The notes under the pieces were generated by a model that saw only the letters and a list, made by a program, of their open reading frames with translations, did no database searches and was not told the DNA's origin. Positions 1-64,000 of a stretch of 64,000 nucleotides of DNA are shown one piece after another; position 1 is the stretch's first letter, and every line of letters starts with the position of its first letter. Made by a program: the position numbers and the translations under genes. The stretch is from Eubacteriales bacterium (GTDB lineage: Bacteria > Bacillota > Clostridia > Oscillospirales > UMGS1783): positions 158,897 to 222,896 of the forward strand of contig JAZOAH010000028.1 in NCBI GenBank assembly GCA_045595395.1, read 5' to 3'.

Positions 1-29
1 CCATGCTGCGAGCTCTCAATCGGATTCTT

Positions 30-1043
30 TTATTCTACATAACCGCCGGGGTTTTTCTGCTGCCAGCGCCAGGCATCGACGCACATATCGTCGAGGGTGC
101 GCTTGGCTTTCCAGCCCAGCACATGATTGGCATTGGTGGGATCGGCCAGGCAGACCGCCACATCGCCGGGGCGGCGATCGACGATACGGTAGGGCACCTT
201 CACGCCTGTGGCACGCTCAAAGGCACCGATGATATCCAGCACCGAGTAACCGACACCCGTGCCGAGGTTAAATACCTCCAGGCCACGGTTTTCACGAAAA
301 CGGCCAAGAGCCGCCACATGGCCTTCCGCCAGATCCATAACATGAATATAGTCACGTACGCCGGTACCGTCATGGGTATCATAATCGTTACCAAAGACCA
401 TCAGTTCCTTGCGCGTACCGTCGGCCACCTGCAAAAGCAGCGGCAGCAGGTTGTTGGGACGGTCACCCGAATCCTCGCCGATCTCACCCGATTCATGCGA
501 GCCGATAGGATTGAAATAACGCAGAACGACAGCGTTGAAATGCGGATCGGCCTTGCAGATATCCCGCAGGATCTCCTCGGTCATAACCTTGGTCATGCCG
601 TATGGGTTGGTGGCCGAAATGGGATATTCCTCTTTGGCAGGCATCGGATTATGATCACCGTAAACGGTGGCGCTGGACGAAAAAACAAAGTTATGTACGC
701 CGTATTTGTTCATCGACGCCAAAATATTCATCAAACCAATGAGGTTGTTCGCATAGTATTTTAAGGGCTTCTCGACACTCTCACCCACCGCCTTAAAGGC
801 AGCGAAATAGATGACGGCATCAATGTCCCGCCCCTCAAACACCGCATCGCTCTGTTTGGGATCACAGAAGTCGGCTTTGACAAATTCAAAATCCTGTCCC
901 GACACCTCGCGGGTACGGACAAGAGCCATAGGCTTGCTGTTACTGAAATTATCGGCGCAAACGATTTCAAAGCCGTTTTCCGCCAGGGCTACACAGGTGT
1001 GCGTACCGATATACCCGGCGCCGCCGGCAACCAGAACCTTCAT
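30..1043 (-). CDS. galE: UDP-glucose 4-epimerase
   Basis: Rossmann N-terminus MKVLVAGGAGYIGTH and end-to-end GalE-like sequence. Start placed at ATG 1043 behind a GGGAGG SD; the ORF track extends 7 codons further. Confidence 0.9.
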   Translation of the reverse strand: MKVLVAGGAGYIGTHTCVALAENGFEIVCADNFSNSKPMALVRTREVSGQDFEFVKADFCDPKQSDAVFEGRDIDAVIYFAAFKAVGESVEKPLKYYANNLIGLMNILASMNKYGVHNFVFSSSATVYGDHNPMPAKEEYPISATNPYGMTKVMTEEILRDICKADPHFNAVVLRYFNPIGSHESGEIGEDSGDRPNNLLPLLLQVADGTRKELMVFGNDYDTHDGTGVRDYIHVMDLAEGHVAALGRFRENRGLEVFNLGTGVGYSVLDIIGAFERATGVKVPYRIVDRRPGDVAVCLADPTNANHVLGWKAKRTLDDMCVDAWRWQQKNPGGYVE

Positions 1044-1170
1044 AAAAAAGACCTCCCTAATCATATGATATCTCTATCATAACACAAAAAAGAGAAAATG
1101 CAAACAGATTAAATAATTCTTTCCTTGTCTTTTTGTGTATTTCGTGATAAGATACCTTCGAGGTGTTTTG

Positions 1171-1938
1171 ATGAAAAAACCATGGATTCTATCCCTGTTT
1201 GCCGCCACACTGATCGTTGTCGGCGTCGGGTTATGTTTTATTTCCGCCTTTTTGGGCGATACTACCGATGATATTGAATTTATTCCCCTGCCCCAAGAAG
1301 AACTGGCCGCCTGCCCCGGCAGCGAGCCGCTCGAGCTGCGTCCGATTTCCAAACAAGAGCCGATCCCTCTGTCCAAGGCCGCCTACCGCCCGGCTGTGAG
1401 CGATGACTATTTTGATGATGCCCTCTTTATCGGGGATTCTCTCACCAACGGTCTGGAGTTGTTCGGCACTCTCAAGAACGCAGCCTATTTCTGCGCCACC
1501 AGCGCCACCGTTGCCGGCACCTTGGCCGCTCCGGCGCTGGATGAGCATCTGTCCACCCATTCCTACAACACCGTTTACCTCATGCTTGGCATCAATGAAA
1601 TGGGCACCAATCCTGCCGTCTACGCCGATCACATGGGACAGTTGATCGATCTGGTACGCAGCCGTCAGCCCCACGCTCGCATCTGCCTGCAGACCATTCT
1701 GCCTGTCGTACCCGAATTGACCTGGTCGGAAAAGGTCTTTTCGGTTGCCAACATTCAGGCCGCCAATGCCGCTCTGCGGCAACTGGCCGATACCAAACAA
1801 GTCACCTTAGTCGATACCTATTATGCCTTTGCCGACCAAGACGGCCGCATGCCCGACGGCGTGACCCGTGACGGCGTTCACCTGCAGGCCAAAAACTATG
1901 CCATTTGGTGTGATTATCTGCGCACCCACACCCCATAA
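1171..1938 (+). CDS. membrane-anchored SGNH/GDSL hydrolase
   Basis: N-terminal hydrophobic helix (ILSLFAATLIVVGVGLCFISAF), block I FIGDSLTNG and block V DGVHL. ATG 1171 follows a GAGGTG SD. Confidence 0.7.
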   Translation: MKKPWILSLFAATLIVVGVGLCFISAFLGDTTDDIEFIPLPQEELAACPGSEPLELRPISKQEPIPLSKAAYRPAVSDDYFDDALFIGDSLTNGLELFGTLKNAAYFCATSATVAGTLAAPALDEHLSTHSYNTVYLMLGINEMGTNPAVYADHMGQLIDLVRSRQPHARICLQTILPVVPELTWSEKVFSVANIQAANAALRQLADTKQVTLVDTYYAFADQDGRMPDGVTRDGVHLQAKNYAIWCDYLRTHTP

Positions 1939-1948
1939 GGAGGCACTT

Positions 1949-2860
1949 ATGATCTACACATCCGCCGATCAGCTCATCGGCAACACCCCGCTGCTGGAGC
2001 TGACCCATATCGACACTCCGGCCACAATCCTGGCTAAACTGGAATATTTCAACCCCGCCGGCTCGGTCAAGGACCGTGTTGCGCTGGCCATGATCAACGA
2101 TGCCGAGAAAAAGGGTCTTCTCGTCCCGGGCTCGGTCATTATCGAGCCAACCAGCGGCAATACCGGCATCGGCCTGTCCTGCGTCGCCGCCGCCCGCGGC
2201 TATCAAACCGTCATCGTCATGCCCAACAGCATGTCGGTCGAGCGTCAGCAGATCATGAAGGCCTATGGTGCCCAGCTGGTGCTGACCCCCGGCCATGAGG
2301 GCATGAGCGGCGCCATCCGCAAAGCCGAAGAGATCGCCGCCCGCACGCCCAACAGTTTTATTGCCGGCCAGTTCACCAACCCGGCTAACCCCCAAGCCCA
2401 CTACGACACCACCGGCCCCGAACTGTGGCACGACACCGACGGCAAAATCGACATCTTTGTCGCAGGCGTCGGTACCGGCGGCACAATAACCGGCATCGGC
2501 CGATATCTCAAAGAGAAAAACGCCGCCATCCAAGTCGTCGCCGTCGAACCGGCCGCCTCACCCCTGCTTTCGGGTGGCACCGCCGCCGCACACGGCCTGC
2601 AAGGCATCGGCGCTAACTTCATTCCCGATATCCTCGACACCTCGGTCTATGACGAGGTCTTCCCCGTCACCGAAGAGCAAGCCTATGACGCCGCCCGCCT
2701 TCTGGGCGCACGTGAGGGCATCCTGGTCGGCATCTCCTCAGGTGCGGCACTCCACGTCGCTCTGTCCATCGCCGCCCGCCCCGAAAATAAAGGAAAAACC
2801 ATTGCCGTGCTCCTGCCCGACACGGGTGACCGCTATTTGTCCACACCATTGTTTGAATAA
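1949..2860 (+). CDS. cysK: cysteine synthase A (O-acetylserine sulfhydrylase)
   Basis: IGNTPLLEL, NPAGSVKDR and GVGTGGTITG motifs. ATG 1949 follows an AAGGAGG SD; the ORF track start at 1868 is an upstream extension. Confidence 0.9.
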   Translation: MIYTSADQLIGNTPLLELTHIDTPATILAKLEYFNPAGSVKDRVALAMINDAEKKGLLVPGSVIIEPTSGNTGIGLSCVAAARGYQTVIVMPNSMSVERQQIMKAYGAQLVLTPGHEGMSGAIRKAEEIAARTPNSFIAGQFTNPANPQAHYDTTGPELWHDTDGKIDIFVAGVGTGGTITGIGRYLKEKNAAIQVVAVEPAASPLLSGGTAAAHGLQGIGANFIPDILDTSVYDEVFPVTEEQAYDAARLLGAREGILVGISSGAALHVALSIAARPENKGKTIAVLLPDTGDRYLSTPLFE

Positions 2861-2874
2861 AAAGGAGAGGCCTC

Positions 2875-4866
2875 ATGCGATCCTATACCAACGCCGAGTT
2901 ATCCCAAAACAGCCTGTATCTGGAAGCCTTATCTCATCAATACCGCTCCATCCGAGCCGTGGCCGCTGAGATCATCAATCTGCGAGCCATCCTCGATCTG
3001 CCCAAGGGCACCGAGCATTTTATGTCCGACATCCACGGCGAGTATGAGTCCTTTCGCCACATTCTCAATAACAGTTCGGGCACCATTCGGGAAAAGATCG
3101 ACGTTCTGTTTAAGGACACCCTCCCCCGTCACGAGCGGGCCGAGTTGGCCACCTTGATCTATTACCCCCGCCCCAAACTCAAAGAGATTCTGGCCCACAC
3201 CCGCGACAAGGAGGAATACTATCGAATTACCCTCTTTCGTCTACTCAAGATCTGCAGTCTTGTCGCCTCCAAATATACACGCAGCAAGGTACGCAAGGCA
3301 CTGCCGACCTCCTATGCCTATATCTTGGATGAGCTCCTATACAGCAACAGCGTCAACAACCAAAATCGGGACGCCTATCAGGAAAATATCATAACCTCCA
3401 TTATCGACCTAGGGCAGGCCGAGCCGATGATCGTCGCCCTATCCTCCACCATCAAACGCCTGATCGTTGATCGGCTGCATATCGTAGGGGATATTTTTGA
3501 CCGCGGCTCCCGCCCCGATATCGTCGTGGACGATCTGATCGCCCACCATCGGGTCGATATTCAATGGGGCAATCATGATATTCTATGGATGGGCGCAGCC
3601 TCGGGCAGCTATGCCTGCATCGCCAACGCCCTCAATAACGCCTTCTCCTACGGCAACCTGGACACCATCGAGGTCGGCTACGGCATCAGTCTTCGTCCGC
3701 TGGCCCAGTTTGCCGCCAAAACCTATAATCATACTGACCTTTCCTGCTTTATGCCCAAGGAAGCCGGCGATACCCTTTCCTATACCGCCAATTCCCCTGC
3801 TCTGGTTGCAGGCATGCACAAGGCCATTGCCGTCATGCTCTTCAAACTGGAGGGTGACGTCATCCGCCGCCATCCCGATTTCCATATGGAAGATCGCCTG
3901 CTACTCAATCAGATCGACTACCAAAACGGCACGGTAATGATCAACGACACGGCATACCCTCTCAAGGATCATGATTTTCCCACCGTCGATCCCGCCGAGC
4001 CCTACCGGTTGACCGAGGAAGAGCAAGAGGTCATCGAACAGCTCAAAATGGCCTTTCATCACAGCGAAAAATTACAGCACCATGTTGACTTTCTCTTCTC
4101 CAAGGGCGGCCTGTATAAATGCTGCAACAACAATCTCCTTTTCCACGGCTGCATCCCCATGAACGAGGACGGCACCTTGATGGATCTGTCCATCACCGGC
4201 CAACCCCTCCACGGCAAAGCCCTGCTCGACTCGATCGAGCGCATCATTCGAAGCGGCTATCACGCCCCCTCCAACTCCGAGGAGCGAGCCCGTGCCAATG
4301 ATTTCATGTGGTTTTTGTGGTGCGGCCGCCACTCTCCCCTCTTTGGCCGCAACCGCATGCGCACCTTTGAACGGTTGCTCATCCAAGACCCCGCAACCCA
4401 TACCGAAGAGCGCAACCCCTATTACCAACTCTACGAAAACGAAGCCGCCTGCCAGAAGATCCTGCAGGAATTCGGCTACGACAACCCCCACAGCCATATC
4501 ATCAACGGCCACATCCCCGTCCGCCGCATCAAGGGCGAAAGCCCCATCAAAGCCGGCGGCCGACTCATCGTGATCGACGGCGGCTTTTGCCACTCCTATT
4601 TAAACAAAACAGGTACCGCCGGCTACACCTTGGTCTACAACTCATACTGCATGCGCATCATCGCCCACGAGCCCTTTGAGGGCACCGCCAAGGCCATCTC
4701 GCAAAATCAGGACATCTCCTCCTCCACCGTCATCTTTGATGTGATGGAAAACCGCATCCCCGTTTCCCAAACCGATGACGGCGAGAACATCCGCCAACGC
4801 ATCGAGGGCCTGACCATGCTGCTGGCCGCCTACCAAAACGGCTTTCTCAAAGAGATCGAAGAATAA
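2875..4866 (+). CDS. fbp: fructose-1,6-bisphosphatase, class 3
   Basis: 663 aa. Class 3 FBPase N-terminus (YLEALS...INLRAILDLPKGTEHFMSDIHGEYESF) and the length typical of the Firmicutes YydE/Fbp family. Confidence 0.9.
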   Translation: MRSYTNAELSQNSLYLEALSHQYRSIRAVAAEIINLRAILDLPKGTEHFMSDIHGEYESFRHILNNSSGTIREKIDVLFKDTLPRHERAELATLIYYPRPKLKEILAHTRDKEEYYRITLFRLLKICSLVASKYTRSKVRKALPTSYAYILDELLYSNSVNNQNRDAYQENIITSIIDLGQAEPMIVALSSTIKRLIVDRLHIVGDIFDRGSRPDIVVDDLIAHHRVDIQWGNHDILWMGAASGSYACIANALNNAFSYGNLDTIEVGYGISLRPLAQFAAKTYNHTDLSCFMPKEAGDTLSYTANSPALVAGMHKAIAVMLFKLEGDVIRRHPDFHMEDRLLLNQIDYQNGTVMINDTAYPLKDHDFPTVDPAEPYRLTEEEQEVIEQLKMAFHHSEKLQHHVDFLFSKGGLYKCCNNNLLFHGCIPMNEDGTLMDLSITGQPLHGKALLDSIERIIRSGYHAPSNSEERARANDFMWFLWCGRHSPLFGRNRMRTFERLLIQDPATHTEERNPYYQLYENEAACQKILQEFGYDNPHSHIINGHIPVRRIKGESPIKAGGRLIVIDGGFCHSYLNKTGTAGYTLVYNSYCMRIIAHEPFEGTAKAISQNQDISSSTVIFDVMENRIPVSQTDDGENIRQRIEGLTMLLAAYQNGFLKEIEE

Positions 4867-4869
4867 CAC

Positions 4870-4900
4870 AAAACGGCACTTCATACCGAAGTGCCGTTTT
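4870..4900. terminator. bidirectional rho-independent terminator between fbp and lysA
   Basis: Perfect stem acggcacttc/gaagtgccgt with a 5-nt loop, flanked by an A-run and a T-run. It lies between convergent genes. Confidence 0.7.
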
Positions 4901-4903
4901 CCT

Positions 4904-6190
4904 TTATACATCCAGATCTACAAGATCCTCGTAGCTTTCACGCTTGACCGCAAGATAACTCTCGCCGCCCCGCAGCATCACCACCGGCGGCCGAGGAATG
5001 CGATTGTAATTGGAGGCCATGGAATAGTGATAAGCCCCCGTCGTCAGACAGGCCAGCAGATCGCCACGCACCATCGACTCGGGCATCGGCACATCCCTCT
5101 GCAGGATATCACCGCTCTCGCAGCACCGCCCAGCCACCGTCACCGCCATCGTACACGGCTCGTCCATCTTGGTCGCCGGCAAAATGGTGTAGGGTGCACC
5201 GTACATGGCATGCCGCACATTATCGGTCATGCCGCCGTCAACCGACAGATAGGTCAGATACCCCAGTATCTTTTTGCACGACCCCACCGTATACAGCGTC
5301 AAGCCCGCATCAGCCACCATGCTGCGCCCCGGCTCAAACCCGATAACCGGCATCGCCAACCCCAATTCTTCGCACTTGCTCTTAACAAAATCGGCAATCT
5401 CCCGAATATTTCGGGCAATATCGGCCGTCGGCTGCTCTTTGATATACCGCACGCCGAAACCGCCGCCCAGATCCAGCTGCTCGGCCACATATCCGGTCTC
5501 TTTTTTGATCTGCGCCATAAAACGCAGCATCACATCGGCACTCGCCAAAAATACATCCGGCTCAAACACCTGCGACCCCACATGACAATGGAATCCGCAC
5601 AGCTCAATGTTCTCACAACCCAATGCCTTATTGACGATATCGGTCGCCTGCCCGGTCGCTATGGCAAACCCGAACTTGGAATCGACCTTCCCCGTCGCCA
5701 CCGCCTCATAGGTGTGCGGATCAATGCCCGGTGTTAAGCGGATCAGAATCTTCTGCCTTCCCTTCGCCAGCCGATCAATGGCGTATAATTCTTCTTCATT
5801 ATCGACCACAAAATACCCGATGCCCATCTCCATCGCCAGGGCAATATCGGCATCAGACTTGTTATTGGAATGAAAATAGGCACGGCTCAGATCAAATCCC
5901 GCCGCCTTGGCCGTAAACATCTCGCCCGGCGACACCACGTCGATCCCCACGCCCTCTTCCTTCATGATCTGATACAGGCGCTTATAAGATGCCGCCTTGG
6001 AAGCATAGAGCACCATGCCCTTCTCCCCGAAATTCTCCCGCACCGCCGCCAAATACTCACGGCAATGCAAACGGATGCGATCCTCATCCATCAGATACAG
6101 CGGCGTGCCGTACCGGGCGGCAAGCTCTGCCGTATCCTGTCCGGCAAAATATAAATGTCCGTCCTTGACCGACAGATTTTCACAGATCAT
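4904..6190 (-). CDS. lysA: diaminopimelate decarboxylase
   Basis: 428 aa with a PLP-dependent group IV decarboxylase pattern (GFHCHVGSQ, CESGD). ATGA overlap with the ddh stop. Confidence 0.9.
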   Translation of the reverse strand: MICENLSVKDGHLYFAGQDTAELAARYGTPLYLMDEDRIRLHCREYLAAVRENFGEKGMVLYASKAASYKRLYQIMKEEGVGIDVVSPGEMFTAKAAGFDLSRAYFHSNNKSDADIALAMEMGIGYFVVDNEEELYAIDRLAKGRQKILIRLTPGIDPHTYEAVATGKVDSKFGFAIATGQATDIVNKALGCENIELCGFHCHVGSQVFEPDVFLASADVMLRFMAQIKKETGYVAEQLDLGGGFGVRYIKEQPTADIARNIREIADFVKSKCEELGLAMPVIGFEPGRSMVADAGLTLYTVGSCKKILGYLTYLSVDGGMTDNVRHAMYGAPYTILPATKMDEPCTMAVTVAGRCCESGDILQRDVPMPESMVRGDLLACLTTGAYHYSMASNYNRIPRPPVVMLRGGESYLAVKRESYEDLVDLDV

Positions 6191-7164
6191 AACATCTTCT
6201 CCCGTAACTGCTCGGCACTGAGCATCGACAACTCGGCCGGCGCCACATCAAAAACGGTGACGCAGCCACGCTCACCCTTGCCCGCCTTGCGCCAAACAGC
6301 TCGTGCATAGGCCACCAGCACCGATGCGGTAAATTCAGGGTTGGAATCCAGCTCCAATCGATATTCAATGCAATGCTTATGCTCATTCTTTACGCCGGTG
6401 CACCCGGTGCGAATGACCATCCCCCCATGCGGCAGCCCATGATGCTCGGCATCCAACTGCTCCTGCGAGATAAAGGTCACCGTCGTATCATAATCGGCAA
6501 AATAGTTGGGCATATTGACGATCTCACGCTCGATCCGTTCCTTGTCCGCCCCCTCTTTTGCCACCACAAAACACTCTCGAGTATGCTTTTGCCGGGTCGT
6601 CAAATCGGGATTGGCACCGCTGCGCACCGCCGCCAAGGCCGCCTCGACCGGCACGGTGTATTGGCGTGCATCCTGCACCCCTTCAATGCGCCGAATGGCG
6701 TCCGAATGCCCCTGGCTGACCCCTCGACCCCAGAAGGTATAATCCTGCCCCTGCGGCAAGATCGCAGAGGCATACAAACGATTGAGCGAGAACAGGCCGG
6801 GATCCCAGCCCGCTGCGATCAAAGCCACATGTCCGCTCTCCCGTGCCGCCGCATCCACCGCCGCAAAATGGGCCGGGATCTTGGCATGGGTGTCAAAACT
6901 GTCCACCACATGAAAATGCCTCGTAAGCATCGGCGTCATCTCAGGCAGATCGGTGGCACTGCCGCCGCACAGGATCAGCACGTCAATGCTATCCTGAAAT
7001 TCCAATACCCGCTCAGCCGCATAGACCGGGATGTCGGTCAGCGTCTTGACGGTGTCGGGGTCGCGGCGGGTAAATACTCCCACCATCTCCATATCGGCGT
7101 TCTGCCGCACGGCACACTCGACTCCACGCCCTAAATTTCCGTATCCGTAAATGGCAATTCTCAT
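6187..7164 (-). CDS. ddh: meso-diaminopimelate D-dehydrogenase
   Basis: 325 aa with N-terminal MRIAIYGYGNLGRG and a Ddh-family body. Embedded between dapB and lysA. Confidence 0.85.
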   Translation of the reverse strand: MRIAIYGYGNLGRGVECAVRQNADMEMVGVFTRRDPDTVKTLTDIPVYAAERVLEFQDSIDVLILCGGSATDLPEMTPMLTRHFHVVDSFDTHAKIPAHFAAVDAAARESGHVALIAAGWDPGLFSLNRLYASAILPQGQDYTFWGRGVSQGHSDAIRRIEGVQDARQYTVPVEAALAAVRSGANPDLTTRQKHTRECFVVAKEGADKERIEREIVNMPNYFADYDTTVTFISQEQLDAEHHGLPHGGMVIRTGCTGVKNEHKHCIEYRLELDSNPEFTASVLVAYARAVWRKAGKGERGCVTVFDVAPAELSMLSAEQLREKML

Positions 7165-7165
7165 T

Positions 7166-7912
7166 TTATTCTCCGATCATGCTCTTCATATCATACAGCC
7201 CCGCCGGCTTGCCGCACAGAAAATCGGCCGCCGCCAGAGCACCCTCGGCAAACAAAGCCCGATTATAGGCCTCATGCTTTAAGGTGACGCACTGATTCTT
7301 GGTCCCGACCAGCACCTCATGAATGCCGACGATATTTCCCATGCGCACGCTGTGGATACCGATCTCCTTTTCGGTGCGCTTGCCCTGGCCGGTACGTCCC
7401 GACACCACTGTGGCGTCCTCACGCACCCGGCTAATGGCATCGGCAATCGCCAGCGCCGTGCCGGAGGGCGCATCCACCTTGCGGTCATGATGATGCTCGA
7501 TGATCTCGATCTCGGCATCAGGCATAGCCTTGGCCGTCTGAACCGCCAACTCGATCAGCAAAGCAACCCCCAACGAATAGTTGGCCGCAAAAAACAAGGG
7601 GATCTCCTTGGCCGCCTCGACGATCGCCGCCTTTTCCTGCGCCGTCTGACCGGTGGTGGCCAGCACCAGCGGTAGCCGATGCTTCACGGCAAAGGCCAGC
7701 AGGTCGTTGGTGCAGGCATGATGGGAAAAATCAATGATGCAATCGACATCAGCGCAGGCATTGGAAAAATCGGCCGCACAGGGCACACATTCACTGCCGT
7801 CAGCCTTTACATCCACACCGGCCACCAACTGTGCGCCACGATAGCCGTCCTTGGCCAGCGCCGCCACTTCTTTTCCCATATAGCCGCACAGGCCGCTCAC
7901 CAAAAGTCTCAT
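7166..7912 (-). CDS. dapB: 4-hydroxy-tetrahydrodipicolinate reductase
   Basis: 248 aa with the DapB signature EIIEHHHDRKVDAPSGTA. Confidence 0.9.
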   Translation of the reverse strand: MRLLVSGLCGYMGKEVAALAKDGYRGAQLVAGVDVKADGSECVPCAADFSNACADVDCIIDFSHHACTNDLLAFAVKHRLPLVLATTGQTAQEKAAIVEAAKEIPLFFAANYSLGVALLIELAVQTAKAMPDAEIEIIEHHHDRKVDAPSGTALAIADAISRVREDATVVSGRTGQGKRTEKEIGIHSVRMGNIVGIHEVLVGTKNQCVTLKHEAYNRALFAEGALAAADFLCGKPAGLYDMKSMIGE

Positions 7913-7915
7913 TCT

Positions 7916-8797
7916 TTACACATCCAATCCGTTTTCTCTCATAAGTCCAAGCAGTTTTTGCTCATTGGCCGACTCCATCGGCGTCAAGGGCAGACGCAGA
8001 ATATTGTCACACCAGCCCATGGCCGCACACGCCGCCTTGACCGGAATGGGGTTGACCTCGCAGAAGAGGGCATCGACCAGCGGCAACAACTTCAGTTGCG
8101 CCTCGCAAGCCGCCTTGACACGGCCCTGTGCAAAGTCACGGCACATCTGCGCCGTCTGCGCCGGCAAAATGTTGGACAGTACCGAAATAACACCCTTACC
8201 GCCCAGCGACATGACCGGCACGATCTGATCGTCATTGCCCGAATAGATATCAATATCACAGGCAGCCGCCACCTGGGCGATCTGCGAGATATTACCGCTG
8301 GCCTCCTTGATGGCCACGATGTTCGGATGCTTAGCCAACTCGGCCACAGTAGCCGGCAGCATATTACAGCCGGTACGTCCCGGTACATTATACAGAATGC
8401 ACGGCTTGGTCGATGCATCGGCAATGGCGGTAAAGGAGGCGATCAGTCCCTTTTGCGTCGCCTTATTATAATAAGGGGTCACCACCAGCATGGCATCGGC
8501 TCCCACCTCACAAGCATACTCGGTCAGTTCAATCGCATAGGCAATATCATTCGAGCCGGTGCCGGCAATAACGGGCACACGCCCCGCCACCTTTTCCACG
8601 CAAAAGCGAATGACCTCTTTATGCTCGGCATCGGTCAGGGTCGAGCCCTCGCCGGTCGTGCCGGCGGCAACGATGGCATCAATGCCCTGCTCGATCTGCC
8701 AATCGATCATAGCGCCGAAACGCTCATAATCGACACCCCCCTCATTCATCGGGGTGATAATGGCGGTGGCCGCTCCGGTAAATACTGTCTTTTTCAT
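7916..8797 (-). CDS. dapA: 4-hydroxy-tetrahydrodipicolinate synthase
   Basis: 293 aa, DapA/NAL family (GTTGEGSTLT, YNVPGRTG, IVAIKEASG). Confidence 0.9.
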   Translation of the reverse strand: MKKTVFTGAATAIITPMNEGGVDYERFGAMIDWQIEQGIDAIVAAGTTGEGSTLTDAEHKEVIRFCVEKVAGRVPVIAGTGSNDIAYAIELTEYACEVGADAMLVVTPYYNKATQKGLIASFTAIADASTKPCILYNVPGRTGCNMLPATVAELAKHPNIVAIKEASGNISQIAQVAAACDIDIYSGNDDQIVPVMSLGGKGVISVLSNILPAQTAQMCRDFAQGRVKAACEAQLKLLPLVDALFCEVNPIPVKAACAAMGWCDNILRLPLTPMESANEQKLLGLMRENGLDV

Positions 8798-8814
8798 CTT
8801 GCTTCTCCTTTGTA

Positions 8815-9025
8815 TACAGAAAGGCAGTCTCCACGGAGACTGCCTAAAAACAACAAAAGCGTTGATTCGATAGCACTCCGCATTGCTGCGACAGCAGGGC
8901 GGATATTCTCCGAACTGCCAGCCGAATGTCTTGCCAAAACATCCGCTTCGGCACCCTCACCTTTCCTCGGCGGCTTTGGCAGCCGTTTGTCCCCGAGTAC
9001 TCTTTTCAGGTGCGCCTCTATCTGT
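8815..9025 (-). promoter_or_regulatory. lysine (L-box) riboswitch with terminator expression platform
   Basis: The minus strand reads AUAGAGGCGC...AAGAGUA...GAGGAAAGGUGAGGGUGCCGAAGC...UGGC...CUGUCGC, which matches L-box conserved blocks. It is followed by the hairpin aggcagtctcc/ggagactgcct (8822..8845) and UUUCU, just upstream of the dapA ATG. Confidence 0.8.
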
Positions 9026-9033
9026 TTTTTATT

Positions 9034-9062
9034 ATTCTATCATGCGCATATGCGCTTGTCAA
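9034..9062 (-). promoter_or_regulatory. sigma-A type promoter of the lysine operon leader
   Basis: Minus strand TTGACA (9062..9057), 17-nt spacer, TAGAAT (9039..9034). The spacer contains the palindrome GCGCATATGCGC (9044..9055). Confidence 0.5.
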
Positions 9063-9064
9063 TA

Positions 9065-9715
9065 TTATTTCGTCATCTTTTCCTGCTTTACCTTATGGTC
9101 AATGACATGGCGAGAGGCCAACTCCCGATGGATATCCTCCAAAGAAATACCGTTCTGGATCATCAGCACCATCACATGATAAGCCAGATCGGCGATCTCA
9201 TAGATCGTTTCCTTCTTGTCATTGTCCTTGGCGGCAATGATGACCTCGGTGCACTCCTCGCCCACCTTTTTGAGGATCTTATCCAGTCCCTTTTCAAACA
9301 AATAGGTGGTGTAAGAGCCTTCCTTCTTGTCGGTCTTGCGCCCTTCGATCAGTTTCATCAGCCCCTGCAACGAGAACTCATGCAGTTCCTCGCTCTCCCA
9401 GATCGGATTTTCAAAGCAGGATTCGGTACCCAGATGGCAGGCGGGACCGTCGGGTTCAACCATAACGGTCAGCGCATCGTAGTCGCAATCGGCGGTGATG
9501 GATACGATATGCTGGTAGTTACCGCTGGTCTCTCCCTTCAACCACAGTTCCTGTCGGGAACGGCTCCAAAAACAGGTCAAGCCCTTCTCCATCGAGATGC
9601 GCAGGCTCTCCTCATTCATATAGGCCAGGGTCAGCACCCGCTTGGTCACGCCATCGACCACAATAGCAGGGATCAGTCCCTTTTCATCAAATTTCAGCTT
9701 GCTGATATCGATCAT
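9065..9715 (-). CDS. hisI: bifunctional phosphoribosyl-AMP cyclohydrolase / phosphoribosyl-ATP diphosphatase
   Basis: 216 aa. HisI block ([19 protein letters not shown]) fused to a HisE block ([20 protein letters not shown]). Confidence 0.9.
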
Positions 9716-10479
9716 TTTCTCAACCTTCTTGTTACAATGTTGTGTTGTGCCATGGCCTCTTTCAGGTCACCGATGGCCACCTCACCGAAATGGAAGATGG
9801 AGGCCGCCAGCCCGGCATCGACCTTAGGCAAGGTATGAAACAGGGTAATAAAATCTTCGATCTTACCGGCACCGCCCGAGGCAATGACCGGCACCGAAAC
9901 GGCATCGCAAACGGCGGCCAGCATCTCCAGATCAAAGCCGCCCTTGACTCCGTCGGTATCAATGGAATTGACCACGATCTCACCCGCACCGTTGTCCACG
10001 CCACGCTTGATCCACTCGATGGCCTCCAGCCCGGTATTCTCCCGGCCGCCCTTGGCAAAGACACGGAAGACCCCGTCGACTCGTTTGACATCGACCGACA
10101 AGACTACGCACTGATCGCCGTATCGCTCGGCCGCCTGACGGATCAGGTCGGGGTTGCGGATAGCGCCCGAATTGACGCTGACCTTGTCGGCGCCGCACTT
10201 GAGCACTCGGTCAAAATCCTCGACGGTATGGATGCCGCCGCCCACCGTCAGCGGAATAAAAACGCTCGATGCCGTTTGGCACAGGATGTCGGTAAAGAGT
10301 TTACGCCCCTCGGCCGATGCGGTGATATCATAGAAAACCAGCTCATCGGCGCCGTTTTGGCTATAAAATTTTGCCAGTTCCACGGGCGAGGATACATCGC
10401 TCAACCCCTGGAAATTGACCCCCTTGACCACACGGCCGTTGCGCACGTCAAGACAGGGTATGATTCTCTTGGTGATCAT
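9712..10479 (-). CDS. hisF: imidazole glycerol phosphate synthase, cyclase subunit
   Basis: [20 protein letters not shown] start, confirmed as ATG at 10479. The longer ORF-track start is an upstream extension into hisA. Confidence 0.9.
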
Positions 10480-11179
10480 GGATCGCTTTCTCCAAATCAA
10501 TAGCTCCGGTATAATAGGCCTTGCCGATGATGGCGCCGTAGATATCCAAAGCCGCCAGTTTTTCCACATCCTCCATCGAGGACACACCGCCCGAGGCAAC
10601 GATCTGCATCGAAAACCGCTCGGACAGTTCTTTGTATAAGGCGTGATTGGCACCACGCATGGCACCGTCACGCGAAATATCGGTACAGATCAAGGTGGTC
10701 ACGCCCCGCTTTTGCAGATCGGCGCAAAAGACAAAGGCATCCAGCCCCGACGACTCGGTCCAGCCCTTGACAGCCACACAGCCGTCCTTGATATCAACGC
10801 CGACGGCAATTCGATTGCCGTACTTCTTCAGCGCCTCATCCAAAAAGGCCGGATCTTGCACGGCGGCCGTACCAAGAATAACGCGGTCAATGCCGTTTGT
10901 CAAGTACCGATCGACCACTTCCATGCTGCGAATGCCGCCGCCCACCTCACAAAACAGGCCGGTGGCTTGCTTGATGGCGCAGACAGTGGTCAGGTTAGGG
11001 GTTGTGCCGCTTTTGGCACCCTCCAGATCGACCAGGTGGATATGAGTCGCTCCTTTGCTGGCAAAATCACCTGCTACCGCCACCGGATCATCGTGATAGA
11101 CCGTCATTTGGGCATAGTCGCCCTGAAACAGGCGCACCGCTTTTCCCTCAAACAGATCAATAGCCGGAAACAGATTCAT
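10448..11179 (-). CDS. hisA: ProFAR isomerase
   Basis: MNLFPAIDLFEGKAVRL start and HisA family body. ATGA overlap with the hisH stop. Confidence 0.9.
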   Translation of the reverse strand: MNLFPAIDLFEGKAVRLFQGDYAQMTVYHDDPVAVAGDFASKGATHIHLVDLEGAKSGTTPNLTTVCAIKQATGLFCEVGGGIRSMEVVDRYLTNGIDRVILGTAAVQDPAFLDEALKKYGNRIAVGVDIKDGCVAVKGWTESSGLDAFVFCADLQKRGVTTLICTDISRDGAMRGANHALYKELSERFSMQIVASGGVSSMEDVEKLAALDIYGAIIGKAYYTGAIDLEKAIHDHQENHTLS

Positions 11180-11796
11180 GCCCAATCCTCCCTCTCGCAA
11201 AAGGCACGCAGGATACTCAGCCCCACATCGCCGCTCTTTTCGGGATGGAACTGGCAGCCCAGCACATTGCCCTTGGCCACCGCCGCCGTTAAGGGTGCGC
11301 CGTACTCGGCCGTGGCAATGACCGCATCCTTGCAGTCAGCATAGTAGGAATGGACGAAATAGACGGCATCCCCCTCTTCGACCTTCTCAAACAGTGGATG
11401 CTTGTTTTCTCCGAAGTGTAGCCCGTTCCAGCCGATATGCGGGATCTTATAGCCGGGCGGCACCACATCGGCAATGGGACGAATAGCACCGGGGATCAGG
11501 CCCAAGCCTTGATGAAAGCCATACTCATAACTCTTTTCAAACAGCATCTGCATACCCAGGCAAATGCCCATGACCGGCTTGCCCTTTTGGGCCTGTTCGA
11601 TCACCAGATTGCCCAAGCCGCTGTCCCGCAGCTTGCGGGCGGCATCGCCAAAGGCTCCCACCCCGGGTAGGATCAAACGGTCGGCCTTGCGGATCACATA
11701 CGGATCGTCGGTCGCCACCGCATCGGCACCAATGGCCGCAAAGGAACTGTGCAGGGAAAAGAGATTGCCCACGCCGTAATCAACAATGGCGATCAT
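11176..11796 (-). CDS. hisH: imidazole glycerol phosphate synthase, glutaminase subunit
   Basis: 206 aa class I amidotransferase (MGICLGMQ, FHPEKS). Confidence 0.9.
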   Translation of the reverse strand: MIAIVDYGVGNLFSLHSSFAAIGADAVATDDPYVIRKADRLILPGVGAFGDAARKLRDSGLGNLVIEQAQKGKPVMGICLGMQMLFEKSYEYGFHQGLGLIPGAIRPIADVVPPGYKIPHIGWNGLHFGENKHPLFEKVEEGDAVYFVHSYYADCKDAVIATAEYGAPLTAAVAKGNVLGCQFHPEKSGDVGLSILRAFCEREDWA

Positions 11797-12383
11797 GCCA
11801 GAACTCCTTTCGTGGACGGCACCTCGTCGGCAAATTTCTCATCTACCGAAACGGCGGTACGCAGGCTGCGAGCCACCGACTTAAAAGCACCCTCAATGAT
11901 GTGGTGAGAATTCTCGCCGGCCAGTTTGCGGATGTGCAGGGTGCAGGCACAGTTGCGGGTAAAGCCCAGCCAGAATTCCTGCACAAGCTCGGTATCGAAT
12001 GTCCCCACCTTCTCGGTCGGGATAGCCATATCCATATACAGCCCACAGCGTCCCGACAGATCAACGGCACTCAAGATCAGTGCCTCATCCATCGGCAACA
12101 TGCAGTCGCCGTAGCGGCGAATGCCCTTTTTATCGGCCAGCGCCTCGGCAAAGGCCTTACCCAGCGCAATGCCGATATCCTCCACCGTGTGATGATCGTC
12201 AACCCGGGTATCCCCTTGACAGGACACGGTCAGATCAAAACGGCCGTGCGAGGCAAAGAGAGTGAGCATATGATCAAGAAAACCGCAGCCGGTTTCGATG
12301 GTCGAAGTACCGCTGCCGTCTATGTTGAGCGAAAGGACGATATCGGTCTCGTTGGTCTTTCTGGTCAGTAAGGATGTTCTCAT
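11793..12383 (-). CDS. hisB: imidazoleglycerol-phosphate dehydratase
   Basis: 196 aa with IGPD motifs (RKTNETDI, DDHHTVEDIGIALG, HHIIEGAFK). Confidence 0.9.
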   Translation of the reverse strand: MRTSLLTRKTNETDIVLSLNIDGSGTSTIETGCGFLDHMLTLFASHGRFDLTVSCQGDTRVDDHHTVEDIGIALGKAFAEALADKKGIRRYGDCMLPMDEALILSAVDLSGRCGLYMDMAIPTEKVGTFDTELVQEFWLGFTRNCACTLHIRKLAGENSHHIIEGAFKSVARSLRTAVSVDEKFADEVPSTKGVLA

Positions 12384-13444
12384 CGGTTCTCCTCCATGAT
12401 TTGTGTAATGGTGTCGAGCAAAATCTGCATTTGCTCGTCACTGCCTACCGTAATACGGTTATACTCCTTCAGCCGGGGGGTATCAAAATGACGGATCAAC
12501 ACGCCCCGCTCCTTGAGGCTCAGATATAATTGCTTGCCGTCGATAGCCGGATGCTTGGCAAAGAGGAAATTGGCACGGGAGTCCAGCACCTCAAACCCCA
12601 GCGTTTTCAAGGCTTTTGCCGTGTTTTCTCTGGTCTGCATGACGGTGCGGCAATTGGCACGGGTGTACGCTTCATCCTCCAGCACACCAAGGCCGGCGGC
12701 CATGGTCATGCGGTTGATGTTATAGGGGTTGGTGGAATATTTGACGGTGTTCAGATCCTGAATGAGCGCCTGATTGCCAACACCAAATCCCAATCTGGCA
12801 CCCGCCATCGAACGGGATTTGGAGAAGGTCTGGGTCACCAGCAGATTATCGTATTGGTCAATCAACGTGCAGGCACTTTCGGCGCCGAAATCAACATAGG
12901 CCTCGTCCACCACAACGATACGGTCGGGGTTGCTTTGCAGCAACCTTTCAATATCGGAAAGAGGCAGGCAAAGACCGGTCGGGGCGTTGGGATTTGCCAA
13001 AAAAATGGTGCCTTTTGCCTCAAAAAAGGACTCTAAATCGACCGAAAAATCGTTTTTTAGGGCTATTTTTTGATAAGAAACGCCGTTTAACTGGGCAAAA
13101 ACCTCATAAAATCCGTAGGTTATGTCACAAAATACGGCCGGATTTTGCTCATCACAAAAGGCCATAAAGGCAAAATTCAGGATCTCGTCCGAGCCGTTGG
13201 TGAGCAGCACCTGCTCCGACTTAACGCCGCACAGGTCGGCCACCTTTTGGGTGAGTGCGGTACACTCAGGGTCGGGATACAGATGCAGATCTTTAGCCGC
13301 AGCCGCCGCATAAGCCTGTGCTTTCGGCGAGGGCGGGAAGGGCGACTCGTTGGTGTTGAGTTTGACATACTGCATATCTTTGGGCTGTTCCCCCGGTGTA
13401 TAGGGGGTCAGCGCCGCATATTTTTGAGAAAAAAATCGACTCAT
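12380..13444 (-). CDS. hisC: histidinol-phosphate aminotransferase
   Basis: 354 aa class II aminotransferase (KLNTNESPFPPSP, TFSKS). Positioned within the his operon. Confidence 0.9.
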   Translation of the reverse strand: MSRFFSQKYAALTPYTPGEQPKDMQYVKLNTNESPFPPSPKAQAYAAAAAKDLHLYPDPECTALTQKVADLCGVKSEQVLLTNGSDEILNFAFMAFCDEQNPAVFCDITYGFYEVFAQLNGVSYQKIALKNDFSVDLESFFEAKGTIFLANPNAPTGLCLPLSDIERLLQSNPDRIVVVDEAYVDFGAESACTLIDQYDNLLVTQTFSKSRSMAGARLGFGVGNQALIQDLNTVKYSTNPYNINRMTMAAGLGVLEDEAYTRANCRTVMQTRENTAKALKTLGFEVLDSRANFLFAKHPAIDGKQLYLSLKERGVLIRHFDTPRLKEYNRITVGSDEQMQILLDTITQIMEENR

Positions 13445-14721
13445 TTCTTATCCTCTTGGCGCACGGTAGCGCTCTTGGCGTGGGCGGTCAGTCCCTCTTG
13501 TGTGGCAAAATAGGCCACATCCTCGGCCACACGCTCCAGGGCTGCGGCGGTGTAATAGGTGTACTGGGTCTTTTTGATAAAATCGTCGACCGACAGCGGG
13601 CTGGAAAACTTGGCCGTGCCCGAGGTAGGCAGGGTGTGGTTGGGGCCGGCAAAATAATCGCCCAAGGCTTCGGGGCAGTTGCGCCCCATAAAGATGGAGC
13701 CGGCATGGCGGATGCTGTCCAGATAATCAAAGGGGTTATCAACGCACAGTTCCAGATGCTCGGGTGCGATCTCATTGGCGATCTCGATGGCGGCCGACAG
13801 ATCCTCGGCCACGATGATCTTGCCGTTGTTATCAATGGATGCACGGGCAATCTCGGCACGTGACAGTTGCGGGATCTGCACTTCAAGCTCCTCCTGTACC
13901 GCCTTGGCCAGATCCATCGAATCGGTGACCAGCACAGCGCTGGCCAGCTTATCATGCTCGGCCTGGGAGAGCAGATCGGCCGCCACATGGCGGGGGTTGC
14001 TCTTGCCGTCGGCCACCACCAAAATTTCACTGGGGCCGGCGATCATATCAATGGAAACGACACCGAAGACCTGCTTTTTAGCTTCGGCCACAAAGGCATT
14101 GCCCGGGCCGACGATCTTATCGACCTTGGGCACACTCTCGGTACCGTAAGCCAGGGCGGCCACCGCCTGAGCGCCGCCGACCTTGAAGATCTGATCAATA
14201 CCGGCGATCTTGGCCGCCGCCAAAATGACGGGATTGACCTTACCGTCAGCCGACGGGGGTGTGACCATGACCACCTGCTTGACCCCGGCGATCTTGGCAG
14301 GGATGGCATCCATCAGCACGGTGGAAGGATAGGCGGCTGTACCGCCCGGCACATACAGACCGGCACGATCGACCGGAATGATCTTCTGGCCGATGACGAT
14401 ACCATCCTCATCGTTGATGATAAAGGAATTTCTGACCTGTTTTTCGTGGAATTTGCGGATGTTGGCCGCCGCCCGCTCAAGAATATCCAAAAATCGGGGC
14501 GAAACCTGCGCCACCGCCTCTTCCATCTCGGCGGCAGACACCTGCAAGTCGGTTAACTTGGCCTTATCAAATTTTTCGCAATATTCGTACAGGGCCGCAT
14601 CTCCGCGCACCCGCACATTGGCTATGATATCGGCTACGATATCCTCGACATTGACCGCCAGCTCGACACGAGCGAAGATCTCATCGTTGGATACCTGACC
14701 GTATTCTAAAATCTCAATCAT
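13441..14721 (-). CDS. hisD: histidinol dehydrogenase
   Basis: 426 aa, HisD family (GPGNAFVAEAK, SQAEHD, APEHLEL). Confidence 0.9.
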   Translation of the reverse strand: MIEILEYGQVSNDEIFARVELAVNVEDIVADIIANVRVRGDAALYEYCEKFDKAKLTDLQVSAAEMEEAVAQVSPRFLDILERAAANIRKFHEKQVRNSFIINDEDGIVIGQKIIPVDRAGLYVPGGTAAYPSTVLMDAIPAKIAGVKQVVMVTPPSADGKVNPVILAAAKIAGIDQIFKVGGAQAVAALAYGTESVPKVDKIVGPGNAFVAEAKKQVFGVVSIDMIAGPSEILVVADGKSNPRHVAADLLSQAEHDKLASAVLVTDSMDLAKAVQEELEVQIPQLSRAEIARASIDNNGKIIVAEDLSAAIEIANEIAPEHLELCVDNPFDYLDSIRHAGSIFMGRNCPEALGDYFAGPNHTLPTSGTAKFSSPLSVDDFIKKTQYTYYTAAALERVAEDVAYFATQEGLTAHAKSATVRQEDKK

Positions 14722-15350
14722 TGGTTTACTCCTTGTGCAACCGCCTTCACGATCCGCTCGATCGGCTCGTTGATAAATTGGAAGGATGCTTTGTTGGCGA
14801 TCAGTCTGGCGCTGATGGGCACCACCGTTTCCACCACCTCAAGATCGTTCTCCTTTAAGGTCGTGCCCGTTTCGACGATATCGACGATGACATCGGACAA
14901 GCCCAAAATGGGCGCAATCTCGATCGAGCCGTTGAGGTGGATGATGTCGATCTCCCGCCCCTTGGCGGCGTAATGCTTTTGGGCGATGTTGGTGAATTTG
15001 GTGGCCACACGCAGGGTATGGCGGGAATCATCGACAAAGTCCTTTTTGGCGGCCACCGCCATGCGGCATTTGCCGATATCCAGATCCAGCAGTTCATAGA
15101 CATCCGGCTCATACTCGAGCAGGATATCCTTACCGGCCACACCGATATCAGCAGCACCCCGCTCGACATAAACAGCGACATCGGAGGGCTTGACCCAGAA
15201 ATAGCGCACCTGACACGCTTGGTTTTCAAAAATCAGTTTGCGATTGTTTTCCTTGATGGAGGGACATTCAAAGCCGGCCGCCTCGAACATGGCATAGACC
15301 TTTTCGCCCAAACGCCCCTTAGGCAGGGCAATATTCAGCATACGGCTCAT
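14718..15350 (-). CDS. hisG: ATP phosphoribosyltransferase, short form
   Basis: 210 aa (LNIALPKGRL, DIVETGTTLKEN). The short HisG form is paired with hisZ. Confidence 0.9.
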   Translation of the reverse strand: MSRMLNIALPKGRLGEKVYAMFEAAGFECPSIKENNRKLIFENQACQVRYFWVKPSDVAVYVERGAADIGVAGKDILLEYEPDVYELLDLDIGKCRMAVAAKKDFVDDSRHTLRVATKFTNIAQKHYAAKGREIDIIHLNGSIEIAPILGLSDVIVDIVETGTTLKENDLEVVETVVPISARLIANKASFQFINEPIERIVKAVAQGVNQ

Positions 15351-16276
15351 TCCCCCACCTCCTCAATAACAAAACGCTCCAGCGCATCCAGATAGACAGC
15401 AAAGCCGATGGCGCCGCTGTTCTTACCCATACGACGCAGCAGTCGGTCATACCGACCGCCCGACAGCACGCTTTCAGGCACGCCGTCGATAAAGCCCTTA
15501 AAGGTGATGCCGTTATAATACTTGGTATTGCTGACCGTTGACAGGTCGATACGCAGATTCTCGGCCGAACCCAGAGCAGTAAGAACCTGCTCCAGCTCCT
15601 CTACCGCCGCCATGCCGGCCTGCGGCAGGGGCAGTTGACGAAGCTTGGCCATGACCGCATCGGGCGCACCGTAGCAGCCGATCAACGCCGCAAGCAGTTC
15701 TGCCGTCGATGCATCGACGCCGTTTTGCCGACACAGCAGCGCCAGTTCATGCCGATTCTTTTCGTCCACGCATTTGAGCAACGCCGCCTTAACGGATTCA
15801 TCCATCCCCTCGACCACGGCACTGACGATGCCCGGATGGGACAGATCAAGCACACTCTTGACCGATATGGCCTGCAGGCTTTGCAGCGCCAAGGAAACGA
15901 CCTGGCTGACGCAGGCATGATCAATATCACCGATGCACTCCAGGCCTACCTGCATGATCTCACGGTAGTTGCGCCCGGCGCCGGCCACACGATAGACATT
16001 TTCATTATAATACAGCTTCTGCACCTCGCCCGGAGCATCCTTGCTGTTCTTGATGATGGACAGGGTGACATCGGGCTTAAGAGCCATCAGTTTACCGTTG
16101 ATATCGGTAAAGGTGATGACCTGATCGGAAATAAGAAAATCCTTGTTGCGCACATACAGATCATATGGCTCAAACTTGCTCATTTTATAAAGCGAGTAGC
16201 CGCAACGATCATAGAGGGCACGCAGCGTAAAGATGATCTTCTCTTCATTGGTTAAAATCGAATCGTTGATATTCAT
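15347..16276 (-). CDS. hisZ: ATP phosphoribosyltransferase regulatory subunit
   Basis: 309 aa HisRS-like paralog directly upstream of, and overlapping, short-form hisG. Confidence 0.8.
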   Translation of the reverse strand: MNINDSILTNEEKIIFTLRALYDRCGYSLYKMSKFEPYDLYVRNKDFLISDQVITFTDINGKLMALKPDVTLSIIKNSKDAPGEVQKLYYNENVYRVAGAGRNYREIMQVGLECIGDIDHACVSQVVSLALQSLQAISVKSVLDLSHPGIVSAVVEGMDESVKAALLKCVDEKNRHELALLCRQNGVDASTAELLAALIGCYGAPDAVMAKLRQLPLPQAGMAAVEELEQVLTALGSAENLRIDLSTVSNTKYYNGITFKGFIDGVPESVLSGGRYDRLLRRMGKNSGAIGFAVYLDALERFVIEEVGE

Positions 16277-16572
16277 TTCTTCTCCTGAGAGCGATAGAGT
16301 TTATCCAGGGCATCACGGTAACCGCCGCTGCCGTAATTTAAGCATTTGCTGACCCGACTGATGGTGGCGGTACTGACTCCCACCTGCTGGCTGATGGTCT
16401 GATAATTCATGCCGCCGTCGAGCATCACCGCCGTATCCAGACGCTGTGCCATATCCTGCACCTCATGCACGGTACAGATATCTTCAAAAAAACGGTAGCA
16501 CTCGTCGACCGATTCCAGTTGCAGGATGACCTCAAACAGGCGGTCGATCGATTCGGAATGTAAATTGGCCAT
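16273..16572 (-). CDS. TrpR-like YerC/YecD family DNA-binding protein (candidate histidine operon regulator)
   Basis: About 99 aa from MANLH. C-terminal HTH ISQQVGVSTATISRVSKCL and the YGSGGY tail typical of the YerC/YecD family. Its stop overlaps the hisZ start. Confidence 0.7.
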   Translation of the reverse strand: MANLHSESIDRLFEVILQLESVDECYRFFEDICTVHEVQDMAQRLDTAVMLDGGMNYQTISQQVGVSTATISRVSKCLNYGSGGYRDALDKLYRSQEKK

Positions 16573-16601
16573 AACAAACCCCTTATACGTATTTGCTTTG
16601 C

Positions 16602-16630
16602 ATTTTAGCACTTTATTGCGATAAAGTCAA
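16602..16630 (-). promoter_or_regulatory. promoter of yerC-like/his operon with palindromic candidate operator
   Basis: Minus strand TTGACT (16630..16625), 17 nt, TAAAAT (16607..16602). The perfect 16-bp palindrome CTTTAT-TGCG-ATAAAG (16611..16626) lies in the spacer and -35 region. Confidence 0.5.
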
Positions 16631-16660
16631 TAGAAAAAAGGAGAAAATTATTTTCTCCTT
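16631..16660 (-). terminator. rho-independent terminator after trmO
   Basis: aaggagaaaa/ttttctcctt stem spanning the trmO stop codon, followed on the minus strand by TTTTCT. Confidence 0.55.
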
Positions 16661-17304
16661 TCGATTTCGGTGACATGCACGATATGTTCCTTTACGAAAA
16701 AGCGGATATCGTACCCGGCAAAGGCCATGCTGTAGCGGCGCTCATCCTCCTGATAGGAGGGGCGAGGGTCTTGCGCCAGGCAATCGATAGCCGCCTGCCG
16801 CTTGTCGGCGGGCAGGATGGCCAACAGATCCTCCGGAAACTCGACCGACAGCCGATAGTCTTCAAACTCGTCGGCATAGCCGCCGACGGCATCGGGGATC
16901 GAATCGGCAAAGGGCAGATAGGGCTTGATGTCATAGATGGGGGTACCGTCGAGCAGGTCAACACCCGACACGATCAGTTCTCCCCTCTCGACCTTCTCCA
17001 ATTTGACCACCGAAAGACCGATGGGATTGGGACGGAAGGGTGAACGGCTGGCAAAGACGCCGATGCGGGTATTGCCGCCCAGGCGAGGCGGACGGACGGT
17101 GGGCGACCAATCCTCCCGATGGGCTTTGGAAAAATCAAAGATCAGCCACAGATGGGAAAAGCCGTCAATCCCACGCAGGGCGTCGGGGTTACGAAATTCT
17201 TCCTCAAACACGATCCGCCCCAACAAAGACGGCACCCGCCCGCTTTGGCGGGGGATGCCGAATTTATCCTTGAAATCGGTTTGAATATGCGCAATGGTCC
17301 TCAT
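16648..17304 (-). CDS. trmO: tRNA (t6A37-N6)-methyltransferase TrmO (TsaA/YaeB family)
   Basis: 218 aa with the YaeB-family N-terminus IAHIQTDFKDKFGIPRQSG and RPNPIGLSVVKL. Confidence 0.8.
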   Translation of the reverse strand: MRTIAHIQTDFKDKFGIPRQSGRVPSLLGRIVFEEEFRNPDALRGIDGFSHLWLIFDFSKAHREDWSPTVRPPRLGGNTRIGVFASRSPFRPNPIGLSVVKLEKVERGELIVSGVDLLDGTPIYDIKPYLPFADSIPDAVGGYADEFEDYRLSVEFPEDLLAILPADKRQAAIDCLAQDPRPSYQEDERRYSMAFAGYDIRFFVKEHIVHVTEIERRK

Positions 17305-18320
17305 TCTACGATGGTACGGATCCAGCCTTCGGGGCCTTCGAGCTCGCCCATCTGGATGCCACGCAGGGTATCATACAGCTTCTTGGTATAGGGACCCATC
17401 TCCTGCATACCGAAGACATATTCGGTGTCGCCCTGGACGATCTTGCCGACCGGGGAGATGACGGCGGCGGTGCCGCACAGGCCGCACTCGGCAAAGTCGG
17501 CCAGTTCTTCGACAGCGACCGGACGCTCTTCGACCTTGAGGCCCAGCACATCGCCGGCGACAGTCAAAAGCGAGCGGCGGGTGATGGAAGGCAGGATGGT
17601 ATCCGATTTCGGGGTCACAACCGTGCCGTCCTTCTTGATTAAAATAATGTTGGCGCCGCCCGTTTCCTCGATGTGGGTGCGGGTAGCCGAATCGAGATAG
17701 ACATTCTCGTCATATCCCTTATTATGGGCATCGACGATGGCGTGCAGACTCATGGCATAGTTAAGTCCCGCCTTGATGTGGCCGGTACCACGGGGGGCGG
17801 CACGGTCGAAATCGGAGATGCGAAGAGTCAGAGGCTTAACGCCGCCCTTAAAGTAAGGGCCGACGGGAGAAACGAAGACACGGAACTGGAATTCGTTGGC
17901 AGGCTTGACGCCCAGGATAGCATCGCTGCCGAACATAAAGGGACGGACATAGAGCGAGGCGCCGGTGCCGTAGGGCGGAACATAGTCGGCATTGGCCTTG
18001 ACCACCGTGTCAATGGCTTCCAGGAAGCGATCTTCGGGGAAGACGGGCATTTCCATGCGGCGGCAGGAATCGGCCATGCGGGCGGCATTGAGGTCGGGAC
18101 GGAAGGTGACGATGCGGCCGTCCTTAGTAGTATACGCCTTAAGACCTTCAAAAACCGTCTGGGCATATTGCAGCACGCAGGCACATTCGGTCATGGTGAT
18201 GTTGGCCTGGTCGGACAGACCGCCTTCATCCCATGCGCCGTTTTTATAATTGGCAACATAGCGCTGTTCGGTTTGGGTATAGCCGAAGCCGAGGTTGCCC
18301 CAGTCGATATTTTTACTCAT
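17301..18320 (-). CDS. ilvE: branched-chain amino acid aminotransferase
   Basis: 339 aa class IV aminotransferase (FEGLKAY, GTGHIKAGLNY, EETGGANI). Confidence 0.9.
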   Translation of the reverse strand: MSKNIDWGNLGFGYTQTEQRYVANYKNGAWDEGGLSDQANITMTECACVLQYAQTVFEGLKAYTTKDGRIVTFRPDLNAARMADSCRRMEMPVFPEDRFLEAIDTVVKANADYVPPYGTGASLYVRPFMFGSDAILGVKPANEFQFRVFVSPVGPYFKGGVKPLTLRISDFDRAAPRGTGHIKAGLNYAMSLHAIVDAHNKGYDENVYLDSATRTHIEETGGANIILIKKDGTVVTPKSDTILPSITRRSLLTVAGDVLGLKVEERPVAVEELADFAECGLCGTAAVISPVGKIVQGDTEYVFGMQEMGPYTKKLYDTLRGIQMGELEGPEGWIRTIVE

Positions 18321-18383
18321 GATATTACCTCCTTGGGGAATAGAAAAATTATAGCACCGCCCAATGGGACTGTCAATGCAAAA

Positions 18384-18767
18384 TCACAGGATAAACGAGG
18401 TGTTGCCACGCAGAGCATTGAGCATGACGGTGGCGCTTCCGACGTTGGTAGCCAAGGGGATGCGCTGGACATCGCACAGGCGCAGCAGGGCCGATACGTC
18501 GGGCTCATGGGGCTGGGCGGTGAGGGGGTCACGCAGGAAGATGATAAAATCGATATTGCCGTCGGCCAGCATAGCGCCGATCTGCTGGTCGCCGCCGAGC
18601 GGGCCGCTCTTCATGCGTTTGATGGCAAGGCCGGTCTCGCCCATAATGAGGGTGCCGGTGGTGCCGGTGGCGTAGAGTTCGTGCTTGGCCAGGACATCCT
18701 GATATGTTTTTGATAATTCGATCATTTCATTTTTCTTTTTATCGTGAGCAATCAGAGCGATTTTCAT
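18384..18767 (-). CDS. mgsA: methylglyoxal synthase
   Basis: 127 aa with [18 protein letters not shown] and [10 protein letters not shown] motifs. Confidence 0.9.
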
Positions 18768-18836
18768 AGAAATTCCCTTTCATATTTCGATATAAATAAA
18801 ATAACATAGAATAAAACGGCTGTCAATTTATAAAAC

Positions 18837-18865
18837 TGGACAAATGCACCAATATGTGATATACT
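18837..18865 (+). promoter_or_regulatory. candidate promoter of lipoprotein gene
   Basis: TGGACA (18837..18842), 17 nt, TATACT (18860..18865). A 5' UTR hairpin gacgga/tccgtc lies at 18876..18891. Confidence 0.4.
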
Positions 18866-18911
18866 GTCGAAAAATGACGGACTCATCCGTCAATAAAAAA
18901 GGAGAATTGCT

Positions 18912-20618
18912 ATGAAGAAGATCTTATGTACGATCCTGGCGCTGGCCCTGCTTCTTTCTCTGGCCGCTTGCGGCTCGGGCGAGATCACGGCGGCTACCGA
19001 AGAGCAGTTGGCCAAGTTTAATTTCACGGCCGCTCAGGTGGATAAGACGCAGAATCTTACTCTGACCTGGGACAACGGCACAGACCTGAAGGCGGTCGAT
19101 GTGGCCGTGAAGTACGGCGATGTCTCGCTGGGCGGGATCACCGCAGAGGGCGCAGCCGGACAGACCGAGCTGATGGCCCGTTACGGCAAGTACACGCTGG
19201 ATATTGTTGCCACCCAAAAGAACAACAAGAAATTCCGTGTAGAGACCGAAGTTGCTTTGGCAGCTGATAAATACATCATCGCCCCCATCTCCGGCTCGAT
19301 GCCGCAGTTGTATTTTACCCTGAATCTTGATGAAATTACCAACAACGGACAGACGCCTGCCTTTGTGTGGCTGGCCCGTCCCGACAGCTGGAACTGGGAG
19401 AATCTGCCCAAAAACGTATTTATGATGCCGACCGCCTCCCGTGAAGAGGTGCTGACTCATAATAACTATGATCGTATGATGGAAGCGACCAAGGCTTACA
19501 TTGCCGATCTGTATGCCGTCAATCCGGATGCTACCTTTGAATTGTATATCAATGATTTCAATGCCTATGCCTATGTGGATCTGCTCATCGGCAACGGCGT
19601 GCCTGAGGAGAATTTCTATGTAACGCTGCTGTCGGACGGCGGCGCGTCCTACACGGCATTTAACAAGGCTTTCAATCCTGACGATGCCGCTTTTGATGCC
19701 GATGCCAAGTATGCCGATATGGCATCGAAGCTGGGCAAGGTTTACGACGAGGTGAAAGAGGCCGGTGGCTACACCTACACCGGTGATTACACCGTTTCGA
19801 CCGATGAATTTACCCAGTACTGCTATGTAGCGGCTAAAGAGAAGACCAATGTAGAATGGTGGGTGCTGCGCCCGCGTGCCGGCGTGCTCTGCTCGCCCGA
19901 CCAGGAGTTTATCGACCGTGTTCTCAATGAAGAGGTCAGCAAGTCCCCCTATGAGGCCGAGAACAGCATCATTGAGGAGCGCAACTTTGCTGCGCCGCTG
20001 ACGGCCATGAACGATGAGCAGAAAGCCGATCTTAAGGCGCTGTACAACTTCAACGGCGAGTTGTTTGAGAAGGCGGATCAGGATGGCAAGAAGGCCATGA
20101 TGATCCTGGGCAGCTGGGCTACCGCTGAAAATGAGCCTGATTTTGCGGCCTATGTCAATCTTGTCAAGCTGGTTTACGGCGACGAGTTCGTTTACTACTA
20201 CAAGGGACATCCCAACACCCCGACCAGTACCGTGCCCGAGAAGCAGGAGCAGCTGAAGGAGCTTGACCTGATCGATGTTGAGTCCTCCATCAATGCCGAG
20301 TTGATCCTCTTCTTCTACCCTGACATTTATATGTGCGGCTACAACTCTTCGACCTTTATGTCGGTTGAGAGTGAGGAAATGGCCTGTGCCATCTTCAACA
20401 TGACCAAGGAGCAGGCGGCCGAGAATGAAGGCACCGAGAACTACCGTGAACTGATCGGGCTGTATCTGTCGGCCATCGAGGATACCTCGCTTTATGCCGA
20501 GTGCACCGAGGCCGAGCATGAGTATTTCCTCATCGAGTACAACAACACCGAATCGGAATTTGCCTATTCGATCTACGACGCCACCGCCAATACCATTATT
20601 GACGGACCTAAGGCGTAA
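18912..20618 (+). CDS. surface lipoprotein with GT80 (PM0188-type) sialyltransferase-like domain
   Basis: Lipobox LSLAAC-G at residue 20. Blocks FELYINDFNAYAYVDLL, LLSDGGASY (D/E-D/E-G-like), YYYKGHPNT (HP motif), NAELILF and GYNSSTF (SS motif) follow the order and spacing I recall for Pasteurella PmST1. Confidence 0.5.
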   Translation: MKKILCTILALALLLSLAACGSGEITAATEEQLAKFNFTAAQVDKTQNLTLTWDNGTDLKAVDVAVKYGDVSLGGITAEGAAGQTELMARYGKYTLDIVATQKNNKKFRVETEVALAADKYIIAPISGSMPQLYFTLNLDEITNNGQTPAFVWLARPDSWNWENLPKNVFMMPTASREEVLTHNNYDRMMEATKAYIADLYAVNPDATFELYINDFNAYAYVDLLIGNGVPEENFYVTLLSDGGASYTAFNKAFNPDDAAFDADAKYADMASKLGKVYDEVKEAGGYTYTGDYTVSTDEFTQYCYVAAKEKTNVEWWVLRPRAGVLCSPDQEFIDRVLNEEVSKSPYEAENSIIEERNFAAPLTAMNDEQKADLKALYNFNGELFEKADQDGKKAMMILGSWATAENEPDFAAYVNLVKLVYGDEFVYYYKGHPNTPTSTVPEKQEQLKELDLIDVESSINAELILFFYPDIYMCGYNSSTFMSVESEEMACAIFNMTKEQAAENEGTENYRELIGLYLSAIEDTSLYAECTEAEHEYFLIEYNNTESEFAYSIYDATANTIIDGPKA

Positions 20619-20635
20619 ATCCAAGAAGGAAAAAG

Positions 20636-20663
20636 GAGCAAGCGAAATGCTTGCTCTTTTTTT
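20636..20663 (+). terminator. rho-independent terminator after lipoprotein gene
   Basis: gagcaagc/gcttgctc stem with a 5-nt loop, then TTTTTTT. Confidence 0.7.
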
Positions 20664-20665
20664 AT

Positions 20666-21148
20666 TTACCAGGTGCGGACGCCGTCGATGTGGATGAAGC
20701 GGACCTGGTCGTAGTTGTAACTGGACAGCGGGCGGTCGAGTGCGTCGTAGGTGTGGGCTGCCACTAAAATTTGCGGACGTACTGACAGGATGACGGGTGT
20801 GTGGTAAAAGCTGCCGTCGCTGCGGCCGAGCTGGACGATGTCGCCCGGCATGATTTCCTGCTGTGACACACGGTGGCCGTAAGGGCCGACCGAGCGGTTG
20901 TTGACCAAAAAGTTATAGAGATATTCCACGCCCGTCCAGGCGGCGGCACGGTCGTTGACCGAAATGTAGTACCAGCCGGTCTCGGGGGTATAGTTCATGA
21001 CGCCGGCGCCGGCATAGATGCACTGGGATGCAAAATTGGTGCAGTCACCGCCGATGTTTTCAAAATCATAATAGGCCGAGTTGCGGCTTAGTGCCCAGCG
21101 GCGGGCATAGGCGACCATCGCAGTGCGGTTATAGGGAATTTCTCGCAT
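20666..21148 (-). CDS. putative amidase domain protein (Amidase_6-like, NlpC/P60-like Cys/His)
   Basis: 160 aa from MREIPYN (ATG 21148 behind GGAGGTGA). Carries GGDCTNFASQC and a later FYHTPVI. No signal peptide. Confidence 0.55.
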   Translation of the reverse strand: MREIPYNRTAMVAYARRWALSRNSAYYDFENIGGDCTNFASQCIYAGAGVMNYTPETGWYYISVNDRAAAWTGVEYLYNFLVNNRSVGPYGHRVSQQEIMPGDIVQLGRSDGSFYHTPVILSVRPQILVAAHTYDALDRPLSSYNYDQVRFIHIDGVRTW

Positions 21149-21181
21149 GATATCACCTCCCCTATCAGGATATGATAAGAG

Positions 21182-21214
21182 AAAAAATGAGTTCGGTGCA
21201 ACACCGAACTCATT
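21182..21214 (-). terminator. rho-independent terminator after DUF4364 gene
   Basis: aatgagttcggtg/caccgaactcatt stem, followed on the minus strand by TTTTTT. Confidence 0.7.
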
Positions 21215-21215
21215 G

Positions 21216-21755
21216 TTAAAAGGATTCTTTGTAGGGACCGGAGAGTTTTTGCAGGATATACCGATAAATATCGGCGGCGTTATCCTTAAAATTCTCGCCG
21301 GTTGAGAAGGCAAATTCCTGCGAGGGCAACGCAATCTCCAGTTTGAAGAGCAGGTCGTCGCCGTCGGTTAAGGAACATTCGGCGATATACTGGCCATCCC
21401 GTTCAAAGGTGCGGACATGGGTACCGCTGCGACGGTCGATCATGCTGAGCAGTTCCATAGCGCCTTTAAGGGCACGGTCTCTGGCCCAGATGGGCAGGCG
21501 AGGCGCCAATTCCTTGACCGCCTCGTAGCCGAGTCTGGTCAAGACGGTGACTCCCTCCTCTACATCGACGGCAATATGGCCGGTGCTGATCAGCTCATCG
21601 ATCGCCTCTTTCAGCGTGAAATATTCAACGATCTCCGAATTGAGGAACAGATCGACCATGGCACGGGTGGGGATGGCGCGATTGAGCTTGCTTAAGGTAT
21701 ATAGAATAAGGATCTTGACATCCTCTTTTTCATGAAGTCTTCCGCCTTCGAGCAT
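21216..21755 (-). CDS. DUF4364 family protein
   Basis: 179 aa from MLEGG (ATG 21755 behind GGAGGTGA). The N-terminus KILILYTLSKLNRAIP is typical of the Clostridia DUF4364 family as I recall it. Confidence 0.5.
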   Translation of the reverse strand: MLEGGRLHEKEDVKILILYTLSKLNRAIPTRAMVDLFLNSEIVEYFTLKEAIDELISTGHIAVDVEEGVTVLTRLGYEAVKELAPRLPIWARDRALKGAMELLSMIDRRSGTHVRTFERDGQYIAECSLTDGDDLLFKLEIALPSQEFAFSTGENFKDNAADIYRYILQKLSGPYKESF

Positions 21756-21860
21756 ACGATCACCTCCGTGATGAACTTTATTATACCATAGCAGCCGTAA
21801 CAAATACAAGGCTTTCCCAATAAAATGTATCGAGATCAATTTTCTTGGGAGTGAAAACCA

Positions 21861-22919
21861 ATGGGTATTTTGGGTGAAAGTTTTTTGGGAGTCAACTGCG
21901 AAAGCGGTTTTTACTCCCTTTACCAGGAGTTTGTTGACCGTCGGGCGCATGTCTTTGTCATCAAGGGCGGCCCGGGCACCGGCAAAAGCACACTGATGCG
22001 ACAACTGGCGGCGCAGGCCTGCGACAAGGGGCTTGATGTTGAACTGCTGCACTGCTCGTCCGATCCCGATTCCTTGGATGCGGTATACCTGGTACAGACC
22101 AACACCTGCATTTTGGACGGAACACCGCCCCATGTGATCGAGCCGCCCTATCCGGGGGCTGTGGGGCAGCTGATCGACCTATATCCCTTTTGGGATAACA
22201 ACATACTGGAAGAGAACACGGCGCAGATCAAGCAGATCAACCGCCGAATCAGCACGCTTTATTCCCGCATCTATCTCTACTTAGGGGCAGCCGGCCGTCT
22301 GCAACGGGATCTGACCGGCATCGGCTCCACCCTGCTCAACCGTGCCAAACTGCGTGGCTATACCGAGCGGCTGTGTGCCCGCTACATTCGGCAGCGCATC
22401 GGCAATCCGACCGAGGAAAAGCGATTTTTCACCGCCTTTACTCCCCAAGGGGTGACCTTTTATCCGCCGCAGGGCAAAAACATCGAAAAACAACTCGTCC
22501 TTGAAGACGAATACGGGTTGATGTCACGGATGTTGGAGGCGGTGCGGCTGCGGGCGATCAAGGCCAATCACCATGTCATCAGCGGCTACTCACCCCTCAT
22601 CCCCGACCAGCTGACTCACCTGATCCTGCCCGATGCCGGGCTGATGCTCTGCCTGTCCAATTCCATTCATAAAATGGAGGCACAGCCCTACTGTCGCATC
22701 CATATCTCCCGTTTTCTTGACACGGTGGCCGAGGCGCAACACAAGGAAAAACTCGGATTCCTACGGCGCAGCCGAGATGAGATCCTCAAAGAGGCCTGTG
22801 AGCTGCTGGCCAGCTGCCATGAGGAGCATGACCGCCTGGAGGATTTTTACAAGGCGGCCGTTGACTATCCGGCGCTGACTGCCTACACCAAAACCTTGGC
22901 CCAGCGCATCCTGCGCTGA
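21861..22919 (+). CDS. P-loop ATPase of the PRK06851-like family, function unknown
   Basis: Walker A IKGGPGTGKSTLM followed by LLHCSSDPDSLDAV and DGTPPHVIEP. This matches a conserved Bacilli/Clostridia hypothetical ATPase family. Confidence 0.55.
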   Translation: MGILGESFLGVNCESGFYSLYQEFVDRRAHVFVIKGGPGTGKSTLMRQLAAQACDKGLDVELLHCSSDPDSLDAVYLVQTNTCILDGTPPHVIEPPYPGAVGQLIDLYPFWDNNILEENTAQIKQINRRISTLYSRIYLYLGAAGRLQRDLTGIGSTLLNRAKLRGYTERLCARYIRQRIGNPTEEKRFFTAFTPQGVTFYPPQGKNIEKQLVLEDEYGLMSRMLEAVRLRAIKANHHVISGYSPLIPDQLTHLILPDAGLMLCLSNSIHKMEAQPYCRIHISRFLDTVAEAQHKEKLGFLRRSRDEILKEACELLASCHEEHDRLEDFYKAAVDYPALTAYTKTLAQRILR

Positions 22920-24170
22920 CTACTTGCCGTCGGGAACAAAGGTAAAGGCCGGAATGGCATCGCCCTTTTTGATGCCATCCGGCATCTTCGTTTCGGCCAG
23001 CAAGGAGGCAGGATGGATGGCGCCGTTGCCATACCGATCGCAGATGCGATCGCAGGTATCTTCCACCGCATAGCGCCGCAAGGCCGTTTCGGCCGGGGCA
23101 AACAAATCATATTGGGTGGGGGCGGCCTCGGGCATCAGGTCGATGGCACGAATGGTCAGCGCCCGTACCGGACGATGCCAGGGATAGCGCATGCAAAGCA
23201 TGGAAAAGGCCGTCCTCGCCAACACCAGCGAATCCTGGGCCGGCACCGTCAAACGACATTGCACCGAGGTGGTGACCAGCGAATTATCCTTGATCTCAAT
23301 GGCTACCCCGCCGGCCGCCAGATTCTCCCGACGCAGGACTCGGCCGATCGGTTGCGCCAACGCCAACAGCACCAGCCGGCACTCTTGGCTGTTTTCCAGA
23401 TCGGCCACGCAGGTGATGCCCCGACCGACGCTTTTGATGGGCGGGATATAATCCTTATGCATCACCGCTTCCCGATCCAACCCGTTGGCATATCGCCACA
23501 GGGTCGAGCCGCCGACACCGAACATGGCCTGCAGCGTCTTTTCGGGCGTACCGGCCAGATCACCGATCGTTTCAATGCCGACCAATCGTAGTCTCCGGCC
23601 GGTCGAGCGCCCCACGCCCAGCATCTCGGTGACCGGCAGCGGCCATATGACCTGTTTCATGCTCTCGCGCGGCAGACAGGTGACAGCGTCGGGCTTTTTC
23701 ATATCGCTGCCGAGTTTGGCAAACACCTTATTAAAGGAAACACCGACCGAAATGGTCAACCCCAATTCCTGCTTGACCTGCTCCCGAATCCGATGAGCGA
23801 TAGCCTCCCCCGATCCGAACAAGCGCACCGAGCCGGTCACATCCAACCAGCATTCGTCCATACCGAAAGGCTCGACCTGGTCGGTATACCGCTCATAGAT
23901 GTTACGAACCAGTCGGGAATAACGGATATATTCGGGGAAATCGGTCATCAATACCACAAGTTCGGGGCATTTTTGACGAGCCTTGACCGTTGGCTCACCC
24001 GTTATGATCCCATACGCTTTGGCCAGCATATTCTTAGCCAGCACGATCCCGTGCCGATCCTCCTGTGCCCCGCATACCGCCACCGGCTTATCCTTATATT
24101 CGGGATGTTTGATACAGGCAACCGAAGCATAAAAATTATTGAGATCACAGTGCAATATGACCCGCTCCAT
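22920..24170 (-). CDS. dinB: Y-family DNA polymerase (DinB/PolIV-like)
   Basis: 416 aa with CDLNNFYASV, FGMDECWLDVTG and SVGVSFNKVFAKLGSDMKKPD motifs. Confidence 0.85.
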   Translation of the reverse strand: MERVILHCDLNNFYASVACIKHPEYKDKPVAVCGAQEDRHGIVLAKNMLAKAYGIITGEPTVKARQKCPELVVLMTDFPEYIRYSRLVRNIYERYTDQVEPFGMDECWLDVTGSVRLFGSGEAIAHRIREQVKQELGLTISVGVSFNKVFAKLGSDMKKPDAVTCLPRESMKQVIWPLPVTEMLGVGRSTGRRLRLVGIETIGDLAGTPEKTLQAMFGVGGSTLWRYANGLDREAVMHKDYIPPIKSVGRGITCVADLENSQECRLVLLALAQPIGRVLRRENLAAGGVAIEIKDNSLVTTSVQCRLTVPAQDSLVLARTAFSMLCMRYPWHRPVRALTIRAIDLMPEAAPTQYDLFAPAETALRRYAVEDTCDRICDRYGNGAIHPASLLAETKMPDGIKKGDAIPAFTFVPDGK

Positions 24171-24193
24171 AAAAATTCCCCCTTGACAAATAC

Positions 24194-24205
24194 GACCGTT
24201 TGGTT
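24194..24205. promoter_or_regulatory. degenerate operator copy O3 (GACCGTTTGGTT)
   Basis: 10 of 12 match to the two perfect copies. Lies in the dinB 5' UTR region. Confidence 0.35.
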
Positions 24206-24217
24206 TATTCTACAAGT

Positions 24218-24229
24218 GACCGATTGGTC
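24218..24229. promoter_or_regulatory. operator copy O1 (GACCGATTGGTC; arms TGACC/GGTCA)
   Basis: Exact 12-nt repeat of 24257..24268 with an internal inverted repeat. Overlaps the -35 of the plus-strand promoter. Confidence 0.55.
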
Positions 24230-24252
24230 ATGAGTCCTTATGGTCATATTAT
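24224..24252 (+). promoter_or_regulatory. candidate promoter of XRE-ImmA operon
   Basis: TTGGTC (24224..24229), 17 nt, TATTAT (24247..24252). Its -10 overlaps the dinB -10 on the opposite strand. Confidence 0.45.
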
Positions 24253-24276
24253 AGGCGACCGATTGGTCGTTGTCAA
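24248..24276 (-). promoter_or_regulatory. consensus sigma-A promoter of dinB
   Basis: Minus strand TTGACA (24276..24271), 17 nt, TATAAT (24253..24248). Confidence 0.6.
24257..24268. promoter_or_regulatory. operator copy O2 (GACCGATTGGTC; arms CGACC/GGTCG)
   Basis: Exact 12-nt repeat lying inside the 17-nt spacer of the dinB promoter. Confidence 0.55.
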
Positions 24277-24305
24277 GAGAAATGTTGCAGGAGGAATTCA
24301 AAAAA

Positions 24306-24689
24306 ATGAGATGCGGAGAAAAGATCAGGCAATTACGGGAAGGCGCACACATGAGCCAGACCGAACTGGCCAACATGCTGGGGGTCTCGTTGCGCACCGT
24401 ACAGCGTTATGAGCAGTGCGAGCGCATTCCGGCCGCCGATGTTTTGGTGCATATCGGTAGTATTTTTGATGTAACCAGCGAATCCATGCTCAGCGATGAG
24501 GATCTGTTTATCAACGCAGCCGCCAAGCTAGGTGCCCGATCAGCGCTCCAGGCGAGGGAGTTGGTCAATGCCGTTGGCGGGTTGTTTGCCGGCGGCGAAC
24601 TGAGCGAAGAGGATAAAGATGCGGTGATGCAGGCAATCATGGAAGCCTATTGGGATGCCAAGGCACGCAACACGCAAAAGAAGGGATAA
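24306..24689 (+). CDS. XRE-family helix-turn-helix transcriptional regulator
   Basis: 127 aa from MRCGEKIRQLREGAHMSQTELANMLGVSLRTVQRYE (HTH_3). ATG 24306 follows a CAGGAGG SD. Confidence 0.8.
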   Translation: MRCGEKIRQLREGAHMSQTELANMLGVSLRTVQRYEQCERIPAADVLVHIGSIFDVTSESMLSDEDLFINAAAKLGARSALQARELVNAVGGLFAGGELSEEDKDAVMQAIMEAYWDAKARNTQKKG

Positions 24690-24691
24690 CG

Positions 24692-25204
24692 ATGGCGCAA
24701 CAGTATATTCACGGCATAGCACAGGAGTTGGTCGAACGATTCGGCACTCGCGACCCCTTTGCCATTGCCGAAGGCTTAGGCGCACATGTGAAGTTGGTGG
24801 ACAACTTTGTCAATCTCAAGGGCATGTACCGTGTCATTTTAGGTGAGCGATACATCTTTTTAAGCAGCCATTTAGACGAGCAGACCCAGCGCATCGTCTG
24901 CGCACATGAGTTGGGACACGATCAGCTGCATCGGACATTGGCTACCGATAACATCATACGGGAGTTTATGTTGTATGATATGAAGTCCCGTCCCGAATAT
25001 GAAGCCAATCTCTTTGCCGCCGCCTTGCTGCTGGACGATCGAAGTGTCAGCGAGTGTGCTGCTGACGGCTGTGATGTTGTCCAAACGGCCATGCGGCTGG
25101 AAACCGACATCAATCTGGTGCTGATCAAAATGGCGCAGATGAATGAACGTGGCTATCATTTTAATCCACCGGAGCGCTCGGACACAGCCTTTTTGAAGCA
25201 TTGA
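24692..25204 (+). CDS. ImmA/IrrE family metallo-endopeptidase
   Basis: 170 aa with the HEXXH motif in CAHELGHDQLH. Starts 2 nt after the XRE gene stop. Confidence 0.8.
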   Translation: MAQQYIHGIAQELVERFGTRDPFAIAEGLGAHVKLVDNFVNLKGMYRVILGERYIFLSSHLDEQTQRIVCAHELGHDQLHRTLATDNIIREFMLYDMKSRPEYEANLFAAALLLDDRSVSECAADGCDVVQTAMRLETDINLVLIKMAQMNERGYHFNPPERSDTAFLKH

Positions 25205-25228
25205 ACGAGAATATTTACATGTAAAAAA

Positions 25229-25259
25229 GCGGACACCGCTATGCGGTATCCGCTTTTTT
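25229..25259. terminator. bidirectional terminator between immA-like gene and tRNA-Arg
   Basis: gcggacaccgc/gcggtatccgc stem with one mismatch, flanked by AAAAAA and TTTTTT. Confidence 0.65.
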
Positions 25260-25335
25260 GGCGCGCTGTAAGGGATTCGAACCCCTGACCTACTGGTCCG
25301 TAGCCAGTCACTCTATCCAGCTGAGCTAACAGCGC
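25259..25335 (-). tRNA. tRNA-Arg (anticodon ACG)
   Basis: Minus strand folds as a cloverleaf: GCGCTGT acceptor, GCTCAGCTGGATAGAGT D-arm, anticodon loop CT-ACG-GA, GGTTCGAATCC T-arm, encoded CCA. Confidence 0.9.
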
Positions 25336-25353
25336 AATTTTTCGTGCTCAAAC

Positions 25354-25382
25354 ATAATAGCACAGAAAAACTATAAAATCAA
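25354..25382 (-). promoter_or_regulatory. candidate promoter of tRNA-Arg(ACG)
   Basis: Minus strand TTGATT (25382..25377), 17 nt, TATTAT (25359..25354), about 18 nt upstream of the tRNA 5' end. Confidence 0.4.
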
Positions 25383-25428
25383 TAGGTTTTTGAAAAAAAT
25401 TTATTTTTTAACGACTTTATGTTAGCAC

Positions 25429-25457
25429 TTGACAAATGTGCTGACTTTCTATACAAT
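25429..25457 (+). promoter_or_regulatory. promoter of T-box leader
   Basis: TTGACA (25429..25434), 17 nt, TACAAT (25452..25457). Confidence 0.55.
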
Positions 25458-25465
25458 AGTAAAAA

Positions 25466-25720
25466 AGCGTTTGAACGCAAACCAGTACCCTTTTCTTCGC
25501 GTGAGAGAGAGCTGTCGGACGGTGCAAGACAGTGGCGTGGAGTTTGGCGAATTCCTTGCGTAAGCTGTGGGCTGAAGGCAATGGCTGTGTAGGCTTTACC
25601 GGGTGCGACCGTTATATGGCAGGGGTGTTTTCATGCACCCGATGAGGCTCATGATTGAGTAAAGCAGAGTGGTACCACGGTGAATAACTGTCCCTGTATC
25701 TTCGGATCCAGGGCTTTTAT
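25466..25720 (+). promoter_or_regulatory. T-box leader (tRNA-sensing riboswitch), candidate specifier UUC
   Basis: K-turn-like GCGUUUGA; lower helix ACGCAA (25475..80) pairing with UUGCGU (25556..61); AGUA S-turn (25484..87); AGAGAGAG bulge plus distal loop GGACGGUGCAA; 3' specifier loop C-GAA-UUC-C (UUC at 25552..54). The T-box sequence AAAGCAGAGUGGUACCACGGUG lies at 25661..82. The terminator ccctgtatc/gatccaggg plus UUUUAU lies at 25691..25720. Confidence 0.75.
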
Positions 25721-25749
25721 ATTTTTGACAAAAAAGTGAGGAAACCGTT

Positions 25750-26748
25750 ATGAAAAAAGCATTATCCCTGATCCTGGCACTGGCCCTGTGCATCGGCCTG
25801 TGCGTCGGCTGCGGCAGCAACTCGGATGCTCCCGCCATTCAGATCAATCCCGACAAAGAAAACTATGTTGTCGGCATCTGCCAGCTAGTCAGCCATGAAT
25901 CCCTTGATCAGGCTACGCTCGGCTTTAAGGATGCCTTGACCGAGGCGTTGGCCGCCGAAGGCCGCACCGTTGAGTTCAAAGAACAGAACGGTCAAGGCGA
26001 TTCCAACACCTGCACCACCATCGTCAACTCCTTTGTGGCCGATAAGGTCGACCTGATCATGGGCAATGCCACTGCTGCTCTCCAGGCCGCCTACAACGCC
26101 ACCGAGACCATCCCTGTGCTGGGCACCTCCATCACCGAGTACGGCGTAGCGCTCGAGATCAAAAACTTTAACGGACTTGTCGGCAGTAATGTGTCCGGCA
26201 CCTCCGATCTGGCTCCGCTGAATGAGCAGGCGCAGATGATGATCGACGTGCTGAAGTTGGAAGCCGGCGCTACCGTCGGTATCCTCTACTGCTCGGCCGA
26301 GGCCAACTCCAAGTATCAGTATGATGCCGTCAAGGCCTACCTCGAGGACAGACGCATGACCGTCAATGAATACAAATTCTCCGAATCCACCGAGCTGCAG
26401 AGCATCACGACCAAGGCCGCCGGCGAGTGCGATGCCATTTATATCCCTACCGACAACACCGTCGCTTCCAACGACGAGATCGTACGTAACGTCTGCGGCC
26501 CGGCCAATGTTCCTGTCTTCACCGGCTATGAGAGCGACATCTGCTTTGCCACGCTGGCCATCAGTTACTACAACATCGGCGCTGAAACCGGCAAGATGGC
26601 AGCCGAGATCCTGCTGGGCAAGTCGGACATCACCAAGATGGAGATCCGCTACGATGCCGCTCCCGTCAAGAAATACAACGCTGACATCTGTGCCGAGTTG
26701 GGCATCGATACCACTGCGCTGGATGCTGACGGCTTTGTCGCCCGCTAA
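25750..26748 (+). CDS. ABC transporter substrate-binding lipoprotein (COG2984 / ABC_sub_bind type)
   Basis: Lipobox LCVGC-G. The N-terminal VGICQLVSHESLDQATLGFKDAL block is typical of this family. Confidence 0.75.
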   Translation: MKKALSLILALALCIGLCVGCGSNSDAPAIQINPDKENYVVGICQLVSHESLDQATLGFKDALTEALAAEGRTVEFKEQNGQGDSNTCTTIVNSFVADKVDLIMGNATAALQAAYNATETIPVLGTSITEYGVALEIKNFNGLVGSNVSGTSDLAPLNEQAQMMIDVLKLEAGATVGILYCSAEANSKYQYDAVKAYLEDRRMTVNEYKFSESTELQSITTKAAGECDAIYIPTDNTVASNDEIVRNVCGPANVPVFTGYESDICFATLAISYYNIGAETGKMAAEILLGKSDITKMEIRYDAAPVKKYNADICAELGIDTTALDADGFVAR

Positions 26749-26762
26749 TCCGGAGGAACTAC

Positions 26763-27677
26763 ATGGGATTTCTTAACGCCTTACCCGGCGCCGTCGCCCA
26801 GGGCCTCATCTGGGGCATCATGGCCATCGGCCTATACATATCCTATAAAATTCTGGATATCGCCGATCTGACCGTCGACGGCTCGATCTGCACCGGTGCT
26901 TGCGTCTGCGCCATCTTGCTCACCAACGGTGTCAGCCCTTGGCTGTGCTTGATCGCCGCCTTTTTGGCCGGTGCGCTGGCCGGTGCATTCACCGGCATCT
27001 GCCACACCGTGATGGGCATCCCGGCCATTCTGTCGGGTATTTTGACCCAGCTGATCTTATGGTCGCTCAACCTCAAGGTTTTGGGGCAGTCCAACCTGTC
27101 CATCTCCTCTCGCAGTCACAAGGTTTTGCTGACTTCGCTCAACAACCCAACCGCCATCCTCATCGGCGCACTCTTTTGCGCCGGCATCATCCTGCTGCTC
27201 TTCCTCTTTTTCTATACCGAGATCGGGCTTTCGGTCAAGTCGACCGGCGACAATGCCGACATGAGCGAGGCGCAGGGCATCAACGTAAAGTTTAATAAGG
27301 TGCTGGGCTTGGCCATCTCCAACGGCATTGTGGCGCTGGCCGGTGCATTGCTTGCCCAGTATCAGGGCTTTGCCGACATCAACATGGGCCGTGGTGCCAT
27401 CGTCATTGGCCTGGCCGCCATCATCATAGGCCTGTCCATCTCAATGAAGATCAAGCCCAACTTTGTCGTCAGCCTCATCGGCGTGGTGGGCGGCAGCATT
27501 GCCTATTACCTGGTCTACTCCTTTGTCATTTGGCTGGGGCTGGACACCGACCTGCTCAAGATGCTCTCGGCCGTTGTGGTCACCATCTTCCTGGCTCTTC
27601 CCTATCTGAAAAAGGAATATTTCACCAAGGCCAAGCCGCCTGAGGATCTGAACAACGGAGGGAACGGCCATGCTTAA
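26763..27677 (+). CDS. ABC transporter permease (COG4120 type)
   Basis: 304 aa polytopic membrane protein, adjacent and co-oriented with the binding protein and ATPase. Confidence 0.75.
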   Translation: MGFLNALPGAVAQGLIWGIMAIGLYISYKILDIADLTVDGSICTGACVCAILLTNGVSPWLCLIAAFLAGALAGAFTGICHTVMGIPAILSGILTQLILWSLNLKVLGQSNLSISSRSHKVLLTSLNNPTAILIGALFCAGIILLLFLFFYTEIGLSVKSTGDNADMSEAQGINVKFNKVLGLAISNGIVALAGALLAQYQGFADINMGRGAIVIGLAAIIIGLSISMKIKPNFVVSLIGVVGGSIAYYLVYSFVIWLGLDTDLLKMLSAVVVTIFLALPYLKKEYFTKAKPPEDLNNGGNGHA

Positions 27678-28467
27678 GATCACCCATCTTTACAAGACCT
27701 TTAACCCCAATACCGTCAACGAAAAGCGGGCGTTGGCCAACCTCAATCTCCACCTTAAGGAGGGCGACTTTGTCACCGTCATCGGCGGCAACGGTGCCGG
27801 CAAGAGCACCATGCTCAACGCCATTTCGGGCGTGTGGAAGCCGGATTACGGCACCATTGAGATCGACGGGGTGGATGTGACCGGCATGCCGGCTTATAAG
27901 CGGGCCGCTCTGCTGTGCCGTGTCTTCCAGGATCCCATGAAGGGCACGGCGCCTGACATGGAGATCGCCGAAAATCTGGCCATTGCCGCCCGCCGTGGTA
28001 CCCGCCGTCGGCTGGTTTGGGGCTGCACCCGTAAAAACCGCGAAGAGTACAAGACGCTACTGGCCCAGTTGGATCTGGGGCTGGAGGAGCGCCTGTCCAC
28101 CAAGGTCGGGCTGCTTTCGGGCGGTCAACGCCAAGCGGTGACGCTGCTGATGGCCACGCTGAAAAATCCCAAGCTGCTGTTGCTGGACGAACACACGGCG
28201 GCGCTGGATCCCAAGACGGCGGCCAAGGTCCTGGAGATCACCGACAAACTGGTTACCGAAAATCGGCTGACCACCCTGATGATCACCCACAACATGCACG
28301 ACGCCATCGCCTACGGCAACCGACTGATCATGATGCATGAGGGGCAGATCGTGGTGGATATCGAGGGCGAGGCCAAAAAGGCGCTCACCATCGACCAGTT
28401 GCTGGCCCTGTTTGAGCAAAGCAGCGGCAGTAAATTTACCAGCGACAAAGAATTGTTATCCAAATAA
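27670..28467 (+). CDS. ABC transporter ATP-binding protein (COG1101 type)
   Basis: Walker A GGNGAGKST, signature LSGGQRQ, Walker B LLLLDEHTAALD. Overlaps the permease stop. Confidence 0.85.
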   Translation: MLKITHLYKTFNPNTVNEKRALANLNLHLKEGDFVTVIGGNGAGKSTMLNAISGVWKPDYGTIEIDGVDVTGMPAYKRAALLCRVFQDPMKGTAPDMEIAENLAIAARRGTRRRLVWGCTRKNREEYKTLLAQLDLGLEERLSTKVGLLSGGQRQAVTLLMATLKNPKLLLLDEHTAALDPKTAAKVLEITDKLVTENRLTTLMITHNMHDAIAYGNRLIMMHEGQIVVDIEGEAKKALTIDQLLALFEQSSGSKFTSDKELLSK

Positions 28468-28470
28468 GGC

Positions 28471-28504
28471 AAGAGAGCCATCTCACGATGGCTCTCTTTT
28501 TTTT
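28471..28504. terminator. terminator after ABC operon (convergent with bofA)
   Basis: aagagagccatc/gatggctctctt stem with loop tcac, then a T-run. Confidence 0.7.
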
Positions 28505-28748
28505 AGAACAAGCGAAGCAACAGCAATAAGGCCAGGCCAGGCAGGCCGAGAATGGTGCATAGGCCGACCGACACCACCGTGTAGCCCAGTTCGATGCCTA
28601 ACAGATTCACGCCGACCAATCCTAACAGGCCGGCAAGTATCGACAGCAGTACATGCCGTTTTTTGATCAGCAGCCACACCAAAAGACACAGCAGCAGGAT
28701 GCCGCCGATCACCAGTCCGATATAGAGTAAAATATCCGTCATTTTCAT
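28503..28748 (-). CDS. bofA: pro-sigmaK processing inhibitor BofA family protein
   Basis: About 81 aa, 2-3 TM helices, C-terminal GLCTILGLPGLALLLLL pattern like B. subtilis BofA. The start is ambiguous (28748 or 28742). Confidence 0.6.
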   Translation of the reverse strand: MKMTDILLYIGLVIGGILLLCLLVWLLIKKRHVLLSILAGLLGLVGVNLLGIELGYTVVSVGLCTILGLPGLALLLLLRLF

Positions 28749-28797
28749 CACCCGTTGCATTGTATGTTTGTCCGGCACATATTATGAAAAGGAGGTG

Positions 28798-29268
28798 ATG
28801 AAATTGTTTATTAAGACATTCCGGCTGCGGCGGCGGGCGGCTTTTTTGGTGGCGGCGGTGTTGGCCGCAGGGGTTGGGCTATTGGGGGCACAACTGCTTA
28901 CCGATGCGCCGACCGTGACCATATCGACGGCAGCGGTGACCGATAATGCCGGGCGCATCGCCTTTTTGGGTGGTTTCGGCTGGCAGGTCGAGGAAGAGCC
29001 GAGCGAGATCTTGGAGATCGTCATTCCTGCCGAGTTTGATACGGTTTATGAGCAATACAACCAATTACAAAAGCAGCAGGGCTATGACCTGTCACGTTGG
29101 CGGGGTAAAACGGCACGGCGGTACACCTATCGTATCCTCAATTATCCCAATGTGACAGAGGATGTCTTTGCCAATCTCATCCTGTGTGAGGGGCAGATCA
29201 TTGCCGGAGATGTGTCCTGTGTTGCGCTCAACGGTTTCATGCACGGATTCCTTTATGAGAGCCAATAA
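28798..29268 (+). CDS. DUF4830 domain protein (membrane-anchored)
   Basis: 156 aa from MKLFIK (ATG 28798 behind AAAAGGAGG). N-terminal TM helix and a C-terminal domain with QQGYDL...YRILNYP as recalled for DUF4830. Confidence 0.5.
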   Translation: MKLFIKTFRLRRRAAFLVAAVLAAGVGLLGAQLLTDAPTVTISTAAVTDNAGRIAFLGGFGWQVEEEPSEILEIVIPAEFDTVYEQYNQLQKQQGYDLSRWRGKTARRYTYRILNYPNVTEDVFANLILCEGQIIAGDVSCVALNGFMHGFLYESQ

Positions 29269-29292
29269 AAAGAGAAAAAATGGCAAATTTGC

Positions 29293-29322
29293 TTGACAAT
29301 TGGGGAATCAAGTGCTATTATG
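29293..29322 (+). promoter_or_regulatory. promoter of cold-shock gene
   Basis: TTGACA (29293..29298), 18 nt, TATTAT (29317..29322). Confidence 0.5.
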
Positions 29323-29351
29323 TTGGTGTATTCACGACACGGCACTCACAG

Positions 29352-29417
29352 CTCACATTAGTGTAAGTCCCCCTGTCCGAAAGGCTCGACTTACATGGAT
29401 GTGAGTTTTTTGTTTTT
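29352..29417 (+). promoter_or_regulatory. terminator-like hairpin inside csp 5' UTR
   Basis: CTCACA/TGTGAG and GTGTAAGTC/GACTTACAT stems (29352..29405) followed by TTTTTTGTTTTT. Located between the promoter and ATG 29459. Confidence 0.5.
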
Positions 29418-29458
29418 CCGGCGGAATACAACAACACTTTTTCCGGAGGTACGGGTAA

Positions 29459-29668
29459 ATGACCGGCACTGTCAAATGGTTCAATGCTGAAAAGGGTTAT
29501 GGATTTATTGCCAACGACGAAGGCGGCGAGGATGTCTTTGTTCATTTCTCGGCGATTCAGGTCGACGGCTTCAAGACTCTCAATGAGGGTCAGAAGGTTG
29601 CTTTTGAAACCGAGCAGGATCCCAAAAACGCCAGCAAATTGCGCGCTGTTAATGTGATTCCCCAGTAA
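29459..29668 (+). CDS. cold-shock protein (CspA family)
   Basis: 69 aa with RNP1 KGYGFI and RNP2 VFVHF motifs. Confidence 0.95.
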
Positions 29669-29682
29669 ATCGAACCTTACAT

Positions 29683-29719
29683 AAAAGGACGGAGCATTTT
29701 GCCCCGTCCTTTTATTTTT
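29683..29719 (+). terminator. rho-independent terminator after csp
   Basis: aaaaggacgg/ccgtcctttt stem, then ATTTTT. Confidence 0.65.
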
Positions 29720-30371
29720 ACAAGCTCAGCAAAAATCCCTCTAAGCGATCGGCAAGGATCTGCTGACCGGCATCGTTGGGATGCAGACCATCGGGCACAT
29801 ACTTTTCTTGAATGACCGGGATGCGTGGCTGCAGACCCGACATTTTGAATAGGTCGAGCACCGGCAAGGCCATATACTCGGCCGTGCGGCGGATGATATC
29901 GACATGTTCCGAAAGTTTGGCCACCGGCAGCGGCTTGCAGTCACCCGAAAGGCTGTCCTCGGTGCAGCGGTGCAAGGGGGTCATGATCACATACACGGCG
30001 TTGGAATTGTGCTCGATCAGGCTCTTCATAAAGCAGAAGCAGGCGCCGCAGAAGGTCTCGGGCGTGGTGTCACCCCACTGGCCGAAAGGCGCATCCCCGT
30101 GCCCGAAATCGTTGGTGCCGCCGAAGAATACGACGATCTCGGCATCACGAGGCAGATCCTTGATGCGGGACAGAAAATCTTTGTCAAAAGAAGGCGTTGC
30201 ACTCGGATGATTCTGAGGGGCGATGCGAGTGCCGGAGATGCCATCTACGTACAGATCCCAATGGTGCTTCTTGGCCAGGATGGCATGATAGAGCGCATCG
30301 GGGCCTGAGGTGCCGACACCCTCGGTGATGCCGTCACCCAGAACAGCAACTTTGCGATTTTTGAGTTCCAT
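29718..30371 (-). CDS. SGNH/GDSL hydrolase family protein
   Basis: 217 aa with VAVLGDGITEG (block I variant), GGTNDF and DGLHPN blocks. Confidence 0.7.
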   Translation of the reverse strand: MELKNRKVAVLGDGITEGVGTSGPDALYHAILAKKHHWDLYVDGISGTRIAPQNHPSATPSFDKDFLSRIKDLPRDAEIVVFFGGTNDFGHGDAPFGQWGDTTPETFCGACFCFMKSLIEHNSNAVYVIMTPLHRCTEDSLSGDCKPLPVAKLSEHVDIIRRTAEYMALPVLDLFKMSGLQPRIPVIQEKYVPDGLHPNDAGQQILADRLEGFLLSL

Positions 30372-30382
30372 GATTTTTCTCC

Positions 30383-30952
30383 TTAAAAGCGGATAACACC
30401 CAGGTGCTCCAACAATATTTTCAATCCGATCAGCACCAAAATGATGCCGCCCAACAACTGCGCCTTATTGGAAAACTTATGCCCGAACAGCGAGCCGACC
30501 TTTACACCTAATGCCGAGAGCACAAAGGTGGTCACACCGATCAGCCCGACTGCGCCAAACATCTCGGTCACATTCAGCAGCAGAGAGAAGGTGACGCCGA
30601 CGGCCAACGCATCAATACTGGTGGCAATAGCGGCCATGAGCATATCCATAGGCCTGAGCGATCCGCTCTCGGCTTCGGGGGCCCCGAAGCTGTCCCGGAT
30701 CATTTTGCCGCCGATAAAGCCAAGCAAGGCAAAGGCGATCCAATGATCGAAGGCGGTGATGTGATCCCGAAAGGCCGTACCCAGAAAATAGCCGATCAGC
30801 GGCATCAACGCCTGAAACAGGCCAAACCAGCCACCGACAATGGCCATCTTGCTCATCTTGACCCGACGCTCGCCCAGTCCCTTACAGATGGCGACAGCAA
30901 AGGCATCGGCACTCAAGCCGACGGCGATCAAAAAAAGTTCTGCAAAACCCAT
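30383..30952 (-). CDS. mntP: manganese efflux pump MntP
   Basis: 189 aa from MGFAELF. Duplicated DUF204 motifs LSADAFAV and TSIDALAVG. Confidence 0.8.
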   Translation of the reverse strand: MGFAELFLIAVGLSADAFAVAICKGLGERRVKMSKMAIVGGWFGLFQALMPLIGYFLGTAFRDHITAFDHWIAFALLGFIGGKMIRDSFGAPEAESGSLRPMDMLMAAIATSIDALAVGVTFSLLLNVTEMFGAVGLIGVTTFVLSALGVKVGSLFGHKFSNKAQLLGGIILVLIGLKILLEHLGVIRF

Positions 30953-30978
30953 CACGACACCTCTTTCATAATACAATT

Positions 30979-31007
30979 ATTATAGCGTTACGGCTTTGAT
31001 TCGTCAA
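30979..31007 (-). promoter_or_regulatory. promoter of mntP
   Basis: Minus strand TTGACG (31007..31002), 17 nt, TATAAT (30984..30979). The leader is too short for a riboswitch. Confidence 0.5.
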
Positions 31008-31027
31008 GGATAAGCATAGTCCAAGGA

Positions 31028-31056
31028 TTGACAAAGTTCGACATTTTGTATATCAT
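31028..31056 (+). promoter_or_regulatory. promoter of YwaF-like gene
   Basis: TTGACA (31028..31033), 17 nt, TATCAT (31051..31056). An AAGGAGG SD lies 7 nt before TTG 31079. Confidence 0.45.
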
Positions 31057-31078
31057 ACAGGTATAAGGAGGCGATCTT

Positions 31079-31876
31079 TTGGAGTTTCTTGATTTCTTTG
31101 AAGGGCGTGACTGGCTGGGGCGCGATCTGGATTCCTATCTCTATGCCCCTGAATATCTGATCTTTTTTGCCCTTGCCGTCATAACGGCCTTTGTTCTCCC
31201 CCTTGCCCTGCGAAAAAAGCAGCCATCAACCCTTAAGAAGGTGATGGTGGGACTGTGGCTGTTCCTGATCCTTTATGACGTATCAAAATTCATCCTCAGC
31301 TGGACCAGTACCGCCCTGCACGGCGATCCCTTTTATGTCGCCTCGGCTCTCCCCTTTCATGCCTGCTCGACCATCTGGTACTCGGCACCCATGGCCCTGC
31401 TGGCCAAAAAGGAGTCGACCCGCCGCGCCTGGAGTGCTTACCTGTGCTCGATCAATCTCTTCGGCGGTATTGTCGGTATGTTCTTGGGAACGGCCATGAT
31501 GCATCATTATTCCTTTGTTTCCTACTACGGGTCGCAAATGATGATCTATCATTCCCTGCTGATCATCATTCCCATGTTTATGCTGCTTACCGGCTATTAC
31601 AAGCCGCAGTGGCGTGATATTCTGCCCGGCTTTGGCGTGTTTGGCTTGATCGCTCTACCCACCTTTATCTTTGATACCATATTCCAATGCGATTATATGT
31701 ATATCTATGACGGCTCTACGCTGGAACCCTTCAAAGCCATCGCCGCTCAGATGCCGCACCGCCTTGTGTGGACGGTCATTGCCGTGGTCGGCTATTTCCT
31801 GCTCGTTGTCATCTTCCTCGGTGCCGCCATCCTCATCCGCAAAACGATAGAAAAAAAGAGAGTCACCAATCGGTGA
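31079..31876 (+). CDS. YwaF/TMEM164-like integral membrane protein (TIGR02206-like)
   Basis: 265 aa, about 7 TM helices, LPFHACS motif resembling the family LPLHLC block. TTG start. Confidence 0.5.
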   Translation: MEFLDFFEGRDWLGRDLDSYLYAPEYLIFFALAVITAFVLPLALRKKQPSTLKKVMVGLWLFLILYDVSKFILSWTSTALHGDPFYVASALPFHACSTIWYSAPMALLAKKESTRRAWSAYLCSINLFGGIVGMFLGTAMMHHYSFVSYYGSQMMIYHSLLIIIPMFMLLTGYYKPQWRDILPGFGVFGLIALPTFIFDTIFQCDYMYIYDGSTLEPFKAIAAQMPHRLVWTVIAVVGYFLLVVIFLGAAILIRKTIEKKRVTNR

Positions 31877-31885
31877 CTCTTTCTT

Positions 31886-32869
31886 TTACAGGACAAACTG
31901 GAAGGCACAGAAGGCGGCATACACCATCAGCAACAGGATGCCCTGCCAGCGTGAAAGTTTGCCTCGAATGAGCGCCGGCAAGGTCAGCACCGCCATTACC
32001 ATCACCATCAGCGGCATATCAATGACCAGCGATGCGTTCTGTCCGGCCACCAGCTTTTCGGCCGGCACGGCAAAGGGGGACAGGGTGGTCGACAGACCGC
32101 TGACCAGCACCAGATTAAAGACATTGGCGCCGATGACATTCCCCAACGACAAGGCGCCATGGCCCTTGACCAGGGCGGTAACGGCCGTGACCAGTTCGGG
32201 CAGCGAAGTGCCCAGCGCCACAAAGGTCAGCGCAATGACCGTTTCGGGCACGCCCAGCGCCTCGGCAATGATCGTGCCGTTATTGACCAGCAGATTGGCA
32301 CCTACGGCAATAAAGGCCGCCCCAACGACCAGCCCGGCCAGATCCTTCCACAGCGGCCGAGGCGTTTCTGTCTTGGCTCGTTCCTGCTCTTCAGGGGTGA
32401 TGATGTCCATCTCCCGTTTGGCCTGCATAATGTTGACGGTCATATAGATCGAAAACAGTGCCAGCAGGATCAGGCCCACCCAAACGGTAAACTGCCCCAG
32501 CAGATAGGCGGCCACCATATAGACGGCGGCGGCTATAAAGAAGAAGATAACCGGCATGCGTAGCGATTTTTTATCAACAGCCTGAGGCCGAATGGCAATA
32601 GTCAGTGCCGCAATCAGGGCCGTATTGCAGATGATCGAGCCGATAGCATTGCCATAGGCCATCTCGCCATGGCCCGACACGGCCGCCTGGGCCGACACCA
32701 TGACCTCAGGAAGGGTCGTCCCAATAGACACAACGGTGGCACCGATGAGCAGTTCGGGCACGCCGAAGCGGTGAGCCAGGCCGGTTGCTCCGTCGACAAA
32801 CCAGTCGCCGCCTTTAATCAGCAATAATAATCCTAACATAAACAACAAAATCGGGATCCACATAACCAT
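31886..32869 (-). CDS. calcium/sodium antiporter (CaCA family, YrbG-like)
   Basis: 327 aa with duplicated alpha-repeat motifs GATVVSIGTTLPE and GTSLPELVT. Confidence 0.85.
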   Translation of the reverse strand: MVMWIPILLFMLGLLLLIKGGDWFVDGATGLAHRFGVPELLIGATVVSIGTTLPEVMVSAQAAVSGHGEMAYGNAIGSIICNTALIAALTIAIRPQAVDKKSLRMPVIFFFIAAAVYMVAAYLLGQFTVWVGLILLALFSIYMTVNIMQAKREMDIITPEEQERAKTETPRPLWKDLAGLVVGAAFIAVGANLLVNNGTIIAEALGVPETVIALTFVALGTSLPELVTAVTALVKGHGALSLGNVIGANVFNLVLVSGLSTTLSPFAVPAEKLVAGQNASLVIDMPLMVMVMAVLTLPALIRGKLSRWQGILLLMVYAAFCAFQFVL

Positions 32870-32891
32870 TCTCCTCTAGCCTATTACACTC

Positions 32892-32920
32892 ATTATAGTA
32901 TGCCCCCGTTTATTCGTCAA
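32892..32920 (-). promoter_or_regulatory. promoter of Ca/Na antiporter gene
   Basis: Minus strand TTGACG (32920..32915), 17 nt, TATAAT (32897..32892). It directly follows the glgB terminator hairpin aagccgctc/gagcggctt. Confidence 0.5.
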
Positions 32921-32931
32921 GAATAAGCCGC

Positions 32932-34914
32932 TCAGTTGAGCGGCTTTTCCTTTTTGAATACGATAGCGGCACGGTTGGGCAGATAACAGAAAAAGCCCAA
33001 GCGTCCGTCGGCTGTTTTGGAGGCCCGATACCGATATTGCGGATCGACTCGGTTAAACCCGCCGAAGGCCTTCTCGTCGGTCGAAAGAATGACCCGATAT
33101 TCGCCCTCCTCCTCCACCGGCACAAAATAGTTTTCAAAGGAGGTATGCGGATGGAAATTGAAGGCAAAAACCGTTGTTTTCTTGCTGTAGAGCAGGACCT
33201 TGTCACCCTGGTGTATCCATTGGCTTCTGGCTTTTTTGGTGTAGAGCCGCTCTCGTTTGAGTAGGCTGAGCATGGCCATATCAAAATCACGCAGATAGCC
33301 ATAGCGCAGATCGCCGTTGTCGGCCAAACTCCACTGGCGGCGGCAATAGTGATAACTCCAGCCGTTGCCCTCACGGGGAAAGTCGATCCATTCGGGGTGG
33401 CCGAACTCATTCCCCATAAAGTTGAGGTAGCCCTCACCCACCACCGTCGCCGTCAGCAGGCGGATCATCTTGTGCAACGCCAGTCCTCGGTCGATGATCG
33501 GGCTGTGGCTGACCTTATCCATATGCCAGTACATCTCGGCATCGCACAGGCGGAACATGATGGTCTTGTCCCCCACCAGCGCCTGGTCATGCGACTCGGC
33601 ATAGCCGATGCTCTTTTCCTTGGGACGGCAGGAGGTCAACTCATACCAGAGTTTATACATGTCCCAATCCTCGTCCTTATACTCTTTGAGCAGCTTGATC
33701 CACAGATCGGGTATCCCCATCGACAGTCGATAGTCAAAACCGATACCGCCATCCTGCTGCGGCAGACAGATGCCCGGCATGCCCGACATATCCTCGGCCA
33801 CCGTGATGGCCTTGGGCGCAATCGTATGGATCAACTCATTGGCCAGCATGAGATAGGTCACGGCATCGGTGTCGGTGTTATCGGAAAAATACATATCATA
33901 ATTGACAAAGGCACACCCCAGCCCATGATCGTGATAGAGCATCGAGGTCACCCCGTCAAAGCGGAATCCGTCAAAGTGATAGATCTCCATCCAGTATTTG
34001 AGATTGGAGAGAAGAAAGTGCAGCACCTCATTCTTGCCGTAGTCAAATAGTTTGGTGTCCCATGCGGTATGATAGCCGCGCGGCCCTTCATGGAAAAACT
34101 GATGCTCGGTCCCGTCAAAGCCGTTGATTCCCTCGTTGGTGTTCTTGACGGCATGGGAGTGTACCACATCCAGCAACACGGTAATGCCCATGCGATGGGC
34201 GGTATTGATCAGCCTTTTCAGGTCACGGGACGGGCCATAACGGGAGGACACGGCATAGAAATTGGACACCTGATAGCCAAAAGAGCCGTAATAGGGATGC
34301 TCCATAATGGCCATGATCTGCAGAGTATTATAGCCCGCCTTTTTGATGCGGGGCAGGATATGCTCGGTAAACTCATTAAAGGAGCCGACCTTACCCTCCT
34401 CCTGCGCCATACCGATGTGGCATTCGTAGATATAGGGCGTGCCCGCCGGCTTAAAGCCCTCATCGGTCCAAGCAAAGCCATCAAACAGAGCATCGTCGAC
34501 CACGGCGCACCAGGCTTGGGTGATTGGGTCCTGCTCGACCCGTGTGGCATAGGTAGGAACACGGCGCAGCATCTGTCCTTGATGCCAGACGATCGCCTGA
34601 ATATGCTGGCCAACCGCCAACGTAGGCACACGCACCTCCCACACCCCGTTCTCCAGACGGGTCATAGGGCAGTCGTTGGTATCCCAGTTATTAAAGTCGC
34701 CGGTGAAAAACATGGCATCGGCGCCCGGCGCCCATTCACGGTAGACCCAGCCGTCACCGTCGGGGTGGATGCCGAAGTATTCATAGCCATTGGCAAAATC
34801 GACGAGGCTGCCCTCGCCTGCTAAGTCTTGACGTTTGGCCAGATAATCGGCCAAGCGCTGCTCTAACGCCGCCTTGTACGGTGTTAAATAGGGATCGATC
34901 TTCCATATTTTCAT
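32932..34914 (-). CDS. glgB: 1,4-alpha-glucan branching enzyme
   Basis: 660 aa, GH13 motifs (DVVHSH, GFRFDGVTSM, AEDMSG, ESHDQ). Confidence 0.9.
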   Translation of the reverse strand: MKIWKIDPYLTPYKAALEQRLADYLAKRQDLAGEGSLVDFANGYEYFGIHPDGDGWVYREWAPGADAMFFTGDFNNWDTNDCPMTRLENGVWEVRVPTLAVGQHIQAIVWHQGQMLRRVPTYATRVEQDPITQAWCAVVDDALFDGFAWTDEGFKPAGTPYIYECHIGMAQEEGKVGSFNEFTEHILPRIKKAGYNTLQIMAIMEHPYYGSFGYQVSNFYAVSSRYGPSRDLKRLINTAHRMGITVLLDVVHSHAVKNTNEGINGFDGTEHQFFHEGPRGYHTAWDTKLFDYGKNEVLHFLLSNLKYWMEIYHFDGFRFDGVTSMLYHDHGLGCAFVNYDMYFSDNTDTDAVTYLMLANELIHTIAPKAITVAEDMSGMPGICLPQQDGGIGFDYRLSMGIPDLWIKLLKEYKDEDWDMYKLWYELTSCRPKEKSIGYAESHDQALVGDKTIMFRLCDAEMYWHMDKVSHSPIIDRGLALHKMIRLLTATVVGEGYLNFMGNEFGHPEWIDFPREGNGWSYHYCRRQWSLADNGDLRYGYLRDFDMAMLSLLKRERLYTKKARSQWIHQGDKVLLYSKKTTVFAFNFHPHTSFENYFVPVEEEGEYRVILSTDEKAFGGFNRVDPQYRYRASKTADGRLGFFCYLPNRAAIVFKKEKPLN

Positions 34915-34926
34915 GCAGATCCTCCT

Positions 34927-35868
34927 TTATACGATACGGTTATGCGTTTCTCCTCGATAAAAATACTGAATGTTCTCGGCCATGGCCGCCACACACCGAG
35001 CCCGTGCCTCGCTCGAGCCCCAGGCCATATGCGGCGTCAGGCAGACATTGGGTCTGTCCTTGATCTCAAAAAAGGGATGATCTTCACCAAACGGCTCGAC
35101 CGAATAGACATCGCAGCCCAACGCAATGCGCCCCTCTTTGGCCGCCTGCGCCAGTGCCGCTTCATCGGTCACGGCGCCACGCGCCACATTGATGACCACC
35201 GCACCCGGCTTAAGGGAAGCAATGCGTTCTCGGCTGAGCATCCCACGTGTTTGGTCGTTGAGCGGACAGTGCAGGGACAGAATGTCCGATTCTCGACAAA
35301 TGGTATCCATATCGGCCGCTTCAAATTCGTTCTCGGGCGATCGGCGGCACATCAACACACGGCAACCCATCGCCTTGGCCATACCTGCCACTCGACGACC
35401 GATGCCTCCGCCGCCGACAACGCCCCAGGTCATGGATGACAACTCATGGAAGACGGGGTTCAGCCGATTGGCCACGCCCGACTCGGTATAGGCGCCGCTG
35501 CGGACATAATCGCTATATTCAGTCAGCCTGGTCGCTAAGTTCAGAGCCATAGTCAGCGTCAGCTGCGCCACGCTATCGGTCGAGTACCCCGGCACATTGC
35601 ACAGCGCCACGTCGTTTTGACGGCAATAGGCGGTATCAATGTTATCATACCCGGTCGCCGCTACACAAATGAGTCGAACGGCGGTACCCGACAAATTTTC
35701 AGGATTGAGTTTGATCTTGTTGAGTACGGCTACATCGGCGTCCAGCAACCGCTCGTGCACCTGGTCGGGCGGCGTGTTGCCGTACACCGTCACATCTCCC
35801 ACCGTTGTCAGCGGTGTCAAGTCGATGTCAGCACCCAAGGTATCCTTATCCAAAATTACGATCTTCAT
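34927..35868 (-). CDS. D-2-hydroxyacid dehydrogenase (glycerate dehydrogenase-like)
   Basis: 313 aa with NAD site GVVGGGGIGRRVA and the family catalytic R/E/H region (NVARG...TPHMAW). Confidence 0.8.
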   Translation of the reverse strand: MKIVILDKDTLGADIDLTPLTTVGDVTVYGNTPPDQVHERLLDADVAVLNKIKLNPENLSGTAVRLICVAATGYDNIDTAYCRQNDVALCNVPGYSTDSVAQLTLTMALNLATRLTEYSDYVRSGAYTESGVANRLNPVFHELSSMTWGVVGGGGIGRRVAGMAKAMGCRVLMCRRSPENEFEAADMDTICRESDILSLHCPLNDQTRGMLSRERIASLKPGAVVINVARGAVTDEAALAQAAKEGRIALGCDVYSVEPFGEDHPFFEIKDRPNVCLTPHMAWGSSEARARCVAAMAENIQYFYRGETHNRIV

Positions 35869-35878
35869 GGTTTCTCCT

Positions 35879-36634
35879 TTATCCTAAGAGCACATCACTG
35901 ATCAGCATCACACAAAAGCCGACCAACAACGCATAGGTCGCACCCCGCTGATGACCGTGGGCGTGGGTCTCGGGGATCATCTCATCAGAAACGACATAGA
36001 GCATCGTCCCCCCGGCAAAGGCCAGCGCAAAGGGCAGAATGACCGAAGCCACACTCACCGCAAAATAGCCGATGAGTGTTCCCACGACCTCAATGACACC
36101 GGTTAACAGGGCAATGACAAAGGTTCGGCTCGGTTTGACCCCCGCCGCCAGCATCGGCCCGATGATGACCATGCCCTCCGGAATATTTTGCAGAGCAATA
36201 CCCCCGGCGATCAACAGGGCTTGATTGGTATTGCCCGAACCAAATCCAACACCGGCGGCAATACCTTCGGGCAGATTATGAATGGCAATGGCCAGCACAA
36301 AAAGAAGTACCTTGCTCAGGTTGGCATTGTTGTGATGCTCCTCCTCGACGCCAATCAATTTATGCAGATGCGGCACAAGCTTATCAACTACATTCAGGCA
36401 CAAAGCTCCTGCGAAGATACCGATCACCGTGATCAACAACCCATATCTACCGCCATATTCCAATGACGGCAAAATGAGTCCCAAAACAGCCGCCGCCAGC
36501 ATGACCCCCGCAGCAAAGGAAAGCATAATATCAGAAAATTTATGGGATATTTTCTTAAAAAGAAAGCCAATGACTGCACCGATCACCGTCGCTCCGCCGA
36601 CGCCGGCCGCTGTCAATAATACCATTTCCATCAC
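35879..36634 (-). CDS. ZIP family metal (zinc) transporter
   Basis: 251 aa polytopic protein with HNLPEGIA and QNIPEGM motifs like ZupT. Confidence 0.8.
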   Translation of the reverse strand: MMEMVLLTAAGVGGATVIGAVIGFLFKKISHKFSDIMLSFAAGVMLAAAVLGLILPSLEYGGRYGLLITVIGIFAGALCLNVVDKLVPHLHKLIGVEEEHHNNANLSKVLLFVLAIAIHNLPEGIAAGVGFGSGNTNQALLIAGGIALQNIPEGMVIIGPMLAAGVKPSRTFVIALLTGVIEVVGTLIGYFAVSVASVILPFALAFAGGTMLYVVSDEMIPETHAHGHQRGATYALLVGFCVMLISDVLLG

Positions 36635-36655
36635 GCAGTTCTCCCTATATACCTA

Positions 36656-38089
36656 TCAACACTGACGCATCAAGCGAATGTAGAATTCAACCGAACGATG
36701 CAGCGTTTCCAGACGGATACGCTCATTATGGCCGTGAATGGTGGCCCGCTCCTGGCTTGTCAGATCCATAGCCGAGAAGCGGTAGACCTTATCGGAAATG
36801 CGGCCGTAATGCCGAGAATCGGAGCACTGCACCATCAGATAGGGCGACACCAAGCAGCCCTTCCAGGTGGAAGCAACGGCACGGGAGACCCGCTCCCAAC
36901 CCTCGCAGTCGGTAGTCGAGATACGGCTGGGGTTGACCCCGTCAATGGCTGTGATCTCAACCTGTTCATCTCCGACCGCACGACGCAGATGGTCCAGCGC
37001 CGAATCAACAGTATCATAGGGATTGAGGCGCATATTGGACACCAACTCGGCCGTGGGCGGAATGACATTGGATGCCTGTGAGCCACGCATTTGGGTAAAG
37101 GCCACGGTAGTTCGCACCAGTGCGTTGATCTCGCCGCCGCTGCTTTTGCAGATGCTGTCCAGTACCGGCGCAAACAGCCACAGATTAGCAAAGATCAGTC
37201 GATAGACAAAGGTCGAATGACGGCCCAGGGTATCAAACAAAGCCGCAACCGGCGGTGTTAGATGGAAAGGAAACGGCTTTTTCAGCACACGGCAGCAGGC
37301 CTTGGCCAATCGGTCAATGGGTGCGCCCGGCTTGGGCGCCGAGGCATGGCCGCCCGAGGATGTGACACGGTAACGGGCGGCGATCATCCCCTTTTCGGCA
37401 ATGCCGATCATGCCACAGGGCAATGTGACGCCGGGAAATACATTTTCGACCACAGCGCCGCCCTCATCCAAGACCAGCGCAGGAGTAATGCCCTTATTCT
37501 CAAACCAATCGACGATGTGCACCGCACCCTCGCCGTTGATCTCTTCCACGCCCGAAAAGGCAAAATAGATATCCTGCTCAGGGGTAAAGCCTTGAGCGAT
37601 CAAGTGGTCGGCGGCGGTGAGGATGGCATTCATCGTCACCTTGGTGTCCAGCGTTCCTCGGCCCCACAATACACCGTCTTCGATCAGCCCATCAAAGGCC
37701 GGCTTTTCCCACCCGGACTCCTCGACCGGCACCACATCATAATGGGACATCAGCACGGCGGGATCACCCTCGCCCTTGCCGGCCCAGCGGAAAAGAAGGG
37801 CACGGTCGGGCAGCTCGGTATACTCGCAACAGGCGAACACATGCGGATAGAGGGTGGGCAGCATATGGACCAGCTTGTCGAACTCGGCATCATCCTCCAA
37901 GGATGGATCAGTATAAGAAACGGTCTTGCAACGAATGAGCGCTTGCAGATTATGGACCGCCTTGTCCTTATCAAACGCTTCCTCGACCGCTTGCGGCATC
38001 ACCGATGCCTTGGGGGTAAAACAAAAGGTGCGTATCAGCAACACGGCAAGCAACAGTGCCAACGCCGCTATCGGGATCAGCCACCACAT
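36656..38089 (-). CDS. M20/M25/M40 family metallo-hydrolase with N-terminal membrane anchor
   Basis: 477 aa from MWWLIPIAALALLLAVLLI (ATG 38089 behind AAGGATGG). Carries SHYDVVP and a GTLDTK-type M20 block (WGRGTLDTKV), plus a dimerisation domain. Confidence 0.7.
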   Translation of the reverse strand: MWWLIPIAALALLLAVLLIRTFCFTPKASVMPQAVEEAFDKDKAVHNLQALIRCKTVSYTDPSLEDDAEFDKLVHMLPTLYPHVFACCEYTELPDRALLFRWAGKGEGDPAVLMSHYDVVPVEESGWEKPAFDGLIEDGVLWGRGTLDTKVTMNAILTAADHLIAQGFTPEQDIYFAFSGVEEINGEGAVHIVDWFENKGITPALVLDEGGAVVENVFPGVTLPCGMIGIAEKGMIAARYRVTSSGGHASAPKPGAPIDRLAKACCRVLKKPFPFHLTPPVAALFDTLGRHSTFVYRLIFANLWLFAPVLDSICKSSGGEINALVRTTVAFTQMRGSQASNVIPPTAELVSNMRLNPYDTVDSALDHLRRAVGDEQVEITAIDGVNPSRISTTDCEGWERVSRAVASTWKGCLVSPYLMVQCSDSRHYGRISDKVYRFSAMDLTSQERATIHGHNERIRLETLHRSVEFYIRLMRQC

Positions 38090-38090
38090 C

Positions 38091-38756
38091 TTACAGCCAT
38101 CCTTTCTTATACATAAACCGTGCCACCGCAATGGTAAAGACCACGCCGACCGGCACCATGATGCCGACCGTACCCTGGTTGAGAGCTGGTACAAAGATAA
38201 AGAGTATGAGCATGAGAATGATCGGTGCAATGGCCAATTTCACATTTTTGGATACAAATACAACAGCCAGGCCGCCAAACAGTGCCGGCAGGATCATGTT
38301 GAAAGCCGGCTCCAGCACCGGCGACTCCAGGATCGGAGTCAGCGGGCCCAGTGCGATCACGCCGATGATAATGATCAGGGTGGTCACGATGCTGGACACC
38401 GAAATGGCAATGGTAGAAATGACTTCGCCCTCCTCGCTGGTGGCCTTGACCTTGGCTCGTTCCATGGCATCGGTGGCGCAGGGCAGTTTCAGATTGGAAA
38501 TATTGCCGGTGATAAAGGACAAATAGGTGCCGCCGGCGCCCAGCATGGGCACATAGGTAAAGATCTCAACGATACCGACCGCCCAGTACATCGGTGCAGT
38601 AGCCAGCAGTCCCTTACCCAGCACAGCCAAGTCGGGCACAGCGTTAAAGATGATCGATACGGCAACAGGGAAAGCCATGATGAGCAGACCGACCACGATG
38701 CCCCAGTTGCGTCCGTCGCGGTGGACGCTGTCCATATAGGAAAGTTGTTTTTTCAT
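38091..38756 (-). CDS. uncharacterised polytopic membrane protein
   Basis: 221 aa, about 6 hydrophobic helices. Lies between another membrane protein gene and the M20 gene with 1-13 nt gaps. Confidence 0.6.
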   Translation of the reverse strand: MKKQLSYMDSVHRDGRNWGIVVGLLIMAFPVAVSIIFNAVPDLAVLGKGLLATAPMYWAVGIVEIFTYVPMLGAGGTYLSFITGNISNLKLPCATDAMERAKVKATSEEGEVISTIAISVSSIVTTLIIIIGVIALGPLTPILESPVLEPAFNMILPALFGGLAVVFVSKNVKLAIAPIILMLILFIFVPALNQGTVGIMVPVGVVFTIAVARFMYKKGWL

Positions 38757-38769
38757 ATCCTTTTCCTCC

Positions 38770-39504
38770 TTAACCCAGCCAGCCGGTGATGGGAATGGCC
38801 GAGGCCATGCCGGCCACCAAACTCAGAGGCAGGGCGTAGTCTTCCATCCAGCGGGCTTTGAGTTTTTTGGCCGAGAGGCCGAAGACGGCCATAACCACAG
38901 CCGACACCGCCATGACAGCGACCGGGATCAAGCCCGAGGTGTCGCCGTTCACAATCTTGCCCACATCACAGAAGACATAGCCGAGGAAGGCCGAGATCAT
39001 ACCCAAAAACATGGCCGTATTGAGGATCTCGCCCCATTTTTTATCCTTCATGCCGATCTTATTCATGCCGCCCTGGATCTTCTTGGTGACAAAGGGTACC
39101 AGCACCAGGCCGGCTGCTATACTCAGCGTCATGACCCAAAGCACCGACACGTAAAGCGACGGGTCGGTGATAGTCGCACCGGACGACACGCCGGCGGCGT
39201 TGAGGGTATTATTTGACGCAATGGTCTCATAGGACATCGAGCCGATGACCGAAAGGCGCAGCCAGGGCAAGGCAATGCCCAGCGACTTGGACAGCGCCAC
39301 GACCGATACCAGAATGGCCACCGCCGGCGCCACGGTAAAGACCGCCGATGAGGTAATGGTCGATTGGACCGTTTGCTTACTGATGCCCAGTTCTTTGGCT
39401 CGGCGTACCGCCTTGACTAAAAAATACACCGATTGCGCCAGAACAACGGCAATGATGATCCCAACCAGTACAAACAGGATGGGGTGATTGACATAAAACT
39501 CCAA
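38770..39504 (-). CDS. uncharacterised polytopic membrane protein
   Basis: Hydrophobic throughout. Start chosen at TTG 39504, 6 nt after the AAGGAGGG SD. ATG 39528, eight codons upstream, has no SD. The ORF-track start 39678 is an extension. Confidence 0.55.
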   Translation of the reverse strand: MEFYVNHPILFVLVGIIIAVVLAQSVYFLVKAVRRAKELGISKQTVQSTITSSAVFTVAPAVAILVSVVALSKSLGIALPWLRLSVIGSMSYETIASNNTLNAAGVSSGATITDPSLYVSVLWVMTLSIAAGLVLVPFVTKKIQGGMNKIGMKDKKWGEILNTAMFLGMISAFLGYVFCDVGKIVNGDTSGLIPVAVMAVSAVVMAVFGLSAKKLKARWMEDYALPLSLVAGMASAIPITGWLG

Positions 39505-39652
39505 AAGAGATCCCTCCTTTTTTATCATACTTATACCATACCATATTTTTGCAAGATTCGCAACCCAAAAGAACGACCGCCTCAGTATCTTTTCCCGGCA
39601 AGAAAAAAGCCCTGCACCGACAGGTACAGAGCTTTTTGTTTGATTGTGATTA

Positions 39653-40108
39653 TTATTCCATGTTGGCGCAAAGCACAATGGAGACGATGAGCAGAGCTAC
39701 CGAACCGGTTAAACGGCAAATGGCATTAAACAGAGCCTCTTTGCCCGATTTCTTCAGCAGAACCTGAATGAAATGGATGACGCCGAGGGCCAGTGCGCCC
39801 AAAACCAGCAGCAGCGACAAAACAGCGCATGCAGGATTATTTTCAATATAGCCATAAACGTTGATGCTGGAAGAATACTTGCTGTAGGATACATATCCGT
39901 CAATAGCAGCAGAAGCCACTGCACAAGCGCCGAACATGGCGGAAAGGATGGTCAGCAGGTTGCCCAAGAAGGTCATCAGAATATTGGGTTTGTTGTCCGT
40001 TTCAGGCGTTGCCGGTGCGGGATCGACAGCATTGAGCTTGGTGCCGCAGCCATTGCAGAAATTGTTGGCGTCATCGTACTGCATGCCGCAGGAAGGACAG
40101 ATTTTCAT
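39653..40108 (-). CDS. zinc-ribbon domain membrane protein
   Basis: 151 aa from MKICPSCGMQYDDANNFCNGCGTKL (CxxC...CxxC), followed by 3 TM helices. ATG 40108 follows a GGAGG SD. Confidence 0.6.
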   Translation of the reverse strand: MKICPSCGMQYDDANNFCNGCGTKLNAVDPAPATPETDNKPNILMTFLGNLLTILSAMFGACAVASAAIDGYVSYSKYSSSINVYGYIENNPACAVLSLLLVLGALALGVIHFIQVLLKKSGKEALFNAICRLTGSVALLIVSIVLCANME

Positions 40109-40420
40109 AGGTGATTCCTCCAATATAATATATTGTTGCACTATTGTCATTGTACTAAAATCCTCAACACATGTCAATAAAAATGGTACCATGCAACATC
40201 ATATTTCTCTCGCCAAAAGGCGAATTTCATTAAAAAAACCGATAAGTTAAAACTTGTCGATTTTTGAAAGAGTAACACAAATTCGATGCCATTTTATTTT
40301 TTGACCTATATGTTCGAACTCCTACATATTCTTATAATTCGTCTGCAAAGCAGACACTTAAATTATTCATTATTCATCAGCGTAAGCGACTTCATTATTC
40401 ATTACGGAAATCCTGTCGAA

Positions 40421-40455
40421 TGAATGATGAATAATGAAAAATGAATAGTGAATAA
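40421..40455. repeat. five tandem heptads TGAAWRR
   Basis: tgaatga tgaataa tgaaaaa tgaatag tgaataa. Inverted copies ttcatta ttcatta lie at 40391..40404 and ttattca ttattca at 40363..40376. Confidence 0.6.
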
Positions 40456-40461
40456 TACAAA

Positions 40462-40497
40462 ACAAAATCCCATCGACAAAAGTCGACAGGATTTCCG
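40462..40497 (-). terminator. rho-independent terminator after tRNA-Arg(CCG)
   Basis: Minus strand AAATCCTGTCGAC-TTTT-GTCGATGGGATTT followed by TGTTTTG. Confidence 0.6.
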
Positions 40498-40500
40498 TTT

Positions 40501-40577
40501 TGGTACGCCCGACTGGATTCGAACCAGCGACCTTCAGAGTCGGAGTCTGACGCTCTATCCAACTGAGCTCCGGGCGC
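40501..40577 (-). tRNA. tRNA-Arg (anticodon CCG)
   Basis: Minus strand folds as a cloverleaf: GCGCCCG acceptor, GCTCAGTTGGATAGAGC D-arm, anticodon loop CT-CCG-AC, GGTTCGAATCC T-arm, encoded CCA. Confidence 0.9.
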
Positions 40578-40615
40578 ATACCCTGCCCCGCCGAGGCGGG
40601 GCAGAGTTTTAATTG

Positions 40616-43600
40616 TTAATTGACCTCAATGACCAGATTGTAGTCCTTGTTGACCGATTCAATGACATAGGTATAGGTCTTGGTTTGAGATCCACTCTGT
40701 TTGGTCGGGGTCAGGATTTCGTTGTCGTTCCAAACACCGCCCAGCGTATAGCCGGGTGAAACCATGATCGAGAAGGCAAAGCTCTCACCTTCCTTGATCG
40801 TAACGGTCGTATTGGCGCTGGGGGAGGTAAAATAACCCTGGCCTCGGTCAGGCATCGTTATGGTAAAGCTCTTTTGCTCATAGATAACATTGGGGTTGTA
40901 TAACTTCGGCTCGGCCGAGCGGGAATGTGATGTGCACAGATAGTTGTTCGTGCCGCTGCCGGTGGAATAGCCGGCATAGGTGTTGGGTTTCTGAACGTTG
41001 GCCCAGACAACACCAGACAGAGCTAGCGGCGTACCGTCCGGAATCGGCCGATAGACATACTGTGCATCGGTGGTCGGAAAATTAACGGCTTTCTCACGCA
41101 CCACATGGATCATCGACGCCAGGTGGGCCGAATCACAACCGTCGTGTGCGATCTGTCCCGACTTATCACAGATGTATACGGGGACATGGCAGGTGCAGGA
41201 TTCTTGGGGAATGGACTTCTGTGTATACCATGCCGTCATGGTACGGTCACCTCGTACATCGATCAGGCAGTTGGCGTCGGCCAACATGCCGCAATCGGCG
41301 CACACCGTTTGCTGCACCAGCGAGGAAGGACGAGCCGCCAAAGAGCCGCCGGACCAACCGACCTTGTTGATGACATGCTGCATGATCTTTTTCCAGGTGG
41401 TCTGGGAAATGTTCCAGGCCACGCCGTTAGTCAACAGGCTTTGCTGTTCATCATACCCGACCCAAAGTGCCGCTGCAAAATAAGGCGTATAGCCGGCATA
41501 CCACTTATCGTAGTTAAAATTCGAGGTACCGGTCTTACCGGCCAAGGGCACACTCAAGCTACCGCCGTTGGCCAGACCGTTTTTCACACCGTCAACCAAC
41601 AGATCCTGCATCAGCCATGCACTCTCGCGCGAGCAGACCCGCTCGCCCTCTTCTTTATTTTCCAGAACGATCTGACCCGACTGGGTCTCGACCTTGGTAT
41701 AGGAGATGGGCTCATAGTAGACACCGCCCGAAGCGATAGCGCTGTAGCCGCCGACCATTTCCTTCAGGTATACACCATAGGTCATGGCGCCCATCGACAG
41801 CGCAGCCAGATTTTCGTCGCCGTTGGTACCCGGGATCAGCGTCATATTCAACTTATCGGCAAGGAAATTATACGAATTAGCATGCCCCAATTTGTTGAGC
41901 ACCTGAGCCGCCGTAGCATTGAGCGACTGACGGATGGCGGTGAACATGGTCGTCATGCCGTAATAATACTTGTTGGAGTTTTGAGGATAACCGCCGCCGT
42001 TCATAATTGATACCGGCGCATCGTCCACGACGCTACCCTGGGTGATAACACCGGCCTCCAGTGCAGGCAGGTAGACCGAAAGCGGCTTGATCGTGGAGCC
42101 GGGCTGGCGTCTGGTTGCCGTCGCACGGTTAAGGTCGCGACTATTCTTATCGCCACGGCCGCCGATGACACCGATAATATGACCGTTGGTGTAATCCATT
42201 AGCAGGGTTGCAACCTGATAATCGGCATCCGGATCCGAGTCTTTGGGGAAATAGGATGGGGTGGCAAAGGCCTCTTCCAAGGCATTCTGCACAGCCATGT
42301 TGGCCGTTGTATAGATGCGCAAGCCGCCGCTGAAGAGGTAATTGGAGGCGGCCAACTCCGAATATCCCTTTTTCTCTTGGAGGTCACGGAGAACATCATC
42401 AATCACCATATCCACAAACCAGGAATAGGCGTTGGACAATGCCATCGTTTTGCCGTCGGGATTAAAGACCAGTTCCTGAGCGACTGCCTCATCATATTCA
42501 TCCTGCGTCAAATAGCCCAGATCCCGCATTTTGCCCAAGATCAGATTTTTACGGTAGGCATTCTCATCCGGATGGTCATAAGGCTCATACACGGCCGGCT
42601 TATTGATAATGCCGAACAGCGCCGCACTTTCAGCCACCGTCAGTTCCGACACTGTCTTGTTGAAATACAGTTCGGTAGCCTTGCCCAGACCGTAAGCACG
42701 ATAATTGAAATAAACGGTATTGATATAATACTCTAAGATGTCGTTTTTCTGATATTTGCGCTCGATATACAGCGCACGCAGGATCTCCTGTGCTTTACGC
42801 TGCCAGGTGCGATCGTTATCCTTAGTCAGGTTTTTGATCAGCTGCTGGGTAATGGTAGAGCCGCCGTAATCGTCGTCACCCAAAACCCAACCGATCACGG
42901 CACCGCCGAAGCGTTTCCAGTCGACACCATTATGCTGCCAAAACCGCTCATCTTCGATCGAAATCAGCGCTTTGACGGCATGCTCCGGAACATCTTCGAG
43001 GTTGACCCAGCTTCGATTTTCATTGACAAAGAGCTCCTGCATCTTCTCCTGCTCGCCCGTTTCGGGATTCTGAGCATACAGGGTGGTTGTGTATTCCAAC
43101 GTACGATTAGCAAACAGTTCGTCCATGGCCGGATCGGTATACCCATTAACCAGTGCCACAAAGGTGATGATGCCGACGGCGAGGCAGCCGCCGATAAAGG
43201 AGCCGACATAACCGGCGATCTTTAACAGTTTTCCGTTGGACAGAAAACGATTTTTCTTCTCAGGAGACGGCTTGCTTTGCCGCTTGAGGGCTGCCGCATC
43301 AACCTTGACCGTATCACCCATAGGCGGTTGCTCGGCCTTGGGCGCCTCGGGGACGGTGAAGGGCGCCGTATGATCCACGATAGGAATATTGTTAAAATCC
43401 TGCATCGGCTCGGCCTTGACAGTCTCCGGAAGATCCGGCTCGTAAATCACGGAAGGATCGATCTCCTGCGCCTGCTTGGGCTGGTCAAAGGGCAGATCCA
43501 TGCCGCCGGAGAGGGCTGTCATGGCATTGAAAGCCACCTCGGCATTATGCGCATCTTCCTGCTCCAGCTTCTGCAGCTGCTTGAGTTCCTCTTCGTTAAG

Positions 43601-43744
43601 CGGCTCGTTATCCAATTCGGACGCATCAAAGGAAGGCTGTGCCGACTGGGGCACATCCGTCTTTTTCATGCTTTCATCGAGCAGTCTATTCAGTTCGTTG
43701 AAATCAAATTCGGTAAAATCGAATTCATCGTTCAATTCTTTCAC
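40616..43744 (-). CDS. class A penicillin-binding protein (PBP1A-type) with long acidic N-terminal tail and C-terminal extension
   Basis: GT51 motifs (ISIEDERFWQHNGVD, GGSTITQQL, RKAQE) and transpeptidase motifs (PGSTIKP, KTGTS). The TM helix lies near residue 180. The start may be GTG 43744 or TTG 43735 (AGAGGTG SD). Confidence 0.85.
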   Translation of the reverse strand: MKELNDEFDFTEFDFNELNRLLDESMKKTDVPQSAQPSFDASELDNEPLNEEELKQLQKLEQEDAHNAEVAFNAMTALSGGMDLPFDQPKQAQEIDPSVIYEPDLPETVKAEPMQDFNNIPIVDHTAPFTVPEAPKAEQPPMGDTVKVDAAALKRQSKPSPEKKNRFLSNGKLLKIAGYVGSFIGGCLAVGIITFVALVNGYTDPAMDELFANRTLEYTTTLYAQNPETGEQEKMQELFVNENRSWVNLEDVPEHAVKALISIEDERFWQHNGVDWKRFGGAVIGWVLGDDDYGGSTITQQLIKNLTKDNDRTWQRKAQEILRALYIERKYQKNDILEYYINTVYFNYRAYGLGKATELYFNKTVSELTVAESAALFGIINKPAVYEPYDHPDENAYRKNLILGKMRDLGYLTQDEYDEAVAQELVFNPDGKTMALSNAYSWFVDMVIDDVLRDLQEKKGYSELAASNYLFSGGLRIYTTANMAVQNALEEAFATPSYFPKDSDPDADYQVATLLMDYTNGHIIGVIGGRGDKNSRDLNRATATRRQPGSTIKPLSVYLPALEAGVITQGSVVDDAPVSIMNGGGYPQNSNKYYYGMTTMFTAIRQSLNATAAQVLNKLGHANSYNFLADKLNMTLIPGTNGDENLAALSMGAMTYGVYLKEMVGGYSAIASGGVYYEPISYTKVETQSGQIVLENKEEGERVCSRESAWLMQDLLVDGVKNGLANGGSLSVPLAGKTGTSNFNYDKWYAGYTPYFAAALWVGYDEQQSLLTNGVAWNISQTTWKKIMQHVINKVGWSGGSLAARPSSLVQQTVCADCGMLADANCLIDVRGDRTMTAWYTQKSIPQESCTCHVPVYICDKSGQIAHDGCDSAHLASMIHVVREKAVNFPTTDAQYVYRPIPDGTPLALSGVVWANVQKPNTYAGYSTGSGTNNYLCTSHSRSAEPKLYNPNVIYEQKSFTITMPDRGQGYFTSPSANTTVTIKEGESFAFSIMVSPGYTLGGVWNDNEILTPTKQSGSQTKTYTYVIESVNKDYNLVIEVN

Positions 43745-43770
43745 CTCTTTGTATTCGAATCAACTCACCT

Positions 43771-43798
43771 TATTATATCATAATTCCTCGTAATTTCA
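43771..43798 (-). promoter_or_regulatory. promoter of downstream PBP gene
   Basis: Minus strand TTGAAA (43798..43793), 16 nt, TATAAT (43776..43771). Confidence 0.45.
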
Positions 43799-43814
43799 AG
43801 CATATCCTAAAAAT

Positions 43815-43850
43815 AAAACAGAAAACCGGATCATGCGACCCGGTTTTTTG
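43815..43850 (-). terminator. rho-independent terminator after upstream PBP gene
   Basis: aaaaccgg/ccggtttt stem followed on the minus strand by a U-rich tract. Confidence 0.6.
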
Positions 43851-43858
43851 TCATTCTT

Positions 43859-46015
43859 TTATTCGGTTGGTACCGATTGCTGTTGACCGACGGTATTTTT
43901 AGCTTCTTCGCTGGTACGGGAAGCCAGCGGCAGACAGGAGCACCACTTGGTCGGGATAGTTTCCTTAGTAAACCAGGCATAAAAGACGCTGGACTTACCG
44001 TTATCATACAAACTGTTGGTGCCAGGCCGACGGCCGCAACCGCCGCAAACGCTGACCCGAGTCAGTCCCTCGGGACGGGGCATAAACTCACCGCCCGACC
44101 AGCCAACCTCGTTGACCACATGCTGCATGACATTCTTCCAAATGACCTTAGGCACCGAAACGGTAACGCCGGCATCGACCAGGTTGATCGGCTCATCATA
44201 GCCGACCCACACACCGCCGACAAAGTGGGGGGTATAGCCCATAAACCATTTATCGTGGTTATCGTCCGAGGTGCCGGTCTTGGCCGCCAGCGGAACCGAC
44301 AACCGACCCGGCGCTGCCAGACCGTAGGTGGCGCTGTCGACCAGCAGATCGTGCATCAGCCAGGTGCTGATTTCGGTACAGACACGCTCACCCTCGGTGT
44401 TTTTTTCGATCAAGACCCTGCCGTCACCCGTCTCGATCTTGGTATAGGAGATGGGCTCACGGTAGATGCCGCCCGAAGCAATGACGCCGTAGCCGCCCAC
44501 CATCTCACGCATGGTAACGCCATAGGAGAAGGCGCCCATAGACAGGGAGGCCATATTCGCATCGCCGGCACTGGTCTCGGTCGGAGCGACAAGCGAGGTG
44601 AAGTGCATCTTTTCGGTCAGGAACTGATAGGACTTGTCGACACCGTTCATCAGCAGCACCTTAGCCGCCGAGGCATTAAGCGACTGGCGCAGTGCGCCGA
44701 ACATGGTCGTCGGACCATAGAATTTACGGCTGTAATTCTGCGGATACGGCTTACCGTTGAGTTTGGTAACGCCCTCATCAATAACTACCGTTCCCTGCGT
44801 AATGGCTCCCGATTCCAGTGCCGGCAGATAGACCGACAAGGGCTTGACCGACGAGCCGGGGTTGCGTCGGGACATGGTGGCACGGTTGAGGTCACGGCTG
44901 TACTGCTTTTGGCCACGGCCGCCGACAACGCCCAAGATATAGCCGGTTTTGGGATCGGAGAGCATGGCCGCCGACTCATACTGTTTTTCGGCATAGGCCT
45001 TGGGGAAGTACGCCGAATTGGAAAAGGCTTCTTCCAGCGCCGTCTGCACCCGCATATCCACGGTGGTATAGATCTTCAGGCCGCCGCGATAGAGATAGCT
45101 TTCGGCCTCAGGCCCAGTGTATCCGTAGGTTTCACACAGATCGTCGATAACATCCTCAATGACCATATCGACAAAATAGGAGTTGACCGTTTCGTAGGCC
45201 ACACGATAACCGTTCTCGACAAAGACGATCTCCTCGTTCATGGCCTGCGCATATTCTTCCTCACTAAGAAAACCAAGTTCACGCATCTTGGTCAACACCG
45301 TATCGGTGCGCACCTTGTTATTTTCCAAATGCTTATAGGGCTCATAATAATCAGGCAGGCGGATCAATCCCACCAGCGACGCACTTTCCCGCACCGTCAA
45401 CTGACTGACGCTCTTACCGAAATACATCTGAGCCGCACGCTCAATGCCATAGGTACGGTAATTGAAATAGACGGTATTGAAATAATATTCCAATATCTCA
45501 TCCTTATCATAATGCCGCTCCAGATACAGCGCCCGCAACACTTCTCTGGCCTTGCGTTCCCATGTGTGCTCATTGTCCTGGGTCAGGTTTTTGATCAGCT
45601 GCTGGGTCAGCGTCGAGCCGCCGTAGCTATCATCTCCCGACATATAACCGATCAGTGCACCGGTAAAGCGAGGCCAATCGACCCCGTGATGGTTATAAAA
45701 GCGCTCGTCCTCAATGGCGATCAGGGCCAGGCGGGTATGCTCGGGGATCTGATCGAGATCGACCCATTCTCGATTCTCGTCCTTATACAACTCTTGCAAG
45801 ACCTGCCATTGGCCGCTTTCGGCATCTTTATAATAGAGGGTGGACGTATATTCCAGGACATGGGTCGATAACAGCTCATCCATTTTCGGATCGCTGTAAC
45901 CAAAAACCATGGCCAACGCCACAAAGATCAGCAACGCCAAGGAGCCGACAACGGCCGACAGAATGCACCCCATCCGACGGCGTGCTTTTTTTGTTTTGTT
46001 CTTCTTTTTACTCAT
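43859..46015 (-). CDS. class A penicillin-binding protein (PBP1A-type)
   Basis: 718 aa with the same GT51 motifs (IAIEDERFYNHHGVD, GGSTLTQQL) and transpeptidase motifs (PGSSVKP, KTGTS). Short basic N-terminus plus a TM helix. Confidence 0.9.
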   Translation of the reverse strand: MSKKKNKTKKARRRMGCILSAVVGSLALLIFVALAMVFGYSDPKMDELLSTHVLEYTSTLYYKDAESGQWQVLQELYKDENREWVDLDQIPEHTRLALIAIEDERFYNHHGVDWPRFTGALIGYMSGDDSYGGSTLTQQLIKNLTQDNEHTWERKAREVLRALYLERHYDKDEILEYYFNTVYFNYRTYGIERAAQMYFGKSVSQLTVRESASLVGLIRLPDYYEPYKHLENNKVRTDTVLTKMRELGFLSEEEYAQAMNEEIVFVENGYRVAYETVNSYFVDMVIEDVIDDLCETYGYTGPEAESYLYRGGLKIYTTVDMRVQTALEEAFSNSAYFPKAYAEKQYESAAMLSDPKTGYILGVVGGRGQKQYSRDLNRATMSRRNPGSSVKPLSVYLPALESGAITQGTVVIDEGVTKLNGKPYPQNYSRKFYGPTTMFGALRQSLNASAAKVLLMNGVDKSYQFLTEKMHFTSLVAPTETSAGDANMASLSMGAFSYGVTMREMVGGYGVIASGGIYREPISYTKIETGDGRVLIEKNTEGERVCTEISTWLMHDLLVDSATYGLAAPGRLSVPLAAKTGTSDDNHDKWFMGYTPHFVGGVWVGYDEPINLVDAGVTVSVPKVIWKNVMQHVVNEVGWSGGEFMPRPEGLTRVSVCGGCGRRPGTNSLYDNGKSSVFYAWFTKETIPTKWCSCLPLASRTSEEAKNTVGQQQSVPTE

Positions 46016-46058
46016 AGCAGTTATAGGATATGCCCCATTCTATTAAAATGTTACGGTC

Positions 46059-47027
46059 TCAAAAAATTTTTTCTAAGATCCATATGATCAGGTAGCAGAC
46101 CGGCCGATGCAAAATGTAGATGGGCAAAGCCACACGGCCTATCGCATCCAGGCCGACCAGGCGGAATTTATAGGCATTTTCCATAATGGACCCGTCACGC
46201 AGATACCGACCGAGGATCACACCGGCGAAATAGCCGAAGATCCAAGGGATAAACCCGTAAAATTCGGGGGCGACAAAGCCCTTGTGGACAAAGCCGGTCA
46301 TATACAGCGGCAGGGTAACATTCCCGATGGCGATCCGATCATAGGTCAGTCCGTCGGTGGCCAGCACGGCCAGAACAAAGGCAACCAACAGCCAGGCTAC
46401 ACCGATCTTATTAAAGAGAGTGTCCAGTTTGGGGTTGCGGTGCATATAGCCATACAGCAAGGCGGCCAGCGCCAGAAAATGCAGATACCCAAACCAAATG
46501 ACACCGCCCCCTGTCACGGCACTGAGCAGCGTGACGATACCGGCGCCCATGACATAGACCAACGCACGGCGGCGGGGATGTCGGCTGAAATTGATGGAAA
46601 TACCCGAAACAACAACAAACAGGCACCGAAATCCATAGCCCCAATACCAGCTGCTCTCCCCGCCCACCAGGGCAGTCAGAACTTTGTCGAAGCCGGTTCC
46701 GTAAAACAAGCCGGAATTATAGAACATATGGAAGAGCGTATAGAAAAACATCAGCACCACAGCCGCCCCACGAAGGGTGTCCAGCAGCGGAATACGGTAG
46801 CCACCGCGGATCAATTCCTTGGCACCGGGCGAGACCGAACCGAGGGCACGCCGAGCCGCCGGCGGCATGGGCGGCAGATCCTTAGACTGAGGCTTATACA
46901 GATAACTCTTCCAGCCCTTGCCCTTTAAGGAAAGCTGACCACGGGTGTCGATCTGATACAGATCGGGACGGCGGGGTATGGTAGACTCTTGCTCCAATTC
47001 TTGATTGTCTAATGGTTCGTTTGCCAT
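46059..47027 (-). CDS. DUF1624 / heparan-alpha-glucosaminide N-acetyltransferase-like membrane protein
   Basis: RIPLLDTLRGAAVVLMFFYT start of the acyltransferase-like domain, about 8 TM helices. Start taken at ATG 47027 (AAGGA SD, 6-nt spacing). Confidence 0.6.
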   Translation of the reverse strand: MANEPLDNQELEQESTIPRRPDLYQIDTRGQLSLKGKGWKSYLYKPQSKDLPPMPPAARRALGSVSPGAKELIRGGYRIPLLDTLRGAAVVLMFFYTLFHMFYNSGLFYGTGFDKVLTALVGGESSWYWGYGFRCLFVVVSGISINFSRHPRRRALVYVMGAGIVTLLSAVTGGGVIWFGYLHFLALAALLYGYMHRNPKLDTLFNKIGVAWLLVAFVLAVLATDGLTYDRIAIGNVTLPLYMTGFVHKGFVAPEFYGFIPWIFGYFAGVILGRYLRDGSIMENAYKFRLVGLDAIGRVALPIYILHRPVCYLIIWILEKIF

Positions 47028-47037
47028 AGTCATTCCT

Positions 47038-48132
47038 TTACACGTTAAAGCGGAAGAGGATGATATCCCCGTCCTTGACGACATATTCCTTGCCCTCGCT
47101 GCGGATCAGCCCCTTTTCACGGGCAGCAACCATGCTGCCGCAGGCCATCAGGTCATCAAAGGCCACCGTTTCGGCACGAATAAAGCCACGCTCAAAGTCG
47201 GTATGGATCTTACCGGCCGCCTGAGGCGCTTTGGTGCCCTTGACGATGGTCCAGGCACGGCACTCGTCCTCACCGGCGGTGAGATAACTGATCAGACCCA
47301 ACAGACTATAGCACTTACGCACCATACGGTCAAGCCCCGATTCCTCCAGTCCGATATCGGCCAAAAACATTTCCTTATCCTCGGCCGACAGCGAGGTAAT
47401 TTCCTCCTCCAGTGCAGCACAGATGGGCAGCACCTCGGCACCCTCGGCCGATGCACGCTCGATCAGCGTCTGATAATGCGGGTTGTTTTCAATGCCCGCC
47501 TTGAAGGTCTTTTCATCCATGTTGGCGGCGTAGATGACCGGCTTGTTGGTCAGCAGAGCCACCTGCGAAATGAGCGCCTTTTCCTCATCGGTATAGTCCA
47601 TGGCACGGGCCGGCTTTTCGCTCTCCAGCAGTGCATAGACCCGCTCAAGAAGATCCAACTCGGCAGCATAGCTCTTATCGCCTTTGAGGGCCTTGGATAC
47701 ACGGTCGATGCGACGCTCTACCATCTCCATGTCGGCCAGGATCAGCTCCAGATTGATGATATCCATATCTCGGCCGGCATCGACGCTGTTCTCGACATGG
47801 GTGATGTTCTCATCCTCAAAGCAGCGCACCACCTGTACCACAGCGTCGACTTCACGGATATGCGACAAAAACTTGTTGCCCAGGCCTTCACCGTGGCTGG
47901 CACCCTTGACCAGGCCGGCAATGTCGACAAATTCAATGGTGGCGGGGGTGATCTTCTTGGGATGGTACATCTCGCCCAGCGCCGTCAGACGGTTGTCGGG
48001 CACGTCGACCACACCAACATTGGGCTCGATGGTGCAGAAGGCATAGTTGGCCGACTGGGCGCCGGCATTGGTGATGGCGTTAAACAATGTACTTTTGCCC
48101 ACGTTGGGCAGACCGATGATTCCGAGTTTCAT
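47038..48132 (-). CDS. ychF: redox-regulated ribosome-binding ATPase YchF
   Basis: 364 aa with MKLGIIGLPNVGKSTLFNA, a TGS domain and the C-terminal KDGDIILFRFNV. Confidence 0.95.
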   Translation of the reverse strand: MKLGIIGLPNVGKSTLFNAITNAGAQSANYAFCTIEPNVGVVDVPDNRLTALGEMYHPKKITPATIEFVDIAGLVKGASHGEGLGNKFLSHIREVDAVVQVVRCFEDENITHVENSVDAGRDMDIINLELILADMEMVERRIDRVSKALKGDKSYAAELDLLERVYALLESEKPARAMDYTDEEKALISQVALLTNKPVIYAANMDEKTFKAGIENNPHYQTLIERASAEGAEVLPICAALEEEITSLSAEDKEMFLADIGLEESGLDRMVRKCYSLLGLISYLTAGEDECRAWTIVKGTKAPQAAGKIHTDFERGFIRAETVAFDDLMACGSMVAAREKGLIRSEGKEYVVKDGDIILFRFNV

Positions 48133-48136
48133 TTCC

Positions 48137-49015
48137 TTATTCCTTATCTTCTATAATGAGTGTCCCGGTATGGACGGGACGGGTCAGACACACAAAGGGG
48201 TATTGCCCTTGCAGGGCACGATGACAGGCAACGGCCTGTTCTTTTTCTTCAAACACGGCAAAGACGGCACTGCCGCTGCCGGTTAATCCCACATGCGGGG
48301 AGAACCGGGACAAGTCCTGCAGTTGCCGATCCACCGACGGACACCGACGGCTGACCGACGGCAAAAAGGTGTTGCCGATATTGTCACAGACACCCGACCG
48401 ATCGCCCCGACGGATGGCCTGCACCATACCGTCGCAGACAAAGGCCGGCGGCTGCGGATCGGCGTCGATATCGGCAAAGGCGACCTTGGTGGAAACCCCG
48501 TCACGCCCCTTGACCAAAACCAGCCAACAGTCGGGCAGTTCGGGCAATTTGGTGAGGATCTCTCCCCTGCCCTCGCACAACGCCGTACCGCCCATGAGAA
48601 AATAGGGCACATCACTGCCCAAAGTCAGACAGATATCATACAACTTTTCGGGCGAAAGGGGGTGGCCATACATAGCGTTGAGTCCTTCTAGGATGCCGGC
48701 CGCATTGCCGCTGCCACCACCCATGCCGGCCTGCACCGGAATGTGCTTGTGCATACGGATGCGCACCCCGGGCGTTATACCCGCCGCCTCATAAAAAGCG
48801 GCCGCCGCTTTATACACCAAATTGTTTTCATTATACGGAATATACCGCAGATTACCCGATAGGGCAATGCCCGTCCCGCCCGTTTCGACAAACAGATAGT
48901 CGTACAGGCTGACCGTCTGCATGACGGTGCGCAGACAGTGATAGCCGTCGGGCGTGGTGCCGGTAATGTCCAGGCAAAGATTGATCTTAGCCGGTGTTTT
49001 GATTACAGTTTTGAT
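48137..49015 (-). CDS. ispE: 4-diphosphocytidyl-2-C-methyl-D-erythritol kinase (start codon unresolved)
   Basis: GHMP kinase motif PVQAGMGGGSGNAAG. The conserved N-terminal PAKINLCLDITG...DGYH lies upstream of the only ATG (48922) in an open frame with no ATG/GTG/TTG. The 5' end is set provisionally at ATC 49015, 8 nt after GGAG. Confidence 0.7.
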   Translation of the reverse strand: MKTVIKTPAKINLCLDITGTTPDGYHCLRTVMQTVSLYDYLFVETGGTGIALSGNLRYIPYNENNLVYKAAAAFYEAAGITPGVRIRMHKHIPVQAGMGGGSGNAAGILEGLNAMYGHPLSPEKLYDICLTLGSDVPYFLMGGTALCEGRGEILTKLPELPDCWLVLVKGRDGVSTKVAFADIDADPQPPAFVCDGMVQAIRRGDRSGVCDNIGNTFLPSVSRRCPSVDRQLQDLSRFSPHVGLTGSGSAVFAVFEEKEQAVACHRALQGQYPFVCLTRPVHTGTLIIEDKE

Positions 49016-50172
49016 ATAAATCGCTCCAGTCGATCCATGGCCTTAGACAGATCGGCCATGCTCTTAGCATAGGAAATACGGACGAAGCCCTCGCCGCTTT
49101 GGCCAAAGGCCGAGCCGGGCACAACGGCGACATGCTCCTCATACAGGAACTTTTCACAAAATTCCTCACTGGTCATGCCAAACTGCTTGATGCAGGGGAA
49201 TATGTAAAAAGCACCCTTGGGCTCAAAGCAGGGCAGGCCCATCTTCTTGAATCGGCCCATCAGCATCTTGCGGCGGGCATCATACTCCTCGACCATTTCC
49301 TCAACAGCCGCATCGGTCTCAGACGACAGGGCCTGCAGGGCAGCCTCCTGCGCCATGGTGGGGGCGCACATAATAGCAAACTGATGCAGTTTGGTCATGG
49401 CCTTGATGATCGGCTCAGGGCCTAAGGCGTAGCCGATACGCCAACCGGTCATGGCAAAGGCCTTGGAAAAGCCGTTGACCACCACCGTGCGTTCCCACAT
49501 CCCCTCCAGCGAGGCAATGGACACATGGGTGCCGCCGTAGGTCAACTTGGCATACAGTTCATCCGACAGCACCATGATATCGGTGCCACGCAGTACCTCG
49601 GCAATGGCCTCCAGATCCTGCTTTTCCATGACCGCACCGGTGGGATTACCGGGATAGGGCAGGATCAACAGTTTGGTCTTGGGTGTAATAGCGGCACGCA
49701 GCTCTTCGGCCGTCAGCCGAAATTCATTTTCGGCCTTGGTGGCAATGCCAACGGGCGTTCCGCCGACGATCTCGGTCAGCGGTGCATAGCAGACAAAGCT
49801 GGGTTCGGGGATAATGACCTCGTCCCCCGGCCCGATCAGGGAGCGAATGCACAGATCAATGGCTTCCGAGCCGCCGACGGTGACCAGCGCATTATTTTCA
49901 CCGGGATAATGAACACCGAAATTGCGCTCATAATAATCGCAGATGCCACGGCGCAACTCCAGCATACCGGCGTTGGAGGTATAATAGGTGTGTCCCTTGA
50001 CTAGCGAGTCGATACCGGCCTCACGCACGCCCCAAGGCGTGATAAAGTCGGGCTCACCGATCGAGAGCGAGAGGACATCGTCCATCGTGGCGGCAATATC
50101 GAAAAATTTGCGAATGCCCGACGGTTTGACCCGTTGTACCCTCTCGTTAATCAGGTTATCGTAATTGATCAT
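49003..50172 (-). CDS. pyridoxal-phosphate-dependent aminotransferase, class I (AlaT/AspC-like)
   Basis: 389 aa with GEPDF, the YPGNPTG region and SKAFAMTGWRIGY (PLP lysine). Confidence 0.85.
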   Translation of the reverse strand: MINYDNLINERVQRVKPSGIRKFFDIAATMDDVLSLSIGEPDFITPWGVREAGIDSLVKGHTYYTSNAGMLELRRGICDYYERNFGVHYPGENNALVTVGGSEAIDLCIRSLIGPGDEVIIPEPSFVCYAPLTEIVGGTPVGIATKAENEFRLTAEELRAAITPKTKLLILPYPGNPTGAVMEKQDLEAIAEVLRGTDIMVLSDELYAKLTYGGTHVSIASLEGMWERTVVVNGFSKAFAMTGWRIGYALGPEPIIKAMTKLHQFAIMCAPTMAQEAALQALSSETDAAVEEMVEEYDARRKMLMGRFKKMGLPCFEPKGAFYIFPCIKQFGMTSEEFCEKFLYEEHVAVVPGSAFGQSGEGFVRISYAKSMADLSKAMDRLERFISKL

Positions 50173-50648
50173 AGAGTAAAGCCTCTTTCATCCTTTTCCT
50201 CTTGGCCGCAGTGAATACCCTCATACTTGTAGCGGCGCAGCACAAAGTGGGTGGCGGTACCCATGACACCATCGATAGCGGCCAGTTTTTCGGCCACAAA
50301 CAGAGCCACCTCGTGCATGCTGCGGCCCTCGACCTCGGCACACAGATCAAAGCCGCCCGACATCAGCGACACGCTGCGCACCTCGGGGAACTGGGCAATA
50401 TGACGGGCGACACGCTCAAAGCCGTGACCCTTGTAGGGCATGACACGCACCTCGATCAGGGCACGCACCGGCACATCTTCGCATTTTTCGGGGTCGAGCA
50501 GGGCACGGTAGCCCAAAATGCTGCCCTTTTCTTCGTAGGCCGCAATGGTAGCTGCGACCTCCTTTTCATCCATATCCAGGCGCTGTGCGATCTCGGCTGC
50601 GGTCAGCCGGGCATCCTTAACCAGTAAATTCAAGATCTTATCCATCAT
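50169..50648 (-). CDS. Lrp/AsnC family transcriptional regulator
   Basis: HTH ILNLLVKDARLTAAEIAQRL plus a RAM/ACT-like C-terminal domain. The start is ambiguous: ATG 50648/50645, or ATG 50663, which forms an ATGA overlap with the upstream stop. Confidence 0.8.
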   Translation of the reverse strand: MMDKILNLLVKDARLTAAEIAQRLDMDEKEVAATIAAYEEKGSILGYRALLDPEKCEDVPVRALIEVRVMPYKGHGFERVARHIAQFPEVRSVSLMSGGFDLCAEVEGRSMHEVALFVAEKLAAIDGVMGTATHFVLRRYKYEGIHCGQEEKDERGFTL

Positions 50649-50659
50649 CCATTCCCCTT

Positions 50660-51454
50660 TCAAATTCTGACAAAGCGAGGCGTATGGTCTTCATACACCG
50701 TTATACATTCAAATCCAACACAGCGCAGCAGTTCCTGTGCCTGCTCCACGCCACGGCCGACGTTCTCTTTTTGGTGAGAATCGCTGCCGATGGTGACGAT
50801 CTTGCCGCCCAAGTCCTTATACAACTGCAGCACCCCTTCGTCCGGCTGGGTCTTGCCGACCGGCCCGAACAGCCCCGAGGCGTTGACCTCGATGCCCTTG
50901 CCTTTGGCGATCAGCTTGACAAACAGGTCACGCAGACGAGGATAGTATTGGGTTACATCCAGAGTAACGCCCTGTTTGGCGGCGTATCTCTCAAAATAAT
51001 TGATATGCCCCAGCACATCAAACTTGCCCCACTCAATGATCTCTTCCAGCTCATCATAATACCGATCAAATACTTCATCCAGCGTGCTAGATGTGTAATC
51101 AAGATCATAAAAATCCTTATGCCCACGCACATTATGCACCGAGGCAATGACAAAATCAAAGGCCCCGTCGGCTAATGCCGCCTCAGCCAGCGCTTGATCA
51201 TGCAACGGCTCGCCCAACTCGACCCCGAAGCGTACCGTGACCCCGGTGCGGTTTTGGGCAACCGCCTTGAGATAATTCTCACGCATCTGTAAAATGGAAC
51301 TGTTGACGTTGGGATATTCCCCGCCGCACTCGTAATGATTGGTGACGCAAAGTTCATCCATGCCCTTTTGGGCGGCGACGGCAATGACCTCCAACAGATC
51401 GTCTTTTGCGTCAAAACTTAGGGCTGTATGGAAATGATAATCGCTTTTATACAT
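50660..51454 (-). CDS. histidinol-phosphatase, PHP family (HisJ/HisK type)
   Basis: 264 aa from MYKSDYHFHT (PHP motif I), a later SVHNV and the C-terminal GSDSH. Confidence 0.7.
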   Translation of the reverse strand: MYKSDYHFHTALSFDAKDDLLEVIAVAAQKGMDELCVTNHYECGGEYPNVNSSILQMRENYLKAVAQNRTGVTVRFGVELGEPLHDQALAEAALADGAFDFVIASVHNVRGHKDFYDLDYTSSTLDEVFDRYYDELEEIIEWGKFDVLGHINYFERYAAKQGVTLDVTQYYPRLRDLFVKLIAKGKGIEVNASGLFGPVGKTQPDEGVLQLYKDLGGKIVTIGSDSHQKENVGRGVEQAQELLRCVGFECITVYEDHTPRFVRI

Positions 51455-51580
51455 GAAAACCCTCAAATTTTTCTTAAAATTTACATAAAATCAGTTTGCA
51501 AGAACGGCAAACTATGGTATATTATATTGTAACATAACCCCTAAGCGATATCAATCCTTTTTTCAGAGAGGTGGAAAAAT

Positions 51581-53356
51581 ATGCTGACCAACATCGCCCG
51601 CTGTGCCGTTATCTCGGCGCCGCTGACCCCTTTTGATGTTGATTCCAACCTATCGGCCATGTCGGTGGCCGCTGATAAAGTGCTGCCCGCCCGACCCGAT
51701 GTGATGGTCTTCGGCGAGCTGTCCTTGTGCGGCGCTTCCTGCGGACATCTGCTGCGTCAGCAAAAGCTGCTGCGTGACTGCCTGAACGCTGCCGTCAAGT
51801 TTGCCGAGTTATATAAGCTTTCCGATACCCTCTTCCTGCTGGGTCTGCCTTTGGCTGTCGGACGCAAGGTCATCAGCGCCGCCGCCGTTATCAAGGGCGG
51901 ACGCATCCACATGTTTGCCGCCTCAGCGGCCGATCATGATGTGCTCGACCGCATCGACGGCGAGCAGAGCGTCACCGTGGACGGCAAGGCCGTGCCGGTA
52001 CGCATCCGTCCGGTCGTGCGGCATAACGGCATTGACATGGCCATTGTGCCGGGGCTGGATGTATCCCGCTGTCCCGAACCGGTCAATGCCGATCTCGTTG
52101 CCGCCCCCACCGTCATCAAGGCCGATCCGGCCCGTGATTACATGATGGGCGCACGCATCTCGGCACTGTCACGCATGCTGGGTGCCGGTCTGGTATTGTG
52201 CGCCGGCGGCATGGGTGAGTCGACCTATAACGGCATTTACAAAAACCTCGGCGGTATTTTTGAAAACGGTACCGCACTTGGCTTCCAATACGATTTTGAA
52301 CCGCTGGTGCTGGTTCGTGATATTGATCTGGATCTGCTCCCGGTCAAGGATATGACCCCGGTCACCGATCTGGGCGGCAACAATCTGGAGCGACAGCGGC
52401 TCAACCGCCACATCCCCAAAAATCCCTTCCTGCCCGAAGCCAACCGTGAGCGCATCCTCGACGATATGGCCGACACTCAGATCCACGGCCTGGCCACCCG
52501 CATGAAGCCGACCCACCTGAAAAAGATGGTTATCGGTGTTTCGGGCGGCATCGACAGCACCCATGCGCTGCTGGTCTGCGCCGCCGTCTGCGATCGGCTG
52601 GGGCTGGAGCGCAGCGATATCCTTGCCGTGCTTATGCCGGGGTTTGGCACCAAGTCGGGCAGCCGCAACCTCTCCGAGCAGCTGGCACAGGAGATCGGCG
52701 CCACCATTCGGGTGGTCAACATTGCCGACAGCGTCCATCAGCATTTTAAGGATATCAGCCATGATCCGCTCAACCTCAATGCCACCTATGAAAACGGACA
52801 GGCCCGTGAGCGCACCCAGATCCTCTTTGATATTGCCGGTGATAACGACGGCCTGGTCGTCGGTACCGGTGACATGTCCGAGATCACGCTGGGCTGGTGC
52901 ACCTTCGGCGGTGATCATTTGTCGGGCTATAATGTCAACGCTTCTCTGACCAAGTGCATGGTCACCGAAGGAGCAAAAGCCCTCGCACGCCGCTTGGGCG
53001 GCCGTTTGCCTGTCATCGTCGGCGAGATCGCAGAAGCTCCCCCGTCACCCGAGCTGCTGCCCGGTGACCAGGTCACCCAGAACATCATCGGCCCTTACGA
53101 ATTGCACGATTTCTTCCTGTACTATTATGTGCGTCACAACATGGCGCCCGATAAGATCGTATCCCTGGCCTTGCAGGCTTTTGAGGATACCTATGAAGAC
53201 AAGGTCGTCCGTGCCACCTTCGAGATCTTCCGCCGCCGCTTTTTGACCTCGCAGTTCAAGCGCGGCTGTGCGGCCGAAGGCGTGCTCTTTGGCGAAGTTT
53301 GTCTTTCGCCCTTCGGCACCCATTTCCCGTCCGACCTTCCCACTGTAAATTTCTAA
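51581..53356 (+). CDS. nadE: NAD+ synthase with N-terminal CN-hydrolase-like domain
   Basis: 591 aa with the PP-loop VIGVSGGIDST and an NAD synthetase C-terminal body. The N-terminal roughly 270 aa are nitrilase-like (FGELSLCG). Confidence 0.8.
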   Translation: MLTNIARCAVISAPLTPFDVDSNLSAMSVAADKVLPARPDVMVFGELSLCGASCGHLLRQQKLLRDCLNAAVKFAELYKLSDTLFLLGLPLAVGRKVISAAAVIKGGRIHMFAASAADHDVLDRIDGEQSVTVDGKAVPVRIRPVVRHNGIDMAIVPGLDVSRCPEPVNADLVAAPTVIKADPARDYMMGARISALSRMLGAGLVLCAGGMGESTYNGIYKNLGGIFENGTALGFQYDFEPLVLVRDIDLDLLPVKDMTPVTDLGGNNLERQRLNRHIPKNPFLPEANRERILDDMADTQIHGLATRMKPTHLKKMVIGVSGGIDSTHALLVCAAVCDRLGLERSDILAVLMPGFGTKSGSRNLSEQLAQEIGATIRVVNIADSVHQHFKDISHDPLNLNATYENGQARERTQILFDIAGDNDGLVVGTGDMSEITLGWCTFGGDHLSGYNVNASLTKCMVTEGAKALARRLGGRLPVIVGEIAEAPPSPELLPGDQVTQNIIGPYELHDFFLYYYVRHNMAPDKIVSLALQAFEDTYEDKVVRATFEIFRRRFLTSQFKRGCAAEGVLFGEVCLSPFGTHFPSDLPTVNF

Positions 53357-53369
53357 AGGAGAACCCAAC

Positions 53370-53639
53370 ATGAAAGCCGTAATCACCGTTGTCGGTGCCG
53401 ACCGTGTCGGCATCATCGCCAAAGTATCCAACAAATGTCTGGCATGCAATGTCAACATTCTCGACATCACCCAGCATGTCGTCGACGAATATTTCACCAT
53501 GACCATGGTCGTTGATACCGCTGCGTCCACCATTCCCTTTACCGAGTTGGTCGATACCATGACCGAGCTTGGCAAGGAGATGGGGCTGGTCATCCACACC
53601 ATGCACGAGGACATCTTCAATTTCATGCATAAGATCTAA
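53370..53639 (+). CDS. ACT domain protein (UPF0237 family)
   Basis: 89 aa with MKAVITVVGADRVGIIAKVS, typical of an ACT domain. Immediately precedes the UPF0210 gene. Confidence 0.75.
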   Translation: MKAVITVVGADRVGIIAKVSNKCLACNVNILDITQHVVDEYFTMTMVVDTAASTIPFTELVDTMTELGKEMGLVIHTMHEDIFNFMHKI

Positions 53640-53648
53640 GGAGAAGCC

Positions 53649-55007
53649 ATGTTAGAGCATTACGACATACTGGAAACCATACAGATGCTCAAGGAAGAGC
53701 ATCTGGACATCCGCACCGTCACCATGGGCATCTCTTTGCTGGACTGCGCCCATGAGGATATCGACGTTTTTTGTCAGCGTATCTATGACAAGATCACCAA
53801 AAGCGCCGAATTTCTTGTGCCCCGAGCCTGCGATATTGAAAAGAAATACGGGATTCCCATCATCAATAAGCGGGTTGCCGTCACCCCCATCTCGGTAGCG
53901 GCCGCCGCCTGCAAGAGCAGCGACTATGCCAAGATCGCCGCAACCTTAGACCGTGCCGCCGCCACCCTCGGCATCAACTTTATCGGTGGCTACTCGGCCC
54001 TCGTTCACGGCGGTTTTACCAATTCCGACCGCAAGCTGCTCGCCTCCATTCCCGAGGCGCTCTCCACCACCAACTGCGTCTGTTCCTCGGTCAATGTTGC
54101 CACCTCACGCAGCGGCATCAATATGGACGCCGTTGCCATGATGGGACACATCATCAAGGATACGGCTGCCCTCACCGCCGACCGTGACTCGATCGGCTGC
54201 GCTAAGTTGGTCGTTTTTGCCAATGCGCCCGAGGACAATCCCTTTATGGCCGGTGCCTTCCACGGCGTCGGTCAACCCGAACGTGTCATCAATGTCGGCG
54301 TATCCGGCCCGGGTGTTGTCCGCTCGGCCGTTGCCCGTGCCGGCGACTGTTCTCTCTCGGAACTGGCCGATATCATTAAAAAGACGGCCTTCAAGGTCAC
54401 TCGCATGGGACAGATGGTGGCCCACGATGCCGCCCAGGCCCTCGGCGTGCCCTACGGCATTGTTGATCTTTCCCTCGCCCCCACTCCCGCCATTGGCGAC
54501 TCGGTGGCGCATATTCTGGAGGAGATGGGATTGGAAACCTGCGGCACGCACGGCACTACCGCCTGCCTGGCCATGCTCAATGACGCCGTCAAGAAGGGCG
54601 GCATGTTCGCCTCCTCCTTTGTCGGAGGACTCTCGGGTGCTTTCATTCCCGTTTCGGAAGATGCCGGCATGATCGACGCCGCCCGTGGCGGGGTACTGAC
54701 GCTGGATAAATTAGAAGCCATGACCGCCGTCTGCTCGGTGGGCTTGGATATGATCGCCGTCCCGGGCGACACCCCGGCCGAGACCCTGTCGGGCATCATT
54801 GCCGACGAGATCTCCATCGGCCAGGTCAACCACAAGACCACCGCCGCCCGCCTGATCCCCGTTGTGGGCAAGGGTGTGGGCGAAGAAGCCGAGTTTGGCG
54901 GATTGCTGGGCAGTGCTCCCATTATGCCGGTGCATCCCCAGTCCTGTGCCCGCTTTATCCAGCGTGGCGGCCGCATCCCGGCCCCGACCACGGCCCTGAA
55001 AAACTGA
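53649..55007 (+). CDS. UPF0210 / DUF711 (PFL-like) family protein
   Basis: 452 aa with the N-terminus [27 protein letters not shown] characteristic of UPF0210. Confidence 0.75.
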
Positions 55008-55423
55008 TGCCCCGCCGGACATATCGCCGGGCAGCCGGCTTAATCTTGACCGTTTGGACGCTGCTCCTGCTGTGGCTGACCCTTTGGGGTCGTCAAACCA
55101 TTGACCGCACCTGCTATCTCATCCCCTTGCAATCGACGATCGGTATGTTCTCTTATGCCTCATGGTATGAGATCGTTTATCTTGTCGTCGGTAACATCGC
55201 TTGGTTTATCCCCATTGGCTTTCTACTCGCCTACACCACACGCATCAAACTCTGGTTGGTTATTGTGTGCGGTGCAGGATTGTCGATCCTGATCGAGGGC
55301 TGTCAATATCTTTTTTCGGTCGGTGTCACCGATATCGACGATCTGATCTTCAACACGTTGGGTACTGCCATTGGCGTACTGCTATACTATATAATAAAGA
55401 AAAAACTGCCGCATCGTTTTTGA
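55007..55423 (+). CDS. VanZ family membrane protein
   Basis: 138 aa, 4 TM helices, C-terminal DIDDLIFNTLGTAIG motif. ATG overlaps the upstream stop (TGATG). Confidence 0.7.
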   Translation: MPRRTYRRAAGLILTVWTLLLLWLTLWGRQTIDRTCYLIPLQSTIGMFSYASWYEIVYLVVGNIAWFIPIGFLLAYTTRIKLWLVIVCGAGLSILIEGCQYLFSVGVTDIDDLIFNTLGTAIGVLLYYIIKKKLPHRF

Positions 55424-55436
55424 TGCGGCAGTTTCT

Positions 55437-57374
55437 TTATGTGAAACAAATGTTGTGATGGTCAATGCCCCGCAACAGCGGCTCGGGGTCACGACAGGTA
55501 AAATAGAGGATCTGTGTTTTTTGCGAAAGTTTGCCCAAAAGTTTGAGCATCTCGCCGGCACGCCCTTCATCGAAATTGGCGAAGGAATCGTCGAAGACCA
55601 GCGTCGGCTTTTCCTTAGCATAGAGCATGTCGATCAGAGCCAGGCGCAGCGAAATGTAGACGGCGTCGGCCGTGCCTACACTATAGTAGGGCAGTTTGCG
55701 GGCAACCTCCTTTTCCTCGACCTTTACCGTACCGCCGACATCGACAACGATGCGACGGGTAGTATCGCCGGTCGTGGCGGCAAAGAAATCGGCTGTCCGC
55801 TCGGCCAGCATGGGCGCATACAGATGGGTCATCTTCAGATGAGCCTCGTCCAGCGCATTCAGCGCCAGTTGATAGGCGGCCAGTTCCTTTTCCAGGGCGG
55901 CAGCTCGTTCCTGTTTTTCATTAAGCGAACTTTTGAGCAGATCGACCGAGCCGATATGGCGCAACCGCTCCTCCCGCTTTGTCTTTTTCTCGGCGAGAGC
56001 CAGTTGCAACTGCTGCTCCAGTCGGAGGTTCTGCTCCTGCTGATAGGTCAGCGCATGATAGGCCTCGTCGGCACGGCGGTAGACCTCGATATCCATAGCC
56101 GCCAGCCCATCCTGTAACTGCTGACACAATCTCTGTTGCTCGGCCACGGTATCCAGATCGACATACAAGGCTTTGATGCTTGCCGTATCATCGGCCTGTT
56201 CACCCAAGCACTGCACCAATATCTTTTGCAGGCGAGCGGCCTCAAGATGTTGCTGTTGTTCCCGTTCGTAAACGGCCATCATCTGCTCATATTCGACCCG
56301 TTTGCGATAGGCTAGGATCCCATACTGCACAAGACAAACCAAGCCCACCGACGATAGGATAAACGGCCAGTTTGACGGCAATAAAAACCCTAAAATCCAA
56401 CTCGTCACGATGGTTGCAATGCCCATCACCAATAACCATGTCGGCTTCTTAGGCTTATGCGGCGGCTCGATCCGGCCCAGCACATCACGCAGAGCCTGCA
56501 GTCGCTGGGATACCTGATTCAGGTCATCGACCTGGCGGCGATCCAGCCCGCCCAAACGGGCCTGCGCCTGCTGCATACGGGCCTTGGCCAAAGCCAGTTC
56601 TTCTTCCTTTTGCCGACGCTGGCGGGCAAACTCCTCTTGGATGCGAGCCTGCTGAGCCGCCATCTTTTCTTCCAATTCCTGCCGATCGGCTGTGCATCGG
56701 GATAACTGGCGGCTCAAGCCCTCGCACTCCTCGGACAGCGTCGTCAGCGCAGCCTGCTCCTGACGCACCTGCTCGATCTGATAGGAGATCTCTGTCATCT
56801 CACGGCGCAGAGCCGGCAAGACACCGGCACGGCCGGAGTCGATCTTGTTTTTGGCTTTATGCAACGCATCCCGTGCCTTTTCATAAGATACATTTTCATC
56901 GGCGCCGGTCACGATATTTTTCAATTTATCTTCCAGCTCGTCCATGCTCACGTTCTGCAAGGTTGACTGACCGAAAAAGGCGGTGCTTTCAAAGGTCTCC
57001 AGCGACAACCCGTACAGTTCCTCGCCGATCTCACGGGTCATGGGGATCTCGGTGGCCGTCAACGTATCGTACAGGCGCACCGATTTGGCACCCTCTCGCA
57101 CCACTGTGACCCGACGCCCGTCGGCGGTCAAGATCATGCTGCCGCCCGGCTCGCCGCCCGTCCAGGGCTTAAAGCGCTGAGCAGTGGTCAGCGGATTGGT
57201 GGCGCTGCTGCGCTCGTTTTTGGGGAAGCCGTAGAGCATGTAGCGGATAAACCCGGCCAGCGTGCTTTTGCCCGTTTCGTTGGGGGCGTACATCACATTC
57301 AGGCCGTCCTGCAGTTCCACCGAACGGTCCTTGAATTTGCCGAAATTCCGCAGTTCCAGTTTATTGATCGTCAA
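55437..57374 (-). CDS. SbcC/Rad50-like AAA ATPase with central transmembrane hairpin (YhaN-like)
   Basis: Walker A PNETGKST; long heptad-rich Q/E/L/R regions; two hydrophobic helices at residues 312-356 (nt 56307..56441); C-terminal Walker B/D-loop LVFDDSFANFDEGR. Confidence 0.7.
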   Translation of the reverse strand: MTINKLELRNFGKFKDRSVELQDGLNVMYAPNETGKSTLAGFIRYMLYGFPKNERSSATNPLTTAQRFKPWTGGEPGGSMILTADGRRVTVVREGAKSVRLYDTLTATEIPMTREIGEELYGLSLETFESTAFFGQSTLQNVSMDELEDKLKNIVTGADENVSYEKARDALHKAKNKIDSGRAGVLPALRREMTEISYQIEQVRQEQAALTTLSEECEGLSRQLSRCTADRQELEEKMAAQQARIQEEFARQRRQKEEELALAKARMQQAQARLGGLDRRQVDDLNQVSQRLQALRDVLGRIEPPHKPKKPTWLLVMGIATIVTSWILGFLLPSNWPFILSSVGLVCLVQYGILAYRKRVEYEQMMAVYEREQQQHLEAARLQKILVQCLGEQADDTASIKALYVDLDTVAEQQRLCQQLQDGLAAMDIEVYRRADEAYHALTYQQEQNLRLEQQLQLALAEKKTKREERLRHIGSVDLLKSSLNEKQERAAALEKELAAYQLALNALDEAHLKMTHLYAPMLAERTADFFAATTGDTTRRIVVDVGGTVKVEEKEVARKLPYYSVGTADAVYISLRLALIDMLYAKEKPTLVFDDSFANFDEGRAGEMLKLLGKLSQKTQILYFTCRDPEPLLRGIDHHNICFT

Positions 57375-58467
57375 GGCCTGTCAACTCCTCTCCGGCCAGT
57401 GCGGCCAAGCCCAGGCTCAAGGCCCGCTCGCGTATCTCCTGCTCGGTGTCCGTACCCAATATTTCACGCAGATACAGGCCGGTCAGCGTATTTTCGCCCA
57501 GCAACCGCTCGTAATCGGGCTGCAACCGAGTCCGATCGACCACCTTGATAAACGGCAGATGAGCCGCCTGCTGGCGAATAGCCTGGATATGCAACAGCAG
57601 CCCGGCCGGACGATAACCGGTCAGCACCAGCTTGAGCAACAGATCGGAAGAGGCGCCGGCTATACGGCCACGCACACGGGACAGAACATCAAGCATGGTC
57701 TGCGCCCCGGTGATATCCACCTCCAGCATCTCAAAACGGCCGACCTGACTTTCGATAAAGTCCAGGCTCACGCTACCCTTGCCGACTCGGCCGGCCAAAT
57801 AGCCCTTAGCACCCGTTTCGTCAAAGCCACGCCCGACCAGCGTGCCGGGATAGGCATAATAGGTATCTCCCGCCTTAAGTACACCCGAACAGGTATGCAC
57901 ATGCCCCAAGGCCAAATAGTCCAGACCGCTGGCTGCGATCTGCTCCAGCGTGACCGGCTGATAGACCTTATGCCCGCCAAACCCCTGCACCTGCGAATGC
58001 AGACACATCAGATTGATGCGGGAGGGATCCTCGACCCGAAAATCAGCCAGCGGTTGGGTGTCGCTGTTTTCATGCAAACACCCCAAGCCATATACCGTGA
58101 AATCCTCAAAATCCAACCGCTCCATACGCCCCGAGTCGAAGATATACAGGTTGTCCGAACGCTCAAGACTCCGATAGGGCGAAGCGCCGTAAATGCAATC
58201 ATGATTGCCGGGCGCAATAAAGAAGCGAGTGGCCGAATACTTGGCGGCAATATCGGAGATCAGCCGCACCGACGCACCGGTGGCCTCGGCGTTATCAAAC
58301 AGGTCGCCCGGCAGTAGCACCGCCTGCACCCCCTGCTCACCCGCCCGCTCCAGGGCAGCGGCAAAGCAGCTGCGAATGGTCTGGCGGCGTGCCTGTGCCA
58401 CAGCGCCCGGCAGTTCCCCGAAGGGGGTGTCCAGATGGGTATCGGCAATATGGACGATGGATATCAT
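57361..58467 (-). CDS. SbcD/Mre11-like metallophosphoesterase (YhaO-like)
   Basis: 368 aa from MISIVHIADTHLD (ATG 58467 behind GGAGGAAA). Carries LLPGDLFD, GNHD and LGHVH motifs. Confidence 0.8.
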   Translation of the reverse strand: MISIVHIADTHLDTPFGELPGAVAQARRQTIRSCFAAALERAGEQGVQAVLLPGDLFDNAEATGASVRLISDIAAKYSATRFFIAPGNHDCIYGASPYRSLERSDNLYIFDSGRMERLDFEDFTVYGLGCLHENSDTQPLADFRVEDPSRINLMCLHSQVQGFGGHKVYQPVTLEQIAASGLDYLALGHVHTCSGVLKAGDTYYAYPGTLVGRGFDETGAKGYLAGRVGKGSVSLDFIESQVGRFEMLEVDITGAQTMLDVLSRVRGRIAGASSDLLLKLVLTGYRPAGLLLHIQAIRQQAAHLPFIKVVDRTRLQPDYERLLGENTLTGLYLREILGTDTEQEIRERALSLGLAALAGEELTGLDDQ

Positions 58468-59285
58468 CTTATTTCCTCCTCTCCCACACACAAAAAGGCG
58501 GCCAGACTGCCCCGCTGCGGCCCTTGGCGGCGATGGGAAAAATACCGCTGATCGTGGCAGGTACATTCCCCTGCTACGGTAATATGTTGATCTGTTACGC
58601 CTGCGGCCAACAGCATATGGCGATTGGCCGTCCACAGATCGGCAAAGGGCTTCGGATGGCCCGATTGATAGCGTAGGCATCCGCCGCCACCGGCCTGATC
58701 GATGGCCTGCCCGACCTCCGGTGAGACCTCATAACAGCAGGGGCCGGCGCTCGGTCCGATGGCCGCCAAGATGTCCTCGGGGCGGCTGCCGTATTCCTGC
58801 ATCATGGCCGCCACCGCCTTGCCTGTGATATTCTGCACCGTCCCCCGCCACCCAGCGTGGATCAGACAAGCGGCACGCCGGATCGGATCGGCCAAAAACA
58901 CCGGCGTGCAATCGGCATGGAAGGTGACCAGCGTCACCCCCGGCACATCGGTCATCAGCGCATCAACATCGGCAAAGCTCTTTTTTGTAATGCCCTCGCC
59001 CCGATCCGCCAAACCGACCTTGCGGATATGATCGGTATGGGTCTGGGCCGAAAGCACCAGAGAATCGACACTTACCCCGATGGCACGGGTCAAGATCCGA
59101 TAGTTTTCCAGGACATTTTCCCGCTCATCGCCCCGAGAAAAACCGAGATTGAGAGAACCCAGAGGGCCTTGACTGACCCCGCCGTTGCGGGTGGAAAAGG
59201 CGTGAATAAAGCCGGCAGCCGTCAGCTGCGGCACCGTCAGATATTCCAGATCACCCCGATATTCATGAGTAAATCCTTGCGGCAT
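58464..59285 (-). CDS. pgeF: peptidoglycan editing factor PgeF (YfiH/DUF152 laccase-domain protein)
   Basis: 273 aa from MPQGF (ATG 59285 behind a G-rich SD). Carries FSTRNGGVS, the HADC region and HAGWRG. Confidence 0.8.
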   Translation of the reverse strand: MPQGFTHEYRGDLEYLTVPQLTAAGFIHAFSTRNGGVSQGPLGSLNLGFSRGDERENVLENYRILTRAIGVSVDSLVLSAQTHTDHIRKVGLADRGEGITKKSFADVDALMTDVPGVTLVTFHADCTPVFLADPIRRAACLIHAGWRGTVQNITGKAVAAMMQEYGSRPEDILAAIGPSAGPCCYEVSPEVGQAIDQAGGGGCLRYQSGHPKPFADLWTANRHMLLAAGVTDQHITVAGECTCHDQRYFSHRRQGPQRGSLAAFLCVGEEEIR

Positions 59286-59430
59286 CGGTATCCCCCCCTT
59301 TTTCTTATATAGTATCATTTCTCCCCCGTACCTGACAAGGCATAAAATAATAAAAATCCTTTCGATGGCCGATATTTCCATTGGCTCACTGGTAAAGTTG
59401 CACAAAAAATGACAACTTATCAAAAAATCA

Positions 59431-59459
59431 TTGCATTGGGCATCCATATTCGCTATAAT
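59431..59459 (+). promoter_or_regulatory. promoter of EF-G paralog
   Basis: TTGCAT (59431..59436), 17 nt, TATAAT (59454..59459). Confidence 0.5.
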
Positions 59460-59509
59460 GATTTTGTTAGGCGCTATATCGTTTTAGCGTGAGAAAGGAG
59501 AAAAACCAC

Positions 59510-61567
59510 ATGAAAGATTATGCACAGTCCGCTCTGAGAAACATCTGCCTCGCCGGTCACGGTTCCGCCGGTAAGACCTGTCTTACCGAAGCCCTGCTTT
59601 TTGCGTCCAAAGCCATTGACCGTCCGGGCAATATTGCCGCAGGGAACACCTGCTCGGACTTTGATGCAGAAGAGATCAAGAGAGGCATTTCGATTTCCAC
59701 GTCCGTCTGCCCGGTTGAGTGGAAGGACTGCAAGATAAATATCATTGACACCCCCGGCTTCTTCGATTTTGCCGGTGAAGCCCAGCAGGGCATCCAGGCA
59801 GCTGACACCACGCTGGTGGTCGTTTCGGCCAAGGACGGTGTTGAGGTCGGCACCGAGCATATTTTCGGTTATGCCGGCGGCAAGCCCCGTGCCTTCTTCG
59901 TTACCAAGCTCGACGAGGAACACGTCAACTACTCCCATACCCTTGAAGACCTGGCCAACGTCTTCGGCGTCAGCGTCTGCCCCATCACTCTGCCGCTGAT
60001 CGACGGGGATAAGGTGGTCGGCTATGTTGACCTGCTGCAGAATAAGGCGGTCGACCTCAAGGGTAATGATATCCCCATCCCGGCTGATGTGCCCAAGATG
60101 GATATGTATCAGCACAAGCTCATCGAAGGCATTGCCGAGACCGATGAGGAATTGATGGAAAAATACTTTGCCGATGAGCCTTTCACCCCCGAAGAGATCC
60201 GCAAGGGTGTTGTGGCCGGTATTGCCGCCGGCACGCTGCTGCCCGTCTTTGCCGGTACCTGCAACGATCAGGGCGGTGTTTCGCTGCTGCTGGACGATAT
60301 CGTCAAATTCTTCCCCTGCCCCGGCTATCGCAATGTCGTTGAGGGGCAGAACATCCGAGGTGAGTCGATCGAGATCGAGATCGGCGAGACCGAGCCCTTC
60401 TCGGCCTTCGTCTTCAAGACGGTTGCCGACCCCTTTGTCGGCAAGATGTCCTATTTCCGTGTGACCTCGGGTACCCTGACCACCGATAAAAGCATCATCA
60501 ACACCGTATCGGGTCAGACCGAAAAGATCGGCCGCATTTATGTTATGCGTGGCAAGAAGCAGATCGAAGTTCCCAAGCTCTGCTCGGGTGATATCGGCGT
60601 TGTGACCAAGCTGACCAACACCAACACCGGCGACACCCTGTGCGAGGCCTCCCGTCCCTGCATCCTGCCCGGCACACACCGTGAATTACCGCCGCCCTGC
60701 CTGAGCATGGCTGTCCTGCCCAAGACCAAGGGCGATGAAGACAAGATCGCCGGCGGCCTGCAGCGTCTGTGCGAAGAAGACATCACCATCTCCTATCGCC
60801 TGGATCGTGAGACCAAGCAGCAGATCCTGTCGGGTCTGGGTGAGATGCACCTGGATGTCATCGTATCCAAGTTAAAGAACAAATTCGGCGTAGCCGTTGA
60901 ACTCAAGACTCCACGTGTCCCCTATCGTGAGACCATCAAGAAGAAGGTCAAGGTCGAGGGCAAGCATAAGAAACAGTCGGGCGGCCACGGCCAGTACGGT
61001 CATGTCTGGATCGAATTCGAGCCGGGCGTAGAATCGGATCTGGTCTTTGAAGAGAAGATCTTCGGCGGCTCGGTACCTAAGAACTTCTTCCCTGCCGTAG
61101 AAAAGGGTCTGCGTGACAGCGTCAAGCACGGCGTGCTGGCCGGCTATCCTGTCGTCAACCTAAAAGCCACTCTGCTCGACGGCTCCTATCATCCTGTCGA
61201 CTCCAACGAGTTGGCCTTTAAGGTGGCTGCCGGTCTGGCCTTTAAGGCAGGCCTGCCCCAGGCCAATCCCGTTCTGCTCGAGCCGATCGGTATGCTCAAG
61301 GTCGTCGTTCCCGAGGTGCTGACCGGTTCGGTCATCAGTGATCTCAACCGCCGTCGAGGCACCATGCTGGGCATGAACCCCATGGGCGGCGGCACCCAGG
61401 AGATTATGGGCGAGGTACCGATGAGCGAAATGCACACCTACGCCACCGACCTGCGCTCCCTGACCCGTGGCCGTGGTTCCTTTGAGTTTAAGTTCGAACG
61501 CTATCAGGAAGCCCCTGCTCCCGTGGCGCAGAAGGTCATTGCCGAAGCTCAGGCCGAGGCCGAATAA
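59510..61567 (+). CDS. elongation factor G paralog with degenerate GTPase motifs
   Basis: 685 aa. G1 GHGSAGKT; G3 DTPGFFDF (Phe where EF-G/EF-Tu carry the catalytic His); G4 TKLD instead of NKxD; domain IV KKQSGGHGQYGHV, typical of EF-G. ATG 59510 follows an AAGGAG SD. Confidence 0.75.
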   Translation: MKDYAQSALRNICLAGHGSAGKTCLTEALLFASKAIDRPGNIAAGNTCSDFDAEEIKRGISISTSVCPVEWKDCKINIIDTPGFFDFAGEAQQGIQAADTTLVVVSAKDGVEVGTEHIFGYAGGKPRAFFVTKLDEEHVNYSHTLEDLANVFGVSVCPITLPLIDGDKVVGYVDLLQNKAVDLKGNDIPIPADVPKMDMYQHKLIEGIAETDEELMEKYFADEPFTPEEIRKGVVAGIAAGTLLPVFAGTCNDQGGVSLLLDDIVKFFPCPGYRNVVEGQNIRGESIEIEIGETEPFSAFVFKTVADPFVGKMSYFRVTSGTLTTDKSIINTVSGQTEKIGRIYVMRGKKQIEVPKLCSGDIGVVTKLTNTNTGDTLCEASRPCILPGTHRELPPPCLSMAVLPKTKGDEDKIAGGLQRLCEEDITISYRLDRETKQQILSGLGEMHLDVIVSKLKNKFGVAVELKTPRVPYRETIKKKVKVEGKHKKQSGGHGQYGHVWIEFEPGVESDLVFEEKIFGGSVPKNFFPAVEKGLRDSVKHGVLAGYPVVNLKATLLDGSYHPVDSNELAFKVAAGLAFKAGLPQANPVLLEPIGMLKVVVPEVLTGSVISDLNRRRGTMLGMNPMGGGTQEIMGEVPMSEMHTYATDLRSLTRGRGSFEFKFERYQEAPAPVAQKVIAEAQAEAE

Positions 61568-61576
61568 GTCCATATT

Positions 61577-61611
61577 TCAGGAAGACAGCGGACTGTCTTC
61601 CTGATTTTTTT
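61577..61611 (+). terminator. rho-independent terminator after EF-G paralog
   Basis: tcaggaagacag/ctgtcttcctga perfect stem with loop cgga, then TTTTTTT. Confidence 0.8.
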
Positions 61612-61702
61612 GTGAATTTTTAATTTTTTATGAATTAGATATTGTGAAATGAATCATTTCGGTGTATAATATGATGACAATACTCTGAAGAGAGGTGTAT
61701 TT

Positions 61703-62050
61703 ATGCTGAAAATCAACGGCACCAACGGAGATATTTATCTGGCCGATTCGGTCATCGCCCGCCTGGTTGGCTACGAGGTCACCGGCTGCTTCGGCGTTGT
61801 GGGTATGGCCGCCAGAAACACCGCTGACAGCGTGGTATCTCTTCTGTCTCGTGACAACATGGAAAAGGGCGTCAATGTACGCTACGAAAATAACGAGTTG
61901 AATATCGACCTGCACATCATCATTTCCCACGGCGTGAATATTCCTGCCATCTCGCAGGCCATCGAGGAAAAGGTGAGTTACAGTGTGGAACAATTCACCG
62001 GCGTCAATGTGCGCAAGGTGCAGATCTTCGTCGATTCGATCAAGGCGTAA
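61703..62050 (+). CDS. Asp23/Gls24 family envelope stress protein (YloU-like)
   Basis: 115 aa. Asp23 family pattern (IARLVGYEVTGCFGVVGM) and position upstream of the DAK2 gene. Confidence 0.8.
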   Translation: MLKINGTNGDIYLADSVIARLVGYEVTGCFGVVGMAARNTADSVVSLLSRDNMEKGVNVRYENNELNIDLHIIISHGVNIPAISQAIEEKVSYSVEQFTGVNVRKVQIFVDSIKA

Positions 62051-62074
62051 CTGCGCCGATAGTGAGGTAATACT

Positions 62075-63703
62075 TTGGAACTGACATCATCGCTGCTGCG
62101 GGACATGATCGTCTCGGCAGCCAATCATCTTGAAAATAAAAAGCAGCCTGTCAACGACCTGAACGTCTTCCCCGTTCCCGACGGTGATACCGGCACCAAT
62201 ATGTCGCTGACGCTGGGTGCAGCCCGCAAAGCCGTACTGGAACTGGATACCGACGAGGTCGGCGCCGTGGCCAATGCCGCCGCCAACGCCCTCATTCGCG
62301 GCGCTCGTGGCAATTCCGGCGTTATTCTGTCCCTGCTCTTCCGTGGCCTTGCCAAGGGCTTGAAAGGCATGAAGACCGCCCAGGCCAAGGACTATGCCCG
62401 AGCCGCCACGCTCGGCTGCGAAGGCGCTTACAAGGCCGTTATGAAACCGACCGAGGGCACCATCCTCACCGTGTCACGTCTGTCTGCCTCGGCTGCCGTT
62501 AAGGCCGCCAACAGCGGACAGGATCTGCGCAAGGTCTTTGATGCCCAGTTGGAGGCTGCCCGTGCAGCCCTTAAGCAGACACCCGAAATGCTGCCCGTCC
62601 TTAAGCAGGCCGGTGTTGTTGATGCCGGCGGTCAGGGCTACGTCATCGTTCTTGAGGGTATGCGCAGCGTTTTGGTTGACAACAAGATCATCGAAGCCAA
62701 GGAGCACACCGAAGAGGTAGCCTCCATGGCCGACTTTGATAACTTTGATACCGAAGAGATCAATTTCGCCTACTGCACCGAGTTCCTGATCGACAAGGCC
62801 GATCCCGATTCGGAGGCCGACGATTTCCGCTCTTATCTGCAGACCATCGGTGACTGCGTTGTGGTCGTTGATGCCGGCGATTTTATCAAGACCCATGTAC
62901 ACACCAACAATCCCGGTCTGGCTCTGGAAGCGGCCGTCAAGCTCGGCTCGCTGACCAAGATCAAGATCGAGAACATGAAAGAACAGCACACCGCTTTAGT
63001 GTCTGATGCTCAGCCCGAAGCGCCTGCTGCGCCCGCCGCACCCGAAAAGCCCTACGGTTTTGTAGCCGTCGCTGCCGGCGAAGGCTTCCACACCGTGCTC
63101 AAAGACCTGGGTGTTGACAATATCATTTCCGGCGGCCAGACCATGAACCCCTCGACCGAGGACATTCTCACCGCCATTGACCTTACCCCGGCCGAAACGG
63201 TCTTTGTGCTGCCCAACAACAAGAACATTATCATGGCTGCCGAGCAGTGCGTCGATCTGACCGAAAAGAATGTCGTTGTGTTGCCGACCAAGACGGTGCC
63301 TCAGGGCATCACCGCCATCTTTGCCTTTGATCCCGACGCCGATATCGACACCAACGCTGCCGCCATGATGGAGGCTGCCGGCACCGTCACCACCATGTCG
63401 GTCACCTATGCCGCCCGTGACAGCATCTTCGACGGCATGGAGATCAAGAAGGGTGACTATCTGGGCATGGTCAACGGCAAGGTGCTGGAGGTCGAACGTT
63501 CGCTGGCCGACTGCATCGGCAAAATGGCCGATGAGGGACTGCGTGGCGGCGAGACCTATCTCAATGTCTTCTACGGCGAGGGCGTGACCGAAGAACAGGC
63601 CGCCGAAGCCCAGACGCTGCTGTCTGAGCATCTGCCCGATGCGGAGATCAACGTTATCAACGGCGGTCAGCCGGTCTACTACTTTGTCATTTCGGCGGAA
63701 TAA
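62075..63703 (+). CDS. DAK2 domain fusion protein (YloV-like)
   Basis: 542 aa with a Dak2 N-terminal domain (VFPVPDGDTGTNM) plus a DegV-like C-terminal part. TTG start. Confidence 0.8.
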   Translation: MELTSSLLRDMIVSAANHLENKKQPVNDLNVFPVPDGDTGTNMSLTLGAARKAVLELDTDEVGAVANAAANALIRGARGNSGVILSLLFRGLAKGLKGMKTAQAKDYARAATLGCEGAYKAVMKPTEGTILTVSRLSASAAVKAANSGQDLRKVFDAQLEAARAALKQTPEMLPVLKQAGVVDAGGQGYVIVLEGMRSVLVDNKIIEAKEHTEEVASMADFDNFDTEEINFAYCTEFLIDKADPDSEADDFRSYLQTIGDCVVVVDAGDFIKTHVHTNNPGLALEAAVKLGSLTKIKIENMKEQHTALVSDAQPEAPAAPAAPEKPYGFVAVAAGEGFHTVLKDLGVDNIISGGQTMNPSTEDILTAIDLTPAETVFVLPNNKNIIMAAEQCVDLTEKNVVVLPTKTVPQGITAIFAFDPDADIDTNAAAMMEAAGTVTTMSVTYAARDSIFDGMEIKKGDYLGMVNGKVLEVERSLADCIGKMADEGLRGGETYLNVFYGEGVTEEQAAEAQTLLSEHLPDAEINVINGGQPVYYFVISAE

Positions 63704-63705
63704 GT

Positions 63706-64000
63706 ATGGAACATCTTGACTTTCTCTATTCCCGCCGCAGCATGCGGCGTTACACCGACAAGCCGGTGGCTGACGAGCAGCTGCGTGCCATCCTCAAGGC
63801 GGCCATGCTCGCCCCTTCCAGCCGCAACGGCCAGCCCTGGCATTTTGTTGTGATCAAGGATGCGGCCACCCGTGAACAGTTGATGGAATATCAACCCAAT
63901 ATGTCCTTTGCCCGATATGCCGACACGGTCATTTTGGTCTGTGCCGACACACGCATCACCACCCTGCCGCAAGCCCATTCTGATTGCGCCGCCGCCACCA
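63706..64000 (+). CDS. nitroreductase family protein (3' end beyond window)
   Basis: Hand translation from ATG 63706: MEHLDFLYSRRSMRRYTDKPV...APSSRNGQPWHFVV. This is the nitroreductase N-terminal signature, and the frame stays open to the window edge. Confidence 0.7.
   Translation, partial: MEHLDFLYSRRSMRRYTDKPVADEQLRAILKAAMLAPSSRNGQPWHFVVIKDAATREQLMEYQPNMSFARYADTVILVCADTRITTLPQAHSDCAAAT

Follow-up and report, generated by a model that had tools for sequence, protein, structure and literature searches.

A gene in the window (the whole stretch of 64,000 nucleotides that was analysed) encodes a 568-residue exported protein that is, with high confidence, a GT80-like homologue with GT-B fold and a retained nucleotide pocket. 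Taken as a whole, our data are best explained by an exported GT80-like lipoprotein that moves sialic acid outside the cell via a CMP-linked intermediate, an explanation to which we give a probability somewhat short of even. The protein is not a one-off, as the label "orphan" in an earlier note on this DNA had suggested, but belongs to a large exported family of gut monoderms.

The reading frame for the 568 amino acids is present as described in the earlier note, and its base composition supports it (GC3 of 0.69 versus GC2 of 0.36 across 18912..20618). With a promoter-like site, a Shine-Dalgarno sequence and a terminator-like hairpin of its own (Table 1), the gene would be a monocistronic unit. 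A terminator scan placed the same hairpin (20636..20667) on the opposite strand, and it may therefore work bidirectionally. Pfam annotation of the approximately 50 genes in the 64-kb window found housekeeping functions only and no sialic-acid genes, in agreement with the previous statement that neuA, neuB, neuC and other CMP-sialic acid genes are missing from it. A DHDPS-family gene (7916-8797) was considered as a possible NanA and rejected, since it belongs to a lysine operon that also includes a diaminopimelate dehydrogenase gene (6187-7164) and lysA (4904-6190).

Table 1. Features of the GT80-like lipoprotein gene and its product, in window positions
Feature	Positions	Strand	Basis
Promoter-like site TGGACA, 17-nt spacer, TATACT, TG extended -10	18837..18865	+	Consensus scan, 10/12 matches; putative function
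Shine-Dalgarno AGGAG	18900..18904	+	7 nt ahead of ATG; direct sequence reading
GT80-like lipoprotein CDS	18912..20618	+	ATG start, 568 aa, TAA stop 20616-20618; ORF list
Signal peptide and lipobox L17-A18-A19-C20	18912..18971	+	Cys20 codon TGC 18969-18971; sequence
Ig-like all-beta domain, residues ~24-117	18981..19262	+	AF2 strands 25-116, pLDDT 81-96
N-terminal Rossmann-like half of GT-B module, residues ~118-378, acceptor side	19263..20045	+	AF2 alternating strand/helix; Foldseek; hhalign over 236-378
S241-D242-G243, catalytic-base loop	19632..19640	+	Counterpart of PmST1 D140-D141-G142; hhalign pairs YVTLLSDGGASY with QLNLYDDGSMEY
C-terminal Rossmann-like half, residues ~379-525, nucleotide-binding side	20046..20486	+	HMM alignment to PmST1 and P. 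dagmatis ST; hhalign; partial Pfam PM0188 match 420-517
G400, counterpart of PmST1 G266, end of strand before nucleotide pocket	20109..20111	+	hhalign; 144/145 conserved
K431-G432-H433-P434, (F/Y)KGHP "HP motif"	20202..20213	+	Counterpart of PmST1 K309-G-H311-P; K, H, P each 144/145
E463, counterpart of PmST1 E338	20298..20300	+	A2 profile alignment and hhalign; 143/144 conserved
S479-S480, "SS motif", counterpart of PmST1 S355-S356	20346..20351	+	Ser/Thr at 137/144 and 142/144
C-terminal beta extension, residues ~526-568	20487..20615	+	AF2 strands 538-543, 552-556, 561-564, pLDDT 90-97
Intrinsic-terminator-like hairpin GAGCAAGC-GAAAT-GCTTGCTC, then TTTTTTTATTT	20636..20667	+	Sequence

The protein is very probably extracytoplasmic. 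In its N-terminus (M-K-K-I-L-C-T-I-L-A-L-A-L-L-L-S-L-A-A-C-G-S), MKKILCTILALALLLSLAAC fits the lipobox pattern [LVI][ASTVI][GAS]C, with LAAC at residues 17-20, and the AF2 model places a helix at residues 2-19. The clean lipobox LSLAAC that had been reported to end at residue 20 is borne out by the TGC at codon 20 and by the invariance of Cys20 among 48 close relatives (alignment A1). An NCBIfam search with the 568-residue protein yielded nothing beyond weak matches to lipoprotein signal models. In the family, 236 of 267 members (~88%) carry an export signal (signal peptide, lipobox or signal anchor). Exported by the Sec/Lsp route, the protein would, given the predicted lipidation, have Cys20 as its anchor on the outward-facing side of the cytoplasmic membrane in a gut Clostridium.

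Evidence for the fold comes from an AlphaFold (AF2) model with a pLDDT of 89.5 and a pTM of 0.81. Its confidently modelled all-beta segment (residues 25-116) agrees with the earlier guess of an N-terminal Ig-like beta domain of about 100 residues, and the Foldseek alignments to 2z4t and 4r83, Photobacterium enzymes with three domains, include this domain in their 504-519 columns. What follows the Ig-like domain would be a two-lobed GT-B module, remotely homologous to PmST1 and the Photobacterium alpha-2,6-sialyltransferase. In Foldseek searches against the PDB, GT80 sialyltransferases take all of the first 13 places (E 3.6e-14 to 2.4e-9, probability 1.00), led by the Photobacterium enzymes with Ig-like and GT-B parts; the proposal of a GT-B fold of GT80 type is thus supported by both the model and the structural matches. 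Identity between the protein and the GT80 structures is only 12-16%, and the Foldseek TM-scores are modest (0.40-0.61).

At the level of sequence, the kinship shows once diverse relatives are brought into the comparison. The earlier note had suggested a search with the PM0188 HMM. Pfam PM0188 (PF11477) matches the 568-residue protein alone over residues 420-517 only, with 17.4 bits (E = 0.0023), below the gathering cut-off of 25 bits. Among the 48 relatives of the close-family alignment A1, 31 match PM0188, weakly (best E 1.3e-6). One relative (P0079) bears a precomputed PF11477 label. The profile of the more diverse alignment A2, with 70 members, retrieves GT80 chains and nothing else from the PDB sequences (12 of 12, E 1.2e-4 to 5e-3). 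An hhalign comparison with PmST1, in a sequence that matches 2ex0_A at 875 bits, gives an E-value of 4.5e-6 and brings all four catalytic motifs into one colinear alignment. Only the family profile and the structural comparison make the GT80 kinship significant. Because of the sub-threshold PM0188 score and the low identity to GT80 enzymes, the family appears to be a distant sister clade of these enzymes.

Should the short motifs have come together by chance in a protein unrelated to GT80, one would point to the single-sequence Pfam match below threshold (E 0.0023) and to the PDB sequence searches with single-sequence phmmer and the A1 profile, both of which gave no match. However, three independent methods concur against chance, namely Foldseek (3.6e-14), hmmsearch with the diverse profile (1.2e-4) and hhalign (4.5e-6), so that this reading has a negligible probability and is already effectively refuted. 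Significant HMM and structural matches, whose absence the earlier note had said would count against its assignment, were found by the A2 profile, hhalign and Foldseek.

The motifs quoted in the earlier note all lie where it had placed them: FELYINDFNAYAYVDLL at residues 209-225, LLSDGGASY at 239-247 (D242 at nt 19635-19637), YYYKGHPNT at 428-436 (H433 at nt 20208-20210), NAELILF with E463 at 461-467, and GYNSSTF at 476-482 (S479-S480 at nt 20346-20351). As it had also observed, HP is followed by an Asn (Asn435) instead of the Arg. The equivalence that it had drawn to the GT80 motifs is borne out by hhalign, which places D242, H433, E463 and S479-S480 on D141, H311, E338 and S355-S356 of PmST1; the A2 profile alignment agrees for the HP motif, the Glu and the SS motif. 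In the AF2 secondary structure, a strand gives way to a helix at each motif, as it does in GT80 enzymes, and the D242 loop comes after strand 235-240 and before helix 245-254. The PmST1 counterpart of G400, G266, has a role in cytosine contact. In GT80 enzymes, the His of the HP motif is near the CMP phosphate and the Lys near the cytosine (PMC5517516, PMC4202792), a Glu of the E338 type makes a bidentate contact to the 2'/3'-OH of the CMP ribose (PMC7540698, PMC5517516), and the SS motif makes phosphate contacts (PMC7540698, PMC4202792). The module retains the predicted base Asp D242 together with the whole CMP-contacting set (G400, K431, H433, E463, S479-S480), and its cleft would bind CMP or a CMP-activated nonulosonic acid.

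Among family representatives, D242 is kept in 146 of 147 and G243 in all 147. Of 142 representatives with pairwise identity of at most 50%, 140 have the whole hexad D242, G243, K431, H433, P434 and E463, among them all 68 long multi-domain members, a pattern that speaks for strong purifying selection on the catalytic and CMP-contacting residues. Not everything follows GT80: the first acidic position of the D/E-D/E-G motif is not acidic (S241 versus D140 in PmST1; Ser in 55, Thr in 14 and Tyr in 1 of the 70 members), and D215, in the N-terminal Rossmann-like half, is a family-specific invariant (147 of 147).

The family comprises approximately 400 clusters at 50% identity, nearly all from animal-gut Clostridia, with humans, rodents, ruminants, rabbits and birds as the host animals; the homologues found number at least 148. 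All 77 genome loci retrieved with the close-family alignment A1 stem from animal-gut monoderm bacteria. Members are fused to SLH, ChW, ricin-B lectin, fn3, BspA-LRR (LRR_5), Listeria-Bacteroides repeats and GH85_C. Clustering of 890 ORFs revealed no neighbour conserved across the 77 loci, and without such a partner we rejected operon-based functional inference; the most recurrent neighbours are an ABC exporter, seen at 12 loci, and a GH2-like gene, seen at 10, within one closely related subclade. An apparent tandem paralogue in Sellimonas (L076, 11470-13809) was also rejected, as it clusters via shared ChW repeats and has a YkuD domain and no GT80-like core. Genes for sialic-acid uptake, catabolism or donor synthesis do not recur near the homologues in the 77 loci, and there are none in the window. 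What is new here, as far as sequences can tell, is a large exported GT80-like family in gut Clostridia with cell-wall and lectin-module fusions and with the key residues intact in 140 of 142 representatives. Our literature search found no report of GT80/PM0188 in Firmicutes or of extracellular Gram-positive sialyltransferases.

To our knowledge, there is no CMP-sialic acid pool outside a monoderm cell, and for this reason we judge a reverse, CMP-mediated route to be the most likely one. The protein would act on host or dietary glycans outside the cell and move their sialic acid: sialic acid of a sialoside would be transferred back onto a catalytic CMP, and the resulting CMP-Neu5Ac would then give up its sialic acid to water, for a net sialidase reaction, or to another galactoside, for a net trans-sialidase reaction. 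That such a CMP-mediated sialidase or trans-sialidase reaction is the physiological one is a tentative suggestion, with a probability clearly below even. There are precedents for the chemistry. The sialidase activity of the Photobacterium GT80 enzymes goes up with the CMP concentration and is stopped by alkaline phosphatase, and Pd-ST has trans-sialidase activity (PMC4521712); trans-sialidase activity has been attributed to reverse transfer via transient CMP-Neu5Ac (PMC7540698). Several observations count against the explanation as a whole. In the GT80 enzymes characterised so far, reverse transfer is a side-activity. W270, the Trp on which the acceptor stacks in PmST1, lacks a conserved counterpart and the first acid of D/E-D/E-G is Ser/Thr, so the sugar or acceptor specificity could differ. 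PM0188 is sub-threshold, identity is 12-16% and TM-scores are 0.40-0.61, and neither the window nor the 77 loci provide a genomic tie to sialic-acid uptake or catabolism.

The conserved catalytic base and the complete CMP-binding set would also suit an extracellular Leloir sialyltransferase that captures CMP-Neu5Ac or another CMP-nonulosonate from the host or from neighbours and caps the cell's own galactose-terminated surface glycans, the same strategy as that of Neisseria gonorrhoeae Lst. Export signals and module fusions support the surface location that this requires, and the SLH/ChW wall-binding fusions would keep the enzyme beside the cell's own surface polymers. Yet the lumen of the rumen or colon has no known source of CMP-sialic acid, and physiological concentrations in the host are reported to be very low (about 0.02-0.5 ug/ml, PMC4324315). 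Carriers of the family are widespread among the commensals of ruminants, rodents, birds and humans and are not mucosal pathogens, and donor-synthesis genes were not found in the window or near homologues (77 loci), so we consider such an enzyme unlikely. The same problem of donor supply outside the cell burdens the idea that the nucleotide scaffold was kept while the chemistry or the sugar changed, with Kdo, legionaminic acid, pseudaminic acid or another nucleotide-linked group being placed onto the cell's own wall polymers or S-layer. The differences from GT80 on the acceptor side (S/T for the first acid, unconserved W270, invariant D215) would fit it, as would the weak matches to the polysialyltransferase family PF07388 in 10 of 48 members. 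Beta-Kdo transferases are also among the HP-motif GT-B enzymes (PMC5517516), and Neisseria Lst is reported to transfer Kdo (PMC8092323). However, the best structural neighbours are GT80 enzymes only, not Kdo transferases or TagF-like enzymes, among the best Foldseek matches listed, and the ricin-B, fn3 and GH85_C fusions resemble those of exoenzymes active on host glycans, which makes a change of chemistry rather unlikely.

If there is no donor outside the cell, the protein might also be a dead enzyme that serves as a surface adhesin for sialoglycans or galactosides; its surface location would fit this, as would the adhesin-type modules (LRR_5, Listeria-Bacteroides repeats) that are joined to relatives. 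Pseudo-enzymes usually lose their catalytic residues, whereas D242, K431, H433, P434 and E463 are retained here in 140 of 142 clusters, whose sequences are down to 25-35% identity. In GT80, moreover, the counterpart of E463 touches the nucleotide ribose only (PMC7540698), a contact that a lectin would not need. An adhesin is for these reasons highly improbable.

GT-B Leloir glycosyltransferases are normally cytoplasmic, because their donors are made there. An exported GT80-like family, anchored to the membrane or wall of monoderm cells, could mean either an extracellular supply of CMP-sialic acid in the gut, or a reverse, CMP-catalysed reaction as the main job. If the latter were true, the family would represent a new enzyme class for foraging on host sialoglycans and possibly for surface mimicry. 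In its most far-reaching form, the proposal would give gut commensals a first trans-sialidase/sialidase system with a GT-B fold and with CMP as cofactor: cell-surface enzymes of monoderms, descended from a sialyltransferase scaffold, in which bound or scavenged 5'-CMP acts as a shuttle that strips sialic acid from host mucins or milk glycans and possibly re-attaches it to the cell's own surface. This is a speculation that we think has a small but appreciable chance of being correct. If true, it would amount to surface sialylation that is independent of nucleotide sugars and mechanistically unrelated to GH33. The family could also yield sialoside-remodelling catalysts for chemoenzymatic synthesis, and, with Sellimonas catena JCM 35622 as a cultured carrier, it is accessible to experiment.

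Among known systems, the closest in structure are two GT80 enzymes, the alpha-2,6-sialyltransferase of Photobacterium sp. JT-ISH-224 (2Z4T, E 3.6e-14) and sialyltransferase 0160 of P. damselae (4R83, E 3.8e-14), which have the same three-part layout of an N-terminal Ig-like domain followed by two GT-B lobes. Their hosts are marine Gammaproteobacteria, unlike the gut Clostridia here, and the marine Photobacterium GT80 enzymes may have lipoprotein-type signals; the literature searched contained no statement that they are lipoproteins. Their sialidase activity is stimulated by CMP (PMC4521712). Identity to them is 12-14%, and the TM-scores of 0.45-0.53 together with a large rmsd indicate that lobe orientation and insertions differ. 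They share the Asp-Gly loop, KGHP, the ribose-binding Glu and the SS motif with our protein (see also PMC4202792), in which the first acid of DDG is a Ser. PmST1/PM0188 (2EX0, 2IHZ; GT80, PF11477) also has the GT-B fold (Foldseek E about 1e-10), and hhalign equates D242 with D141, K431 with K309, H433 with H311, P434 with P312, E463 with E338 and S479/S480 with S355/S356. It differs in lacking the Ig-like domain, in its identity of 15-16%, in having Arg313 where the family is variable (G/A/N/K; Asn435 here), and in Trp270, which is not conserved. PmST1 is multifunctional, with sialyltransferase, sialidase and trans-sialidase activities (PMC4202792).

For the GT38 polysialyltransferases (PF07388, e.g. 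Mannheimia haemolytica PST), the sequence links are thinner: PF07388 matches are weak in 10 of 48 relatives (best E 2.6e-7), the 568-residue protein has no Pfam match to this family, and GT38 chains occur neither in the A2-profile PDB search at E <= 10 nor among the best 50 Foldseek matches listed. GT38 enzymes are cytoplasmic, membrane-associated capsule polymerases. They have D/E-D/E-G and HP motifs and CMP-binding principles in common with GT80 and GT52 (PMC5517516). GH33 sialidases, IT-sialidases and the trypanosomal trans-sialidase offer a possible functional analogy, since they remove or relocate sialic acid on host glycans outside the cell and are, like the members of the GT80-like family, frequently fused to lectins or CBMs; in contrast, they are unrelated beta-propellers with a retaining hydrolase mechanism that does without a nucleotide. 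A 2023 review described trans-sialidase as so far unreported in gut bacteria (PMC10017367). The nearest functional precedent for a sialyltransferase outside the cytoplasm is Neisseria Lst (GT52). It belongs to another CAZy family, is not among the best 50 Foldseek matches listed, is exposed on the outer membrane of a diderm mucosal pathogen, and has neither an Ig-like domain nor cell-wall-binding fusions. Like our candidate, however, it has the HP motif, the GT-B fold and a place outside the cytoplasm; it is an alpha-2,3-sialyltransferase that can use donor scavenged from the host (PMC4324315).

Structural comparison and profile searches together show that the window protein is homologous to the GT80 sialyltransferases. 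Its AlphaFold2 model, built from an alignment of 48 relatives, is confident (pLDDT 89.5, pTM 0.81), and the top 13 Foldseek matches of the model in the PDB are all GT80 entries, with no other family among them, in line with the GT80 reading of the earlier note. The best is the Photobacterium sp. JT-ISH-224 alpha-2,6-sialyltransferase (2Z4T, E 3.6e-14, 519 columns), followed by the P. damselae enzyme (4R83, E 3.8e-14); the P. dagmatis enzyme and Pasteurella PmST1 are also in the top 13, at about 1e-10. Among the matches listed, those after GT80 have E >= 5e-7, query TM <= 0.17 and low query coverage, as expected for single-domain matching, many of them being multi-domain glycoside hydrolases. 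By sequence, the relation is significant only once relatives of the window protein are included. The HMM search against Pfam PM0188 proposed in the earlier note leaves the window protein alone below threshold (17.4 bits where the cut-off is 25, E 0.0023, with residues 420-517 matched to profile positions 285-379), but gives a match for 31 of the 48 relatives (52-91% identity, best E 1.3e-6). The PF07388 alpha-2,8-polysialyltransferase model is matched by 10 of the 48 (best E 2.6e-7). PDB sequences gave no match with the window protein alone, and GT80 chains only (12/12, E 1.2e-4 to 5e-3) with a profile of 70 diverse family members, 25-91% identical to it. Alignment of the family profile by hhalign with PmST1, whose query sequence matched 2ex0_A end-to-end (875 bits), was single and colinear (222 columns, E 4.5e-6, probability 87%).

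GT80 catalysis and CMP binding are defined by an Asp base in the D/E-D/E-G motif, an HP motif, a ribose-binding Glu and an SS motif (PMC4202792, PMC5517516, PMC7540698). Because hhalign pairs these very residues with their PmST1 counterparts (see table), the motif assignment made from the sequence was correct, down to the Asn in place of Arg after HP, and all motifs quoted for it lie at the residues and nucleotides named. The alignment shows a predicted catalytic base and CMP pocket that are intact; for the predicted pocket geometry, the basis is homology together with the secondary-structure context. Conservation was assessed in 150 representatives with <=50% mutual identity, 142 of which cover all motif regions: D242, G243, K431, H433, P434 and E463 are all kept in 140 of the 142, and in all 68 representatives of more than 700 aa.

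Features of the GT80-like gene and its flanks, and residues of its product aligned with PmST1
Feature	Position	Strand	Basis
GT80-like lipoprotein gene	18912-20618	+	ORF, 568 aa
Promoter-like site TGGACA-17 nt-TATACT, TG upstream of TATACT	18837-18865	+	consensus scan
Ribosome-binding site AGGAG, 7 nt ahead of ATG	18900-18904	+	sequence
GC-rich hairpin, then TTTTTTTATTT, 3' of GT80-like gene	20636-20656		sequence
Methylglyoxal synthase gene, upstream neighbour	18384-18767	-	Pfam annotation
Amidase_6 gene, downstream neighbour	20666-21334	-	Pfam annotation
PmST1 Q135-LNLYDDGSME-Y146	Y236-VTLLSDGGAS-Y247		hhalign
PmST1 D141	D242		hhalign
PmST1 G266	G400		hhalign
PmST1 K309-G-H311-P312	K431-G-H433-P434		hhalign
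PmST1 R313	N435		hhalign
PmST1 E338	E463		hhalign
PmST1 S355-S356	S479-S480		hhalign

The layout is that of a predicted exported, membrane-tethered protein with Ig-like and GT-B parts. The N-terminus MKKILCTILALALLLSLAAC closes with the lipobox LAAC, as already placed at residue 20, and its Cys20 is invariant across 48 close relatives. In the model, the signal helix is followed by an all-beta domain (25-116), where an Ig-like domain had been guessed, then by two lobes of alternating strands and helices, and finally by a short beta extension at the C-terminus. Since opposite-strand genes flank it on both sides, the gene is monocistronic. Its would-be 5' UTR contains, between promoter-like site and ribosome-binding site, a 7-bp hairpin (TGACGGA-TGAG-TCCGTCA, 18875..18892), listed by the scan as a minus-strand terminator-like site. 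An antisense open reading frame of 566 aa (18924..20624, -) spans nearly the whole gene and is most likely a "shadow" of the high sense-frame GC3 (0.69), not a gene.

When 1.84 billion representative proteins were searched exhaustively, the family came to 398 clusters at E <= 1e-3, with 176 passing E <= 1e-30. Lengths of 700-1300 aa are common among them, and the modules added in long members (SLH, nine ChW repeats, Listeria-Bacteroides repeats, fn3, BspA-type LRR, a GH85 C-terminal domain, 7-8 ricin-B lectin repeats) are all of extracellular or wall-binding types. Of the family proteins, 267 have a Met start, and 236 of these open with a signal peptide, lipobox or signal anchor; the others are mostly visibly truncated or have mis-called starts. 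All 77 recovered genome loci belong to animal-gut monoderm bacteria, with sources including water buffalo, yak, roe deer, sheep rumen, human, mouse, rabbit and chicken. The cultured Sellimonas catena JCM 35622 contributes one locus (L076; NZ_CP173695.1), in which two adjacent genes occupy 8039..13809. The product of the first is a family member of 1138 aa, with the GT80-like core after nine ChW repeats; that of the second, directly downstream, has 779 aa and joins nine ChW repeats to a YkuD L,D-transpeptidase domain. Both are wall-anchored enzymes, with the anchoring module in common. One cluster (P0284 / cluster of P0146, 1106-1132 aa, nine ChW repeats) comes, by its annotation, from a gut Eggerthellaceae MAG (Actinomycetota), so that the family is not strictly limited to Clostridia; either horizontal transfer between gut monoderms or a binning error could explain this. 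Public names are "hypothetical" or none; the one exception is a label from JGI, "uncharacterized protein YjdB". A literature search found no paper describing the family.

Pfam annotation of the 64-kb window gives housekeeping genes only (his and lys operons, ilvE, trmO, mgsA, penicillin-binding proteins, EF-G and others), with no neuA, neuB or neuC, as noted earlier, and no nan gene or sialidase; its sole DHDPS-family gene (7916-8797) is within the lysine operon. Among 890 neighbouring ORFs clustered from the 77 loci there is no conserved partner (best cluster in 12/77; a GH2-like neighbour is limited to one closely related subclade). The GT80-like gene is an orphan family-wide, and for want of a conserved partner its context gives no functional clue. 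The locus of a relative 91% identical to the window protein (L078; GCA_054288225.1, JAZPCE010000179.1) has a syntenic left flank (hisZ-like, TrpR-like, trmO, ilvE-like, mgsA), whereas DUF4956 and VTC stand directly downstream in place of Amidase_6, which indicates a rearrangement breakpoint directly after the terminator.

Elsewhere in the window, a DUF4364 ORF (21216..22133, -) has a 139-residue N-terminal extension without Pfam match and overlaps the start of a divergent STAND-like ATPase gene (21861..22919, +) by ~270 nt; translation of DUF4364 probably starts further in, near 21716. A repressor-like gene of the HTH_3 type (24270-24689) and a Peptidase_M78 (ImmA/IrrE-type) gene (24650-25204) overlap, with tRNA-Arg(ACG) (25259-25335) directly after the pair and GC content falling to 0.496 around 24270..25335; the arrangement is typical of the immunity module in a prophage or integrative-element remnant beside a tRNA. 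Two tandem class A penicillin-binding proteins (transglycosylase and transpeptidase; 1042 and 718 aa; 40616..46015, -) adjoin an HGSNAT-type membrane acyltransferase gene (46059-47084). GDSL/SGNH-family hydrolases, a family that includes sialate O-acetylesterases, are encoded at 1135..1938 (+) and 29718..30371 (-), both distant from the GT80-like gene.

We infer that the substrates of the window protein are extracellular glycans, on which it would act at residues of sialic (or a related nonulosonic) acid. Because cells make CMP-sialic acid internally, an exported sialyltransferase-like enzyme faces a donor difficulty. The gut lumen is rich in sialoglycans and, to our knowledge, has no CMP-Neu5Ac pool; for a commensal living there, this favors a reverse, CMP-catalyzed route over transfer from a scavenged donor, which we consider unlikely. 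In the reverse route, a host or dietary sialoside would give up its sialic acid to catalytic CMP, and the sialic acid would then be passed to water or another galactoside. Photobacterium GT80 enzymes, the best structural matches of our model, have a sialidase activity that CMP raises in a concentration-dependent way and that alkaline phosphatase abolishes, and Pd-ST has trans-sialidase activity (PMC4521712), ascribed in GT80 to reverse transfer via transient CMP-Neu5Ac (PMC7540698). CMP-mediated reverse transfer is thus our leading, if tentative, reading, held at less than an even chance.

An altered sugar or chemistry is slightly less likely than the scavenged donor. A lectin-like pseudo-enzyme that only binds glycans is very improbable, being disfavored by the conservation of residues that contact the nucleotide only, which argues for a predicted working active site for CMP or a CMP-sugar. 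According to a 2023 review, trans-sialidase has not been reported in gut bacteria (PMC10017367), and confirmation of CMP-mediated reverse transfer would therefore be a significant result.

The fold and catalytic kit of the window protein are of an already known kind. What is new is a large GT80-like clade in monoderm gut bacteria, a Leloir-type GT-B enzyme that is predicted to be systematically exported and anchored to the wall, and departures from GT80 in the acceptor-side motifs. Solved GT80 enzymes share only 12-16% identity with the window protein, with TM-scores of 0.40-0.61 (Foldseek); the first acidic position of D/E-D/E-G is Ser or Thr family-wide; the counterpart of PmST1 Arg313 is variable (G/A/N/K), the acceptor-stacking Trp270 of PmST1 is not conserved, and an invariant Asp215 (147/147) is specific to the family. 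For these reasons we assign the window protein to a distant sister clade and do not count it as a regular GT80 member.
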